Below are positions 1 through 64,000 of a DNA stretch of 64,000 nt, piece after piece (within the stretch, counting starts at the first letter, position 1; every line of letters begins with the position of its first letter). The stretch comes from Klebsormidium nitens (Eukaryota > Plantae > Klebsormidiophyceae), in assembly GCA_000708835.1 (NCBI GenBank), contig DF237366.1, positions 17,838 through 81,837 of the forward strand, written 5' to 3'. The notes below the pieces were generated by a model that saw only the letters and a program-made list of their open reading frames with translations, ran no database searches and was not told the DNA's origin. The position numbers and the translations under genes were made by a program.

Positions 1-1385
1 CAAATGATGCGTCAGAATCATGAACTCGTGTTTCTCTGTGCCACAGGCCCCTCTTGCTGTATGAGCGCAAGCAAGCAGAGTACAGCGCTGCACAGCATGC
101 TCTGTACCCCTGCTAACTACACTTCCTGCGCACTGCTGTTCAGTTCCCTGCACAGGATTTCGAATTCTAGCTGCAGTCCCCACGCAAATGCCAAGTTGCA
201 CAAATGCTGGCAGCTGCACCAGTCGAAATGGGACAGCTTCTTTCTTTGATTTCAGCCTAGCGAGCCAATGAGATTGCTGCAACCGACCACGTGCTCCAAG
301 AAAGAAGCTCGGTATTTGGCTGGGGCGGTAGCGTAGGACACCTACCACCGTCACGCGTAAAATCCTCACGAATTTGAAGAGCTGTCAAGTTGTGAGCTCT
401 GGCAGGGCTCTGGCATTTGAACAAAATTACTAGGACCTACGGTATTGTGGCGTAACTCATGCAGCCTCTTCTTTAGCCTTAGGCCTGACACCTCTGCTAT
501 ATAAGGCTGTACATAGCACCTATCATCTACGTAATATGGTGTTGAGTTTGCAACATGACCAGCTTAAAGTTGCTCACGCAATCGATTGTGAGGATCCAAC
601 GCATATTGAACTGGCAAAATTTGGAGATCGTTCTGAAAGGCTTAATGCACCCTCGCGATATGGTGCTCAATTGTTGTGAAACATGTACGCTATTCGAAAT
701 ATGAGATGGCATTTCGAAGCATGGCTCTGCTCGGTCCAAAGCATTTGAGAGCAGTCAAGCTAGTACGTTGACACTCTAACACAAAGATGCGCCCATGTTG
801 TAGCGCCACCATCATGGCATGCGTTCAGACCGCCCTATGGAGATTGTTGTTGTTCTTGATGTTTTGGATATAAGCTATGCATGTATAACAATAAACCAAA
901 TGACAACATGCAGCGCAATCAAGATATTGCAAAAGAGCATTTGACCAACATGTGTTGCACCGACCAACGTGCTTGGAAACTCCCAAAATACACTCAAATT
1001 CCTTGGCTAGTCAAACCTGGAATATTGACGATGGTAACTTCAAATTTATCAACGCCATTAGCCACCATGGCCATAGAGCACGGTCTCCCGCAGACCCAAG
1101 ATAATTTGTTGACTCTGCAGCTTGCACTACGGCTGCAAGTCATGATGATCACTTTGACATGATGTAGACAACGGGCATCCTAAAACACGAATATGTAAAG
1201 GAGAGCTCGATCAAGCTTAAGACGAGACCACATTTGACTGTTCGATTGTGCAACGGAACTCTTGCCGCAGAACAAGGCAATCTACATAGTTCCGTCCTAT
1301 GATAGAAACTCACAATTGTTATGCATGGAGGCCGGCAGACCGCAGACATGCTTTGTACCCCCACCCTTCGAAAATCTCTTGCAAC

Positions 1386-4090
1386 TCATGACTCGCTTGT
1401 TGTCGAATCTTCCTCTGGAGGGTCATAAGGCAGCTCGTGCCGGGGTGCATCATATTTCTCCCGAAGCTGCTTTGTAGGAATGAAATCTCCGTTCGCGTCT
1501 TGCCCATAGAAAAGAAGGTACAGGTAAGGATGAGGGAATGGCTCCTGCATCAACAGAATCTAAGTCAGCCTTCGAAGAAAGTATGCCTCCCCCTCTGATT
1601 CTCACAGATTGAAGATCAGTTCTTCTCCGATAATAAGCTCTTCTTGAGCGCGCACGAAGCCAGCTAGAGTGCACGAACTTCATCTGCGGCTTCACCAAAA
1701 GCGTGCTGCCCTGACAATCCGCTCTCACCACTACCGGGCTTCTATCTTCCATCTTCCATTTCTCCAAGAACCGAAGAACGCAAAACTGGCTAGCTGATTG
1801 TCTCACCTCATCCTCTTCCTCCGGAACTTCGACATTTTCCTCGGCGACATAGGCCACCAGCGTGCTTGGGCTCTGCTGCATGTCCACCAGCACCTGGTAA
1901 AAGGGCTGCTGGCGTCCCCGCGGCAAGTTGTCCACCCCGTTCTTCTCCATCCACTCTGACGACTCAAAGCACTGCCAGTCCATCCCACAGATTACCCCTC
2001 GGTACCCCAACTGTGCATGCCGTATTTTCTGCCCCAACCGAAAGTTAAACTTGACCTCTGTGCTCGTCAATGTCTGGGCGGTAGCGGCAAGAGCATCCAA
2101 CTGCACGGACGGAGGTGCAAAAATCAGCTCCTGGCAGTAGCCCCCCTGAAACACTAAAAGCTGGTCAAAAGAGAAGATACCTTCCTGGACGATGCCAATA
2201 CCCTTTCAGCAAGCAATCCCCTGTCTAGTCTGGGAGAAGCGAAATTCCTTGTCTCACGGCACATCGGACTCAAAAGCCTCTCTACCATTCCTTCGACAGA
2301 TAGACAAGAGCGTCGACATGCTGAAGGATTCCTCACCTCGATTTTTGACAGCTGTTTCCGAATTGCAGCCGCCTGCTCATAATTCTCCTCCTCTACGGCC
2401 CTCTGAAGTTCTGAGCGCAACCTCAGCGCTGCAACCGTGGTGTCGGTCACTTCCTCCCGAGGACCAGTGCCGGCCCGCTTGGCGCGCCGCTGCTTCTCCA
2501 GCTCCTTCTCAATCCCCACAATCTTCTCCCGCAGCTCGCCAGCAGCCTCATACTGCTCCTGATTCATTGCCCGCTGCAGACAAAGCACCACCACCAGGAT
2601 TGAGGGACCGCTGTAGCTACAACGAATGCCTAGAAGGTAGGCTGGCCCACCGCAGAAGGAAGTACACAATGAAATGCCAATTGCTACACAGTTGCTCAAG
2701 TAGGAAGCCAGCTGACTGTTGATTTCAACCAACGAATCGTTCAACGATTCACAGCACCACTGAGTATCCGGAAGACCTTGGTCAGACTTGTACCCTTGGC
2801 AATGAAAGTCGGTCCTGATGGGCAGTCTTCATTGCAATTTGAACAAGTTCAACATTCTTCAAAAGTGTGGCTACTCTCAGACATGGTGACGGCAACGCAG
2901 TAACGGAAGTGCCTCGCCCCAAAGAAAGGCTTCCCTTTAAGATGCCCAGTGACCAAATTTGTGCAAAAAGCCACACCATACCCAAAAAAACTGTCGGCAT
3001 TGTACCCAGAAATGAGCCATTAAGGCATGCAACAGCGCCATTGAAGCACGCAGTGAGCAATGCCTAAGAATTGAATGTTTGAAAGCGGGCACTGCCACAA
3101 CGACACAACATCAGCAACTGACATGATTGATTGCTTTGCAGAGAGACACAAGCTTTCAGTAGAGAATGCTGACGGAATCACAAGCATCTATGCTGTCTCC
3201 TCAGCAACAATGAAACCTCTGTTATATTGTCTGTAAGAACAACGTGTCTGGCACAATGGAATTGCCGGGAGGGACGAACTAGCCGAAAGGGACGAGCAGA
3301 AGAATGTTTCCAGCTTACCTGTGCAAAATCACCAGCATCAACAAAACCCTTAGAATTTCCCATAGTGATAATTGTGGATGATCATTGACAACAATTGAAG
3401 TAAGCTACCTGCCGTCTGGAAGCACAAATCCCCTGCTTATAAGACTAGTGCAAAACTCTGACTGGCCTAGCAACCCACCTGCAACCTTGTACCCAGGTCC
3501 AGCTGGAAGAAGAACAGCAGGAGCTCCTCATTGACCATCTGGCTCTTCTCCTTCGTGGTGAGCCCATCCCTGGTGGCCCTCCCTTCAGACTCCCCTTCAG
3601 ATGACTGCGCTCTTGCGCATGTTCTTGCAGGCGGTTTACTCCTATGCACCCCTGAAATGGTCCGCTGGTGGTTCTGTCCATTGAGGGACTTGTGAGAACC
3701 AGAGGCGAAAACAGATGAACGACTTTCCAGAGAAAAGGTGCCCCTCACTTTTAAACATGGGTGGACAGGGCTTGTAATTGGGGATGCTGAAGGGGAAGAG
3801 CTTGGTGAACAACCCCTTGGATCGTAGCTGGCAGCACTTGACAGTTCAGGAACTGTGAAAAAGGTGAGTGCAGCGCCGGCATTCAGCCTGCCTATTTTTC
3901 TGCGGGGTGTGCGGGGAGACGCTTGGATGCCCAATACCGAAGAGCTGCTCGGTGCTTCTGGTAGACGAAGTTTTGGAAGTTTAAGAGCCACGTGGCTGTA
4001 CTCAGTGTTGCCGAGTGAGAAGGCTGGCGATGACACCATTCCTCTACTTCCCGCTACTGCCCTTCCATTGTGGGCAGCCGGGTTATGCAT
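1386..4090 (-). CDS. CLPF: Chloroplast Clp protease adaptor ClpF (transit peptide, UVR motifs, YccV-like domain); 4 exons: 4090-3479, 2573-2337, 2100-1807, 1544-1386; about 433 aa
   Basis: GT-AG splicing gives NEELLLFFFQLDLGTRLQ|RAMNQEQYEAAGELREK...LRLRSELQRAVEEENYEQAA...|FRLGQKIRHAQLGYRGVICGMD...RGRQQPFYQVLVD...LVAYVAEEN|HPYLYLLFYGQDANGDFIPTKQLREKYDAPRHE. This matches plant ClpF. The S/R-rich N-terminus looks like a transit peptide. Confidence 0.92.
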
Positions 4091-5556
4091 CGAACAAGTG
4101 GTACCTTCTAACCAGATATCTGCAACTAATAGCAACCTTTCCTCCTGTGTTCAACAATCTTCCAGGACTTTTGATACTCTCCGTCGCCCGAAGATACTTG
4201 TAGGCACAACGTCCGAGTAGTAGCTCAGAACAGTCGAGTATCTGCCAAAAGTGGTGATGCAGCTCGAGCAAGGGACACTCGTTCTTGCCTACAGAATGGC
4301 TTGATTCTGGAAGCCCAAAGCACAAACAACAACGAACCAAGGAGTCAGGAGTCAGGACAAAAGACCACGAGAAGGAAGTAAGGACACTTCTACAAAAGCT
4401 GACAGTGAGGTGGTCTGACGAGGGCCGAGGACCGAGAAGATGGCAGAGGTGCTCGAAAGCTCCTGAGTCGTGAGGCTGAACCTTTGATTCTCCTCACACG
4501 AACCGTGCAGCCTTCGAGGCTCGAGCCACAAGGTACCTAGGACCTACAGTAGGTACGTACCGGCGGAGGCATCTGCCGCTTGTCTACGGCACAGGTACCA
4601 CGGTACCCTCGATGGGTACGGAGGAACACGTGGACATTGTGTACGCAACGTTTTGAGTCTTTGACGGCGGCCCGGCGGCCTACTACCGGTATCCAGGTTT
4701 CAAAAGTACCCGTCGACAGGAATGGATAAGCACGAACCCGGAACGAGGTTCGCTTCGATTTTGAAGGACAAGAAGGCGCAACCAATCGCCGAGGTACGGT
4801 ATCACGCTTTTCGAATCGTTTGGGGCAATAGTGAGAATTCTCTGGGTACGTTACCATACGTGCACACGGCTAGACGTTTCTGTATCTTCCCAGAGAAATA
4901 TCCAACGGTCATGGTGGATATTCTCGCGGCTCTCTTGCCATCGTCCACGTCGACAACATATGATGCGGATTCCAGCAACTCTCGGGTTCTTCCGACCATC
5001 CGATTGAATCAGAGGGTCAATGGAGGCCGTCGAGAAAGTTGCACGCGAGCGTTGCAGCTACTGACGGGCCGTCCGTGACTCAAGCTGAGCAGTGAGCTGG
5101 CGGGCGGCTGATCAACAAGTAGAATTATGCGTCCAGTCTGTCTTGAGCTTGTCGAGTCTGAAGTCAGGTGCATGAAAGATGGAACCATTTAGGTATGTAG
5201 GACTTTACATACCTACCTAGGTCACAGTGTTGGCGTAAGTCTAAGATTTATGTCGGTAGAAGTTCGTTCTCCCTGCTGATCTTCAACTCCATGAACAATG
5301 CTCTGTCCAAGCAGCGACTAGGATCTGGCGGAGCACCACAAGCTATACCATCCTCTTTGTGTCCCTATAACAGAATGAGAGCAGCAGATGGACATTTTGA
5401 ACGGAATTGGATTCGACCTCGTGAACTGGGAAGGGACTGAGACTGAGAATAAACAGAGCCTGATTCCAATGCATAAATTCGTTCAAGCTTCGGCTTTTCT
5501 TGTTACGGTCCAGCAACTCGAGCTCGATTTGAGTTTGTAAACACCTGTCAGGGGCA
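4091..5556. promoter_or_regulatory. Putative bidirectional promoter and 5' UTRs of ClpF and the EEP gene, with a GTAC cluster
   Basis: Lies between divergent start codons. It has 10 GTAC at 4533-4849 and TACCTACCTAGGT at 5210-5222. Confidence 0.6.
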
Positions 5557-8355
5557 ATGAGTCTGTCAATTACGTTCCTCTCGCTGAATCTGTGCGGGCA
5601 AGATCCCAGCGATGGAAGCAATCCTTGGGCTCGCAGAAAGGAGCTTTGTGTCGACCTACTCAAAAAGTTTCGCCCCATCATCTTCTGTATTCAAGCCGGT
5701 GAGCATCCCAGAGAGGGAAGAAAAGTTAAAAGTACTAATGTTACAAAGTGGTGAAGTAGCAACGATCGGGGGACTTGAAGTTGCTTGATTTGCATAATCT
5801 GCACCTCTGAGACACTTCTGCAGTAAGCCGTTGGTAGCAAAGCTTCTTATCCTTGTCACAAGTCCTGGGGAGTTAGTTCACTGAGCTGGAACTGACACAA
5901 TATCGATTATGCGTGTCTTGCAGGCCTTCATCTCCAGCTTGAGTACTTGAAAGCTTCATTACCAGGCAAGCAGCCAAACACTTAGTGTTTCGTGCCCCAG
6001 CATGACAGAAATATGTATGACCAGGCCAAAGCACTTAAGGCACTGTTAACTGACGAGCAAGTGGATGGAAGGTTGTGACGTTTCCTGCTTGACGGTCGTA
6101 CTCATGCAGCTGGTATTGCTTCTTGTGCAGGATATGACTACTTTGGGTGCTCAAGGAAGGGACCAGATGACAAGGGCGACGAATTTTGTGCAATCTTCTT
6201 CGATGCTACAAAGGTGCGCTTACCTGGTTGTAGGGAACGGTTTTTGCTTGACACTGCGAGCATATTCTAGCCACTGCAGCTTTGGCTTGACTTTATCTTA
6301 CTCCGCACCAAACATCTATCCTCAGAAACTGCTAGGACAGCAAGATTCCGCAGGTCGAGCGACATTTATACAACCTATTATGCTTTCTGGCAGCACTGAC
6401 TGACCTGGTCCGTTTCTTCAAAACCAGATCGACCGAACCGATGGTGGGACCTTCTGGCTTTCAGAGACACCCTCGGTGCCCGGCAGCACGTCCTGGGGTG
6501 CAGCACATCCTCGCATAGCAAACTGGGCAACATTCCAAATACGGCGGCTTCACCCACCTGGTTTTACATTCCAGGTACCGTTGCAACGTTCCCATCTGCA
6601 TTCGAACAATTAATCTACTACGCCGCTGCGGAAAAATCTTAGCTTAAGCTTCGGCCTTTGTACGTTATCGGAGAGAATCCAAATCCTGCCAGCGAACGAC
6701 TGTGCAACTGGCCCCGGCAAGAGAGAAGAACTAATTGAGTATCTTATAAGCGGGTGGGAAACCTTCATGAGTGAACTTCGCATCAAGTGGGTACCAATGG
6801 CACTGTCACTACGGTAGGTTGTTTTGGAAACTGTATGCACAGCCCAACTTATCAGATGTAGAAATGATTCGTGCAAAGCAAGGAAGCGGGGCCTTCTTTC
6901 CGTATCTTTCTCAGGGCGTATGAACCCCAAGCTCTCTATGCTCGAGACGCAGGAACCACGTAATCCTTGCAGGTGATGAATACGCAGCTAGACGACAAGA
7001 GCAGTAATGCAAGGAGGCGCGGTGCCCTTCTTGCTTGGCAGCATGTAGCTTCGCTTCCACCAACACTGCCAGTGGTGTTTTGCGGAGACTTCAACACTGA
7101 TAAAGAGTCCGACGTTGGTCGATTCTTCCTGGGCCGGTCAAGGTGGGTTTCATTTTAAAATCTTCTGAAATCAATCATCCTATCAGCTGTCTCGTACAGT
7201 CAACTTGTCAATCGAGCATAGCGGCTATGTTCAAGAAGCGTTCCCTAGTTCAGTCGAAACCTAGAACTGTCAGGAGCTGTCAATTCTACTTACGAGTCAA
7301 TTCATTTACCTAGTTTTTAAGGACAAGGACAACACATTTTGCAGTCTTCATACTAATGAGCCTAATCTGCTGAAGGTGGCGGGAATACGGTTAGCTATCA
7401 CGGGTTCTTTTTGCAAGGTCAAGTATGACGGAGCTGAATTCATCATACCTCCAGGATGTCTCTTGCATCTCTTGTGGTCGAACAGCCCTTTGAGGAAAAC
7501 TCCGAGGCAGCTTCCCCGGACACCGTCATTCACGAGCAGTTTGGCTTCAATCTGACAGAGGCTTCGGCTAAGATTAGCCTCACTCAGCTTCGCAACTTGG
7601 ATTTCAGCTCCTCGTTTGCCTTTCATGTGTATAGACCAGTACGGCCTTTCTTTTGAATGCAGACTGTTGAACGAAAAAGGCGACTTGCGGGACGCCTGGC
7701 AAAGCGCACGACGGCGAAGGAATGGGGGTATCGTGCACACAAACCATGGTTTTAGAGGTGAGGGATATTGTCTAAGCTAATCTTCAAAGGGCAGAAACTA
7801 CGTGACACTAAACGGGCACTGTGCAAGGATACCGCCTACTAATGATCCGATGCTTACAAACGAAGCAAAGAAACGGTTCAATGAATGATGGTTTGCTTCC
7901 AATTGCTACCACCACAAAAAGGCTTCACTGGACGTCATTGAGGTTGACGAGATCTCTCTCGTTAATAACCTAGCTCTTGAACGGGTTTCTTATCTTGAGA
8001 TCAATGTCATCTCAGAAGTCCTCTGAGTTAAAATTGGCTTTGGTATCGCCAATGCCCACGACTTAGGGAGTTGCAGCCGTGACGACTGTTTCTGGGCCAC
8101 TGTGCAGGGGAGGAACAAGGTTGCTGGGAGTGCTTCAAGCACTTTTACCGGGTCTTCTGCATGTGTTGGGACCGAAACTATCAAGACCTACACAGCGACT
8201 GGGTCTTCTTCAAAGGACGTCAACTGGCCCCCGTCTTTGCCGAAGTTGTGGTGGACAATAAGGAAGGCCGCTTCCCGTCGGATCACTATCCCGTGTACAT
8301 CGAGTTCCTGCTGCCACGCAGCGTACGCCTCCTCGAGGGTTCGCTGGTTGGTTGA
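5557..8355 (+). CDS. Endonuclease/exonuclease/phosphatase (DNase I-like) family protein, plant At4g30900-like; 7 exons, intron 2 is GC-AG
   Basis: The spliced product contains LSLNL..NPWARRKELC, GTFWLSETPSVPGSTSWG, VMNTQLD...ARRRGALLAWQHVASLPPTLPVVFCGDFN, CWDRNYQDLHSDW and PSDHYPVYIEFLLPRSVR. All exon phases are consistent. Confidence 0.88.
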
Positions 8356-9610
8356 GCGGATGAAGAAGCTCGAAGAATCGACAAGGCATGCAATGACAAG
8401 GGACCCACGGAACTGTAGGATCGACGTCGCAAACGGCTCGATCCATGGTATAAGCAGGGAAGCGGACGGACTTGCACATAAGATCTGCCCGGCATACATG
8501 CTGAGGATTGAAATAAGTATAATCTTACTTCGTCCTCCGTCGTGAAGGTCGAAGGTAAAGCTCCCGCTGGAACGCCCCTAGATTGCTGCTTCGCCTAGAC
8601 ATGCGAGCTGACCCAGCTTATCTTGTTACAATAATAGTATGGCCCCGGCATTGAGGGCCAGGCCGCGCCATCCAATCTCGTAGAAAGATGGCGTATATCG
8701 TAAACACACCTGAATGCGCCTGGCGATTCAAGGGCGGCGCGACGCAGCTTCAATCGTATAAAGTTTATGAATGTCTACCGAAGCTAGCTGTACGCTCTTT
8801 CAATTGGAGGTAAGCCTTTTATTTGTTAGTCCGTATCCTCAACAGCCTGTCGAGAGCATATACATAGACTCAGCTTGCGACTAGCTCGCGCGCTACGTAC
8901 CCTACTTTTCCTTCAATCGAGATATTGCATGCGTGCTGCATGTTGCACACGCGCATTATCTGAGGCTATAGCTGATAAAGCGTGCTGAGCGATCGCATAC
9001 TGCCCACCGTTCCCCGCGCAAGCAAGCCTATCGAAGCTCTTCGATATTCCATGCAATTAGCCGGTCAGTGTACATGTACCGTATACTAGATGCATGATAT
9101 AACCGCACTCAGTGCAGTTGGAAAATATAGCCATGATATCCTGCATGAGAGACTTCATGGTATATACGTTGCATGACAGACAGTGATACTTGTCACTACA
9201 GCTGCATTATATGCAACGCGTTCAACGAAAATGCAGCATGTCAAGATTTCTGGCGCTGTGCTACGTAGATCTTGCACCGCCGCGATTGGCTAAGTTTTGC
9301 GCATCAACGACTGAGTCAAGGTCGCGGCCACACTAGAAGACCAATACGTGTGCGGATGTAATTTATAGCAAACACTTATTCCCATGTTCAACAATGGACT
9401 ACGGGGCCGGATTTATTACAGGGTTGTTACCACTCTTTCATACCTTTATGACCCCGTACGAAGCGTGATACAAGTCATTGACGAGAAATGAAAACGGTAA
9501 AAGGAGCAAACACATATAGTATGATCGTTTGAATGAGCATTTTTGGGACAAGAGCAGAATGAACGTGTTTTGGTGCTGACTAGGTGAACATATACTACTG
9601 TCAACCACTA

Positions 9611-12082
<2,472 letters not shown>

Positions 12083-15000
12083 ATGGATGGCATGGCGCCA
12101 GCAAATCTTTTGGAAGAGGTAGGCTGATCGAATCCGCCTTGTTCCATTTGGTATTACTGGTGCGTACCACCGTATCATGCTTGCGGAATGCATGGAGATG
12201 ATGCAGCTGACCTCTTAACTGAGGGGACGAGTGCAGAACCTTTCAAAGCTTTCTAATGAGCTGTGTTGAGAGCAATGCTGTGAGCATGGCAACCACCTCT
12301 GAGCATGAACTCAGTATCTAAGAAATCTCGAAGTATACAATGACTGAAAGAGACCATCACCTTCAAGCAGCCTCAGATGCGGACGATTATTTGGTGGTGG
12401 TTGTGTGGCTGCATGCTTGCCACCTGCTTGAACTGGGTGGCACTATCTGATCAGCTCTCTCTTTGCTCCAGGTGCCGAGGCTCACCACCATGCTAAGAGC
12501 CTATGGTCCTGAGCGCCACCACCCTTTTGATGTTTATGAACAGTTCGTGCGTAGAAAGTCAATCCTCGAGGAGTATCAAAGAAGGTGAGTTGCTTGCGCT
12601 CTCTTTGGGTGAGCGGATCTTTAGTATTCCACTTGAGGTGGAGTTATCAAAGATAGTCACAAGGAGCCCAGGCAGTTGTTGATGACTAGATGAAGTGGTG
12701 GAACGTGTCTCAGCAGAAAAGTAGAGGGTTTCTGATGGGCTTCTGGGCAGAATCATGTCCACGTTAGCGGATGGTGCTACGCAGCCCATTTCGCAGATAG
12801 GTTGCTTTCGGCGGAGCATGACCAGAGGCTTGTTTGAGCTTGCAGGGCAGCAAATCAGAAGTCTGCTGTGGGCGCATCCGCTCTGGCGCGCAAGTTGATT
12901 CCACACTGGGACACAGGTACACAAGCGCTCTTTTCCCTTGATTATGGCTTCGAGCAAGCCTTTTGCATCCCCTTCCAGTGGGTTTGTTATCTGATCATAT
13001 GCAGAATTGACTGTTCGAGGTGACCTTGATGCATGAAAGTATGGCATCGATTGTCTTTGTACCCTTTTGTGTTGCAGCCCCGCATGCCGCTCGTGAGGTG
13101 TACGAGCAGTTCCTTGGGGCTGCCCGGGAATTGTTGGGAGGGGAGCCGTCGTCGGAGGAGCTGCATCAGTCGGCAACCCTCATCTATGAAAGCCTTGCAA
13201 ACCTGGAGCTCAATGAGAGGGGGCAGTTTGCTCGTTCTGACCTTGCGGACAAGAGGTAAGAGGAGTACCTGTCGGAGCTGCTTTTGAAAGCACACAAGCA
13301 TGAAGGGTTGATTGGAGGCAACCACATGCTTTTTTCCTGCCTCTTTCCTTGCCCCCTGCAGACATTGATTGTTTCTAGTCAAAAGTGTGCTACAGTGGCT
13401 GCTGCCAGGCACGAGGTATGGTGCAAGCCATCCCTTCTTGTTGTGGTGCAGGGCGGACCTGGTGTCCATCTTTGGCACCCTCACTGAAGGCCCTGTTTTC
13501 AGTGCCACCGCCCACCTGGTGCTCCAGCTGCGAGACTGGGCAGCTAAGCTCAGGAGCACGGGTGAATTAGAGGTGCCCACACCCAGCCGCGAGTTCCGGG
13601 ACACCCTTGGCTACGATGCCCAACCAGGCAACAGGGACGGTGTCAACGGGGCCTCTGAGTCGGAGGAGTGGTGGGAGGACGACGAGGATGATCTCGACAG
13701 CTGGGGCCTTCCGTCGCCCCCGGGAACAGCTGCGCCGGCTCCCCACCCTGGCCAGGGCATGCTCGAGCAGACCGTGGTGCCTCACCGTCCAGGGACGCCA
13801 GGGCCGGAGGGGGGGCCCGATGGCACTTCGTGGGCTCAGCTGGAGTCGCCGGGCATGGAGGAGAAGGATCCGCTGGTCTGGTTGCAGCAGCAGTGCCAAG
13901 CGGCGAGTGCCCTGGGCGGGGCAGGGGCGTTCCGGGGCGATGAGCTGGCGCTGAACGTGCTGCGACTGCTGGACAGCGAGGGGTCGGGGGATGAGGTGGC
14001 AGGGGACCTGCTGGACCTGCTGGGAAACGGGGGGGTCGAAATCATCGAGGAGCTGCTGCAGCGGAGGAAGGCCATCACGGATGCGGCGAAAAAGGCCCTG
14101 TCGGCGCTCAAGTCTGTGGACGACGAGGGCAAGGCGCAGCAGCAGCCCAGGATGCCCAGCTACGGCACGCAGGTATGGAGCAGCACCATGCATCTCAAAG
14201 CCTGGTGGTGGGGGTTTCAAAGAGGTGGCCCGCTTTTCTGGTTTACGCAGCGGCAGTGATCCCTTTTTGACAGAAGGAGGGTTGGATGACCAGCCTCGAA
14301 GCTAGCAAGGCTGTGGCCTTTTGAACAGTATGGGCAGACGTCGCTTGAGACATAGCCTCGTAGGGAATGATGGTTGAGACAAGCGATGGCCACATTCACT
14401 CTTTCGGCAGGGGGCTACTGGGGCACTGGCGTCCCGAGGACCAAAAAACCACGGGTTCTTGGTTGGCCTTTTAAATCTGCAACTAGATCCATGAGAAACA
14501 GGCCCCCAGTGCGTGTGCTTGCTGTCTGTGGCTTTGGACTGGGGCCTGTGTGTCCTGCAGTACACATGTCATTTGAACATAAGGATTAATGCAGCCCCCT
14601 CTGCTGAATTCACAATGAACAGGGGGTTCCCATGAAAGCACCGTTGTTCGAGGTGCTTTGATCTCGCCTCTTGCCGCTTGTTTGCATGGCGCATGCAACG
14701 GCCTGTTTCTTGCCGCTTTCAGGTGAGCGTGCACACCGACTCGGACCGCGTGTTGGACAAGCTGCGACGCAAGGAGGAGAAGCGGCAGGCGCGAGCAGGA
14801 CATGCGTCGGGCAAGGGCGAGTCGGACTGGGACTGGCTGGCGGGGGCGGGGGGGTTCGTGGCGCTTCTGGACGTGGGCTTGGGAGCGAGGGGCGTGATCG
14901 ACAGTCTTGTGGGCAGAGGGGAAGACGGCTTCGGCAGCCTGGGCGTGAACGCGCGGGCGCTGCCCAAGGGGACCATGCGCAAGACGTTCAAGGGGTACGA

Positions 15001-18000
15001 GGAGGTGCACGTGCCCGCCACGCCGACCGCGGAGATGTTGCCGCAGGAGCGGCTGGTCAAGATCGAGGAGATGGACGAGTTTGCGCAGCTGGCCTTTGAA
15101 GGATATACCACGCTCAACCGCATCCAGGTCAGCGTCGTCGTCTGTGTGAACTCGGCCCACTCTTTCATTATCATCATTTCTGAACCTTACAGTGTAGAGT
15201 CAGGGGTGGTTGCACATAAAGACTAGACATTTTTAGTCCCCTGACTTTGGTTTTTGTGAACGGCGTTCCAGACGACCTGGAAAGCTTCGTCGCTCAACAG
15301 AACCCCTTTCGGCCTGCGCTGCTCTCCTAGGCGAGTTCTAATCTGGTCTCTGTTTCTGCTTGACCAGAGCCGCATCTACCGCACGGCATACTTGAGCAAC
15401 GAGAACCTGCTGGTGTGCGCCCCGACGGGCGCGGGCAAGACCAACATCGCCATGATCGCGGTGCTGCACGCGGTGAAGGCGCACATGGTGCACGGCGTGC
15501 TGCAGAGGAAGGACTTTAAGATCGTGTACGTCGCGCCCATGAAGGCGCTGGCGGCTGAAATGACGCGCGCGTTCGGGCACCGCCTGGAGCCGCTCGGGAT
15601 GGTCGTCAAGGAGCTCACCGGCGACATGCAGCTCACCAAGCGCGAGCTGGAGGAGACGCAGGTGCGCCGCCGAAGCCAGCACGCCAGGCGCTGAGCGCGG
15701 GGGAAACAAAGTTTGCCTTGACTTTGCAAAAGGGCAGCATCAGACATCATTAGGTCCTGCCTTCGCGGAGGCTTTGTGTTGTCTGCAAATCCTGGAATGA
15801 TCTGGGCTTCTGAAACTTCGAAGGTGGAACGAGGAGCATTACTCAAACCACTGTCTTCTGCGCAGATGATCGTGACGACGCCCGAGAAGTGGGACGTGAT
15901 CACGCGCAAGAGCAGCGACGTGGCGCTGGCGACGCTGGTGACGCTGCTGATCATCGACGAGGTGCACCTGCTCAACGACGACCGCGGGCCCGTCATCGAA
16001 ACGCTCGTCGCCAGGACGCTGCGCCAGGTCAGCCACCCGCGCCCGCGCCGCACTGCAGCTGCCCCGGCAAAGTTGCCACTCGCCGCTGAAAAGCGTGCAG
16101 TTGGAGCCCGTCTGTTGGAGCATGTTTTCGTCAGCTGCCTTACTCCCACTCGGGGTTACATGAGCCCGTCCCTGGACCCTGTATAAGGAAAAGCAGATTT
16201 GCCTAAGCTCGGGCTACTGACCTGATGTTTGCACTGGGGGTGGGGTGACAGGTGGAGGCGACCCAGAGCATGATCCGCATTGTGGGCCTCTCCGCGACGC
16301 TGCCCAACTACAAGGAGGTCGCGCACTTCCTGCGGGTCAACCTGGACACCGGCCTCTTCTACTTCGACTCCAGCTACCGTCCGGTGAGCAGCCCGGCCGA
16401 CGCAACCCCGTGTGTTCATTACCTGGCCGCTAGTTACCTCGCCGCTAGGAAATGTTGTTGCCTTCAGCACACGCATCTCTCTTGCGCCAGGAATTTTATG
16501 TAGTTTGAAGTATGATAGACATGATCTCGAATTTCAGACGCTCCGTGAACGAACTGCAAGTGCCCGCGTTCTCGAGCCAAACCCATGACGGTTTCCGTTG
16601 CGTCCTCTTCTTCCTTTCTGACCCGCCGACCGCCGTTATTTGTGCAGATTCCGCTCCGGCAGCAGTACATTGGCGTGAGCGAGCAGAACTACGTGACCCG
16701 CAACACGCTGATGAACACCATCTGCTACGAGAAGGTTGTGGGGGCGGTCAAGGACGGCAAGCAGGCCATGGTCTTCGTCCACTCCAGAAAGGTGAAGCAC
16801 CCTGCGCTGCTGGGGACGGCGAGCACAAACGGCGATCCATCCTGAGGAACCAACGGGCCAGTTTTGTGTTGAACGGGTTGTCCTGTCGTGAAGCTAACGC
16901 AAAAGATTTGCAAAGGCGTGCCTTTTTTGCGACCGTAAGCATCAGCCGCAGTTTGGCGAAGCCTTTGATGGCAGCTTCGTCCTCTCCTCTGCCGGCATCG
17001 GACTCTCAACCCTTTCCACCCCCGGCTGACAGGACACGGTGAAGACTGCGCGCATCTTGGTGGAGCTGGCGGCGCAGCGCGGGGACGTGAGCCTGTTCGA
17101 GCCGGAGGCGACGGAGCAGGCGGGGCTGTGGAAGAAGGAGGTGGCCAAGTCGCGCGCGCGCGAGATTTCGGAGCTCTTCGCGTCCGGCTTTGGCACGCAC
17201 CACGCCGGCATGCTGCGCTCCGACCGCAACCTCACCGAGAAGCTCTTCAGCATGGGCCTCCTCAAGGTGGGCGCGCGGCATGACCGCGAACGGCCTTTCT
17301 CGGAGGACTACTTCGCGTTAACTATCTTAGAAAGTCACAAAGCTGGGTCGAGAAGGGGATTAAAGCCTTCAACGCTGTTTGGCTGAGCTCCTTGCTGGGG
17401 TTGGCTTCTTCCTGACCAGAAACTCTTTCACCACAAACCCTCTCAAAGGAGGGTCGACCGTTCATAGGATAGAGAATGGGACTGCTGTCCTGTGTTGTTT
17501 GTCTCAGCCGCCGTGGGTGCGGTTCTCGGTGCAGGTGCTGGTGTGCACGGCGACGCTGGCGTGGGGCGTGAACCTGCCGGCGCACATGGTGGTCATCAAG
17601 GGCACGCAGCTGTACGAGCCCAAGGCCGGCGGCTTCCGCGAGCTCTCCATGCTCGACGTCATGCAGGTGACCGCACGCTGCCACTCGCAGCTCGACATGA
17701 CGCCGTCTGTGCGCTAAAAACAAAGGGAGAGCTGGAATCTATCACGAGATTGAGACTGAGAGTGCAAGTGCGGCTAAAGCCTGCTCAGGCATCAACGCAA
17801 GAGGCTTTTGCTGTAAAACTCGCTTGCGCGTTAAGCTTTATGAATCTCAGTCGCTTCGCCCCCATTCTCGTTTCTCATGTTGCGCATCGGTTGCTCTGTA
17901 CATGCGCATCTAGGCATTTGTAATCAGGCTTTTTGAAGGCTGCAACTCCTGACCTGAGCAGGTCTACCTTTATATCAGCTCAGCTTCTTGCTTCTGCATC

Positions 18001-21000
18001 CCGACGTGCAGATTTTTGGGCGTGCGGGCCGCCCCCAGTTCGACACGAGCGGCGAGGGCATCATCATCACGACGCACGACAAGCTGGCGCACTACCTGCG
18101 GCTGATGACGCACCAGCTGCCCATCGAGAGCCAGTTCATCGCGTCGCTGCGGGACAATCTGAACGCGGAGGTGGTTCTCGGCACCGTGACCAACATCAAG
18201 GAGGCCATCACCTGGCTCTCCTATACCTACCTCTCCGTGCGAATGCGCATGTGAGCCCCGACCCGCCCCCACTCGGCTCTTTGCTCCTGTTCAAGGTCTC
18301 CTGACCCAAGTCTTTGTGACAGTTTGCTCTGGTCAGGCTCAATTCTTGCTTGGGAAGGTTGACTTTGCCGAAAGCCTGCCCAGCACGAATGCGGTTGCTA
18401 ACACGGAAGCTTATCTTGTGCTGTCTTGGGTCTCCACGGCAGGGTTTTCAGCCGGCATAAAAGGCCGATGACCAAAACTTTGTATTTGGAGGAGTCTTTG
18501 ACGGGACGGGTTTGTGAAGCGGCGCTTCTTGGATTATACTACTTGAGTATGTTGGGCGTCCACTTCGAGGGTTTTTACCCCACTCACGTGGCTGACGAGC
18601 GGTCGCTTGGTGTGTGCGCGCAGCAACCCGCTGCAGTACGGCCTGACGTGGGAGCAGGTGGCGGTGGACCCGTACTTGGCGAGCCACAAGAAGGAGCTGC
18701 TGACCAACGCGGCGCGCGACCTGAACGCGGCGCAGATGCTGCGCTTCGACGAGCGCACGGGCAACCTGTACGTGTCGGAGCTGGGCCGCGTGGCCAGCCA
18801 CTTCTACCTGCAGTACACCAGCGTGCAGACCTACAACGAGCTGCTCAAGAAACACATGAGCGACTCCGAGGTGCGCCGCACGCCAGCACGACATGCGAGC
18901 TTGCGAAACCTGGCCTTTAGCATAATCTGTCCGCTTGTCCGTTCGTGCTCTGCGGCATTAGTAGAATTTAGTCAGATGCTAACATACGAAGAGATACGTC
19001 TATTGGTGACAGCCACAGTCCGCATGGCTTAGTATCGAGCTCTCTGCGGGGAGTTATGGGTTTTTAAACCGACTTGATAGAGCTAACTTCAGTTTTGGCT
19101 GGTGAGTTGCAAGTGTTCTCCTTTGGGGCCTTGTGCCGCCGCTGCTGACGCGCACGGGTGTGGGTTGTAGCTGGTGTACATGGTGGCGCGCTCTTCCGAG
19201 TTTTCGAGCATCGTGGTGCGCGAGGAGGAGCAGCCCGAGCTGGAGACGCTCATGCGCAAGCAGTGCCCGCTGCACGTGCGCGGCGGCGCCGAGGACAAGC
19301 ACGGCAAGATCAACATCCTCATCCAGGCAAGCGGCGCGGCCCCCCCCTCTGTGCGCGAGGCGGCCCCTTGCTGTAAAGAAACGCAGCTCGCGGCTTATTG
19401 CACTGTGAACCGCCAACGACAGTCACTTGTGTGCGTCTCTACAATTTGTATGCCTATTCGTAGACGTTGAGAACAAAGGGCTATTACTGGCGACCTCTGC
19501 CCTTCCGCGGGTGTTTGCTTTCAGCAGTTTCCTAACGGCTGGTTGTTTGTGGTGGCAGGCCTTCATTGGGCGCGCGCGGCTGGAGAGCTTCTCGCTGGTG
19601 GCGGACAGCGCGTACATCAGCCAGAGCATCGGGCGCATCACACGCGCGCTGTTCGAGATCTGCCTCAAGAAGAGCTGGTGCACCCTGGCATACCTCCTGC
19701 TGCAGTACGCCAAGGTCAGCGCCGCGCGCCGTGCACCGCCCACGATTCTTTTGTCTATTTGGAGAACTTTGCGCAGGGCACATCAGGGGTCATCTGGAGT
19801 GGCTATCCTGGAGCTGGCAGGGAGTCATTGTGAGGTCCCGCAAGTATTGCCTACGGGGTTTACTCGCTTTTTGATCTGCTGTAAGCTTCAGAGGTAGTAA
19901 GATCCGGAGTTCTCGGTATACGCAGGCGGTGGAGCGGCGGCTGTGGCCGCACCAGCACCCGATGCGGCAGTTCGAGACAGTGCTGTCGCCGGAGGTGATG
20001 AGCAAGCTGGAGGAGCGCGCGCCCGACTTCGAGCAGCTCTACTTCGAGATGGACCAAAAGGAGGTCGCCGAGCGGATCCGCAACCCGCACGGGGCCAAGG
20101 CAAGCAACTTCCGACGCTTCTCGCTGCTTCCATATGCACCGTTTTGCTTCTGAGCAATCTTTGACGGTGGGGAACCACTCACCGATATTGACGCCTGAGC
20201 GATGTGGCGTTCGTATGCTAACCTCGTAAAGTCGTCGGTTCCGCTGGCAGCGGCCTGAGCGGGTTTGTCTTTCCTGGTGCGCAGCTGGTGATGCAGGCGC
20301 TGCGCAACTTCCCGCACTTGGAGCTGGACGCGAGCGTGAGCCCCATCACGCGCAACGTGCTGCGGGTCACGCTGCGCCTCTCCCCGCACTTCGAGTGGAA
20401 GGACCGCCTGCACGGCACCGTTGAGCGGTGGTGGATCTGGGTCGAGGTCAGCGCGCAGCCGCCACTCAACCTGCAGCAGTCTGAAGAGCGCCAGTAGCTG
20501 ATCGTTCTGGCCTCTAATGCTGCTTTTTCCATCTTGTTTATCGTCCTATTTTTTGTCCCCAGCCCAATTTTCTTTTTACTGTTTCCGCTGACCTTTGCGC
20601 ACCAACTCGCTGTTGGCTCTCCCGCTTCACTGCAGCCCGGCTTAGGCTTTCCTCTTCCGGATGTGCAGGACTCGGAGAACGAGCACTTGTACCACACGGA
20701 GTACTTTTTGCTGACCAAGAAGATGATGGCGGAGACGACGCACGCGATCAGCTTCACGATCCCCATCTTCGAGCCGCTCCCCCCGCAGTACTACATCCGC
20801 GTCATCTCCGACACGTGGCTCGGCGCGGAGACGGTGCACGAGGTGTCGTTCAAGGGGCTCATCCTGCCGGACCAGCACCCCCCTCACACCGACCTCCTCG
20901 ACTTGCGGCCCCTGCCGCTCGCCGCGCTGCGCAACGCGCAGTACGAGGCGCTGTACCGGTTTACCCACTTCAACCCCATCCAGACGCAGGCGTTCCACAC

Positions 21001-24000
21001 GCTGTACCATAGCGACGCGAACGTGCTCCTGGGTGCGCCCACCGGCAGTGGCAAGACCATCTCCGCGGAGCTGGCCATGCTGCGCCTCTTCGCCGCGCAC
21101 CCCGGCAGCAAGGTGATCTACATCGCGCCGCTCAAGGCGCTGGTGCGCGAGCGCATCGACGACTGGCGGCGCAACCTGGTCCCCGCGCTGCGCAAGAGCA
21201 TGGTCGAGCTCACCGGCGACTTCACGCCCGACATGCGCGCGCTGCTGGCCGCCGACATCATCATCTGCACGCCCGAGAAGTGGGACGGCATCAGCCGCAA
21301 CTGGCAAAACCGCAGGTGGGGGACTGTTCCTGTTGAGAACGTTCCTCGGCTGCTGACTGTGCGGGATCTTGATTGACACAGCCTGAATGGAAGTTCCTAA
21401 AGCAGGGCAGTACTTCCCCAGGTTAAGCTGGTGCGAAATTCTGGATCACGGGTCTTTGGTTGGGCTGTGCAAGAGCTTGCCGACTGCCCAAAGCGAAAAG
21501 GGGTATGCTGACGCCTTCGCACGCTTCTGCAGCTACGTCCAGAAGGTGGGCCTGATCGTGATCGACGAGATCCACTTGCTGGGCGCGGACCGCGGGCCCA
21601 TCCTGGAGGTGATCGTGTCGCGCATGCGGTACGTGAGCAGCCAGACGGGCGCGCCCATCCGGTTCGTGGGCCTCTCCACCGCGCTCGCCAACGCGCGCGA
21701 CCTCGCGGACTGGCTCGGCATCGAGGAGCGCGGGCTGTTCAACTTCAAGCCCAGCGTGCGGCCCGTCCCGCTCGACGTTCACGTCCAGGTACGGCCACGC
21801 GCATGAGGCAACGTACACGGCCACGCCCGACGCCTGCGCGCGAGTTCACATAGTCGCCTTTTCGGGTCAGAAAGTTGCATTTATTTTGTGGCGTTTGAAT
21901 TATGATATGAGTGGCTCGGCGTCTCTCCAGGAGCTGCTGTCAAAGTTTGACAGGGGACTCACTGGTCCGCGGCGGCTGCTCCTCGCAGGGGTACCCCGGC
22001 AAGTTTTATTGCCCGCGCATGATGAGCATGAACAAGCCGACGTACGCGGCCATCAACCAGTACTCGCCCTCCAAGCCCGTGCTCGTCTTCGTCTCGTCGC
22101 GCCGCCAGACCAGGCTCACTGCGCTGGACCTTATTCAGGTGAACAACTTCGGTGCACGAATTCCCATGCAACTCAGGCGCAGGGCCCTTGCTGAACGAGA
22201 AGTAACATCCGGCAGGAGTTTCTTGTCACGTTGTGTCTTAGGTGCGCTTGCTGGTACTTGTTACAGCGGCAGTCAGCAAAATGAGACGTGCGCAGGCCTG
22301 CTTTGAACACTAATTTTTGCAGCCGGTTTTCTTCGTTTTTGTTCTGCCAAGAAGTAACATCGCCGACATGACGTCACGACCAGTCAAGGCCGTTCAAGGA
22401 ATTCAAGCAGCGGTGTGATGTCCGTGTGTGCAGTTTGCTGCTGGCGACGAGCGGCCGCGGCAGTTCGTGAACATGGCGCAGGAGGAGGTGGAGGCGGTGG
22501 TGGAGCAGGTCAAGGACGGCAGCCTGAAGCACACGCTGCAGTTCGGCATCGGGATGCACCACGCCGGCCTCAACGAGCGGGACCGAACGCTCGTCGAGGA
22601 ACTGTTCGTCAACAACAAAATCCAGGTGCCCCTCACAACAACAGCTCCCGCAATTGGATCCGGGAAGCGTATCTAAGTTCTCATCTTTCTACGTCTTTGC
22701 GAAGGAGAGGTTATCCAGCATCTTGAGGTTTACGAGTTGGCAAACGCACACCAATTTACTGGAGGGGTGAAAGCAGCCGGGGTCATATTGCGCTGCGTCC
22801 TTGCGTGAGATGCGCGGCATGCCATCCGCAGATCCTGGTGTGCACGAGCACGCTGGCGTGGGGCGTCAACTTCCCGGCGCACCTGGTGGTGGTGAAGGGC
22901 ACGGAGTACTACGACGGCAAGAGCAAGCGGTACGTGGACTTCCCCATCACGGACGTCCTCCAGATGATGGGCCGCGCGGGGCGGCCGCAGTTCGACGACC
23001 ACGGCGTGGCCGTCATCATGGTGCACGAGCCCAAAAAGAGCTTCATCAAAAAAGTGAGCGGCCGCGGCCGGATGTGAAGAGCACGGAATCTGTCTCTCTT
23101 TCGGGCTGGAGAAGAACCTCGGCCGTTGGTCCAGCCACTAGGTCCCTTTTGGAACCGCATCGTCTGCTTCTGCTGGTTGTTGCATCACCAGAAACCAGCT
23201 GCACCTTGAGCGCATCGTAGGGGCCGCTGTGGCGGGCTGTGCTTAGGTCAATCTGCACAATGTGCAGTTCATGTACGACCCGTTCCCGGTGGAGAGCAGC
23301 CTGCCGGACGTGCTGCCGGACCACGTGAACGCGGAGGTGGTGGCGGGCACCATCGGCAGCACGCAGGACGCCGTCGACTACCTCACCTGGACCTTCTTCT
23401 ACCGCCGCCTCGTGAGCGCTCGGCCTCGCATCTGGCCATGTTCGTATAGTGCAAACATTCCATGCTCTAAACTTTGTGCTCCTGATTCTCCTGGGGCGCG
23501 GAAATAAGTGTCCTGTTAGACCCTTCTTCCTGAGGACCTTTATCGAGATCTCTGAATCCCGCTGGTGACTTGGCGGCTGAATTTTGGAGCAGGTACCTGG
23601 ACAATCAGCCGTTGATCTGACCGTTGGCACTGCGCTTGGCCAGGTGATGAACCCGAGCTACTACGGCCTGGCCGAGACGAGCGCGGACGCCATCAACGCG
23701 TTCCTGTCGGGCCTGGTGGGCACGACGCTGGGCGTGCTGGCCGACGCGGGGTGCGTGCGGGTGGAGGCCGACGGCAGCGTGGAGCCGCTCATGGCGGGCC
23801 GCATCGCGTCCTTCTACTACCTGCACTACGCCACCATGACGCTCTTCAGCGCAGCCATCCGCGCGGACACCCTGCACCAGGTCAGCGCGGGGCGCGGCCA
23901 GCAGCCAGCGCAAGCTGTGCGCACTTCTGGCTCGCCGCTGGCTCTGCGCATGAGTATTCACGTGGACAGCCGTGCTTGGCCGCCAGATATCTGTTTTTCG

Positions 24001-26283
24001 TCACTTCATGTCACATTCGAGGTGGCGATCATTGTTGCATTTCTCAGCGATACCACTTCGTTGACCGGCTTACGTTCTGGTGACCGGATAGAGACCGCAC
24101 CGTGCGTTCCGGCCGCTGACTGTGCCTGCCGTTTTGCTGTTTGCAGGAGGTGCTGCGCATTTTGTGCGGTGCGTCCGAGTACGACGAGCTGCCGGTGCGG
24201 CACAACGAGGACAAACTGAATGCGGAGCTGGCGGGCGTGGTGCGCTGGCCCGTGGACGCGCGCGCCCTGGATGACCCGCACATCAAGGCCAACCTGCTGC
24301 TGCAGGTGACACCCGCGGGGCCTGTCGCACAGCATGACCATGCCCCTCGCTGCTGGCCCGCTGGGGATTGGAGATGCCGGGTCGGGACGGGGGGCCCTAT
24401 GACCATTCGTCTGTTTTGCAATCGAGCACCGAGTCGGTCTGGCCTTTGGCGGTTTGCGAGGCTCTCTCGGTTCCTTCCTAGGTGTCCGCTCGAGTCTCAT
24501 CAGTGGAGCGTCGTGCGTTGCTGCGCAGGCGCACTTTTCGCGGCTGGCGCTGCCGGTGTCGGACTACATCACGGACACCAAGTCGGTGCTGGACCAGAGC
24601 ATCCGCATCCTGCAGGCCATGGTCGACATCGCCGCGCACGGCGGCTGGCTCGCCACCACGCTCCACGTCATGCACACCCTGCAAATGGTGCTCCAGGTCA
24701 GGCGCCGCACCGCATGCAGGCCGGCGTGCTCCGGCGGGGGTAGCCGCAAAGTCCTGTCCTTCTCAGAAAACGATTCGAGGGGGAATAAGCCGGGGGCCAT
24801 CGTTTAGCCTGCGCTCTTTGATGTCCAGAGTCGTAGGCTGAGCACCACGTAGTGTCCCGCTCTCCGCCAACAAGCCGTTGCCTCGTAAGGGACCAGTATT
24901 TCGCTCTTGGCCCCTTCTATCTTAAAGCGCCGCTTGAAGAGACAAAAGAAGTTACTTGTTACTTTTTGTTTCCTGACCCAGTCGCTCCCCGTTGCAGGGC
25001 GCTTGGCACGACGAGTCCGCGCTGCTTTTCCTGCCCCACGTGACTGCTGACGTCGTCCAGCTGCTGGCTGCGCGCGGCATCCGCGGCCTGCCCCAGCTCA
25101 TGGCGCTCTCCGCGGACCGGATCCGCGACTGGCTGCGCGCCCTGCTCACCCCGCCCGAGATCAGCGACCTCCTGCAGGTAGGCGCCCGCAGCAGTGCCGC
25201 CGTTTGTTTGCCAGACCGGGACAAAAGTATCCCGCGTGGCTATGGCCCTGCTACACGTGACTCAGCTTTTGATGATCTGGAAGTCCCCAACCCCAAATTC
25301 AGAACATTGGACGGCGGCGCCAAGAGCACCCGTTGCTTCGTTGGTCACCCCGGCTGCTACGACGTGTCCCTAAGAGCTCCGCTCCCGTGAGCTTTGCCTT
25401 TCGCACGCCCGCCCACCACGGCTTGCAACGCACCTGCTTGTTTCCCCACCCCCTCTCACGCCGTCCCTCGTCGCTGCGTCCTCAGGCTTTGGCGCGCCTC
25501 CCTCGGGTCAGCGTCCAGTGCGCCCTGAAGCCAGCCTCGGGCGACAGCCAGCAGGTGGAGGTGCACCTGACGCGGCGGCGGGTCGGCCCTGGGCGGCCCG
25601 GGTCGGCCAAGGGGTGCCGCGCATACGCGCCCCGCTTCCCCAAGGTCAAGGAGGAGGGCTGGTGGCTTGTGGTGGGCACACCCCACACGCACGAGCTGCA
25701 CGCGCTGAAGCGGGTCACGCTCGCCGACAGGCTCACCACGCGACTCACCATCCCCCGCCTTCCCTCCGACTCACACCAGGTGCGCGAATCGAGGCTAATG
25801 CAGGGTGGCACTATCGTCGTGTCTGCTTGCGGTGCAGGCAACGGCAGGTGATAGTTTCAAATCGTGGTCCGGTTGCTGTGCTTGTCACTTCCGGCTCCTA
25901 GTCGAGACGCTTCCTAGTGATGGGCCTGGCTGCCCTGGTTCCCTGGCGGCCCTGTGACGACTTTGCCCGTGTCGAATGCGCAGGAGCTGCGGCTGCACCT
26001 GGTGTCGGACTGCTACCTGGGCCTCGACCAGGAGCACGGCCTGCACCAGCCAGCAGACGCCGCGGAAGGGCCCTCCACGTCTGCGCAAGGCGCCGCCAGG
26101 AGCCGCAACGGGCAAGTCAGTGCCACAGGGCCAGCCACAAGTACCAACGGCGATGGGGAAAGCAGAAGACATGACAGTAAGGGGTCTGCCACAGGCTGGG
26201 CGATGCCCCACGTTGATGGCCGGGGGAAGGATGAGGAGGATGACGACGCTGAGGAAACCTTCTTTGATGCTTCCGAGGACTGA
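12083..26283 (+). CDS. ASCC3: ASCC3/Slh1-type tandem Ski2-like helicase with Sec63 domains (plant DExH14); about 30 exons, two GC-AG introns
   Basis: Two helicase cassettes: [30 protein letters not shown] and [29 protein letters not shown]. The N-terminal VPRLTT...PFDV and the C-terminal [18 protein letters not shown]...LVSDCYLG match DExH14/ASCC3 rather than BRR2. The start exon [12 protein letters not shown] (12083-12118) is inferred from splice phase. Confidence 0.95.
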
Positions 26284-27858
26284 GGTGGCGGGGGGACTGA
26301 AGGTGCCTGTTTTCAGTGCAGCTGACCCAAGAAAGGGTATGCTGCAACCACCATCGCAACCTAACTCCGGTTGGAGAAGGTCAAATAACCAGTTGACGCG
26401 CCAAAGGACTCCCTCCTTCGGGAATGATCTTTCAAAAGCATCGGTCATTTAAAAAAATCCTCTGTATTTACTCTCGCCTCGAGTGATTGAGCATGAGTGA
26501 ATTTCAATGAACATGAATGCACGAGATGTTCGCGTCCAGGTTCTTCTGCATTGGCCTGAGCATGTACATTTGGGCTCCTCAAAATAGAGCCAATAGTGCG
26601 TCTGTTGCATTTTGACGCGTATGATGCAGTCTGACACACGAGACCAATGTGCATATAGGATTCTAAGCGGGTTAACATACGCCGAGGCACTTCGATCATA
26701 CTTACACATGTCTAATGTCTGAACGCGGTGAAAACAAAGTATGATCTCACTTCGCTGAGCTCTTGAGTAGGTAGTTGCTTTCACTGTGTTGGTGAGCACG
26801 TCCTGGCGGCCAACACGTGGCCACCACATGCACTTGTTTTGCAATGGCAGCCGCCGGATCATGCATATGGCTGCCTATTGCGCAATTTTCTTTTATGGTC
26901 ATTGAAGATTTCTTGAGCATGCCCTCAAATCTAGTATGTTGCACACTGACTTTTGGATGGTTCTAACTCCTAACTAAATGCATAGCGGCCGCTGCAAGGC
27001 CAATTTTGCGCAAAAGCTGCAGCACTTATATATTCGAGCCGCAATAATAGGATCAATGCACATGATTGCTAGTCGGATCTGCGCTAAGGCTCCTCGTGCC
27101 AGCCGTGTGCCAGCCATTGTATATACGTCGCGATCTTTGATTACATGAAGCTCCAAAAGACGACGGACTCAATGTTTGCCGCCAGAATGCTGGATAGGCC
27201 GCGTCTGGCAACATCAAGTCGACCGAGGGTACGTGTTCTTTTTCAAACATCGAATCAGCTAGCAACTTCAATATGCGTTTGTTTGTGGGCACGCGGGCTT
27301 GTGAAAACGTGAACATGAAGGATCGTTTGCACCAAGCTCCGAATACCAGGACTCAAGAGCCCCACTGAGTGCCCCGTACGCGCACGTACCTGCGACATGT
27401 GCAGCGATCGGCTGCGGCAGTTGGGCAGGCCAGCACTGCAGTCACTGCGGCCGGCCTTGCGCGGCCGGCTCTCATTTTCGCCAGAACTTCTGGGCCAATC
27501 AGCGAGCTCTATTTGCCTTCTCAAGTTGGACATCTGAAACGTCGATTCCAGTCGATTGTGTTTGCTTTAGACGGTCAGGATAAGGTCTGCACGCGCGGGC
27601 CGATCACCATGCGAATTCAAATACAAATTTTGCGTTGTCGAACCGTCGAATTCCTTCTAGGCTGAATTCCATCTAAATCTGATACACGGCCTCCGACGCC
27701 GGAACTTGAGGTTGGAGTGGGTTGGACTGCTGGGATCTGCAGTCTGGACTCTGCAAGGAACTCTGCTGCAGAGTCCAGATAGTACCGGTAGCTCGGACTG
27801 CCTATAAATCAATCTTTCGCAGCTCATTCCAGCATCAGCTCCAAAGTTCCTCCTTTGA

Positions 27859-28922
<1,064 letters not shown>

Positions 28923-28947
28923 GCGCAAAGCACTCTCACTTGACCAA

Positions 28948-28974
28948 CCAAACTGGTGTTTTCTAACACCACCC
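28948..28974 (+). other. Histone-type 3' stem-loop: CCAAACT-GGTGTT-TTCT-AACACC-ACCC
   Basis: A 6-bp GG...CC stem (28955-28960 / 28965-28970) with a 4-nt loop starts 32 nt after the H3 stop. It has CCAAA just upstream and ACCC downstream, which is the geometry of the SLBP-binding histone stem-loop. Confidence 0.65.
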
Positions 28975-30587
28975 TTCTCTTGGAATCTTTCAACACTGTG
29001 AGTCCAAATGGGATTGCCGAAGAACAGTCTGTTACGTGTACTTGGGGGTTTTAGGTCGAGGAGGCAGTCCTTAAATCAAACTTTGGTAGGAGGCAGCTCC
29101 GCGGCTCTCATGTGCTCTTGAGTATGGAATTCTACCAGGAGGCAATGTCCTGTGGTCACCAATGCAATGCTTTTGTGGGGCTCCTTCTGAGAAAGAAGTC
29201 TCTTTTAGCAATCTGTGTACCAAGACCAGGATATCTTTCCTCAGAGTAGGCCAGTGAACCAAAACTGAGGACCTGCAGGTCAAGAGTTGGTGTTCTGCAT
29301 CTTAATCAGCTGGTTGTACCATTTCGCTGAGCCTTTGATACTGAGCCACACAAAACAGTGTCACCGCATGTGCAAAACACGCTTAACTCACTGCACAAAC
29401 GACTTATCCCTGCAGATGAAGCTAGTGCTGTCAAACTCTTCAGTGACTTCCTTACCAGCGCCCTTAACCTACATCCGAAACTCCTCAAAATAGAACTGTA
29501 GAAACTTCCTACATGACGTCTGCCAAGTGCAAGTCCCTCTTGACATTACCTGGGACGCACCAGCAATGACATGACTTCTCAGTTCTTTAACGTTCCAGCT
29601 TTGTACGGTGCCTACAAGGTGATCTTATCTGATCTGATTATCTTACCAACTGCAGGAAAATTCTTCATACTTTCATCAATATTTGGCAAGAACTCTCCCC
29701 CCTTGTCCATGTGGCCCGGAAGGGGGGTGTCGAACTGGTAGCCTCACACTGTCACAGTCACCACCGAACTGTGCCTGTCACCCTCCGTTTGCGCAGGAGT
29801 GCTGATTGGTCATGAAGCGAGAGACGCGTGCAAGGAGATTTTGCTGGATTGGATTCCTTAGACCTGCATCATCCAGTCTGCAAACAGGACGACCTGATGG
29901 AAAAATGAGAGATACGCAATTCTGAGAATGGCTTAGAGCTCAGATGTTGGTGAAACGATTAAACCAACCCCAAAGGCTATAATGGATGCAGGTATTGGGA
30001 CATTGAAGGGCCAGCTGCCGAATCACTTTCATGTGTACAGAGCCTGCGCACATGTCTTTATCTGGTGCATTCTCCTCGATCCAGCGCATGGGGCGCATGA
30101 GGAATATAAACAGTGCACACTGCTAAGTATAGCGCCTGCGTAGAGCTCATAGTAGTGTATCCTGGTATAGGTATACCTAATGCGCTTTAGTCACAGCTCA
30201 CACAACGTGCACCCATTGGCCAGTACGCAACGACTGTTTCCTATCACATGCCGTGCAGGCCATGGCCCATCAGAGCATATCGCATGGCTCTGTATTCATG
30301 GGGCGGCCGAGCCTTGATGATCCATGATGTGCAGCTTGCAGTTGGCGCGTGGTCGTACTTAAATAGTAATACCTGTATGTTGTTGTGCATCATGCTCGTG
30401 TTGAACATCATGTTCGCTTATAGCATGCCATATGGCAGCCGCCGACGTTATAAGCAATTGTGAACACTGTGTTGATTGCATGGCCCGAGGACTACGTTCT
30501 CGAACAGGTGATAATTGGGCTTACATGATCATAACTAATGCCAACGACTCACATCATGTAAAAGGTGCAAACTCAAATACCGACCTC

Positions 30588-33500
30588 TTACAGTCCAATC
30601 ACTGCATCGAGCTTTCGTTGCAGTTCAGCGATACTTTGTAGCTGAATGACTCCTTTGTCTTCATCATCATATTCTTGCTCAATGAGTGAAGCAATCTGCC
30701 CATGTGCCTCCAAGATGTTTGATCTGCAAAGGGCGATCACGTATTTATGTCAGCTACTCATATGATGCAGATAGGTACTCTTGAAACAAGCGGAGAAGCA
30801 TCCTGCCAGACAAGCTCCAACCTCTTGCAGGGGTTTACCGATGCAGATCGTCGAACACTAGCCACGATCGACAGCTGCCAGGTCTTGGGGACTCACTTGA
30901 TGGGCTTGAAGAGGATGGCCCGCGTGCTCACGTTCTGCAGGTACACCTTCATCTTGGCCACCACGGGAGGCAGCTCCGCCCGAATGGCCTCGTCCATCTG
31001 CAGCCATCCGCAGGGAACGAGCTCAGAAAAGCGACACGGCAGGTGGTATCAGCGCGGCAGTCCCTGTCTTATGATGTCCAGTGACCGCTTTCAAGAACGC
31101 ACCCTCGGATGCGAGACAGACGCCAGCGCAGCCCCGGCCTTCCCGCCCGCTCCTCACCTTGTCCATGATCTCGTGCACCTTGGCGGCCTGCGCAAAGGCC
31201 TGCGTGCGTAGCGGCACCGGGTCTCCCCCACTGGCGCTGACGGTCTTGACGGCGGTGACCTTGGTGATGAAGGAGAGCAGCGGCTCGATCATGAGCTTGG
31301 TGACCGCCATGATGAACTGCTCGCACGTCAGCTTCAGGTCCTTCTCCAGCTCCTGCACCGCACGCACACGCAGGGCCGTCACTCGCAGGCTCCGTCGCTT
31401 GACCACATGAAGCCAAACAACAAGAGCCAAAGACAAGGAGCTTGGCCAGTTAGAGGGCTCTGGATCCTCAGTGAGCGTTGAAAGCTTCGCACCATGCTGT
31501 CGACATGCTGCTTGGTATACTGGTTGATCAACAAAGGGGCTCACAAAGGTCAGCAGACAGCTCATGGAAGGTCGGAGATCACCTTTTTAGCATCAATCTG
31601 GTTCTCCACGACCCGAGGCGCCCCGCTGCTGAGCACTCGGACGAGGCCGTTGCTGCTGGAGAACGCGAAGATGGAGGCCTGGCCCCGCAAGATGCGCCGC
31701 ATGTGCTCCTGCATGCGCCGAGTAATGGCTAATGGTCCCGCACAGTAAAGAAACGAAGTATTCCCAACACACGGACTGAGCGATGCAGGCCAGATGTGAC
31801 CACCTCACGACATTGGAAAGCGTTCAGACTGATGCAGGCCGAGGAGTGAACGGTGAAAGAAGAGCGAGGTCAATCCGGTGTGCCTGCGATAAAAGAGGCT
31901 GGACTTACGAGCATGTGCGAGAAATCGAGCTCCTTGTATGTGACCGCAAAGTCGATGTCGAAGGGGGCGATCTGAAAGAGGAAGCAACGACGAGATGCGT
32001 CAGCAAAAGGGCCCTTGCTCGGCCACAGGATGCTGGAACAGGCCGACAGCAGGGGCATGAAAAGCAGCAGAGAGCGCACAATGCGTTTTGCACAGCGGCA
32101 AAGGACACGTTCCAGTGGCGGGTTGCGGCGCCGGACCTGCTCGCGCAGGATGAGCAGGTGCTTGACCACGAAGAGCTGGCCGTCCAGGCTGCCCGCTTTC
32201 TTGGCGATGCTCTTGCTGGCCCGCTGGATGGACATTGAACACAGGCTGATCGCCTCCTGCAGCAGGCAAGGGGGCCAGTCAGGTGTGTAGGAGGCAGCCT
32301 GTTCGTCTCTCCTGCAGAAGGGGCAGGCGATGGGGAACGATTTGTTCACAAGAGTCCAAAATTTGGAGGCCGGCCCGGCAGCGCATGGCGGCCGTGGAGG
32401 GCGGGTCACCTGGGCGAGGCCGGTGAAGATGTTGTGGTCGACACAGCGGTACAGCTTGGAGAGGCACGACAGCGTGCGCTCCAGGGGGGGGTACCACGTC
32501 GTGTACGCGTCCTGGCCGTCCTCGCCCGCCGCGCCCTCCTCCTGGATCTGCACGCACCGTGCACACGACGGCTCAGCTGAAAAGGGGTTATGCCGCGCCG
32601 CACCATAGGCACATCAGCACAGCGGAGCATAGCCGAGCGTTTACGGAAGCCCCAGATACAGACCCCAAGCGATGCGAAGAGGGGAGAACATGAAGCAACA
32701 GTCGCCTTCTTACCCGGAAGGACGGAAAGAAGCCGGCGAAGCTGGCCTCCGCTCACGAAAAGCGAGAGCCGAGAAAGGAACATAAGTCGTGACAAGGGGC
32801 GGTAAACCGAATTAGGTACTACACGTGGAGCAATGCAAGACGGCAGCTAGGGCGTTAAGCCAGACGGCGAGGTCGAAGCGAGCGCCCCTTACTTCCGATT
32901 GCGTGGAGGGCACTTTCTCGAGCTTGGCGGGATAGTCCAGGTCGTCGGGGGTCGGATTGTAGTTGGCAATCTGCAGCCCAGAAGGAGGCAATCAGCATTG
33001 AACTTGCTGCCTAAACTGCCGTTCTTGTAGCCTCGTACCGCATCAAAGAGCATGTCTACAGGCAGCGCTGGAGAATCGACCGACATGCATGTATCAGACA
33101 AGAGTAGGCAATCATCGGGGGGAAAGCTAGGGTCACGGGTTTGGGGTGTGCGCACCTCGTCGCGCATGTAGGTCTGTGCGCGGAAGGTGAGGCGCTCCTG
33201 CACGTCGGCGAGCGTGCGGTCCACGGTGGGCCGCAACCCGGCCACGGCCTCGCCCTTGCGGCCCAGCTGCTCGTCCAGCACCTCCGCCTTCAGAATGTCC
33301 ACCTGCACCACCGCCACACCGCGTCAGGGCAACTGCGAGCAGCGGCAACTAGCCGAAGCAAGGGGCAGGCACAAGGAACGGATCACTTCGTAATCTGAGA
33401 AACGACTGTCGTGTGTTGGTGATTTCAAGAACCGCTTCGCCCCAGGGTCCCGAAGGTAGAAACGTGATGTCGTCCTCGGAACCTGTGCTAGCGAGCGAGC

Positions 33501-36500
33501 CGCGTTTGACGATACTGCAAGACTTCTGACGTCCTCTTTGAGCGGCACACCGACCGAGAGGGAGTCTGCGGGGCGGTGGGATGGCCCCGGGCAGAAAGAA
33601 GATGCGGGACCGGCACAAAAAGACGCGAGGTCAAAGGCTTGGCACGGACCAGCTCGCAAAGGAGGTCGAGGTCGGCCTCGTGGATGAAGCGCGGGCGCAG
33701 CGTGTCGTAGAGCACGGTGCACAGGGGGTCAATGAGGGGGGCCAGGTTGGCGGGCTCCGCCGAGGAGGCAGGGAAGAAGTGGTCGAACAGCTGGTGCTCC
33801 AGCTGGCACACCTGCACGACACCAGATAAGGGAGGACCCTCAGTCAGGATGAGACTCGTTAGAGACCCAAAAGCCCAACGGTCTTTGTCATCTCAGAATG
33901 TAACACGAAACAACCGAGACGAGAGACGGCTGACAGGGGGCACACGCTGACGCCGACTCGCAACGGGGATGGCGAGGAGCGAGGAGCCAAGGCGGTACCG
34001 GACAAACAGATCCGCGAGACAAAGTGCGGGCTACAGACATGCTGTATACTGAGTTGAGGGGAACGATGGCGAGCACCGAGAGTACGTTCGGTGAAAGGAC
34101 GAGGAGATTGCACGGACTCTTCAATTCACTGAAACGCTGCAGCGCTTTATTTCTGCACTTGTCAAGGGCCGTAGAGGGTAAGACAAGCAACCAAAGAAGT
34201 TGCAAAGGAGTGCTCGAACTAAGTGAATACGTCTTGATTCACACCAGCCAATGTAGGTGCGGTCAAGATTATCAAACAAGAGATTCTTGACAAGATTATT
34301 TTAAGTTCAAGCCACGCTTGGCAAACGCGGAGCCGCTGAGTGGAGGGGTCCGTGTGCCTGACCTGCATGAGGTACGCGCACCCCGAGCGCGTGAGCGAGG
34401 GCAGGCTTTGCGCCTTGGCGTACTCCGTGATGCGCTGCTGGACCACGCCCGCCACCTGCAAACCACACGCCCGTCAGCGCACCATCCGGTGGGAAGAGAC
34501 AAGGCCTCGAGCCGACGGAAACCTTTCGATGGGAATTATGGCCGAGAGAACACAAATAAACGACCATCCTTGGCAGCCAGTGTGTGCAGTGTTGCCAGCC
34601 AGCGGCGGTGCTGCGGGTGCTGACCAGTGCAAGGCGCTGCTCGCAGTAGAGGCCGTGGCAGTCGGCGAGCAGCTGTTGGTACTCCTTGCGCGCTGCGCGC
34701 GTCTCCATCTCCTCCATCAGAGCCTTCAACTGCACACCAAACACCATGGGAGTCACGCAAAGTGAGGGCGCTGATTGGCAGCGACTTTCGGCGCGTTCAC
34801 TGGCAGAGGCGAGTTGCTTGGACGGGAGCGCAGCGTGCTTTCGACCAAGCGTAGTATCCAGGCCGGGACATGCATGATCCCGGGACCTACCGAGGGGGCG
34901 GCCGCTTTGAATCGGACGTACAGCAAGGACGTCTCCGCCCCCTCGGCCACGTTGGCTGCCCTGCCCCCTTCGCTGCTGGAGGCGCTCTCCTTGATCGCCT
35001 GCTGCACCTGCGCACGCACATGGCAGCCGCTCATTTCGAGGCGCCAGCTCGGGGACTCAGCGAATCCGAGTAGCACGCACAGCCCAAAGTAAAGAGCAGG
35101 AAAATGCATGCTGACGGCAAGTCGTACAAGCAGACGAAAGGTCATGCCGTCCAACTGAGGGCGATTGGCATGCTGTACAAATGGAGGAGGGTTGGCCGTG
35201 TTTCAGGGTCGACTTACCTGTTGGGAGGCATGGCGCAGCACAGACAGCACATGCGACCGCACCGTCCCCAGCGCCCGAGACTGCAGAGAAACGATCACCG
35301 TCATCAAAAGTGACCCTGGCACGCTCTCCAACATAAGCACTGGCAGTTTCGTCGTTCGAAAACAGGTTTTGGCAAGATTCATGCGATCCGAGGCTAGCCA
35401 AAAGACACAGGAATACTCAGAGCCAGAGGGTGGTAGGAGTGTTGATCCAGCGCACCTGCAGTTGCCGGAACTTGACCAGGTACACAGCGGAGTCGGCGTA
35501 CTGCGGATTGCTACCGACATACCTGCAGCAGAAACGCAGACGAACATGAGACAAGGGCCATCAAATCCCAGGACACTATGTCGCAACTCAGATGTACACA
35601 TGAGACCAACGAAAAGACAAAGTTGAGAGATAAGCTGTCAGCAGGAAAGGGAAAGGCATCCCTAGCACCACTGTTCGTTTGTTGCGATATTGCTTACGCT
35701 ATACATTCGTCCAGTCGTTTGAGAAGAGGGAGGAAGTGGGCGTTGTTGACCGTCAGATTGGGCGAATGGAATTGCGCTGCAACCTGCAAACATAAGAAGA
35801 GCTCGAGTAAGCAGACTGGCAGGTCGGTTACCAAGCCGGACAGGAAGCGCTGGGGGCTAGCGAAGGGCGAGCCTTGGTGGAGGCCACAGGGCGAGCCCTT
35901 AGAATTCGGGTCTAGGCCCAGCCTGCCAGCTTCAATGGCGGCGAGCTGACGATGATAAGAGACGCCGCCGTCGTGACCAGGGAACTGGAAACGCCGGTCT
36001 GAACTCCCTTCGTCTGACATTCTGCAGCACCGTCAGCTGATTGCACAGCCTAAAACTTCGAGTGTGGATCATGAGCTGTTTTAATTTTCAACAGTGGCGT
36101 CCAACCATCCTTGACATGCAATCGAAGCTGGACATACCGTCTCCAGCTCATCGAAGTAGTTGAGCTTGGTGCGCAGGGCGTCTGCAAACTCGACAAGGCG
36201 TTCCTTCTCCTGCACAAGCCGCTCGCAAGCGTCGTGCAGGGTCTGCGTCTTGGTGGCAACCGCTGCGTGCTGCGCCTGCAGGTCGTCAAACAGGCCCAGC
36301 GTCTCGTCTACCTGCAAGGGGGCACAGCGAAGGCAATCGGCAGACTAGCAGGGGGGGGGGCGGTGATCCGCACGGAGAGACTTCAGTATGAAGCTCGATC
36401 TTTATCTGTGACGGCACTTTACTGCCAGTCTGTCACAACCACAGACGGCGAAAGAGTTGGACTTAAGACATTGAGGAGTTGACTGCAAGTGGCTAAAGCT

Positions 36501-37801
36501 GCAGGTCCCAAACTGACGTTTTTTCTACATCAAACAGGGCTGTACTCTAAGCCATCATCTCTTACCTGAGCCATGATGTCATCACAAGTTTTGAGATGTG
36601 TTGTCAATGTGTCCACATACCGCCGGTACTTCTCTTCCATCTGCACCAGAATGACACATTCAGTATAACATTTTCAAGCTGCCATCTCCTTGACCCTCTT
36701 TTCTTCATCAAGCGCAGTGGGCACCATTGATGACATATGGGGAAATCCTTGCAAAAGCGCAGTGCTACGGCCTCAATCGCTGATAGCTGCCATTGTGAGA
36801 CGGGATGAGGGGAGTGCAAGGGCCCTACCTCAAAGTTCATTGTTGATTCCAGTTCTGAATACCATTTGTAGAACTGCAGGGACATAGAGGAGCACGTTAG
36901 TAAACCAGACGGAAGTCACATCATTGACATCTCAGATCAGAAATGACGTAACGCTCACCTTGACCTTGCGACCTTAGAATATAAGGGTGCTAGTTGTCAG
37001 GTCCAAGTCCCAACTGTCTGCAATTGGCTTCGAACCTTCCAGTATCTTGGCACACTTACAGTAGGCAATCAAGGACAGAGATCTTGGAGTACCTGGTGTG
37101 TGTTGTGTAGGATGGAATCAGAGGTGCTGGTCTCCCCAGAGCTTGAGTCTCGAGGCCGTCCATTCGCATCTGATGCTTCGGGGCCCTTTCCAGCCTGCAC
37201 CTCGAAAGCAGACCTTTTTATTAGAGAGATTCGTGAATGTTTTTGAAGCAACAAACTCATGCCCCTAGCAAGCCTTTGACTTGATTCAGGAAAGAGGGCA
37301 AGTAGGAAGTTGATCAGTCAAAAGCAGTATTCTTAAGGAAGTGGTGCTCCACTGGGTCCTCACCACATGAGGGGGCAGTGGTCGCTCCGCAGATGCTTGG
37401 GCTAGGAGCGAGATGATTGCCACCTGGTCGTCAGTCAAAGGGGCATTCTACAAAGAACCAGAAACCAGATGCTGCTCAGCAATGGGTGTCAGAAGCAAGG
37501 ACATAAAAGCCTAGAAAAGGTTATGAGCAATTGCAGGAAAACTTCTACATACTCAAGTGCTCCTCATAAAAGCAGACTGCCGGCAAGTCCCCACATTGCA
37601 GATCGAAGACATCAGCTCTTCCTGAATGCAGGATATAGAGATTATGTGTAGCCTACATTTGGCTTGCAGAGGAGCATTGGAACCTGTGCCTACCTGTTCC
37701 CACGTGGATGCAAAGTTGTAGCCTTTGGAGACTGCTGCTGCCCGGGGAAAGCTCTGATGGGTCTCTCCTCGCAAACTCCCTGCAACGCCTGTCTCAGCCA
37801 T
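30588..37801 (-). CDS. COG3: Conserved oligomeric Golgi complex subunit 3 (Sec34); about 22 exons
   Basis: [12 protein letters not shown]|NAPLT...; FYKWYSELE; [36 protein letters not shown]; [15 protein letters not shown]; [18 protein letters not shown]; [17 protein letters not shown]|IAPFDIDF; [25 protein letters not shown]. The last exon ends KLDAVIGL* at 30588. Confidence 0.95.
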
Positions 37802-38694
37802 GGTCTCAAAGACTCCAAACTGAATCCAGGCCCAATGCGCCTTCTCTCTAGGCTTTATGCCTCTTTGCTTTTCAAGCGGGAGAAGTCATGCCACACTGAT
37901 TGGACACCACCACCTTTCAAAATCCTTGCGCTTCTAGAAGAGATCCTATTGGAGCTGCCGCATGCTCTAAATTGACGACTTTGCAGCTCTACGCCCAGGG
38001 CCCTAACTTTAATGGAAGAAGACGCTGCCAGCGACACCCATCTCTTGCTTCGGATCTAGCCGCTATGCGCATTTGCGTCCCGGAAACTGCGCACAGTGCT
38101 CATGCTTGTCGAGACCGTGGCCCGTTACCTTTAACATCATTCTGTCAAACCGAGAGGTTTTGCTGCCGTCTGAATCTACGTCACTTGATCACAATGTATT
38201 TAATAAAATAGGGGCAATCCCAGGAAATCCGTGCCAACAGCCTTCGTATCTAATACAAAAATAGGGAGCGGACTGGGAGGTATCCCGCAGGTACTGTGCC
38301 GGGAAAATTCTACGTGGTTATCGCACCTGAAAACCGTTGGGTTGCGAATCGGGTTTTGAAAGTTACCACTGACGATATGCATCATGTACCTACTTACGGC
38401 TCGCCATTGCGCCAGCGCGAGCCTGCCAGTGCAACCTAGGCCCAGGGAAAATTTTGAGCGCTTGCAAACAGTGCGCAGCAGCTAGGGAGGCGTTCTGGAG
38501 GGTCTAGCGTGAAGTCATAAGCATTGGCGCTAGCAGGTTCTTGTGAAGCACAAAAGCCATTCTATTGCGTAGATAGACTGAGTACAGCACCTGGAAATTG
38601 ACTGACAACAACCAACGACGTTGAGGCAAATACTGCTTTGCCAGAAAAGAGTGGAAGCATCTGAGCTATTCTAGGTGTTATACCACCAGGGAGT
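37802..38694. promoter_or_regulatory. Putative bidirectional promoter of COG3 and RIK
   Basis: 893 bp between divergent ATGs, with TACCTAC at 38387-38393. Confidence 0.55.
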
Positions 38695-41600
38695 ATGGAA
38701 CCCAAGCAAGACAGGTACTTATATGGGTGATCGTGTTATGCTCGCGTGTCCTTGCTTCTATAGACCTCATGCTTCGCCATATTTCGTCATCACTGCAGAG
38801 ACTGCAGTATCTAGTATAAGCAGCTCCATCGTGTCATTGTGATTGCCAGGTCGCTGAATGCATCTTACAAGTGATTGAAACAAAACCTTAGACTAGTGTC
38901 ATTATCCATGTCGGTGGTCTCACAATGTGTCAACATGCAGCACATTGACCATGCCCTTTTCACCATATGCGTCTTCTACAGGAAGAAGCGCAAGTGGGAT
39001 GTTCCGGGGACTGCTCCTGCTCCTGTTGCGGGGGTTGCCCCCAGCATCCTGGGCCAACCGTTTGGTGCAGGGCCGGACCATGTTGCTGCGGCGGCAGCCA
39101 GCCAGTTGCTGCACAAGTATCCCCAGCTGGCTGTGCCTCAGGCGGTTCCCATGGGGGTGCCAGGCAGCTCCGCCGCAGAGGAGATACGGAAAAAGATCAA
39201 CCAGGTGGGTTGCACGACAAGTGGGGCACAGGCAGGGGTGCCCAGCAAAGTTTCTTAATTGCTTTCATCAGCGATGGGCATTGTACGGACACCATTATCA
39301 CAGTCTTCTGCTCGGGGAGGGTTGCTGAAGGGCTTCCACCCTGGGACAGGTTTCTGCCTGTTCGGTGCGTGCCGTATATTGATGCCAGAATGGTCATTTC
39401 TCTTTCTTTGGGCCCCTCACAAGGTGTCTCTTGGCGTGACCTTGACACACGGATCTCCTCCTTCTGCTGCAGACGTTGATGCAGCGAGGTCTCATTCCTG
39501 GGGCCAAGGTGGATGACAGCGCCGCAGAGAGGGAGATTGTGATCAACGATGCTCCCACTGCGATTCGGAGCCAGCTGACACGGCGGCCTGTCCAAGAAGA
39601 GGTGAGAGCATCTTGCCAATGCTGGCCTTACACTGCCTGAGGGTGTATCTTTCTTGCGCTTCTTATGTGAGGACAGATTTTACAGGAATCAACAATGCCC
39701 CACTCTTGCTCTATGCAAGCAGATGCAGAGTAGTTGATGTCCTAGCCGCTTGGAGTCCTGTGGCTGACAGGCTAGTGATTTTTGCTGCAGATCCAAAGGG
39801 AGACCGGGTCGGTGATCATCACAAGGTGCGTTTCTCTAGTGTTGGCTGGCAAGGCGGAGGGCAGATGGTAGCGACCCCATTGCTTACCATTGGCAGTACT
39901 TGAGCATGTTTGTTGAAGGTTGATGTTGAAGAGCTTTGTGCATTCCTAGTGCTGCCTGTTTGACTGGAGTGCCTGAAAGCTTGTTGACTGGCGTGTATCA
40001 ATGGTGGGGCTAAAATTGAATACAGTGTAGACCTGCTTTCAGAGCAGGCAAAGAGCAGTTTGGGCAGTACTTGCCGTGGCACGGTGCTGGCCAAGTGCTT
40101 CGAGAAACAGATATGAGAAGACAAATCTGGGACAATCAGGTCCTAATCAATGTGTCCCATCTCGCATTGCATCACGAGTCAGTTTTTCTCACCCTTCACA
40201 CCCGCATTGAGACCAGAAGTGCGTTTTGATTGAACGAATGTAATCGAGTCCGTTGAAACACCTCCTCCGTACAGGTCTTACGCCCTGGCGCACCCCCCCG
40301 TAGTGCTCTGCAATCAGATGACCCTCTTTCTTTCTTTTGCGTCATTGCAGAGGTCGATACAAGGCCCCGGGTGCGCCATTGGACCCCAGCGAAAAACCGC
40401 TGCACCTGCACATATCTCCTGGTGCACACGTGAGTCTGTGGCAGGCAGTGGGACAGGGGCCCATGCCGCCCAGCACTTTCAACCAGCGACAGCCCCCTCC
40501 CTTTTCCTCTCCTCTTCCCAGGTCGACAGGTGGATTAAGAGGTCGACCGGTCCCTACCGACATGGCAAGGCCGCGACTGGCAAGCAACGGCACGGACCGC
40601 CAAGGACAGTTGCTTGGTTTCTTCGTGATGCAGACGCCCAGAAACTGGGGACTGTCACCGATTCGATTGCAGTTGACGAAGGGAATTTTTGAAGCGCTGG
40701 CTAATCATCCTCTGTTGACAACGATTGTTCCCATCATTCTAACAAACTCTGGCGCAGGCAGTGTGCTGGCTGTCAGGCTTAGCCCGGTTGCAGCTTGCTG
40801 CCACCCGATCGCCGCACCAGGTTCAACCAGGTTTTCTGCATCTTGATGAAGAGAAGCCTTACTTGTTACGCCCCTGTGCTTCAAACTGGTCAAATATAGG
40901 TTTTGGAGCGGCGGCAATGCTGGGACCTGATGGAATTTTGAGCATTCTTTCTTCGATTCCATGCGCGACGGCGGGCTTTCCTTTCTTACACCCCACATCT
41001 GCATTTATTCTTTTCAGACAACCAGGCTCTTTCTTACACACCCACTCTTAAACATCCCAAAACGACAGCATGTCTTAGTCAAACAGCAGGCAATTCCCCT
41101 TCTGTGCAGCTCCCGAATGAGATCGCGAAGCAGCGCGCCATGGAGCATGCCGTCACCATTGTGGAGGACATCCTCAAGGGGGGGCCAGGCCTGCGGCCGC
41201 GCCAGGGTCTTGTGAAGCCAGTCACGGTCAGGACGCAGCAGCACCCCATTCAGTAGTGCATTTAGCTTGTTGCTCTTTGCAATCTCAGTTGTTTGCACGT
41301 GCTTTGACAGCTTTCTTGTGGGGCCTCATCTCGACTTTGGTGTCTGACTTCCACCCTTGATTTCGTATGCAGGCAATGCACACCCTCTTCTTACATGTGG
41401 GCATTGAGGCAGATGCAGGGTTTGGCCTCGCAGCTCGGATCCGTGGACCCAACGTAAGCAGGAGGCTCCGCCTCTGAAGTTGGTTCTCTTGCATTCACAG
41501 TGCGAGCTTGTGCAGTTTCGCATTGCTCTTTGGGGGTTGTGCGCTGCAGTGGTTTTGAAAAATGAGTTCGTGCCCTTCTTGATCCTTTCTTGCTCTGGTC

Positions 41601-44600
41601 CAGAACGCGTACTTGGACCATATCTCCAATGAGAGCGGCGCGGTCCTGGAGCTGCGCGGCAGGGGGTCCGGAACCAAAGAAGGGCCTGAAGGGAAAGGTG
41701 AGACCATCTAGTCCGGAGCCTTCGGAGAGCCGGTTTGCAGCAGTGCTGATGAGGAGAATGAAGGAAGAAAGGATGCAGCAGGTGCATCTGCTTGCACTAC
41801 TTAAGGACTATATGCCTTGTGTATGACGGGTGGTGTGGGGGGTTTGTGCAGAGAAGGACGAGCCGCTGCAGCTGGTGCTCATGTGCAGCACGGCCGCGGG
41901 GCTGGACCAGGCCAAGAAGCTGGCCAACAACCTGCTGGACACCATCCGCACCGACTGGGACGCGTACAGGTGCAAGCCCGCCCCTCACGAGCTGTGGAGC
42001 TATGACGTCTCTCCTAGAAGGCGTCAAGACCTTGTCTCAACTCATGTCGTCCTTAATCTGATTCATTGCTGTTGCTGCGACACACTGCCCCTGTGTCGCT
42101 TTATGAGACAGTGACAACGATCAGCAGCAAGAACTTGCTTGCTTTTGATAAGAGGGCCCTGGGGTGGCCACGATTGCTTTGGCCTCTCACAGCCATCTTC
42201 CCCTCCCTTGTGCAGCAAGCCCGCTGCTGGCACTGCATCTGCGGCTGCTGCAGCCCCCCCCGTGGCCCCCCAGTACCCGCCCTACTACTACGGCTACCCG
42301 TATCCCCCCTACCCGGGAGCGCCCCCTCCCTACGGTGCAGCCCCCCCCTTCTACGGCTACTACCCTCCCCCCGCAGGGCCCATGGGTGCGCAGCCCACTG
42401 GTCCAGAGGCTTCACCCAGTGCGCAAGCACAGGCACCCACACCAACAAGTGCCCCAGCTTCTGGTGACCAGTATCAGCACCCCCAACAAGCACCAGCAGC
42501 CAGTGCGGCAACGGCGGCCCCCCTTTATCCAGGTACTTAAGGTTATGCCGAATTGCTATTTTCTTTTGTGTGTGCGGCCCTGGTCCCATCGCCCCAAAAA
42601 CAATCACCTCAAGCCCATCTTGATTCGTGAGCCCCTTGTTGAATCCCCGTCGAGCCTGTGCGCCACTTCGTTCTCGGCATGCCGCATTTCACTGAGTATC
42701 CTGTCGTGGTTCTACAGGAAGCACTGCCCCAGCAGGCCCGGCTGGCTACTCGCCAGCTCCATACGCGTCACCTCAGTGAGTACTTGCTCCTGGCCGCCTC
42801 CTTTCAGGCGTTCTTCTGTGCAATCAAACCTGGCCATGCTGGTCTAGCTGGGGTGACTAGATACCTGGGTATCACGCTCGCTTGAACTTCTTTTTTCGCA
42901 GTACGGAGCCCACTCAAATCCTTCTGTCCGTTAAGACCTGATAGCACGCTGTAATTCAGCTGCCGCTATTGAACCAGCTGTGTTGATCTCTGGTACCTGC
43001 TTGCAACGCCATCTTGTGGGCTAAGAGCTTGTTCTCTCTTCGCACCTTCCGTCGTGGATCCTACCAATGAATGAAAGAGAACAAACGGATCAGATGGTGT
43101 CTCGCAGGGACGAGAGGAAAGGCATCCCCCCCCCTCCTCCTGAGCAGCGCCCTCCTCCCCCTCAGTCGCCCGCTCAGACGACCCCGAGCCCTTCTCCGTA
43201 CCAGCACATGCCCCCCCAGCAGGAGCAGCAGGTGACTGCCCCACCTTGTTACCCCAGCTTCCACCGCCGTCACTGGGCAGCCCCATCTTCCTGTCGAGGG
43301 ACTGCGCAAGGCCGCTTGTATTCTGTCTGTAGCCGTTCCTAAAAGATATGCGCTTTGCAAGGGGTAGTGGGACGAAGTTGGTTCTTCTCTTGCATTTGAA
43401 AGTTCTGCTCTCAGCAAAGCCTAGCCGTCATGCTTCTCTTTCGCCTCGCCCTCCTCTCATGCTGCCTTCTCTCCGCCTCCCCAGTACGGACACCCCGACC
43501 CGTACTCCCACCCGGCGGTGCCTGCCCCTTCCTCTGCCCCCCCGCCTCGTGCAGAGCCGAGCCCACCTCCGGCCCCGGATGCGGCGCCCCCACCCCCCTC
43601 CGAAGAAGTCCCCCCAGCCCCTCCGGCGGATGCTAGCGCTCATTACCAGGGGTACCAGTATGCCCCCAACGGCCAGCCTGCGCAGGGCCTCACCCAGTAC
43701 CCCCCGCAGGAGCAGCCGGAGCAAGGACAGGGGCAGTATGCAGTGCACGGGCAGCCGGGCCAGGCCCAAGGGCAGTACGCTGCACAGGCCTACCAGGGAG
43801 CCGCGCAAGGGCAGTACCCACCCTCGGGGCCCCAGTCCGGTACCGGCCAGTACGGCGCTGCCAGTGGCGGGGGCTACGCAGGTCCTGCAGCAGGCGCCAG
43901 CGTTTACAACCTTCCTGTCGCTAGCTATTCTGCATACCCGCCCCCACAGAGCACGCAGAACGGGCCCTCTAGCCAGCAGCAGCAGTTCCAACCGGGCCCG
44001 TTTTCTGCTCAGGCCCAGGCCCAGCAAGGGGGGTATCCGCCGCAGGGGTCCGGTCCGGCAGGGGGCCAATACCAGCAGGGGCGGCCAGCGCAGCCAGGGC
44101 CTCCTGCGCCGTACGGCGGGGGCGGCTATCCTGCTGCCTACCAGCCGTCCGCCAGTGGCCAGGCCAGCGGATATCCCGGGGGGATGCCGCAAAGGCCACC
44201 GCAGCAGCAGGGGCCCGCGGAGGGGGAGAAGAAGCGCAAGTTCCAGGAGTTCCCCACCAACGGGCGGGGCATGCCTCCCCAGCAGGCTAATCAGGTGAGA
44301 CATAAACGTGAAAACCACACATACACGCGTTTGCTAGGAGCGGATGCCTGAGATGCTCCACAGGCAGTCGCCCATACTCTCCGTGTTTCTTGATGGCTGA
44401 CGGTTGCTGTTCCTTGCTGTCAGGGACCACTGGGCCTAGCTCCCGCGGGGCCCACCCCCGGGTACGGCCTGGGTGCGCAGGGGCTGGGGGCAGGCGGGAG
44501 GGGGCTGATGGGCCCGCCGCCAGCGCGCGCCATGGGGCCTCCGCCGATGAGGGGTGCCATGCAGCAAATGGGGCCGCCCATGAACAGGCCACCTGCACAA

Positions 44601-45285
44601 AGTGCGCAAGGATATGGTGAGGCAACCAGGGGTGCGTTTCTGCTTTTGCTTCCCGCTTTTAGCCCTGCTTGCTGTCAGCATCCATGTGCATCGAGCCATG
44701 TGTCCTGGTGAAAGGACACGGCGTCTCCGGCCTCTGGACCGGCAGAACGCGATCCTGATACAGTGCGGTCGTGTTCGGAATGCTTCCCGGTCTTCCATGG
44801 GAGGCGCCTTCTTTGGCCAGGGAAAGCAGCTAGCTCTAGCAGTGGTTCAAATTTCGTGTGCTGCAGTCGTGTTATATTGCTTGCCCTTTCGTGTGCGAGG
44901 GGGCTCAGCAAATGCGTGTTCTGGCACTGCAAGCATGTCTTTGTACGGACACTATACATGCATTTAGTAGACAGGAGGAAAACTCAGCTTGAGGGTCCTT
45001 ATTGGAACCAGAATGCACGTCCTGGGCTGCATACATGGCCCTCAGGATCTCCTATGACCGAGTATTTCGCTTCTCCCGGACTTGTCGGCAGCACCTCTTG
45101 TAGTTACACCCTATTCCTGTTTGTGCGGTTCAACATGGTGCATGTTTCTTGCAGGTATAAAGCTGGTTGACTATGGTGAAGAGGAGGAGGAGGAGAACTT
45201 CCGAGGAAGTGCAGGTCGGCCACCCCATCCTGGCCCGCAAGGTGGCCAAGGAGTCCAGCGACCTTTCTGGTATCCGCGTGGTTAA
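38695..45285 (+). CDS. RIK: RIK / KHDC4 (BLOM7)-like KH-domain RNA-binding splicing protein with a long P/Q/G/Y-rich tail; about 15 exons
   Basis: MEPKQDR|KKRKWDV; REIVINDAP..IRSQLTRRPVQEE|IQRETGSVIITR|GRYKAP..EKPLHLHISPG; ARIRGPN|NAYLDHISNESGAVLELRGRGSG; EPLQLVL..LDQAKKLANNLLDTI; the C-terminus is KLVDYGEEEEEE...PFWYPRG*. Confidence 0.88.
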
Positions 45286-46252
45286 CAAGGTCGTGAAAAA
45301 CCATTGTTGTTGGCAAGCCTGGGCGACTGGCAGAAAGACATCGTGCTAAGCAGGAAGTGGCTCTGAGGGTTCTTGCTGCTGTTCCGCTTCACGAATGTAC
45401 TGGATTCACCATCGAGCCATGACTCTTCTTATGAGTTTCGGGAAGGACTCATTCGATGAGTTCTCTTCCACTGTTCTTCTCATGCAGACTTTTCCTTAAA
45501 CGAAAAAAGGTGCCGTTTTAGCTAGGGCAAAGCTCAGCTGTCAAAGACAGTGAGTGCGTTGTTTGATGTTGACAGCCAAGCTTTAGAAGCTGCATCTTTA
45601 TGCGTATGCAGATTTCAAGTTGACGCTTTGCATGTTCTGCTCTTGTAATTCAGCGCGTTGCAGATCGTACTTACATATAATGTTTCGCATACGTTTTCAT
45701 GACTTGTATAAGACATGCAGACGATTAATATTCGTGCAAGTTTCAGATCGAGATAAAGGACCTCTAGACGTCGTCATTAGCTGCATATGTATCATTATGG
45801 CATACTGCATTCGTGATGCACCGCGACCCATTGCACATGTTGAAAGCATGTTATGAGCATATGTACGTTGCATTGAACGACTATCCGCCTCGAACAAAGC
45901 CATTACACGCACGTGAACCAGGGATCGAATGAACAGCCGCAAGACAGACAACAAGACGAAACATCAAGCAATTTAACGTGACCATCTTGTCTGCAAATCT
46001 TCTATCTGGGTTTTTCAAGTAAAAAGTGAAGTCAATATCAACCTTCTTGAAGGTAGTGACAAAGTGCTCGACAGCAACCAACTTTCACCGATTTGGTGCC
46101 TACTTTAGGTACAACTTTTTTGAATGTACCTTATAAGGTTAGAATCGACCCGGATTCTAAATTAGGAGAATGCAAGGGCCAGCGGCGTATGGTACAAGCT
46201 GTGGTGCGGATTGACTGGGTCGAAGAATGATGTGTCTCAACTTAGATATCTC

Positions 46253-49200
46253 TCATCTTCTCATGGGCCCCAGCGGTGGTGCTGGTTCAAGCGTGCTCGG
46301 CAGCACGCCAGCCCCGGCCAGCTCGATCTCTGTGAGCGCCTGTCCAATGTTGGAATTGTTCTTGGAGAGCGACCTCCTGGCCCGCCGGCCCAAGCCGCTA
46401 TCCTGCTGCGTGAAGCGCGCGGCGGGAGCCGGGGCGGGCATGGGCTCCGAATGGTGCGACACCATCAGGCGACCTGCGTCGTCCTGCTGCCACGTGACCT
46501 CCACCATGAGGCCGTTGGGGTAGTCGGCGCTCGCGGAGCCCGGCAGGGCCACATATGGTGCGCCAATGGGGACCTGCCAGCAAGCAGAACCGCAGTGAGT
46601 TGAAAGCAAAGGGACAAAGAGACAAAGCCAACACAAAGGAGGGTCTATTCGTGTGCAGCAGTGACTTCGTCAGGTCCTGAGACTTGCGGCGCTGCAGAGA
46701 CGGCTAGCACGGAGTTACAAATCATGCTTGCACGGCTGCGCTATCCCTACGGTGTAAACAGGCGTCGCACCTGCAGGGTGGTGCCGTCGCCAAGGGTGAT
46801 CTTGTCGTAGCGGCCCTCCGCCTGCGCGGTCTCCAGCTCGGCCTGGCGCGCGATGGCCAGGAACACCTCCTCCAGCGTGGACAGGCTCAGCTGAACGTCC
46901 GTCACGCCCAGCTCGCCGCGCCGCGCCTGCAGCGCCGCAAAGAACTCGGGCAGCACGCGCTCCGCGCTGCGCGGCACCAGGAACCGGATGTACGCCTTGC
47001 TCTCCTCCGCCGCCTCCACGCCCAGCCCCTGCAGCCACCGCCACGCAGTACCACGTCAGCGGCGTGCAGCTCACAGGAGAATGTGTGAACAATCTGTGGC
47101 ACGCCCTTAGCTGCAGCAAAACGGTACGGTGCTCTAACTCGAGGAGTTTGCGACAACAGAGCCGTTCTTGCAGAAGTTCAACCACCCACCTTGCACAGAT
47201 TGACTGCCTCAATCTGACACCCAACACAAGAGCGGGCGACATAGTAAGCAGCGGTGTGGCAGGTTACACGAGGCGTTACCTGCTTGAAGAAGGCCTTGAC
47301 GGCGTCGGCCTTGTGCGCGTCCGCCTCCCAGCTGGTGGCCCCGGGCAGGTCCACGTAGCTGCCCGCGGAGCGCACCGACACGTTCACGATGTAGCCCGCG
47401 CCGAACTTGTTCTTCAAGTGGATGCTGCTGCCGATGCACCGCATGCGCCCCTGCATCGCGCGCACACCCGCATTCAGCACGGCTCAACGGCAAGAATCCA
47501 GTGCTACAAGGAGGCTGGAAGTCACCGCCAAGACTCGAGAGGCTGCAGCAGGCCGCACGGCGCCTGCACATTTCTGTTGGGAAGCGCTCTACAAGCTGTG
47601 TGCGAAGCAACTTATGTCGTCACAAACAGAGCCGAGTAGCCGCCCCTATCGCGAGGAGCACGGCGGAGGTGCGTGGGGCGGGTGCGGACCTTGGCCATGA
47701 TGGCGATGGTGTCGCCCAGGATGTCGGCCTCCTCCATGGAGTGCGTCGTCAGGATGAAGGCGCGCCCCGGCTTGCACGCCTCGATGATGTCCCAAACATG
47801 CCGCCGCGAAATAGGGTCCATGCCCGTCGTCGGCTCGTCTAAGTACACCTGCACCACCCGGACCCGCGGCTCAGCCCCGAGCCAAAGCGTGCCCCTAGCA
47901 ACCAATCTGCAAGACATTGCTCCTACGCAGTGGTCTACAAACCGGAGCGAGCAGCGGGCCTGTGGGTCGGCGGAGGGCTCACCACTTTGGGGTCACCGAT
48001 GAGCGCGACGGCCACGCTGAGGCGGCGCTTCATGCCCCCGCTGTAGCTGGCGCTGCGCACGCCGCCCGCCTCCACCAGCCGCACCTGGGCCAGCAAGTCG
48101 TCCACCTCCTGCAACACAAGCAAGGACACCGTGAGGGGGAAAGGGAGATGGGGGAGGGAGACAACCCACCGAACAATACTGAGGAGGGGCTGAAGACCGC
48201 TAGGCACAAGGAAAAACAAGCTTGGAAAGCAAAGTTGAAACCCAAACCCGTGCTATCACCTGCTCCGCACCCGTACCCGCCCGGAAACCTCAACCTAACC
48301 CTACCTGCCGACGATTCTACTATCCTGAAGCGCACTATTCCTGGATTCTGTGATCTCGTCCAGACGGCGGCTCGAGTGGCTCTCCATGCGGCCAGCGCGC
48401 GCATGGCGGTGCGCGCCAATGCCAAGACGGTGGTTAGCCGCTTCACTAGACAGCATGTGCTTTAGCACGCCTTGTGTGTGCGGGGCTGACCTGTGCGACT
48501 TGCTGTTTGGGCAGGCCGCGGATGTTGGCGAAGAGCCAGAGGTGCTCTTTGCCCGTGAGGTCGCCCCACAGAATGTCGAACTGCGGGCACACGCCCATGA
48601 AGCTGCGCACGCGCGCCATGCCCGCCGCGTCTGTAATCTCGTTGTCGTACACCAGCGCACTGCCCGCCGTTGCTGGAAGCACGCCCGTCAGCATGTTGAT
48701 CGTCGTCGTCTTGCCCGCCCCTGCAGCCAACCGTTGCAAGCGCCGCACTTAGCATCAAGCAAAGAAGAACAAAGAGAGAGAAGAAAGGCCGACCGGGCGG
48801 AAAGAACATTGCTGACAGACAGGGGCAGAGATGTGGCGTCAAACACACTGGCGATGATGGGCAAAGTAACTGCCGGTCATCGCACGGCCTGCGCATGGCA
48901 CTCTAGCTCGAGTGGCTGCTTACCGTTGGGGCCCAGCAGACAGAAGAGCTTGTTCTCCTCGATGGTGAAGGACACGCCCTGCAGCGCACGCAGCCAGGGA
49001 GCCAGGTGTCAGCACTCAAGAGGACACGGCTCGAGGCGAGCAGGCACACGAGACACTGCTTAGCAGGCAAGGCAGACAAGGGTTTGGCCGGGGAGGGCGG
49101 CCGCGGCTGACCTTGACGGCGTGGAAGGGCGCGGTCGAGGTGCAGGTGCAGAAGCAGCAGTACTTGCACGAGCACGAGCGCGTGCCCGCAAACGTCTTGC

Positions 49201-52200
49201 GCAGGTTGCGCAGCTGCACGGAGGTGCCGGGGGGAGGTGCGCCTGCCTGCGCCTGCGCTTCCACCTGCCAGCCAAGAAGCACGGGGTCAGATAAGTAGAC
49301 TCTCAAAAAAGGAGGGGCTGGCAAGAGGAACGGGTAAAAGGCAGGCGCTTCACACCAGGGCGGTGAAGCGCCTGGTGTGAAGCCCCGAGCGCGGTAACAG
49401 CATCCTGTCCAGGGCTGTTTGCAAGTATAAACTACTACTGCAAGCGACCGTTGTTAAGACCAGCGCTTCTCCAGAGCTACAGGCTGCCAGGCATGTGGGG
49501 CCGACCTTCTCTCTCTCTGCCACGACGTCCTCGTCCTCTGGCCCGCTGGAGGGCGGCAGGGGCGGCTCGCGGCCGGTGCAGGAGCAGCAGCCGGTGGTGC
49601 CGGAGAAGCCGCCCTTGGAGCCGGTCCAGTACGAGGGGTAGAGGAAGAAGAGCCAGGGGCGGCGCACGCCGTTGACGTCCGGGAAGACGCGGTCCAGGTA
49701 CGTGGCCAGCAGCGTGTACAGCAAGAACTCCACGAACAAGTACTTGAAGCAGTTGCTCTGTACCGCGCACAATAACACAAACAGCCTCAGCCCACAGGGC
49801 GGCAGCGTTGACCACACTGCGTGTCAAGGCACACGGCCACAGCGAGGCACAAGAGGGTAACGGGTGACTGCTTTTCAATGGGGAACCTGCCTTGTCTTAG
49901 CAAAGGCCACGCAGGCAGAGTGAGGGAAAGCGTACCAGGGGGAAGACACAGTCGTCGTTGATACCCCCGAACGAGTTCCCTTTCCCGCAGTGGCTCGTGA
50001 TCTGGCTCCACTTGATGCCCCTGTCATCCTGCGGCACAGCAAGGCAACCATTTGTTCAACACCAAGGAGCAAGGCGAAAGCTCTGAAAGCCAGCGGGCGG
50101 AGTCGAAAAGCACACGAAAGCACGGCCGTCTTTGTCAAGGTGACAAGCAGGGGCGACAGTCATACCCACTCCAGTTGTTCTGAAAGCAGGCCCCCTGAGG
50201 GGGGAGGTCGAGGGGCAACAGGAGAACCAAAAAGATCGCTAGCAAAGAGGATCGAAGAGCCAAGTGCAACACAAAAGGCCGTGACCTTCCGTGGGTTGTG
50301 AGGAGTACCTTGGTGGCGGTGGCATCCCCCAGGTACTGGAGGCCAATGGCGAGCAGGTTGGGAGGGAAGAGGGACCAAAGGTAGCGGATCCAGGGCGCAA
50401 AGCTCTTGTCGTAGGGGAAGCCGAACGCAGTCACCAGCTGCACTAACAGCAGAGCGGGAGTCAGCCCAGCGCTGCAACTACCGCAAGCAGGACAGCCTGC
50501 TCAGTGCCAGGCGCGCAAGATGAAACATGCAACAGTTGGTAGGCTGTAACCGTCCCCTGCCGGCCAACAATTCCAGTTTAAGCTTGCAGTTTGAGAAGCA
50601 TCTCCTTTGCAGCACAGAGAGGCAGGAGGCGTGCCGGGAGAGCAACGGATGTGCCACGGACCTGGACGATGAACCCGAGGATGAAGATGAAGAAGCCCAG
50701 GGTGGTGGCGGGGGCAGACGACTGCAGGAACGTCGACGCCAGGAACGCCAGCCCCACCTGCAGTAGCACCGGCAGGGGGGGCGTCAGCGACAGCAGGGCA
50801 GTGAGTCACCGACAGCAGGCCGGGCGAGGTGAGACGGCAGGGTCCGGCCGGACTACGGGCCCAATGACCAGGAACAGGGTGCGGTGCTGCTCACACAGAG
50901 AACTTTAGAGCATCGTGGCGAGCAGGTAATGGCGCTGGGCAGAGTGTCTGGGCGGCAGCTTACCATGGCCAGCTCGAACAGGAAGAAGAGGATGAACAGG
51001 ACGAAGAAGCCGTTCCTCTTGAACAAGTCGAACTGCACACGGGGGAGATGCGGAGTCAAGAGCAGTGCACATGCGCCTCCCGCTGCAGTGAGGAGCCCCA
51101 GTCAACTATGTGCAGGGCGCTACAAGGTTCCCCAGGACACACTTGGGCTACGAACAACAAGCCACCGACAAAGTTAACAATCGGAGAAGCATTCGAGCAG
51201 CGAACCAAGCGCATGGCATGGGGCGCGTGGTTGGGGGAGTGGTCTTCTTGCCTGGAACATGAGGCCGAAGATGACGATGAAGAGGCTGGAGATGAAGACA
51301 AGGACGACCTCCCACGCGACCCAGGTGAGCCAGAACACCGACACCTTGAGGCCCATCGTGTCCATGGCCTGCCGCAGCTTCAGCTCGCGCTCCGCCACCA
51401 CCGCACCGATCTGGATCACAAACCCGAACATGGCTGCAACAGACACGAGAAACACACCACTGGGTCAGACACAGCACCCACCAGAAGGCAGCTGGAATGA
51501 GTCGCAGCAGCAGAATAAGGCCAAGATTCCTCGCCGGCCCACTGCAGGCCCACTGCAACGGGCCAGAGGTAATGTGCGTCATACCTGCCGCAAAGAGGAA
51601 GGTAGGCGCAACCGCCCCAGCCGCCGAGAAATTGGTGGTCGCAGGGTGGGCTGCACAGGATTACGAGGAGAAGGGGTGAGAAACAGCGGCGCAGGGGCCA
51701 GGGGCGCACGAGAGACAGGCAGGGGGCGCTACGGCGCACACTACAAAGAGGAGCCATGCTTAACTGGGCAATACAACAGCGTGGTACAGGCAGGATTCTG
51801 TGAACCAAGGAAATGATCCGCCAGCTTACCGAACTCCACCATCCATGTGTACCAATTGAGGGCAGGCCCATCTGCACCAGATTATCGAACGTGTTACTGT
51901 CAGCCAGGGGCCACCGTTGGTGGAGCTTGCACAAACAGGCCAGCATAGTGCAAGTTACACCGTGACGATGCTCATGAAACCTCGGAACTAGGATCAACGA
52001 TCGGGGCAGACACTGCTGGATTTCACGTCAAGCAATTAGAAGTCTGATATGCCTATGCCAAGGCAGCATTTATACAATCGTGGCCTTCACCTCAACATTA
52101 GCGCTCAACCAACACTGCTACTCCCTTGTAATGCAAGCCTGCTGAAGGAAGAGCATTGGGGCCGCATGCTCACCCCCCGTGACAAAGCGCACAATCTCCC

Positions 52201-53177
52201 TCTCCACTGCCTGCTGCAGCGGTGCCTGGAACTTGAAGTTGACGTCCTCGTACTGGCCGCGCTGGTTCTTGATGGTGGAGTTGACCTGCAGCCCGTAGCC
52301 CAGCCCCAGCGCTGTCTCCTGGAAGATGACCGCCGCAGGGGAGCGGCTCGGGTTGGCCAGCAGCCACGCGTCCACCTCCGCAGCGGAAGAGAAGGCGCGC
52401 ACCTGCACAAGGAGGCCGGCTCATGAGGACGCTGCAGGAAGATCAAGCGGTCCACATTTCAAAGCAATCACAAGCTAGGAACTCCAAGGAGTGGTATATG
52501 CGGACCTTCTCAGGTACAACACATGTGATGACAATGTGGTTACAACGGCTAGCTCCATGCCCCCAGCTGCGGCAGTGGCTCTAGATCTATCCCAAGTGGC
52601 GGCTCGAGGGTCACCTTCTCGGGGGGTATCGGCCTTCCGGGATTCTGCGCGCGCATGTTTCCCACAATTGTGTTCACCGAGGTGAGGTTGTTTGGCGCAT
52701 AGACGAAATCGTAGCATGGTTTCTTGATGTAGTAGCCAGTCTCGCATGCCGGCAGCGCCGGAATCAGAAAAGGCTCAGGCGTCCGCAGGCTCTTGAAGCC
52801 GGTGTTGCCCTTGTTCTGAGCATCGATGGCCTTGGCAACTGCAGGAAAAATGAAATCTCTACTGGGCTCGACCAAATTTCTTGATAAGAAGTAAGTGCCC
52901 AACCAAGATTGCACAGTTGGCCCAACCAGGACTGCCTTGCGGTTGGACACAAATGCAATGTACGCAGCTCCGTAGATCAACCCTCACCTATGAAGATCAG
53001 GAAGATGAAGAACAGCGACGACAAGAGCTGCAAAGCTGTTGCACGAGAGTTCCTCCAAGACAGAAGGACATTCTTCCAGAACAGTGCCTTGAACTGCTTT
53101 GCGAACAGCCGCCATCCTGTTGCCCTGGAGATAACTGGCACCGGAGCCGCCTGACGCTGGCTTTGATCGGCGTCCAT
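46253..53177 (-). CDS. ABCA2: Half-size ABCA transporter (TMD-NBD), plant ABCA2/ABCA9 subgroup; about 18 exons, one GC-AG intron
   Basis: [27 protein letters not shown]; [10 protein letters not shown]; [14 protein letters not shown]; WSLFPPN; Walker A GPNGAGKTT; [10 protein letters not shown]; signature [12 protein letters not shown]; [11 protein letters not shown]; TTHSMEEAD; the subgroup-specific tail [12 protein letters not shown]...[14 protein letters not shown]. Confidence 0.93.
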
Positions 53178-53516
53178 GGCTAAAAGCAAACACGAAACTG
53201 CAGCCCAAGCAGGCACACCAGCAGGCCTTCAAGTGCCCAACTGTGTTGCAGGGTTGCTTGCTCTAGCTGACAGATTGTTATAAGCGTGCAAAGCCGATGC
53301 CTGATCTAAACTGCATACTACTTTGAGGTTTGATCAAGTGGATAAATAGTGGCAGCCTAGGAGCGCCTTGGTCCTGAAAACCAGTGGCGGAGGCAGGAGC
53401 TGCAGCGACACCTCCCTGCATGGGCCTGCTGAAGCTGAGGCTCCGCCTGAAAGTTGAGTACGCCTGAGGCTGAGGCTGTAGATGTCCACAACTGCAAGGT
53501 CACAGCCAACTTCCAA

Positions 53517-53680
53517 GTACTCCTAAGCTACGGTAGCTACCTATTGTACTACAGTACCTACAGGCTACCTACAGCCTACAGGTACCTAGCCTGTAGGGAG
53601 CTACGGTACCACGGTAGCCTGTAGGTAGGTACCTACCTAGGTACCTTGCGCACGCTACTACCGTAGGTACCTACCGTACC
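53517..53680. repeat. GTAC/CTAC-rich nested inverted repeat in the ABCA-ABCA intergenic region
   Basis: 15-bp inverted repeat at 53555-53569 / 53613-53627, inner 8-bp inverted repeat at 53575-53582 / 53590-53597, 18-bp palindrome at 53622-53639, and 9 GTAC in about 165 bp. Confidence 0.8.
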
Positions 53681-53968
53681 TCAAACTCGCACCTGCTACA
53701 CTTGGTGAAATGTTAACCGGCAGCAGGTTCATGTCGGCAGTTGGCTATAAGTTACGGCTTTCCAAACCTGGGGGTAACGGTCAAGAAGCGACCGATAACA
53801 CTTGAAGTAGACGTCATCAGAAGCTGCGGCGAAGGTGCATTGATTCTGAACAGGTTTTACGGTAAATCAAGGCTCAAGCTGCAAGCCTGCAACCGTTGAT
53901 GTCCTAATGCTGCAGACTCCAGAGTGCTCGCAACAATTGTAATCCTAATTAGCTACTGCTGAAGTGAT

Positions 53969-54500
53969 NNNNNNNNNNNNNNNNNNNNNNNNNNNNNNNN
54001 NNNNNNNNNNNNNNNNNNNNNNNNNNNNNNNNNNNNNNNNNNNNNNNNNNNNNNNNNNNNNNNNNNNNNNNNNNNNNNNNNNNNNNNNNNNNNNNNNNNN
54101 NNNNNNNNNNNNNNNNNNNNNNNNNNNNNNNNNNNNNNNNNNNNNNNNNNNNNNNNNNNNNNNNNNNNNNNNNNNNNNNNNNNNNNNNNNNNNNNNNNNN
54201 NNNNNNNNNNNNNNNNNNNNNNNNNNNNNNNNNNNNNNNNNNNNNNNNNNNNNNNNNNNNNNNNNNNNNNNNNNNNNNNNNNNNNNNNNNNNNNNNNNNN
54301 NNNNNNNNNNNNNNNNNNNNNNNNNNNNNNNNNNNNNNNNNNNNNNNNNNNNNNNNNNNNNNNNNNNNNNNNNNNNNNNNNNNNNNNNNNNNNNNNNNNN
54401 NNNNNNNNNNNNNNNNNNNNNNNNNNNNNNNNNNNNNNNNNNNNNNNNNNNNNNNNNNNNNNNNNNNNNNNNNNNNNNNNNNNNNNNNNNNNNNNNNNNN
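53969..54500. other. Assembly gap (532 N) between the two ABCA genes
   Basis: A run of N in the input. Confidence 1.
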
Positions 54501-55186
54501 GTGATTGCAGGAGAATGTGACGGGAAAATGACGGTTTTGCTGCAGGAGAGGCATGCACCAACTGTGGCAACATGCCGGCGAAACGAGCGCTGACCACGTC
54601 AATGTAGGCCAGACACGTACCGGTACCAGGCGAGATTGCTTACGTACACAAATGGGCCGCAACTTCCTGCTTGGCCAACCGCACCGTTCAAGTTGCAAGT
54701 GGTTGTGCACGCCCGGCGCGTACCAGTTGGCAGTACGGTACTTACCGCGGGCGCGACACCGTCCTTGAACAATGCAACGATCGACCGTCGAAAAGCAACA
54801 GACCGGACCAACACGCTAATTACCTAGCCGGACAGTCGCAAATTGAATACCGTGCAGACTGTTACAGTCTACCTACCTACAGCTATTGCACAGCAGATGT
54901 GGGTGTCGTCCAGGACGGACTGGACATAGTTGCGTGGTGGCAGCAGTCTGATCAAGAGCGTTGGAAATTTGCAAGACGAACCGAAGGCTTGTGGAGCTGT
55001 AATTGAGTGTATGAATTAGCCTGTCGCTCTTGCATCCCCAGATTTATAAATACACCACCAGGAGCTTGGCAGTTGCTACGGCCACATTGCAAGCTGGCGG
55101 TGCATCAGTCGCGCCACGGCAACCCTCAGTTCAGCATCAATCTGTTCTTGATTTGATTGAGCCCGACTTGCTGCAGACCCACGGCC

Positions 55187-58100
55187 ATGGGCCGCAATGG
55201 GGATCGCGTCGAGGTGTTGCCAGGGCCTGCAGGCAGGGAGGATCGTGCTGCAGCGCTCCAGAGCACCTTCGGTGTCCAGGCCAACGCGATCATGCGCAAG
55301 AACTTTGTGTTCCAGAAGCGCAGCTGGGCCAACAACCTGTGCCTCCTGTTGACACCGGTGTTGCTGTGCGCGCTGCTGGGCATCCTGCAGGCGCTCATCA
55401 ACATTCTGCTGGACGGGGACAGCTTCAAGTGCGGCTGCAAGTGTATCGAGTTCAGCGCCTCCGACCCAACCGACTGCCTCAGACGGGACAAGAACATCTG
55501 CGGCCTGGAGTACTCGGATGTGGACCAGGCTGTCTACTGCCCCATCACCAGTCCGGCAGAGTGGCCAGCCCTCTTGCAGGTCAGATCGGTGCAGACGGAT
55601 TCAGATGGTGTCAAAAGCTCCCAGGTGGAAGCTGATGCCTTCCAGAAAATGGCAACTGTTGATGAGTATCAGCTGATTAAGATACTGTGGTGCTCTGCAT
55701 ATTCTTGTATTCTCTCTTGTCACTTGGGGTAACATGGCCCTTCGAGTTGCTTTGCAAAGTGCCTCAAAAGTTCGCCAGCTCAGGAGCTCTTCTCACCCTG
55801 CTTCTTGGTTGCGCGCAGGTGCCTTTGCCTGAGTACCGTGCAGAGGCCCCGGGCCTCCCTGTGGGCTGCCAAGCCTCCGGGAGCTGTCCGCTGGCGGTGC
55901 CGTTCACTGGCGGGAATCCAAGCCTGGCATATGGTGCGCTACCTCCTTCTGTTACACCACTGTTTGGCCCTTTCGATATGGCCATCAATGCTGCTGAAGT
56001 CAGTGCCCTGCAGCTTGTAATAGAGAGCGTACTGCCGCACTCCTCTGATCCTTCGTAGTGATTGCTGTGCCCGTTCTTGCAGATCTGAGCGCCCACCTGT
56101 TTCAGCCATCTCCGGCACCTCTGGTGCTGTCGGATGTGAACACCGCCCTGGCGAGCCAGTATCCAGGCACGGCAGCCCCTTCCTCGGGGACACTGCAGTA
56201 CGAGCTGGCCTTCCAGAATCGCTACGCGCTCTACTTTCTGCAAAACGACACCTGCCCCGCCAATGTCACACAGCTCCTGGCCCTTGGTCAAGCTGCAGCC
56301 GCCCCCATCTATAGCAGCTTTGGGATCAGCAACCCCCAGAGTGAGGGGATGCGCCTGCCTCTTGTCAGTCAAACAGGCACCAGGGCCTGTTCTGCTGCCC
56401 TTACGCTTGAGGATACAGTTCTCACCAACTCTATTCGGCCAATTTTGCCGACAATTCCCGCTTTCCTTCTAGCCCCCGATTGTAATCTTACCTCGTGTGC
56501 CTTTGTGCGTTCCCAGCTGCTGTGGTTGCCTTGTGGCTAAAGGTTATTCAGGGCGCTGCCTGTTGGCCCGCTTGTGTTGGCGCTCACCGCCTCTGCCTGC
56601 TGCAGATTGGACGTGCTCGCCAGCAGTTACGCTGTGGAACAGCAATGTTGCGTCAATCAATGAGCAGCTGTTTGTGGGGTACCGAGGGGGGAACCCGGAG
56701 CGCACCATCAGCGAGTACACAGCCGCGTACGACTGGCGCAACACGAGCACGTCCAACTTCGTGGTGGGCGTCCACTACAATAGCACCTACCAGAACAACA
56801 CGTCGGATGCGCCGCCCTCCATCATGCGCATCGCACGCCAGATCAACCTGGTGAGCCGCCTTGCCCACACCAGTGCTCCCACGCACGTTTGCTTGCAACG
56901 TTTGAGTGGTACTTGGGTCTGAAGGAAGCATTGCGAGCGTGGCCCAGAATTGGTGTGCGCAGACTGCGCACACGTGATAACAGGCACAGCCCTCCCAGTT
57001 TAACGTGTGCGGTCGCTATGGTGCGGTGGTGCAGGCGGCGCAGGCGTTCTTGCGGTGGCAGCGGCCGGGGGCGTCTTTGCCGCTGCTGTTTGTGAAGGAC
57101 ATGCCCAAGCCGGGGACGCGGCTGCGCCTCGACTTCTCGTCCCTGCTGGGCCCGCTGTTCTACATGTGGGTGTGGCAGATGCTGTACCCGGTGCTCCTGG
57201 CGTCGCTGGTGTACGAGAAGGAGAAGAACCTGCGCACCATGATGCGCATGCACGGCCTCACCGACCTGCCCTACTGGATCGTCATGTACACCTGGTGAGC
57301 ATCCGGGCACCGCCCTACGCTGCCTGACCTGAGAGCGTTCGCACCAGACTGGACACCCAGCCCAGAGAATGTCACCAGCTGGCGGGCGCTACTGATTCGG
57401 CTGCTTTGTGTTCGCCAAGGAGCATCGAGGAGGTCGGCTCCTTCTCCATTGCTTGGACGTATTCAGGACAAGGCGCACCTTCTTTCTGCGCTGCCTCACC
57501 TTGGGTGGCACTCATTTCGCCGAGAAGGAAAAGCTCCTTGTGGCGGCGGTGTAGAGCGGGCGTTCCGATTCTGTGCAGGTTTTTGGTGCTGAGCGTGGCG
57601 TACATGATCATCTTCATGGTGGTGGGGTCGGCCATCCAGCTCAAGTTCTTTTTGCTCAACGACTACGGCATCCAGATCATCTTCTACTTCGTCTTCCTCA
57701 ACAACCAGGTCGCGTGGACCTTCCTCACCGCCACCATCTTCTCCAAGACCAAGACCGCCACAGGTACTGCCCACTTACCGCACAAGCACAAACGGCTCGG
57801 CTGTGTGCTTGATAGCATGCAGGGCCGTTTGCATCCTCTCGGGCAAGCCGTCCTTCTTATCAAGCCCCTAATCGCCATGTCACGCACTGGAGTGCTGACC
57901 ACTTCCCTGGCTGAGCCTGTGTCCGCGTGCTTTCGTGTGCAGTGTGCGGGTACCTGTACGTGTTTGGCAGCGGGCTGCTTGGCCAGTTCCTGCTGCGCTT
58001 TTTCCTGGAGGACCCCACCTTCAACGGCAGCGGCATCTTCTTCCTGGAGTGGATCCCCTGCTTCGCGCTTTACCGCGGCCTCTACGAGTTTGCGCAAGCC

Positions 58101-60760
58101 GCCTTCATCGGCAACTACCAGGACGAGAGCGGCATGAAGTGGAGCGATCTGAGCGACAGCCAGAACGGGCTGGTCACCGCGCTGCTCATCCTGCTCATCG
58201 AGTGGGCCGTCTTCCTCCTCCTCGGCTTCTACTTCGACCAGGTGCGCGACCAGCGTCGGGCTCAAGAGCTCAGACGACCACTCTGTCGTGCAAAGCGAGG
58301 GACTGTGCACATCATTGTAGGCAGCTGTTCCCTCTTGCCCTGTCAAGGACACGCTGTTGCCTTACAAGGGGAACGTCCATGCCCGATCTTTGGATGGCTG
58401 TGCACCCTTCGAGATGGTGCTCTTTCTCCTCGTGCGGCGTCTCTTGACCCGCCCAGTCCCTGTTTCATGGGATATGTGCGGATCAAGGCTGGCCGCTCAC
58501 GTTTTGCTGCCGTGACTTGTGCAGGTGGTGTCCTCCGGCAGCGGGGTGAAGAAGCCGTGGCTGTTCTGCCTGGGCAAGCGCGGCACCCCCGCCCCCAAGG
58601 AGGCCGGCCGGCGCGCCAGTGCGGAGGTGGGCGTGGACATGGAGCGGCCGGACGTGGCCGCGGAGCGCGCCGCAGTGGCGCAGCTCAAGGACGGGACGGG
58701 CGGGAACGTGATCGTGTGCAAGAACCTGAACAAGGTCTTCCCCAGCCGCGACGGCAACCCGCCCAAGGTGGCCGTCAAGTCGCTCGCGCTCGCCGTGCCG
58801 CGCGGGGAGTGCTTCGGCATGCTGGGGCCCAACGGTGAGCCCCCCGCCCACGCAGCCGAGCGAGCAGCCTCCCGCCCAGTGTTGGCGCGGCTCGAGCCAG
58901 GTGTGCTCCACCATGTGATGACTGCAGGCAGGTTCGGCGGCTGACGTGCGTGGGGTGGGGCCGTGCAGGTGCGGGCAAGACGACGAGCATCAATATGATG
59001 GTGGGCTTCCTGCAGCCCAGCGCGGGGACGGCGCTCATCGAGGGGCTGGACATCCGCACCGACATGACCAAGATCTACTCCGTCATGGGCGTCTGCCCGC
59101 AGCACGAGTGAGCGCAGCCACCAAGCCGCTCTCACAGCCTTATCGGCATAGGCCATGCGCACGAGCCTGCTGCAGGCTTCCACAGCCAACTTGTCAGGGT
59201 TCTGGCACTGTCGTCTGGGCTGCTGAAGTCGTGGTTTTGTCGAGCTTTTCCAGCTGTGTTTGGTCCGTCCGCTGACGCTGGCCCACGCGCTGCAGTTTGC
59301 TGTGGGAGTCTTTGAGCGGGCGGGAGCACCTGCTGTTCTACGGGCGCCTGAAGAACCTGCGCGGCCCCGCGCTGCAAGCCGCCGTGGAGCGCTCCCTGCG
59401 CAGCGTCAACCTGTACGCAGGCGGCGTGGGCGACAAGCGCGCCGGGCAGTACAGCGGGGGCATGAAGCGCCGCCTCAGCGTCGCCATCTCGCTCATCGGG
59501 GACCCCCTCGTCGTGTGAGTACCCTGCCGCACCGCGCCTTCCTCGACTGCACTGGAACGAGGCCCCGCCTGCATACGTTGGGTCAAGAAGAGTCGTGTTG
59601 GGTGGTTGGCCATGCCGGCTCGTTGCGTGAAGTAGCGGCTGAGCGGCACTTGTACGATGCAGGTACATGGACGAGCCGAGTACGGGCTTGGACCCGGCAT
59701 CGCGCAACAACCTGTGGCAGGTCGTCAAGGACGCCAAGAAGGACCGGGCCATCATCCTCACGAGTGAGCCGCACACCCCCGCCCGGCGCATAAACCTACA
59801 GTCTCGACAGCTTCTGGTTACCACGGTTCTCTTCGCAAATGGAACTGAGGGCAAAGCCTGTTTCTGCTGCGCCCGACCGAGGTCTCGCCCATTCGATTTC
59901 TGCCCGCCGCGCACTTTAATCTTCAGGCTTTGTTCCCGGGCTTGACTCGGCCGGTGCTTGGGCTTTGCTGTGCAGCGCATTCGATGGAGGAGGCGGAGGT
60001 GTTGTGCGACCGGCTGGGCATCTTCGTGGACGGCCAGTTCCAGTGCATAGGCAACCCCAAAGAGGTCAGTCCCTGCGCCGCACCCGCCGCAAAAGCAACT
60101 CGCCAGCTCAGCCGGCAGCGCTTGGAAGGTTTTATCGCTGGGACTCCCGGGAAAGGCATACGGTTTGTGTACAAATATGTCGATGGATCAATAGCTCCTC
60201 AGCCAACGCCTGAAGCGGGTTTTGGTTGACCGCCTGTCCTGGTTCACTCATGCACTGCGTGGCGCGTGCAGTTAACCTCGCGCTATGGCGGGAGCTACGT
60301 GTTCAGCGTCACGACGGCCCCCCAGGAGATGGCCGCCGTGGGCGAGCTGGTGCATTCGCTGAGCCCCGGGGCGCGCCGCGTGTACGCCGTCTCGGGCACG
60401 CAGAGGTTCGAGCTGCCCACCGACGAGGTGAGCCGCCCGTCCGACCACCGCCACTGCATACCGGGCCGTCGCATTGTTCTGTTAACTCATGCACTGCTGC
60501 TATTGTCCGTCGCCCCTGGTGAAATTGAGCTCTTGGGGACTGCTCTTCTGGCCCGTTGCAGCTCGTGTGCCGCAGTCTGCGTGCTGGCAATGACTGCGGG
60601 GCTTGGCGTGCAGGTGGACCTGGCGAAGGTGTTTGCTGCAGTGGAGCGGGCGAAGGGGCGGCTGCAGATCCAGGCGTGGGGGATTGCCAACACGACGCTG
60701 GAGGACGTGTTCGTCAAGATTTCCAAGGAGGCGCAGCTGGGGGAACGCACGCTCTCATGA
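55187..60760 (+). CDS. ABCA7: Half-size ABCA transporter (TMD-NBD), plant ABCA3-8/ABCA7 subgroup; 14 exons
   Basis: QANAIMRKNFVFQKR; CGCKC..CGLEYS..DQAVYCPI..P.EWPALLQVP; SSLLGPLFYMWV..LVYEKEKNLRTMMRMHGL; ALYRGLYEF; GECFGMLGPNGAGKTT; [17 protein letters not shown]; YMDEPSTGLDP; HSMEEAEVLCDRLGIFVDG; WGIANTTLEDVFVKI. Confidence 0.94.
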
Positions 60761-62163
60761 GGCGGCCACCGCAGCAACGGCTCATGTAACATAGCTCCGT
60801 AGCCACGGAGAGGATCGAGCATTCTTTCAGGACTTCAGTACAGTTCCCACACTAATGGTAGCGAGCTGGTATGAGAAATAAGGGGTCACCGTCCTCAAGC
60901 CGATTCATGCAAGTTGCTGGGTATAGACAGGCACCGAAATGGCCTGTTATGAAGTTTCCGTTCTGATCCGAGTACATTTGTGGATTCAATGGGTTGTAGC
61001 TTGTTGCTATAAGTTAAGCCTATCTATGAACGCCTTTCAAACTCTAGCTTCGACGAGTATGCTTACCTTAGGCACAACCTTTAGTACAGACAACTGAAGC
61101 GCATCTCCGTTTGTTCATTCAATATGTGCTAACGTCTCCTGACTCGATCCTTATGGTTCACATTTACATTGTATCAACGTTAGTGACATACACTAGTGCA
61201 AACGCTGATGCGCGTGCACGCATAGAGAATCCGGAGGTGAAATATGCATGGCAAGCCCAGGGCCGCAAGGATCACGTGTTGAGATAATTGCGCATTGCAG
61301 AGTACAGTTTGCAGCATACTATAGATATCTAGCTGCTTTCAATTCCCATGCTATCAAGATTTCGCGGTGCGTACCATGTTCACAATTGTCTGCGCACACA
61401 TATGTGGCACGCGTTGCCATGTAAGCACATACGGGGCCACGCGCAAATATTGCCGCTGGAAATTGTAGTAACATGCACCGTCATGTGCGTGATATGTAAA
61501 AGTATAGATTCCAATTAACCAGCGCATGCGTTAATTGTCGTTGCAATCATGCATGTACACATGCAGTGAGGCCAGTGACATGCAGGAGTCGCGAACTTGA
61601 CGATTGGTACTGATCAAGCGCACACGAAATTCAAACATAGTATGATTGTGGACGTTTATAACGACATAGGCATGCCCCCTTTGGGATGTAGAAATTGTCG
61701 ATACATTTAAGCCGGTCATCAGTGATAGCTTTGTATTTAACTTATAATAAGCGGCCGAAGCTTGAGCCCCGTCATGTGCATGACTCGTTTTACTCGGATA
61801 GTGTTGATCTTACATGATCGAATCGAGAAAACTTGCCGCGGCAGCCATGCACTGCAGCAACATTGGAGGCAGACTGGTTTGTATCAACAGGTAGCTAGCC
61901 TGCGTCGGTCTACCTAATTGTGCATCTGACGCGGTTGAGCGTCTCATGGCAGAACTTATCAGGAAATGTGTTTTATACAATTGCACTAAGCCAACCACAG
62001 ATGACGTTTCACTTGAGGCCTGTATCTGCCAGATTATCAAAGTCGATTCCATGTTTACTCCAGGTTACAATATGCTTGTTTTGAGGTGCATTTTGTCACG
62101 ACTTAGGTACAGTGCGACCATTTTTGGTCACGGTCTATGTGTCTATGTATGTGTTTTCAATTG

Positions 62164-63613
62164 CTACAAATATTTCCTTTCACTCTCCTGAATTGGGTAG
62201 TCATTCGCAGACATATCCCGCCGTCGCATCAAGCCTTCGTCATCAAATTCCCAGTGCTGTAAGGAAAGCATCCGATCACAATCACTTTCATTTTCGATGG
62301 GCATTGTTCTACAGGATTGCAAGCATCACTTACAGCATGTACAACAAATCGGACCTTCTTGACAAACTTACTTGACGGGTCAGCATGGCATGCCTCTGAG
62401 GTATTTGCACTTGGCCCAACATGTGTACTCTTTTCATGCCCTTGGATCTACTTCTTGCTTCCTATCCTGCATTTCACTGTGTCCAAGCCATGTACAGCAC
62501 TGTGCCAGAAGGAGGAATTTGCCTGGTCGATTCAAATTGGGCTTCACCTTGACAACATGTGAGCTCTGGCTACAGGACAACTTGGACCAAGCATGGGTGA
62601 GAGGCCGGATTCTGGCTCACCTCGTTGCCGTGTGCTCTGAACCACTGCCCAGAGTCGTCATGATACTCGTACTCAAATCGGACACTGATCCGGTTTCCCT
62701 GCACCATAAAATTCACAGGCCAAGTCAAACTCAACCCGTTGTTTGTATGAGGCAAGGGCAATGCAGCTGAAGGCTCTCCACCTGCACCCCCAGCCCTGAG
62801 CTGCGGCTGGCTCCACTTTCTGGTTGTGCTTGTGCGGGCGCCTGAGCCAGCCCTCTTCCCCTGGAGTGTCCTGCCTGGCGCACCTGGTAGCACCACAGCT
62901 CCTTCATCAGCTTGTAGTCCAGCTCCTTCTGCCACTTGCGCGTCAGAAATTCCTTGATGGCGGGCCGCCCTGTAAAGAACTCAGTGCGGTTGCGCCACTC
63001 GGAGTCGGGGGTGTAGGCCAAGGAGACGCGATGTGGGTCCTTGGAGTTCCACGCATTCTCAGCGGCTTTCACCTGTCACGGGTTCAAGAAAGATATGCAG
63101 ATTGACAAAATGTCGATCCATCATTCCTTGAAACGATCAACCCCTGCCGGGAGATTTGCGAGTCAATGGGAAGCGCTATTTTTCATGTTCAGAAATGCAA
63201 CCGGCAAGTATTGCTTAAAACACGTCACTACATGTGAGGGCAAATGCAATGTTGCTCTCCAAGAAGTCCATTGTGGCGACGGAGGAAAGAGGGCTGGTAT
63301 CGAATATATACATCAGTCAGGTTTCTTCTCAGAGAAAGGATCAATGCACCATCATGCAATGCAAGATTTATTCCTTTCAATCCTCCAGAATGTTCGATAA
63401 GAATTTTGCAACAGAATGCTGCCAATGTCCATTCCATCTGGTGCTTCACCAAATGCTGCGCTCGGCTTGCTGGGCATCTGCAAGAGCTCAAGCTCAGCCG
63501 CAGGCAGAGTTCCCCGGTCCACTGTCTGTCAGGAGGAGCAGACTTACCTTGGCAAGGGCGGTCTCAAGAGTGAAAGGCGGCTTGATGGGAGGTGGCACCG
63601 TGGGCTGCTCCAT
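62164..63613 (-). CDS. DUF1348 / SnoaL-like (NTF2-fold) protein; exons 63613-63548, 63072-62884, 62698-62621, 62256-62164; 141 aa
   Basis: The spliced product is [22 protein letters not shown]|[63 protein letters not shown]|[26 protein letters not shown]|[30 protein letters not shown]. These are typical DUF1348 motifs, and all introns are phase 0 GT-AG. Confidence 0.9.
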
Positions 63614-64000
63614 TCTAAAAACTCAGTTTATCTGAGATTTCGTGGAGGATTCATTGGATTCTTAGAAGAAGCGCTGAGCTCTGTGAAATGCCTCGAAAAA
63701 GCGGAGGAGGCTCGTACTAAATTATAGGGTGGTCACATTTGGATCCTTGAACTTGAAAAGTGTACTGTGTTGGCGCATCGGCCCCCAAGGGTGCGTACCG
63801 AGTCCCGACCCTAGGAACCCATTTTGATCATATTGACATTTGGGGTCGCTCGGACGGACGGCTAACACTTTCCGGTTTTGTAGGTGCGGAGGCTCGGTAG
63901 GGTACTGTGCGCTCCGACCCTAGAAAACTTTTCGAGGTTCCGGGGATCGGTCGGCTCCATATTCCCTATAAAATTTATATAAATGTTGCGACGTGAAATT

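What the first reader, a model, noticed from the sequence alone, without database searches (positions are those of the whole stretch)
26230..26283. FFAT (VAP-binding, ER-tethering) motif at the extreme C-terminus of the ribosome-rescue helicase ASCC3
Seen in sequence: after the last Sec63 strand ([13 protein letters not shown]) the protein continues for about 85 disordered residues and ends in [17 protein letters not shown]. Established: the FFAT consensus is an acidic tract followed by EFFDAxE, it binds the MSP domain of VAP/Scs2/VAP27 on the ER, and ASCC3/Slh1 splits collided ribosomes in the RQT complex. As recalled, Arabidopsis DExH14 ends shortly after the Sec63 domain with no such tail. 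Inference: this lineage may tether RQT to the ER through VAP, coupling ribosome quality control to ER-bound translation. I know of no such link for ASCC3.
Basis: partly seen in the sequence, partly recalled or inferred. Interest (0 to 1): 0.7.

Follow-up and report, generated by a model that had tools for sequence, protein, structure and literature searches.

The report
FFAT-type tail motif on algal ASCC3
The ribosome-rescue helicase ASCC3 of this probable streptophyte alga ends in an expressed, conserved, near-perfect copy of the short motif that docks proteins onto the ER receptor VAP; this points to ER-anchored ribosome rescue, but binding has not been tested.

Summary
The last exon (25984-26283, +) encodes the final Sec63 strand, an 81-residue tail and ...[17 protein letters not shown]-stop.

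- **Expression:** spliced transcript contigs from four studies cover the exon through the stop with no internal joint.
- **Gene identity:** it is an ASCC3/DExH14 orthologue. It has a DExH14 plug and two DEAD+Sec63 cassettes, and matches human ASCC3 better than Brr2.
- **Motif quality:** it scores 0.5 suboptimal elements on the published 2012 FFAT table. The human proteome holds only 7 such motifs. None of 200,000 tail shuffles reaches that score.
- **Conservation:** three relatives keep FFDASE, with synonymous codon changes, while the rest of the tail diverges almost beyond alignment.
- **Absence elsewhere:** 120 angiosperm DExH14 proteins and one uninterrupted ORF (taken to be a transcript) in the same tree clade end 7-19 residues after Sec63 and have no motif.

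There is a serious rival. Many chlorophyte-like ASCC3 tails carry conserved acidic "FW" motifs that fail FFAT rules, so this may be a local form of a green-lineage motif with another partner.

No paper in the library links ASCC3 to FFAT. I rate it a new variant of known kinds, of moderate interest.

The parts
26257..26277 (+). FFAT core, T1 F2 F3 D4 A5 S6 E7
   Evidence: Sequence. It scores 0.5 suboptimal elements. FFDASE is invariant in the window, P0154, L001/P0155 and L002, with synonymous changes at F2, F3, A5 and S6.
26230..26256 (+). Acidic tract DEEDDDAEE directly upstream of the core. The six flank residues DDDAEE give a charge value of 5.
   Evidence: The relatives keep an acidic flank with other residues: DDGAEE in L001 and EEDAGE in L002.
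26278..26283 (+). Final Asp codon and TGA stop
   Evidence: Transcript contigs run through it into the 3' UTR.
26038..26229 (+). Low-complexity linker of the tail ([11 protein letters not shown]...VDGRGK), predicted disordered
   Evidence: AlphaFold2 on the four-sequence alignment gives no secondary structure, mean pLDDT 55.9 and pTM 0.11. It diverges strongly in L002.
25984..26037 (+). Start of the last exon, [18 protein letters not shown]: the last strand of the C-terminal Sec63 (FN3) unit
   Evidence: The motif SDxYxGxDQ ends the Sec63 unit in 53 homologues. The joint 25779|25984 is seen in four runs.
26284..26475 (+). 3' UTR. Transcript contigs end at 26431, 26458, 26462 and 26475.
   Evidence: table 8.
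25780..25983 (+). Last intron, 204 nt, GT..AG
   Evidence: table 5 (joint 25776>25981, cut +3).
25486..25779 (+). Penultimate exon, beta-sandwich part of the C-terminal Sec63 unit
   Evidence: Pfam Sec63, E 1.3e-09. Relatives: P0001 at 93% and P0002 at 70% identity.
13011..26283 (+). ASCC3/DExH14 gene, about 28 or more exons. The 5' end is approximate: the first recognised exon is the DExH14 plug at 13011-13256.
   Evidence: Pfam DExH14_plug, E 3.2e-10. DEAD, ResIII, Sec63 and wHTH domains. Collinear tblastn with the 2153-aa homologue P0108 from 13873 to 25752. Human ASCC3 8alz_B scores 385 bits against 303 for SNRNP200.

Best explanation
The gene at about 13011-26283 (+) encodes the orthologue of ASCC3 (yeast Slh1, plant DExH14), the helicase of the RQT complex. 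In this alga and its close relatives the protein carries an extra, roughly 80-residue disordered tail after the last Sec63 strand. The tail ends in a conventional FFAT motif: an acidic tract followed by TFFDASE.

The most likely mechanism has three steps. The acidic tract is attracted to the basic face of the MSP domain of an ER-anchored VAP (VAP27-type) protein. F2 and A5 then insert into the conserved pockets. [quoted passage not shown]

Thr at position 1 lies in a casein kinase 2 (CK2)-type context (T-x-x-D), so phosphorylation could supply the canonical acidic residue.

Shown here: the motif exists, is transcribed, scores as top class, lies in a predicted disordered tail and is under purifying selection in the clade.

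Inferred: VAP binding, ER localisation and a link to ER-associated ribosome quality control.
For: - **Scoring tool.** The table comes from PMC3261905 Table S2A. My script reproduces five scores published there.
- **Scores.** The window, P0154 and P0155 score 0.5; L002 scores 1.0.
- **Human benchmark.** In the human proteome only 7 motifs score 0.5 or less and 15 score 1 or less. Twelve of those 15 were already known VAP binders.
- **Chance.** 0 of 200,000 tail shuffles reach 0.5.
- **Selection.** FFDASE is invariant across four sequences with synonymous differences. The remaining tail is almost unalignable with L002, and the last exon is 45% identical overall, mostly in the Sec63 strand.
- **Disorder.** The tail is predicted unstructured.
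- **Expression.** The tail is present in spliced transcripts of four studies.
- **Position 1.** Plant ORPs use TFFDT-D, and position 1 is free in plants (PMC3261905).
- **Plant VAPs.** Plant VAP12 binds FFAT motifs through the conserved MSP residues (PMC11631713).
- **ER role of ASCC3.** ASCC3 is needed upstream of UFMylation (UFM1 conjugation to the 60S subunit) at ER-stalled ribosomes in human cells and Arabidopsis (PMC13144351).
- **Free C-terminus.** In the yeast RQT-ribosome structure the only direct contact of the C-terminal cassette with the 40S is WH-RACK1, so a tail after the FN3 domain should be free (PMC9938168).
Against: - No binding, localisation or co-folding test was possible. 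No VAP gene of this organism could be retrieved.
- Only four clade members are known, and three are close. L002 is the single well-diverged witness.
- Ser at position 6 is free in FFAT yet also invariant, so divergence time may be short or another constraint may act.
- Other green-algal ASCC3 tails carry conserved acidic FW/FFW motifs in the same position. One of them (P0036) has the same spacing to the C-terminus. They score 3 to 5.5 and so fail FFAT rules. This argues for an older acidic-aromatic motif with a different partner.
- Other streptophyte-clade sequences sampled lack the tail, so the function is dispensable in the wider group.
- I used the 2012 scoring table. The later matrices (2016, 2019, 2020) could not be obtained.
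Confidence: 0.5

Rival explanations
1. The motif is the local form of an older green-lineage C-terminal acidic-aromatic motif of ASCC3 (an acidic run followed by FW, FFW or FF). Its partner would not be VAP. It could be a basic surface on the 40S subunit or RACK1, another RQT subunit, or a trafficking or motor adaptor. On this view the FFAT likeness is partly coincidental.
For: - Conserved motifs occur in the tails of many chlorophyte-like or marine picoeukaryote ASCC3 orthologues: DTFW[IAL]LPP...EPFWLGE, NFWQDEDE, DPFFWE[NG]E and DDDAFFWENEA-stop.
- They often come in two or three copies per tail.
- P0036 has FF followed by five residues and the stop, exactly as in the window.
- They score 3 to 5.5 on the FFAT table.
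- In the tree the FW-tailed sequences cluster and need as little as one change of label, though that branch is weakly supported at 62/80.
Against: - In the window clade D4, A5 and E7, which matter for FFAT but not for a generic acidic-aromatic motif, are all invariant. W never occurs.
- The score of 0.5 is far better than any FW-type tail.
- A few other lineages do have FFAT-like versions: EFEDAQE at 1.5 and EFWDAEG at 2.0. The FW class and FFAT may therefore overlap rather than exclude each other.
- Homology of the tails cannot be shown because they do not align.
Confidence: 0.3
2. The acidic-aromatic tail acts within the same molecule. It would be a nucleic-acid mimic or plug that folds back on the helicase cassette and regulates it, as plug domains and inserted tails do for the related Brr2.
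For: - The family has an N-terminal plug domain (Pfam DExH14_plug).
- From general knowledge, not tested here: Brr2 is regulated by an N-terminal plug and by the Prp8 Jab1 tail entering its RNA channel.
- An acidic tract plus aromatics could mimic RNA.
Against: - AlphaFold2 of a natural C-terminal cassette with an FW tail (L082, 900 aa, 28-row alignment) leaves residues 813-896 at pLDDT 27-46, not docked. The cassette itself is well modelled at pTM 0.68.
- The window's own tail is modelled as a coil.
- The test was done on another lineage, without the N-terminal cassette, and with a shallow alignment. It is weak evidence.
Confidence: 0.07
3. It is a chance FFAT look-alike in a neutral acidic tail and has no function.
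For: - Acidic C-terminal tails without aromatics occur in other ASCC3 orthologues, for example the EEEEDDE runs in L063-L080.
- The first-stage scan looked at very many windows, so some chance matches are expected somewhere.
Against: - 0 of 200,000 composition-matched shuffles reach the score.
- Six contiguous residues are conserved, with synonymous changes, against a tail that otherwise diverges.
- The best score anywhere in 120 angiosperm orthologues is 3.5 or worse.
Confidence: 0.05

Closest known systems
Conventional FFAT motifs of VAP clients (OSBP/ORPs, CERT, VPS13A/C, Opi1; plant ORP1c TFFDT-D)
   Same: It has an acidic tract followed by x-F-F-D-A-x-E in an unstructured, conserved segment. 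It scores 0.5, in the range of validated motifs. T at position 1 matches Arabidopsis ORP1c (PMC3261905).
   Different: The carrier is a ribosome-rescue helicase, not a lipid-transfer or membrane-tether protein. The motif sits one residue from the C-terminus. Binding is untested.
ASCC3 / Slh1 (Rqt2) / plant DExH14, the helicase of the RQT (ASC-1) complex
   Same: It has a DExH14 plug and two DEAD-WH-Sec63 cassettes. It is collinear with a 2153-aa homologue, matches human ASCC3 best, and sits in a tree clade with angiosperm DExH14.
   Different: It has an extra 81-residue disordered tail with the motif. The 120 angiosperm DExH14 proteins end 7-19 residues after Sec63, and one uninterrupted ORF from the same clade ends after 8.
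ER-associated ribosome quality control (ZNF598 and ASCC3 splitting, then RPL26 UFMylation)
   Same: ASCC3 already acts on ER-stalled ribosomes in human cells and Arabidopsis (PMC13144351). An ER-enriched pool would serve the same pathway.
   Different: No ER-targeting element of ASCC3 is described there. ER specificity is ascribed to the UFM1 ligase on the 60S subunit. Here the helicase itself would carry an ER address.
Num1 C-terminal FFAT binding Scs2 in yeast (PMC11116812, abstract seen)
   Same: It is an FFAT motif in the C-terminal region of a large non-lipid-transfer protein, used to bring its machinery to the ER.
   Different: Num1 is a cortical tether for mitochondria and dynein and is unrelated to translation. 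That interaction is experimentally shown.
Acidic FW/FFW tail motifs of chlorophyte-like ASCC3 orthologues
   Same: The protein and location are the same: a disordered tail after the last Sec63 strand, close to the C-terminus. An acidic run precedes an F-aromatic pair.
   Different: W replaces the second F or follows FF. Positions 4 and 5 break FFAT rules. The motifs are often present in several copies. The partner is unknown.

Membership tests
Conventional FFAT motif | Acidic tract in the six residues upstream (charge value 4 or more for no penalty) | tested here: met
   DDDAEE gives 5. Relatives: DDGAEE gives 4 and EEDAGE gives 4.
Conventional FFAT motif | Phe or Tyr at position 2, the key pocket residue | tested here: met
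   F in all four sequences.
Conventional FFAT motif | Aromatic or hydrophobic residue at position 3 | tested here: met
   F in all four sequences.
Conventional FFAT motif | Asp or Glu at position 4 | tested here: met
   D in all four sequences.
Conventional FFAT motif | Small residue (Ala or Cys) at position 5 | tested here: met
   A in all four sequences, coded GCT or GCC.
Conventional FFAT motif | Acidic residue (or Ser/Thr) at position 7 | tested here: met
   E in all four sequences.
Conventional FFAT motif | Position 1 acidic or a tolerated substitute. This is the least constrained position. | tested here: met
   T costs a 0.5 penalty and V in L002 costs 1.0. [quoted passage not shown]
Conventional FFAT motif | Lies in an unstructured segment | tested here: met
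   AlphaFold2 gives no secondary structure and mean pLDDT 55.9, with only four sequences in the alignment. This is a prediction, not a measurement.
Conventional FFAT motif | Key residues conserved in orthologues relative to the flanks | tested here: met
   FFDASE is invariant while the tail diverges, and synonymous codon changes occur inside the core. Only four sequences are known.
Conventional FFAT motif | Exposed to the cytosol | not testable with these tools
   Inferred only. ASCC3/Slh1 is a soluble protein that binds cytosolic ribosomes (PMC9938168).
Conventional FFAT motif | [quoted passage not shown] | not testable with these tools
   No multimer prediction was available and no VAP sequence of this organism was to hand.
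Phospho-FFAT | Ser or Thr at position 4 that must be phosphorylated | tested here: not met
   Position 4 is Asp, so the motif is of the conventional, constitutive type (definition in PMC7705450).
ASCC3 / Slh1 / DExH14 | Two tandem Ski2-like cassettes (RecA pair, winged helix, Sec63) | tested here: met
   Pfam DEAD, ResIII, SNRNP200_wHTH and Sec63 hits on exons of both halves. Collinear tblastn with P0108 residues 249-2118.
ASCC3 / Slh1 / DExH14 | N-terminal DExH14 plug domain | tested here: met
   PF24557, E 3.2e-10 at 13011-13256.
ASCC3 / Slh1 / DExH14 | Closer to ASCC3 than to the paralogue Brr2/SNRNP200 | tested here: met
   Human ASCC3 scores 384.8 bits, SNRNP200 303 and yeast Slh1 300 for exon 20600-21330. 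The gene is in a clade with named angiosperm DExH14, support 99/96.
ASCC3 / Slh1 / DExH14 | Splits collided ribosomes within RQT | not testable with these tools
   Inferred from orthology.

The most novel reading that the evidence does not exclude
A lineage of streptophyte algae gives the RQT helicase its own ER address. A C-terminal FFAT motif docks ASCC3 on VAP, so collided translocon-bound ribosomes are split by a pre-positioned helicase.

More broadly, green-algal ASCC3 proteins carry an ancestral C-terminal acidic-aromatic docking motif (FW, FFW or FF) that places ribosome rescue at a defined cellular site and was lost on the way to land plants.
Probability: 0.35. Interest if true: 0.7.

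Novelty: new variant of a known kind. Interest (0 to 1): 0.55.

Why it matters
ASCC3 is required for quality control of ribosomes stalled at the ER in human cells and Arabidopsis (PMC13144351). No element that brings the helicase to the ER is known.

A natural ASCC3 with a canonical, conserved VAP-docking motif would be the first case of a ribosome-rescue factor carrying a membrane-contact-site address. It would also give a simple handle, the FF-to-AA mutant or tail deletion, to ask whether local enrichment of RQT at the ER matters.

As of 2024 no endogenous plant protein with a functional FFAT motif had been described (PMC11631713), so this would add a green-lineage client.

The recurrent acidic FW motifs in other algal ASCC3 tails point to an undescribed docking interaction of the RQT helicase.

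Tried and rejected
**Scoring matrices.** The newer FFAT matrices could not be obtained. Table EV4 of PMC7705450 is not held. Murphy & Levine 2016 and Slee & Levine 2019 are not held. I used the 2012 table instead.

**More clade members.**
- Exon-wise protein searches found only P0154 and P0155 for the last exon.
- They found only P0001 and P0002, plus one distant hit, for the penultimate exon.
- The metagenome scan returned 80 loci, none closer than 47% identity.

**Taxonomy of the hits.** The listing of cluster members gave no organism names. The atlas search gave only generic Sec63 clusters.

**Non-angiosperm streptophytes.** The region search with Citrus DExH14 listed only angiosperms among its best 120.

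**Host VAP.** There is no note of an MSP or VAP27 gene in this genome.

**Fold-back of the tail on the cassette.** AlphaFold2 of L082 left the tail undocked.

**Other motif classes, checked by eye against consensus patterns recalled from general knowledge and rejected.**
- LIR/AIM: needs [WFY]xx[LIV]; FFDA fails.
- PIP box: no Q or hydrophobic residue upstream.
- AP-2 FxDxF and DP[FW].
- MLH1-binding S[YF]F: needs basic neighbours.
- PTS1: the protein ends SED.
- Rev1-interacting FF motifs and the FFD/TFG boxes of LSm14 cannot be excluded by sequence alone, but nothing supports them.

**Literature.** There is no paper with ASCC3 plus FFAT. Papers with ASCC3 plus VAPB only co-mention the two in gene lists. 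None of the 12 top-ranked of 471 papers matching at least two of FFAT and the ribosome-collision/RQC terms contains FFAT.

Full report
**Observation.**
- The + strand at 26230-26283 encodes [17 protein letters not shown] followed by TGA.
- It is in frame with [18 protein letters not shown] at 25984-26037.
- The tail after ...DQEH is 81 residues.
The core TFFDASE is 26257-26277.

**Gene identity.**
- Exons on the + strand carry Pfam DEAD, ResIII, SNRNP200-type winged helix and Sec63 domains in both halves of the gene.
- The exon at 13011-13256 matches the DExH14 plug domain.
- A 2153-residue homologue (P0108) aligns collinearly from 13873 to 25752.
- The exon at 20600-21330 scores 384.8 bits with human ASCC3 (8alz_B). 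It scores 303 with SNRNP200/Brr2 and 300 with yeast Slh1.
- In a tree of the region encoded by the penultimate exon, the window groups with two relatives (support 100/95). That group sits inside a 13-row clade holding named angiosperm DExH14 proteins (99/96).
- The tree rests on 101 columns and is rooted at the midpoint. The streptophyte affinity is therefore supported, not proven. It agrees with an earlier unchecked note (s1-316313).

**Transcripts.**
- Nineteen runs hold at least half of the sampled words of 25300-26500.
- I laid the contigs of four runs from four studies on 23000-27500.
- All four show the same seven GT..AG joints, so these contigs derive from spliced RNA.
- The last intron is 25780-25983.
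- The last exon is covered without a joint or a variant from 25984 to 26431-26475. This runs through the stop and into about 150-190 nt of 3' UTR.
- Small low-depth contigs inside introns look like traces of unspliced RNA.
- The refutation "transcripts splice out or end before this tail" therefore fails.

**Motif quality.**
- I took the scoring table of Mikitova & Levine 2012 (PMC3261905, Table S2A) and coded it. The script reproduces five scores printed in that paper.
- The window scores 0.5; the only penalty is Thr at position 1.
- That paper counts 7 human motifs at 0.5 or less and 15 at 1 or less. Twelve of the 15 were already known VAP binders.
- It also reports TFFDT-D in Arabidopsis ORP1c and free variation at position 1 in plants.
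- 0 of 200,000 shuffles of the tail reach 0.5, and 3 reach 1.0.
- No other motif scoring 2 or less exists in the 96,086 residues of stop-free translation of the window.
- The best score anywhere in 120 angiosperm orthologues is 3.5.

**Conservation.**
- An exhaustive profile search with the penultimate exon found two close relatives. P0001 is 93% identical (E 8.8e-54) and P0002 is 70% identical (E 9.7e-36).
- Their contigs (L001 from a Logan run, L002 from a JGI metagenome) carry a downstream last exon. It ends ...[14 protein letters not shown]-stop in L001 and ...EEDAGE-VFFDASE-GHLAA-stop in L002.
- A third relative, P0154 (ENA), ends like the window.
- FFDASE is invariant across the four sequences. 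Its codons differ synonymously at F2, F3, A5 and S6.
- The linker is nearly unalignable with L002.
- This is the signature of a short linear motif under purifying selection. It rests on four sequences, only one of them distant.

**Distribution.**
- 120 angiosperm DExH14 proteins end 7-19 residues after the Sec63 strand.
- L007 is a 950-codon uninterrupted ORF in the same tree clade, which I take to be a spliced transcript. It ends LDQEHQIRGAA-stop.
- Outside that clade, many chlorophyte-like and marine picoeukaryote orthologues do have tails. These carry conserved acidic FW motifs: DTFWxLPP...EPFWLGE, NFWQDEDE, DPFFWENE and DDDAFFWENEA-stop.
- These score 3 to 5.5 and fail FFAT rules.
- A few other lineages come close to FFAT: EFEDAQE at 1.5 and EFWDAEG at 2.0.
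- P0036 has FF, five residues and the stop, as in the window.

**Structure.**
- AlphaFold2 models the window's last exon as a coil (pLDDT 55.9, no secondary structure, four-row alignment).
- A natural C-terminal cassette with an FW tail (L082, 900 residues) is well modelled (pTM 0.68). Its tail stays at pLDDT 27-46 and is undocked.
- There is thus no sign of a fold-back plug, within the limits of that test.

**Mechanism.**
- The best-supported reading is a conventional FFAT motif that docks ASCC3 on the MSP domain of ER-anchored VAP proteins.
- Plant VAP12 binds FFAT motifs through the conserved MSP residues (PMC11631713).
- ASCC3 acts on ER-stalled ribosomes in human cells and Arabidopsis (PMC13144351).
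- In the yeast RQT-ribosome structure the only direct contact of the C-terminal cassette with the 40S is WH-RACK1, so a tail after the FN3 domain should be free (PMC9938168).
- Binding, localisation and the presence of a VAP in this alga are inferred, not shown.
- Unchecked notes report FFAT-like motifs in PITP, VASt and VPS13 proteins of the same genome. If true, they suggest a working FFAT-VAP system.

**Main rival.** The FF motif may be the local form of an older acidic-aromatic tail motif with another partner. Invariant D4 and A5 and the absence of W in the window clade argue for FFAT. The positional likeness to FFW tails argues for the rival.

**Novelty.**
- No paper in the library holds both ASCC3 and FFAT.
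- None of the 12 top-ranked of 471 papers matching at least two of FFAT and the ribosome-collision/RQC terms contains FFAT.
- ASCC3 and VAPB co-occur only in gene lists.
- This is a known motif class on a known helicase in a new combination, limited so far to one algal clade.

**Left out.**
All searches were exon by exon, by reference.
- The organism's name was coded in the run table and I did not try to uncover it.

Noticed in passing
L003-L082 (e.g. L003:2-2971, L030:2-3010, L082:3-2702, L051:2-3094); P0036, P0117, P0107, P0014, P0091: ASCC3 orthologues of chlorophyte-like and marine picoeukaryote origin carry conserved acidic FW/FFW motifs, one to three per tail, after the last Sec63 strand. 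Examples are DTFWxLPP..EPFWLGE, NFWQDEDE, DPFFWENE and DDDAFFWENEA-stop. They fail FFAT rules and I found no description of them; the partner is unknown.
   Followed up: partly
window 26185-26200 (ATGWA) and the aligned place in L001, P0154 and L002: A second small conserved patch lies in the tail about 25 residues before the FFAT core: A-x-G-(W or QF)-A. The aromatic residue is kept in all four sequences.
   Followed up: no
window 24680-24931, 25153-25512, 25810-25964: Short low-depth contigs (2-6x, against 24-224x for the spliced form) lie inside introns of the ASCC3 gene in three runs. They are probably traces of unspliced pre-mRNA or weak intron retention.
   Followed up: no
window about 6000-8400 (+): A multi-exon gene upstream of ASCC3 has an Endonuclease/Exonuclease/phosphatase domain (Pfam PF03372, E 9e-06 at 6964-7155). 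The exon at 8083-8352 ends in the typical ...SDHYPV... stretch of that fold.
   Followed up: partly
P0003 (419 aa, hit): A fragment with the Sec63 strand segment (PRFPRGKNEGWFVTLGTADNQELHALKR) repeated about four times. It may be an assembly artefact or a tandem duplication in an unknown organism.
   Followed up: no
window 1-64000: G+C alternates between about 49% (intergenic, or the left 12 kb) and 58-65% (gene bodies such as ASCC3 at 13-26 kb).
   Followed up: no

What the first reader, a model, noticed from the sequence alone, without database searches (positions are those of the whole stretch)
46253..60760. Head-to-head pair of half-size ABCA transporters from two different subgroups: candidate ancient obligate heterodimer
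Seen in sequence: two TMD-NBD half transporters are transcribed divergently, with ATGs about 2 kb apart (53177 and 55187, including a 532-N gap). They are not a recent tandem duplicate. One has the ABCA2/9-type N-terminus and VEVTWQQD tail, the other has the Cys-rich ABCA3-8/7-type exoplasmic loop and the WGIANTTLEDVF tail. Both keep intact Walker A, signature, Walker B and H-loop motifs. Established: half ABC transporters must dimerise, and full-size ABCAs consist of two dissimilar halves. Recalled and needing verification: in Arabidopsis, ABCA2 (At3g47730) lies next to ABCA3-8, and ABCA9/ABCA11 lie next to ABCA10/ABCA12. Inference: one gene from each subgroup may have stayed linked head-to-head from algae to angiosperms because they encode the two halves of one co-expressed lipid transporter. 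The literature mostly treats these as independent genes.
Basis: partly seen in the sequence, partly recalled or inferred. Interest (0 to 1): 0.8.

Follow-up and report, generated by a model that had tools for sequence, protein, structure and literature searches.

The report
Split ABCA lipid transporter gene pair
Two neighbouring, oppositely transcribed genes in this green alga each encode half of an ABCA lipid pump; one matches the front half and the other the back half of full-length ABCA pumps, and plants as distant as Arabidopsis keep the same arrangement, so the two halves very likely work together as one transporter, although this has not been shown directly.

Summary
Gene A (minus strand, ATG 53177, stop 46253, 19 exons, about 1014 aa) is an ABCA2/9/11-type half transporter (Pfam ABCA11_C). 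Gene B (plus strand, ATG 55187, stop 60760, 14 exons, 971 aa) is an ABCA3-8/10/12-type half transporter (ABCA12_C). Both keep all ATPase motifs, and spliced RNA contigs from three studies cover both.

The N gap lies in the spacer between the two 5' UTRs, not in coding sequence. No contig bridges it, so adjacency here rests on the scaffold.

New evidence:
- In trees of the membrane domain, the ATPase domain and both together, A-type halves group with the N-terminal halves of full-size ABCAs and B-type halves with the C-terminal halves (UFBoot 100, SH-aLRT 99).
- An AU test rejects a single half-size clade (p 1e-4).
- Three natural full-size proteins are A-N/B-C fusions.
- The same head-to-head A/B pair occurs in Closterium, Arabidopsis, Cardamine and Vitis, and was duplicated as a unit in Brassicaceae.
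- It was not found near the Marchantia genes, one Ceratodon B gene, or in Chlamydomonas, where published data still show about 1:1 co-expression.

Best reading: a split ABCA transporter working as an A/B heterodimer (about 0.6). Physical pairing is untested. The scan had noted this same stretch once before (s1-324347).

The parts
46253..53177 (-). Gene A coding region: A-type (ABCA2/9/11-like) half-size ABCA transporter, about 1014 aa, 19 exons. Exons: 53177-52988, 52838-52615, 52402-52174, 51871-51830, 51650-51585, 51433-51252, 51032-50964, 50757-50662, 50437-50309, 50028-49936, 49757-49506, 49264-49112, 48978-48924, 48720-48491, 48108-47983, 47848-47690, 47450-47280, 47028-46771, 46573-46253.
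   Evidence: Exons 1-3 are confirmed by spliced RNA contigs. The rest come from spliced alignment to five orthologues, which agree except at 49936/49757. The intron after 51252 is GC-AG. The RNA contigs were laid 10 nt past the canonical donor at 52174; both readings stay in frame.
55187..60760 (+). Gene B coding region: B-type (ABCA3-8/10/12-like) half-size ABCA transporter, 971 aa, 14 exons. Exons: 55187-55579, 55819-55933, 56083-56340, 56606-56850, 57035-57294, 57579-57763, 57943-58241, 58525-58834, 58969-59107, 59296-59514, 59663-59763, 59976-60064, 60272-60427, 60614-60760.
   Evidence: Exons 1-6 are confirmed by spliced RNA contigs in three runs. Exons 7-14 come from spliced alignment to the moss orthologue P0382; all are GT-AG and the frame is open to a single stop.
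53178..53481 (-). 5' UTR of gene A (minimum extent). One run's contig reaches the gap edge at 53968.
   Evidence: RNA contig pieces 52988-53481 (X9, X13) and 52988-53968 (X5).
54967..55186 (+). 5' UTR of gene B (minimum extent). One run's contig starts at 54610.
   Evidence: RNA contig pieces start at 54967 (X9), 54970 (X13) and 54610 (X5).
53482..54966 (.). Shared divergent spacer, a candidate bidirectional promoter. It is at most about 1.5 kb between the transcript ends and includes the assembly gap.
   Evidence: No ORF in it had a protein match in the local tblastn of the fetched ABCA proteins.
53969..54500 (.). Assembly gap (532 N, length estimated). It is intergenic and was not bridged.
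   Evidence: One search shows loose ends beyond both edges in DNA run X1 and in X5/X13, and no spanning record.
47690..49264 (-). Gene A nucleotide-binding domain (exons 12-16). Walker A 48933-48704 (split by an intron), Q-loop 48595-48575, signature 48045-48016, Walker B 47985-47816 (split by an intron), H-loop 47752-47723. An A-type Cys-rich insert lies at 49180-49142.
   Evidence: motif mapping; ABC_tran; insert conserved in the A-type consensus.
58525..60064 (+). Gene B nucleotide-binding domain (exons 8-12). Walker A 58825-58985 (split by an intron), Q-loop 59088-59296 (split), signature 59450-59479, Walker B 59510-59693 (split), H-loop 59757-59998 (split).
   Evidence: (ABC_tran).
46253..47028 (-). 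Gene A C-terminal regulatory-type domain (ABCA11_C) and the long tail that holds VEVTWQQD (46504-46481).
   Evidence: (PF25158, E 4e-12).
60272..60760 (+). Gene B C-terminal domain (ABCA12_C, related to the R domain that follows NBD2 in full-size ABCAs) and the tail that holds WGIANTTLEDVF (60677-60712).
   Evidence: PF24526, E 7.5e-20; the same family hits the C-terminal R domain of P0003..

Best explanation
The locus encodes a split ABCA lipid transporter. Gene A supplies the TMD1-NBD1-type half and gene B the TMD2-NBD2-type half. The two are transcribed divergently from a short shared spacer, so they are made together. They assemble into an A/B heterodimer that is the functional equivalent of a full-size ABCA, with two canonical ATP sites and a composite exoplasmic domain built from two unlike loops. 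By analogy with the studied orthologues (AtABCA9 and CrABCA2 for A, AtABCA10 for B), the likely job is ATP-driven movement of fatty acids, acyl-CoA or lipids at the ER for glycerolipid and TAG synthesis.

Shown here: gene structures, subgroup membership, intact motifs, transcription of both genes, N-half/C-half homology, natural fusions, and conserved head-to-head synteny.

Inferred: physical heterodimerisation, the shared promoter, substrate and location.
For: 1. Subgroups. Single exons hit ABCA11_C (A) and ABCA12_C (B) above Pfam cut-offs. WIN_A nests in the streptophyte ABCA2/9/11 clade and WIN_B in the ABCA3-8/10/12 clade (100/100).
2. Half homology. The split {full-size N-halves + A-type halves} against {full-size C-halves + B-type halves} has SH-aLRT 89 on NBDs alone, 95 on TMDs alone, UFBoot 100 / SH-aLRT 99 on both together, and 99 after adding named animal, insect, oomycete and ciliate ABCAs. 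Forcing all half-size proteins into one clade costs 42.5 lnL (p-AU 9.9e-5).
3. Natural fusions. P0003 (a Cavostelium transcript), P0011 and P0006 are continuous full-size ORFs. Their N-halves sit inside the A group and their C-halves inside the B group.
4. Synteny. The same divergent A/B pair occurs in Arabidopsis (1.8 kb spacer), Closterium (1.8 kb), Vitis (9.2 kb) and Cardamine ABCA9 (0.7 kb). Locus tags are adjacent or nearly so in Adiantum, Ulmus and Ginkgo. In Brassicaceae the A paralogues and their B neighbours each form a lineage-specific clade, so the pair was copied as a unit.
5. Expression. Both genes are covered by spliced RNA contigs in the same three studies, with similar contig depth, which the tool itself calls a poor measure of expression. 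In Chlamydomonas the orthologues CrABCA4 (A) and CrABCA5 (B) are 0.5 Mb apart yet co-vary, with r 0.99 reported under starvation and near-equal abundance (PMC9605142). I computed r 0.91 (log-scale 0.95) and a mean ratio of 1.22 over 28 diurnal points.
6. Structure. A predicted B-type structure (Marchantia orthologue) aligns best to the C-half of ABCA4, ABCA1, ABCA7 and ABCA3 (Z 28.5-33.6; rmsd 3.4-4.4 in six of the nine top rows). N-half alignments score lower and have rmsd 10-15.
Against:
- Both NBDs are fully canonical, so nothing in the sequences forbids homodimers.
- Linkage is lost or loose in Marchantia, in one Ceratodon B copy, in Chlamydomonas and in a dictyostelid.
- Arabidopsis is said to have 3 A-type and 8 B-type genes (from the paper's subgroup lists, PMC9605142 and PMC3823996), so many B copies lack a private partner.
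- Single-gene overexpression or knock-out of ABCA9, CrABCA2 and ABCA10 gives phenotypes that the literature interprets without a partner (PMC6999713, PMC9605142). A soybean B-type is reported as peroxisomal (PMC8879324).
- Pairwise sequence matches to human ABCAs do not separate N from C. The A-type model matches both halves, with Z 33.7 for the ABCA3 N-half and 31.4 for the ABCA4 C-half.
- Earlier papers place half-size ABCA NBDs as a whole nearer NBD2 (PMC4649718, PMC2984421).
- Adjacency in this genome crosses an unbridged gap.
Confidence: 0.6

Rival explanations
1. The two are independent homodimeric transporters. A and B each pair with themselves and handle different substrates or membranes. 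The head-to-head arrangement persists only because a shared bidirectional promoter co-regulates two genes of the same lipid pathway.
For: Both NBDs are canonical, so homodimers would have two working ATP sites. The literature treats ABCA9, CrABCA2 and ABCA10 as acting alone (PMC6999713, PMC9605142). Different locations are reported for a B-type (peroxisome, PMC8879324) and for ABCA9 (ER). Linkage is lost in several lineages without loss of either gene.
Against: This reading does not explain why one class is specifically N-half-like and the other C-half-like in both TMD and NBD. It also does not explain why natural fusions always join A-type in front of B-type, or why the unlinked Chlamydomonas genes keep about 1:1 co-expression.
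Confidence: 0.22
2. The pairing is facultative or combinatorial. The ancestral A/B heterodimer exists, but B-types (and perhaps A-types) also form homodimers or swap partners, especially where B genes have multiplied, so the heterodimer is not obligate.
For: Arabidopsis is said to have 3 A-type and 8 B-type genes (PMC9605142, PMC3823996). Tandem B arrays lie next to ABCA2. CrABCA7, a second B-type, also tracks CrABCA4 at lower abundance (r 0.71).
Against: In this alga the window shows one A and one B as a pair. Other copies elsewhere in the genome were not surveyed.
Confidence: 0.15
3. The adjacency in this genome is a scaffolding artefact. The two genes lie on different contigs that were joined wrongly across the N gap.
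For: No DNA or RNA contig bridges 53969-54500, and the loose ends on the two sides do not overlap.
Against: The join recreates exactly the divergent A/B arrangement seen on contiguous sequence in Closterium, Arabidopsis, Cardamine and Vitis. A (CA)n run at the gap edge gives an ordinary reason for an assembly break.
Confidence: 0.03

Closest known systems
Arabidopsis ABCA2/ABCA9/ABCA11 (ATH1/11/15) and Chlamydomonas CrABCA2 (renamed CrABCA4): A-type half-size ABCAs
   Same: Gene A carries the ABCA11_C domain, the same N-terminus, the Cys-rich NBD insert and the VxWxQDD tail. It nests in this clade. The family is tied to ER fatty-acid supply for TAG synthesis (PMC6999713, PMC9605142).
   Different: Gene A is an early-branching streptophyte-alga member. 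No function has been tested for it.
Arabidopsis ABCA3-8, ABCA10, ABCA12 (the ATH 2-7 group) and CrABCA1/5/7: B-type half-size ABCAs
   Same: Gene B carries the ABCA12_C domain, the Cys-rich exoplasmic loop and the AWGxAxTTLEDVF tail. It nests in this clade.
   Different: The window shows a single copy beside A rather than a tandem array.
Full-size ABCA transporters (human ABCA1, ABCA3, ABCA4, ABCA7; plant AOH/ABCA1)
   Same: Same fold (Z about 30 to solved structures). A groups with TMD1-NBD1 and B with TMD2-NBD2. Both ATP sites are canonical, as in ABCA1 and ABCA4 (that comparison is from my own knowledge).
   Different: The two halves are encoded by separate, divergently transcribed genes, and the exoplasmic domains are much smaller.
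Human ABCG5/ABCG8 (sterolin) gene pair
   Same: Two half transporters from head-to-head genes with a short shared spacer, working as an obligate heterodimer in lipid transport (from my own knowledge). This is the best analogy for how the locus may work.
   Different: A different subfamily with reversed NBD-TMD order. ABCG5/8 has one degenerate ATP site, whereas here both are canonical. The heterodimer is proven there and inferred here.
Natural A-B fusion ABCAs (P0003 of Cavostelium apophysatum; P0011 and P0006 of unknown protists)
   Same: The N-half lies in the A group and the C-half in the B group in NBD, TMD and combined trees.
   Different: They are one polypeptide and come from organisms outside the green lineage.

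Membership tests
ABCA subfamily (type V ABC fold, forward TMD-NBD) | ABC2_membrane_3-type TMD followed by an ABC_tran NBD, with a long exoplasmic loop between TM1 and TM2 | tested here: met
   Pfam hits on exons of both genes. The models place about 190 aa (A) and about 330 aa (B) between the first hydrophobic helix and the TMD core. Orthologue models match ABCA structures at Z about 30.
ABCA subfamily | Intact Walker A, Q-loop, signature, Walker B with catalytic Glu, and H-loop | tested here: met
   All five motifs were found in both genes and mapped to window coordinates.
A-type half-size ABCA (ABCA2/9/11) | C-terminal ABCA11_C domain (PF25158) above the curated cut-off | tested here: met
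   window:46747-47019:- scores 46.1 bits against a cut-off of 27.
A-type half-size ABCA (ABCA2/9/11) | Placement inside the clade in a phylogeny | tested here: met
   WIN_A groups with 8 plant A-types at 100/100, and at 98 on the NBD alone.
B-type half-size ABCA (ABCA3-8/10/12) | C-terminal ABCA12_C domain (PF24526) above the curated cut-off | tested here: met
   window:60266-60450:+ scores 71.2 bits against a cut-off of 34.8.
B-type half-size ABCA (ABCA3-8/10/12) | Placement inside the clade in a phylogeny | tested here: met
   WIN_B groups with 8 plant B-types at 100/100.
Split equivalent of a full-size ABCA | One half homologous to TMD1-NBD1 and the other to TMD2-NBD2 | tested here: met
   Split support is 89 (NBD), 95 (TMD), 100/99 (both) and 99 with named taxa. 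AU p is 9.9e-5 against one half-size clade. Structure agrees for B and is mixed for A. Pairwise HMMER is not decisive.
Head-to-head heterodimeric half-transporter pair (ABCG5/ABCG8-like system) | Divergent adjacent genes with a short spacer, conserved across species | tested here: met
   Seen in the window (across an unbridged gap), Closterium, Arabidopsis, Cardamine and Vitis. Not universal.
Head-to-head heterodimeric half-transporter pair (ABCG5/ABCG8-like system) | Co-expression at matched levels | tested here: inconclusive
   Here only contigs were available, which cannot rank expression. The Chlamydomonas orthologues co-vary at about 1:1 in published data.
Head-to-head heterodimeric half-transporter pair (ABCG5/ABCG8-like system) | Physical heterodimer, with each half non-functional alone | not testable with these tools
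   No multimer prediction or experiment was available. No paper in the library reports an interaction test.

The most novel reading that the evidence does not exclude
The two classes of half-size ABCA transporters of plants, algae and several protists are the unfused N- and C-halves of the ancestral eukaryotic ABCA machine and work only as A/B heterodimers. Under this reading, the functions published for single genes (ABCA9, ABCA10, CrABCA2) describe halves of one ER lipid importer, and the divergent gene pair with its shared spacer is an expression unit kept since before land plants arose.
Probability: 0.4. Interest if true: 0.8.

Novelty: new variant of a known kind. Interest (0 to 1): 0.7.

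Why it matters
Plant and algal half-size ABCA transporters are engineering targets for seed and algal oil, yet their functional unit has never been defined. In the papers I could search they are treated gene by gene.

If A-type and B-type halves are the two halves of one machine, three things follow:
- Single-gene overexpression and knock-out results need re-reading.
- Co-expression of the right pair should outperform either gene alone.
- Heterologous reconstitution, which has been lacking, should be attempted with pairs.

For evolution, the result gives living representatives of both partners in the 'heterofusion' origin proposed for full-size ABCAs (PMC2984421, PMC4649718). It also refines the published view that half-size ABCAs as a whole sit near NBD2. 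Finally, the pair is a rare case of microsynteny and gene orientation kept from a streptophyte alga to angiosperms.

Tried and rejected
1. The representatives search with a two-sequence NBD-exon profile returned mostly full-size ABCAs, because two NBDs sum their scores. It did not return the window's own proteins, but it did yield the A-B fusion P0003.
2. A naive codon-bias exon chainer over-extended exons and missed RNA-proven splices. I replaced it with a protein-guided spliced aligner, then allowed GC donors.
3. A MAFFT alignment of exon fragments against P0003 piled the fragments onto the NBD. I did not use it as a query.
4. The window's own full-length proteins never appeared in the three word searches.
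They were not sent to any search or folding tool. Marchantia orthologues P0268 and P0410 stood in for PDB and fold searches, and the step 'search or fold the joined window proteins' was left out.
6. PDB sequence search did not separate N from C halves.
7. Structure comparison was clear for B only.
8. Two context look-ups found no record (P0257, P0409). Amborella and Adiantum had no neighbour within the 10 kb reach.
9. The ABCA10 paper (PMC9070825) is not held, so abca9 and abca10 phenotypes could not be compared at source.
10. A recent tandem duplication was rejected: 32% identity and AU p 1e-4.

Full report
**What is in the sequence**

The region is GC-rich (about 60%) and full of introns. 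On the minus strand, ORF pieces from 53177 down to 46253 hit ABC2_membrane_3, ABC_tran and ABCA11_C (PF25158; 46.1 bits, cut-off 27). On the plus strand, pieces from 55187 to 60760 hit ABC2_membrane_3, ABC_tran and ABCA12_C (PF24526; 71.2 bits, cut-off 34.8).

**The gap, tested first**

Contigs from one DNA run (the probable source sample) and three spliced, hence RNA-derived, runs from three other studies were laid on 52000-57900.
- The RNA contigs give GT-AG joints for A exons 1-3 and B exons 1-6. Translation across those joints is open.
- A's transcript reaches at least 53481 and B's begins at or before 54967. The gap at 53969-54500 therefore lies in the spacer between the two 5' UTRs and touches no reading frame.
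- Nothing bridges the gap. Contigs end at 53968 and run on into a (CA)n stretch. Contigs begin at 54501 preceded by unrelated letters.
- Adjacency in this assembly is therefore a scaffold inference. I accept it because contiguous sequence in four other species shows the same arrangement (see Synteny).
- Contig depths for A and B are similar in all three RNA runs (361/296, 129/151, 303/298). The tool warns that contig depth is a poor measure of expression, so I use this only as evidence that both genes are transcribed.

**Gene models**

A first codon-bias chainer failed. Using liverwort, fern, gymnosperm, Closterium and Arabidopsis A-types, and a moss B-type, it gave consistent models.
- A has 19 exons and about 1014 aa, with one GC-AG intron after 51252.
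- B has 14 exons and 971 aa.
- One A junction is uncertain by 10 nt. The RNA pieces were laid to 52164, while the canonical donor is at 52174. Both readings are in frame, and the canonical one restores a conserved Gly-Asp.
- The boundary at 49936/49757 in A differs between guides.
- All five ATPase motifs are intact in both proteins. A and B share only 32% identity.

**Relatives**

The single representatives search returned mainly full-size ABCAs. A local tblastn of those against the window then showed something unexpected. In P0003 (1761 aa) and P0011 (2005 aa), the N-half matches gene A specifically, including A's N-terminus and its ABCA11_C region. The C-half matches gene B specifically, including B's tail.

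P0003 is a Trinity transcript of the amoebozoan Cavostelium apophysatum.
- Its N-half retrieves plant ABCA2/9/11 proteins and half-size proteins of Balamuthia and dictyostelids.
- Its C-half retrieves protist halves, animal ABCA3 and ABCA5, and a moss B-type.
- The moss B-type retrieves the land-plant ABCA7/8-like family.

**Phylogeny**

NBDs and the 300 residues upstream of them (the TMD core) were cut from the window models, 25 plant halves, 25 non-plant halves and up to 35 full-size proteins.

| Data set | Rows | Split {N-halves + A-types} vs {C-halves + B-types} |
|---|---|---|
| NBD only | 122 | SH-aLRT 89 |
| TMD only | 97 | SH-aLRT 95 |
| TMD + NBD, careful LG+C20 search (555 columns) | 64 | UFBoot 100 / SH-aLRT 99 |
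| TMD + NBD with named animal ABCA3/5/17-like, insect, mollusc, oomycete and ciliate proteins | 72 | SH-aLRT 99 |

- The A group, including the N-halves of P0003 and P0011, has 98/94 support. The B group, including their C-halves, has 100/99.
This costs 42.5 log-likelihood units (p-AU 9.9e-5).
- WIN_A is sister to Closterium plus land-plant A-types, and WIN_B is sister to land-plant B-types.

Earlier papers proposed that full-size ABCAs arose by 'heterofusion' of two distinct halves, but they place half-size NBDs as a whole nearer NBD2 (PMC2984421, PMC4649718). A Chlamydomonas survey reports the two half-size branches (PMC9605142). I found no paper in the library that equates one branch with the N-half or proposes A/B heterodimers. 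The library lacks most subscription journals, so prior statements elsewhere cannot be excluded.

**Orthogonal checks on the N/C assignment**

- Sequence search of the Marchantia A and B orthologues against solved human ABCAs hits both halves, with no consistent preference.
- The predicted Marchantia B-type structure (pLDDT 76) aligns best to C-halves. Its nine top ABCA rows are all C-half, at Z 28.5-33.6, with rmsd 3.4-4.4 in six of them. N-half rows start at Z 27.4 with rmsd about 10-15.
- The Marchantia A-type model (pLDDT 81) is mixed. The ABCA3 N-half scores Z 33.7 and the ABCA4 C-half Z 31.4, although most rows are N-half.
- Structure therefore supports B = C-half and is neutral for A.

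**Synteny**

Gene-context look-ups gave the following.

| Species and gene | Neighbour |
|---|---|
| Arabidopsis ABCA2 | B-type (932 aa) 1.8 kb upstream on the opposite strand, followed by another B-type |
| Closterium A-type | B-type (1055 aa) 1.8 kb upstream, opposite strand |
| Vitis A-type | B-type about 9.2 kb upstream, opposite strand |
| Cardamine ABCA9 | B-type (915 aa) 0.7 kb upstream, opposite strand |
| Marchantia A and B | no partner within 10 kb |
| Ceratodon, one B copy | no partner within 10 kb |
| Amborella A | no partner within 10 kb |
| Dictyostelid A-like gene | no partner within 10 kb |

- Locus tags are adjacent or nearly so in Adiantum, Ulmus and Ginkgo, and eleven apart in Riccia.
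- In Chlamydomonas the published coordinates put CrABCA4 and CrABCA5 0.52 Mb apart on chromosome 14.
- In Brassicaceae the A paralogues and their respective B neighbours each form a lineage-specific clade (100 each). The pair was therefore duplicated as a unit and kept its orientation.

**Expression in a relative**

PMC9605142 reports that CrABCA5 follows CrABCA4 with r = 0.99 under N or S starvation and has nearly equal abundance. From its supplementary diurnal series I computed r = 0.91 (log scale 0.95) and a mean ratio of 1.22. The full-size CrABCA2 does not correlate. The pair thus stays matched in expression even where physical linkage is gone.

**Interpretation**

The most economical reading is a split ABCA transporter. 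A supplies the N-type half and B the C-type half, the two are co-expressed from a shared spacer, and they assemble as a heterodimer. The arguments are the half-specific homology in two independent domains, the mirrored tree shapes, three natural A-front/B-back fusions, synteny and orientation conserved from a streptophyte alga to angiosperms, duplication of the pair as a unit, and matched expression in a chlorophyte. The probable role, ER fatty-acid or lipid transport, is borrowed from studied orthologues and was not tested here.

Against an obligate pairing:
- Both NBDs are canonical.
- Linkage is lost in bryophytes and Chlamydomonas.
- B genes outnumber A genes in Arabidopsis.
- Single-gene phenotypes are reported, and locations differ between reports.
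- There is no interaction experiment.

I put the heterodimer at about 0.6, independent homodimers with shared regulation at about 0.22, promiscuous pairing at about 0.15, and a scaffolding artefact at about 0.03.

**Novelty and score**

The genes are ordinary members of known families. What appears new is the N-half/C-half assignment of the two plant classes, the natural fusions, and the deep conservation of the divergent pair. The whole resembles ABCG5/ABCG8 in logic but lies within ABCA and has two active ATP sites. I file it as a new variant of a known kind, with interest 0.7. It turns an unasked question about the functional unit of plant ABCA half transporters into a direct experiment.

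Noticed in passing
window 53530-53680: A cluster of short inverted and direct repeats rich in GGTACC and CTACAGG lies inside or just upstream of gene A's 5' UTR. A second, unrelated 4.5-kb contig of the DNA run matched two arms of it, so the motif is probably dispersed in the genome.
   Followed up: partly
window 53968 and 54501 (gap edges): Contigs run past the left gap edge into a (CA)n microsatellite followed by unique letters, and arrive at the right edge from unrelated letters. The microsatellite is a likely cause of the assembly break.
   Followed up: partly
window 53482-53968 and 54610-54966: In one 2024 RNA study, contigs extend from both genes through the spacer up to (A side) or near (B side) the gap. 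This is far beyond the 5' ends seen in the other two studies. It could reflect longer 5' UTR isoforms, promoter-upstream transcripts or DNA carry-over.
   Followed up: no
window 51252/51032: Gene A has a GC-AG intron, with the donor GC right after 51252. A GT-only model invents a 7-nt micro-exon here.
   Followed up: yes
window 49142-49180: A Cys-rich insert (13 residues, 7 of them Cys) sits in gene A's NBD between the first strands. The A-type family consensus has a shorter GCC...PFHAVKG version, and the Cavostelium fusion has Cys residues there too. Its role is unknown.
   Followed up: partly
P0153, P0165, P0176 (protist proteins): Some non-plant A-like halves of 1355-1505 aa carry an extra PhoD-like phosphatase domain (PF09423) according to the precomputed Pfam column. 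This would be a lipid or phosphate enzyme fused to an ABCA half.
   Followed up: no
P0385, P0386, P0388, P0393 (Brassica proteins): Brassica gene models of 1600-1700 aa with B-type domains look like merged tandem B-B neighbours rather than real full-size transporters.
   Followed up: no
same genome, other windows (earlier findings s1-337150, s1-305646): Other readers noted a full-size ABCA in this genome with degenerate ATPase motifs. It may matter for how many ABCA machines this alga has.
   Followed up: no
window 44000-46200 and 60800-64000: GC content falls from about 60% inside the two genes to 45-50% in the flanks on both sides, so the pair stands out as a GC-rich island.
   Followed up: no
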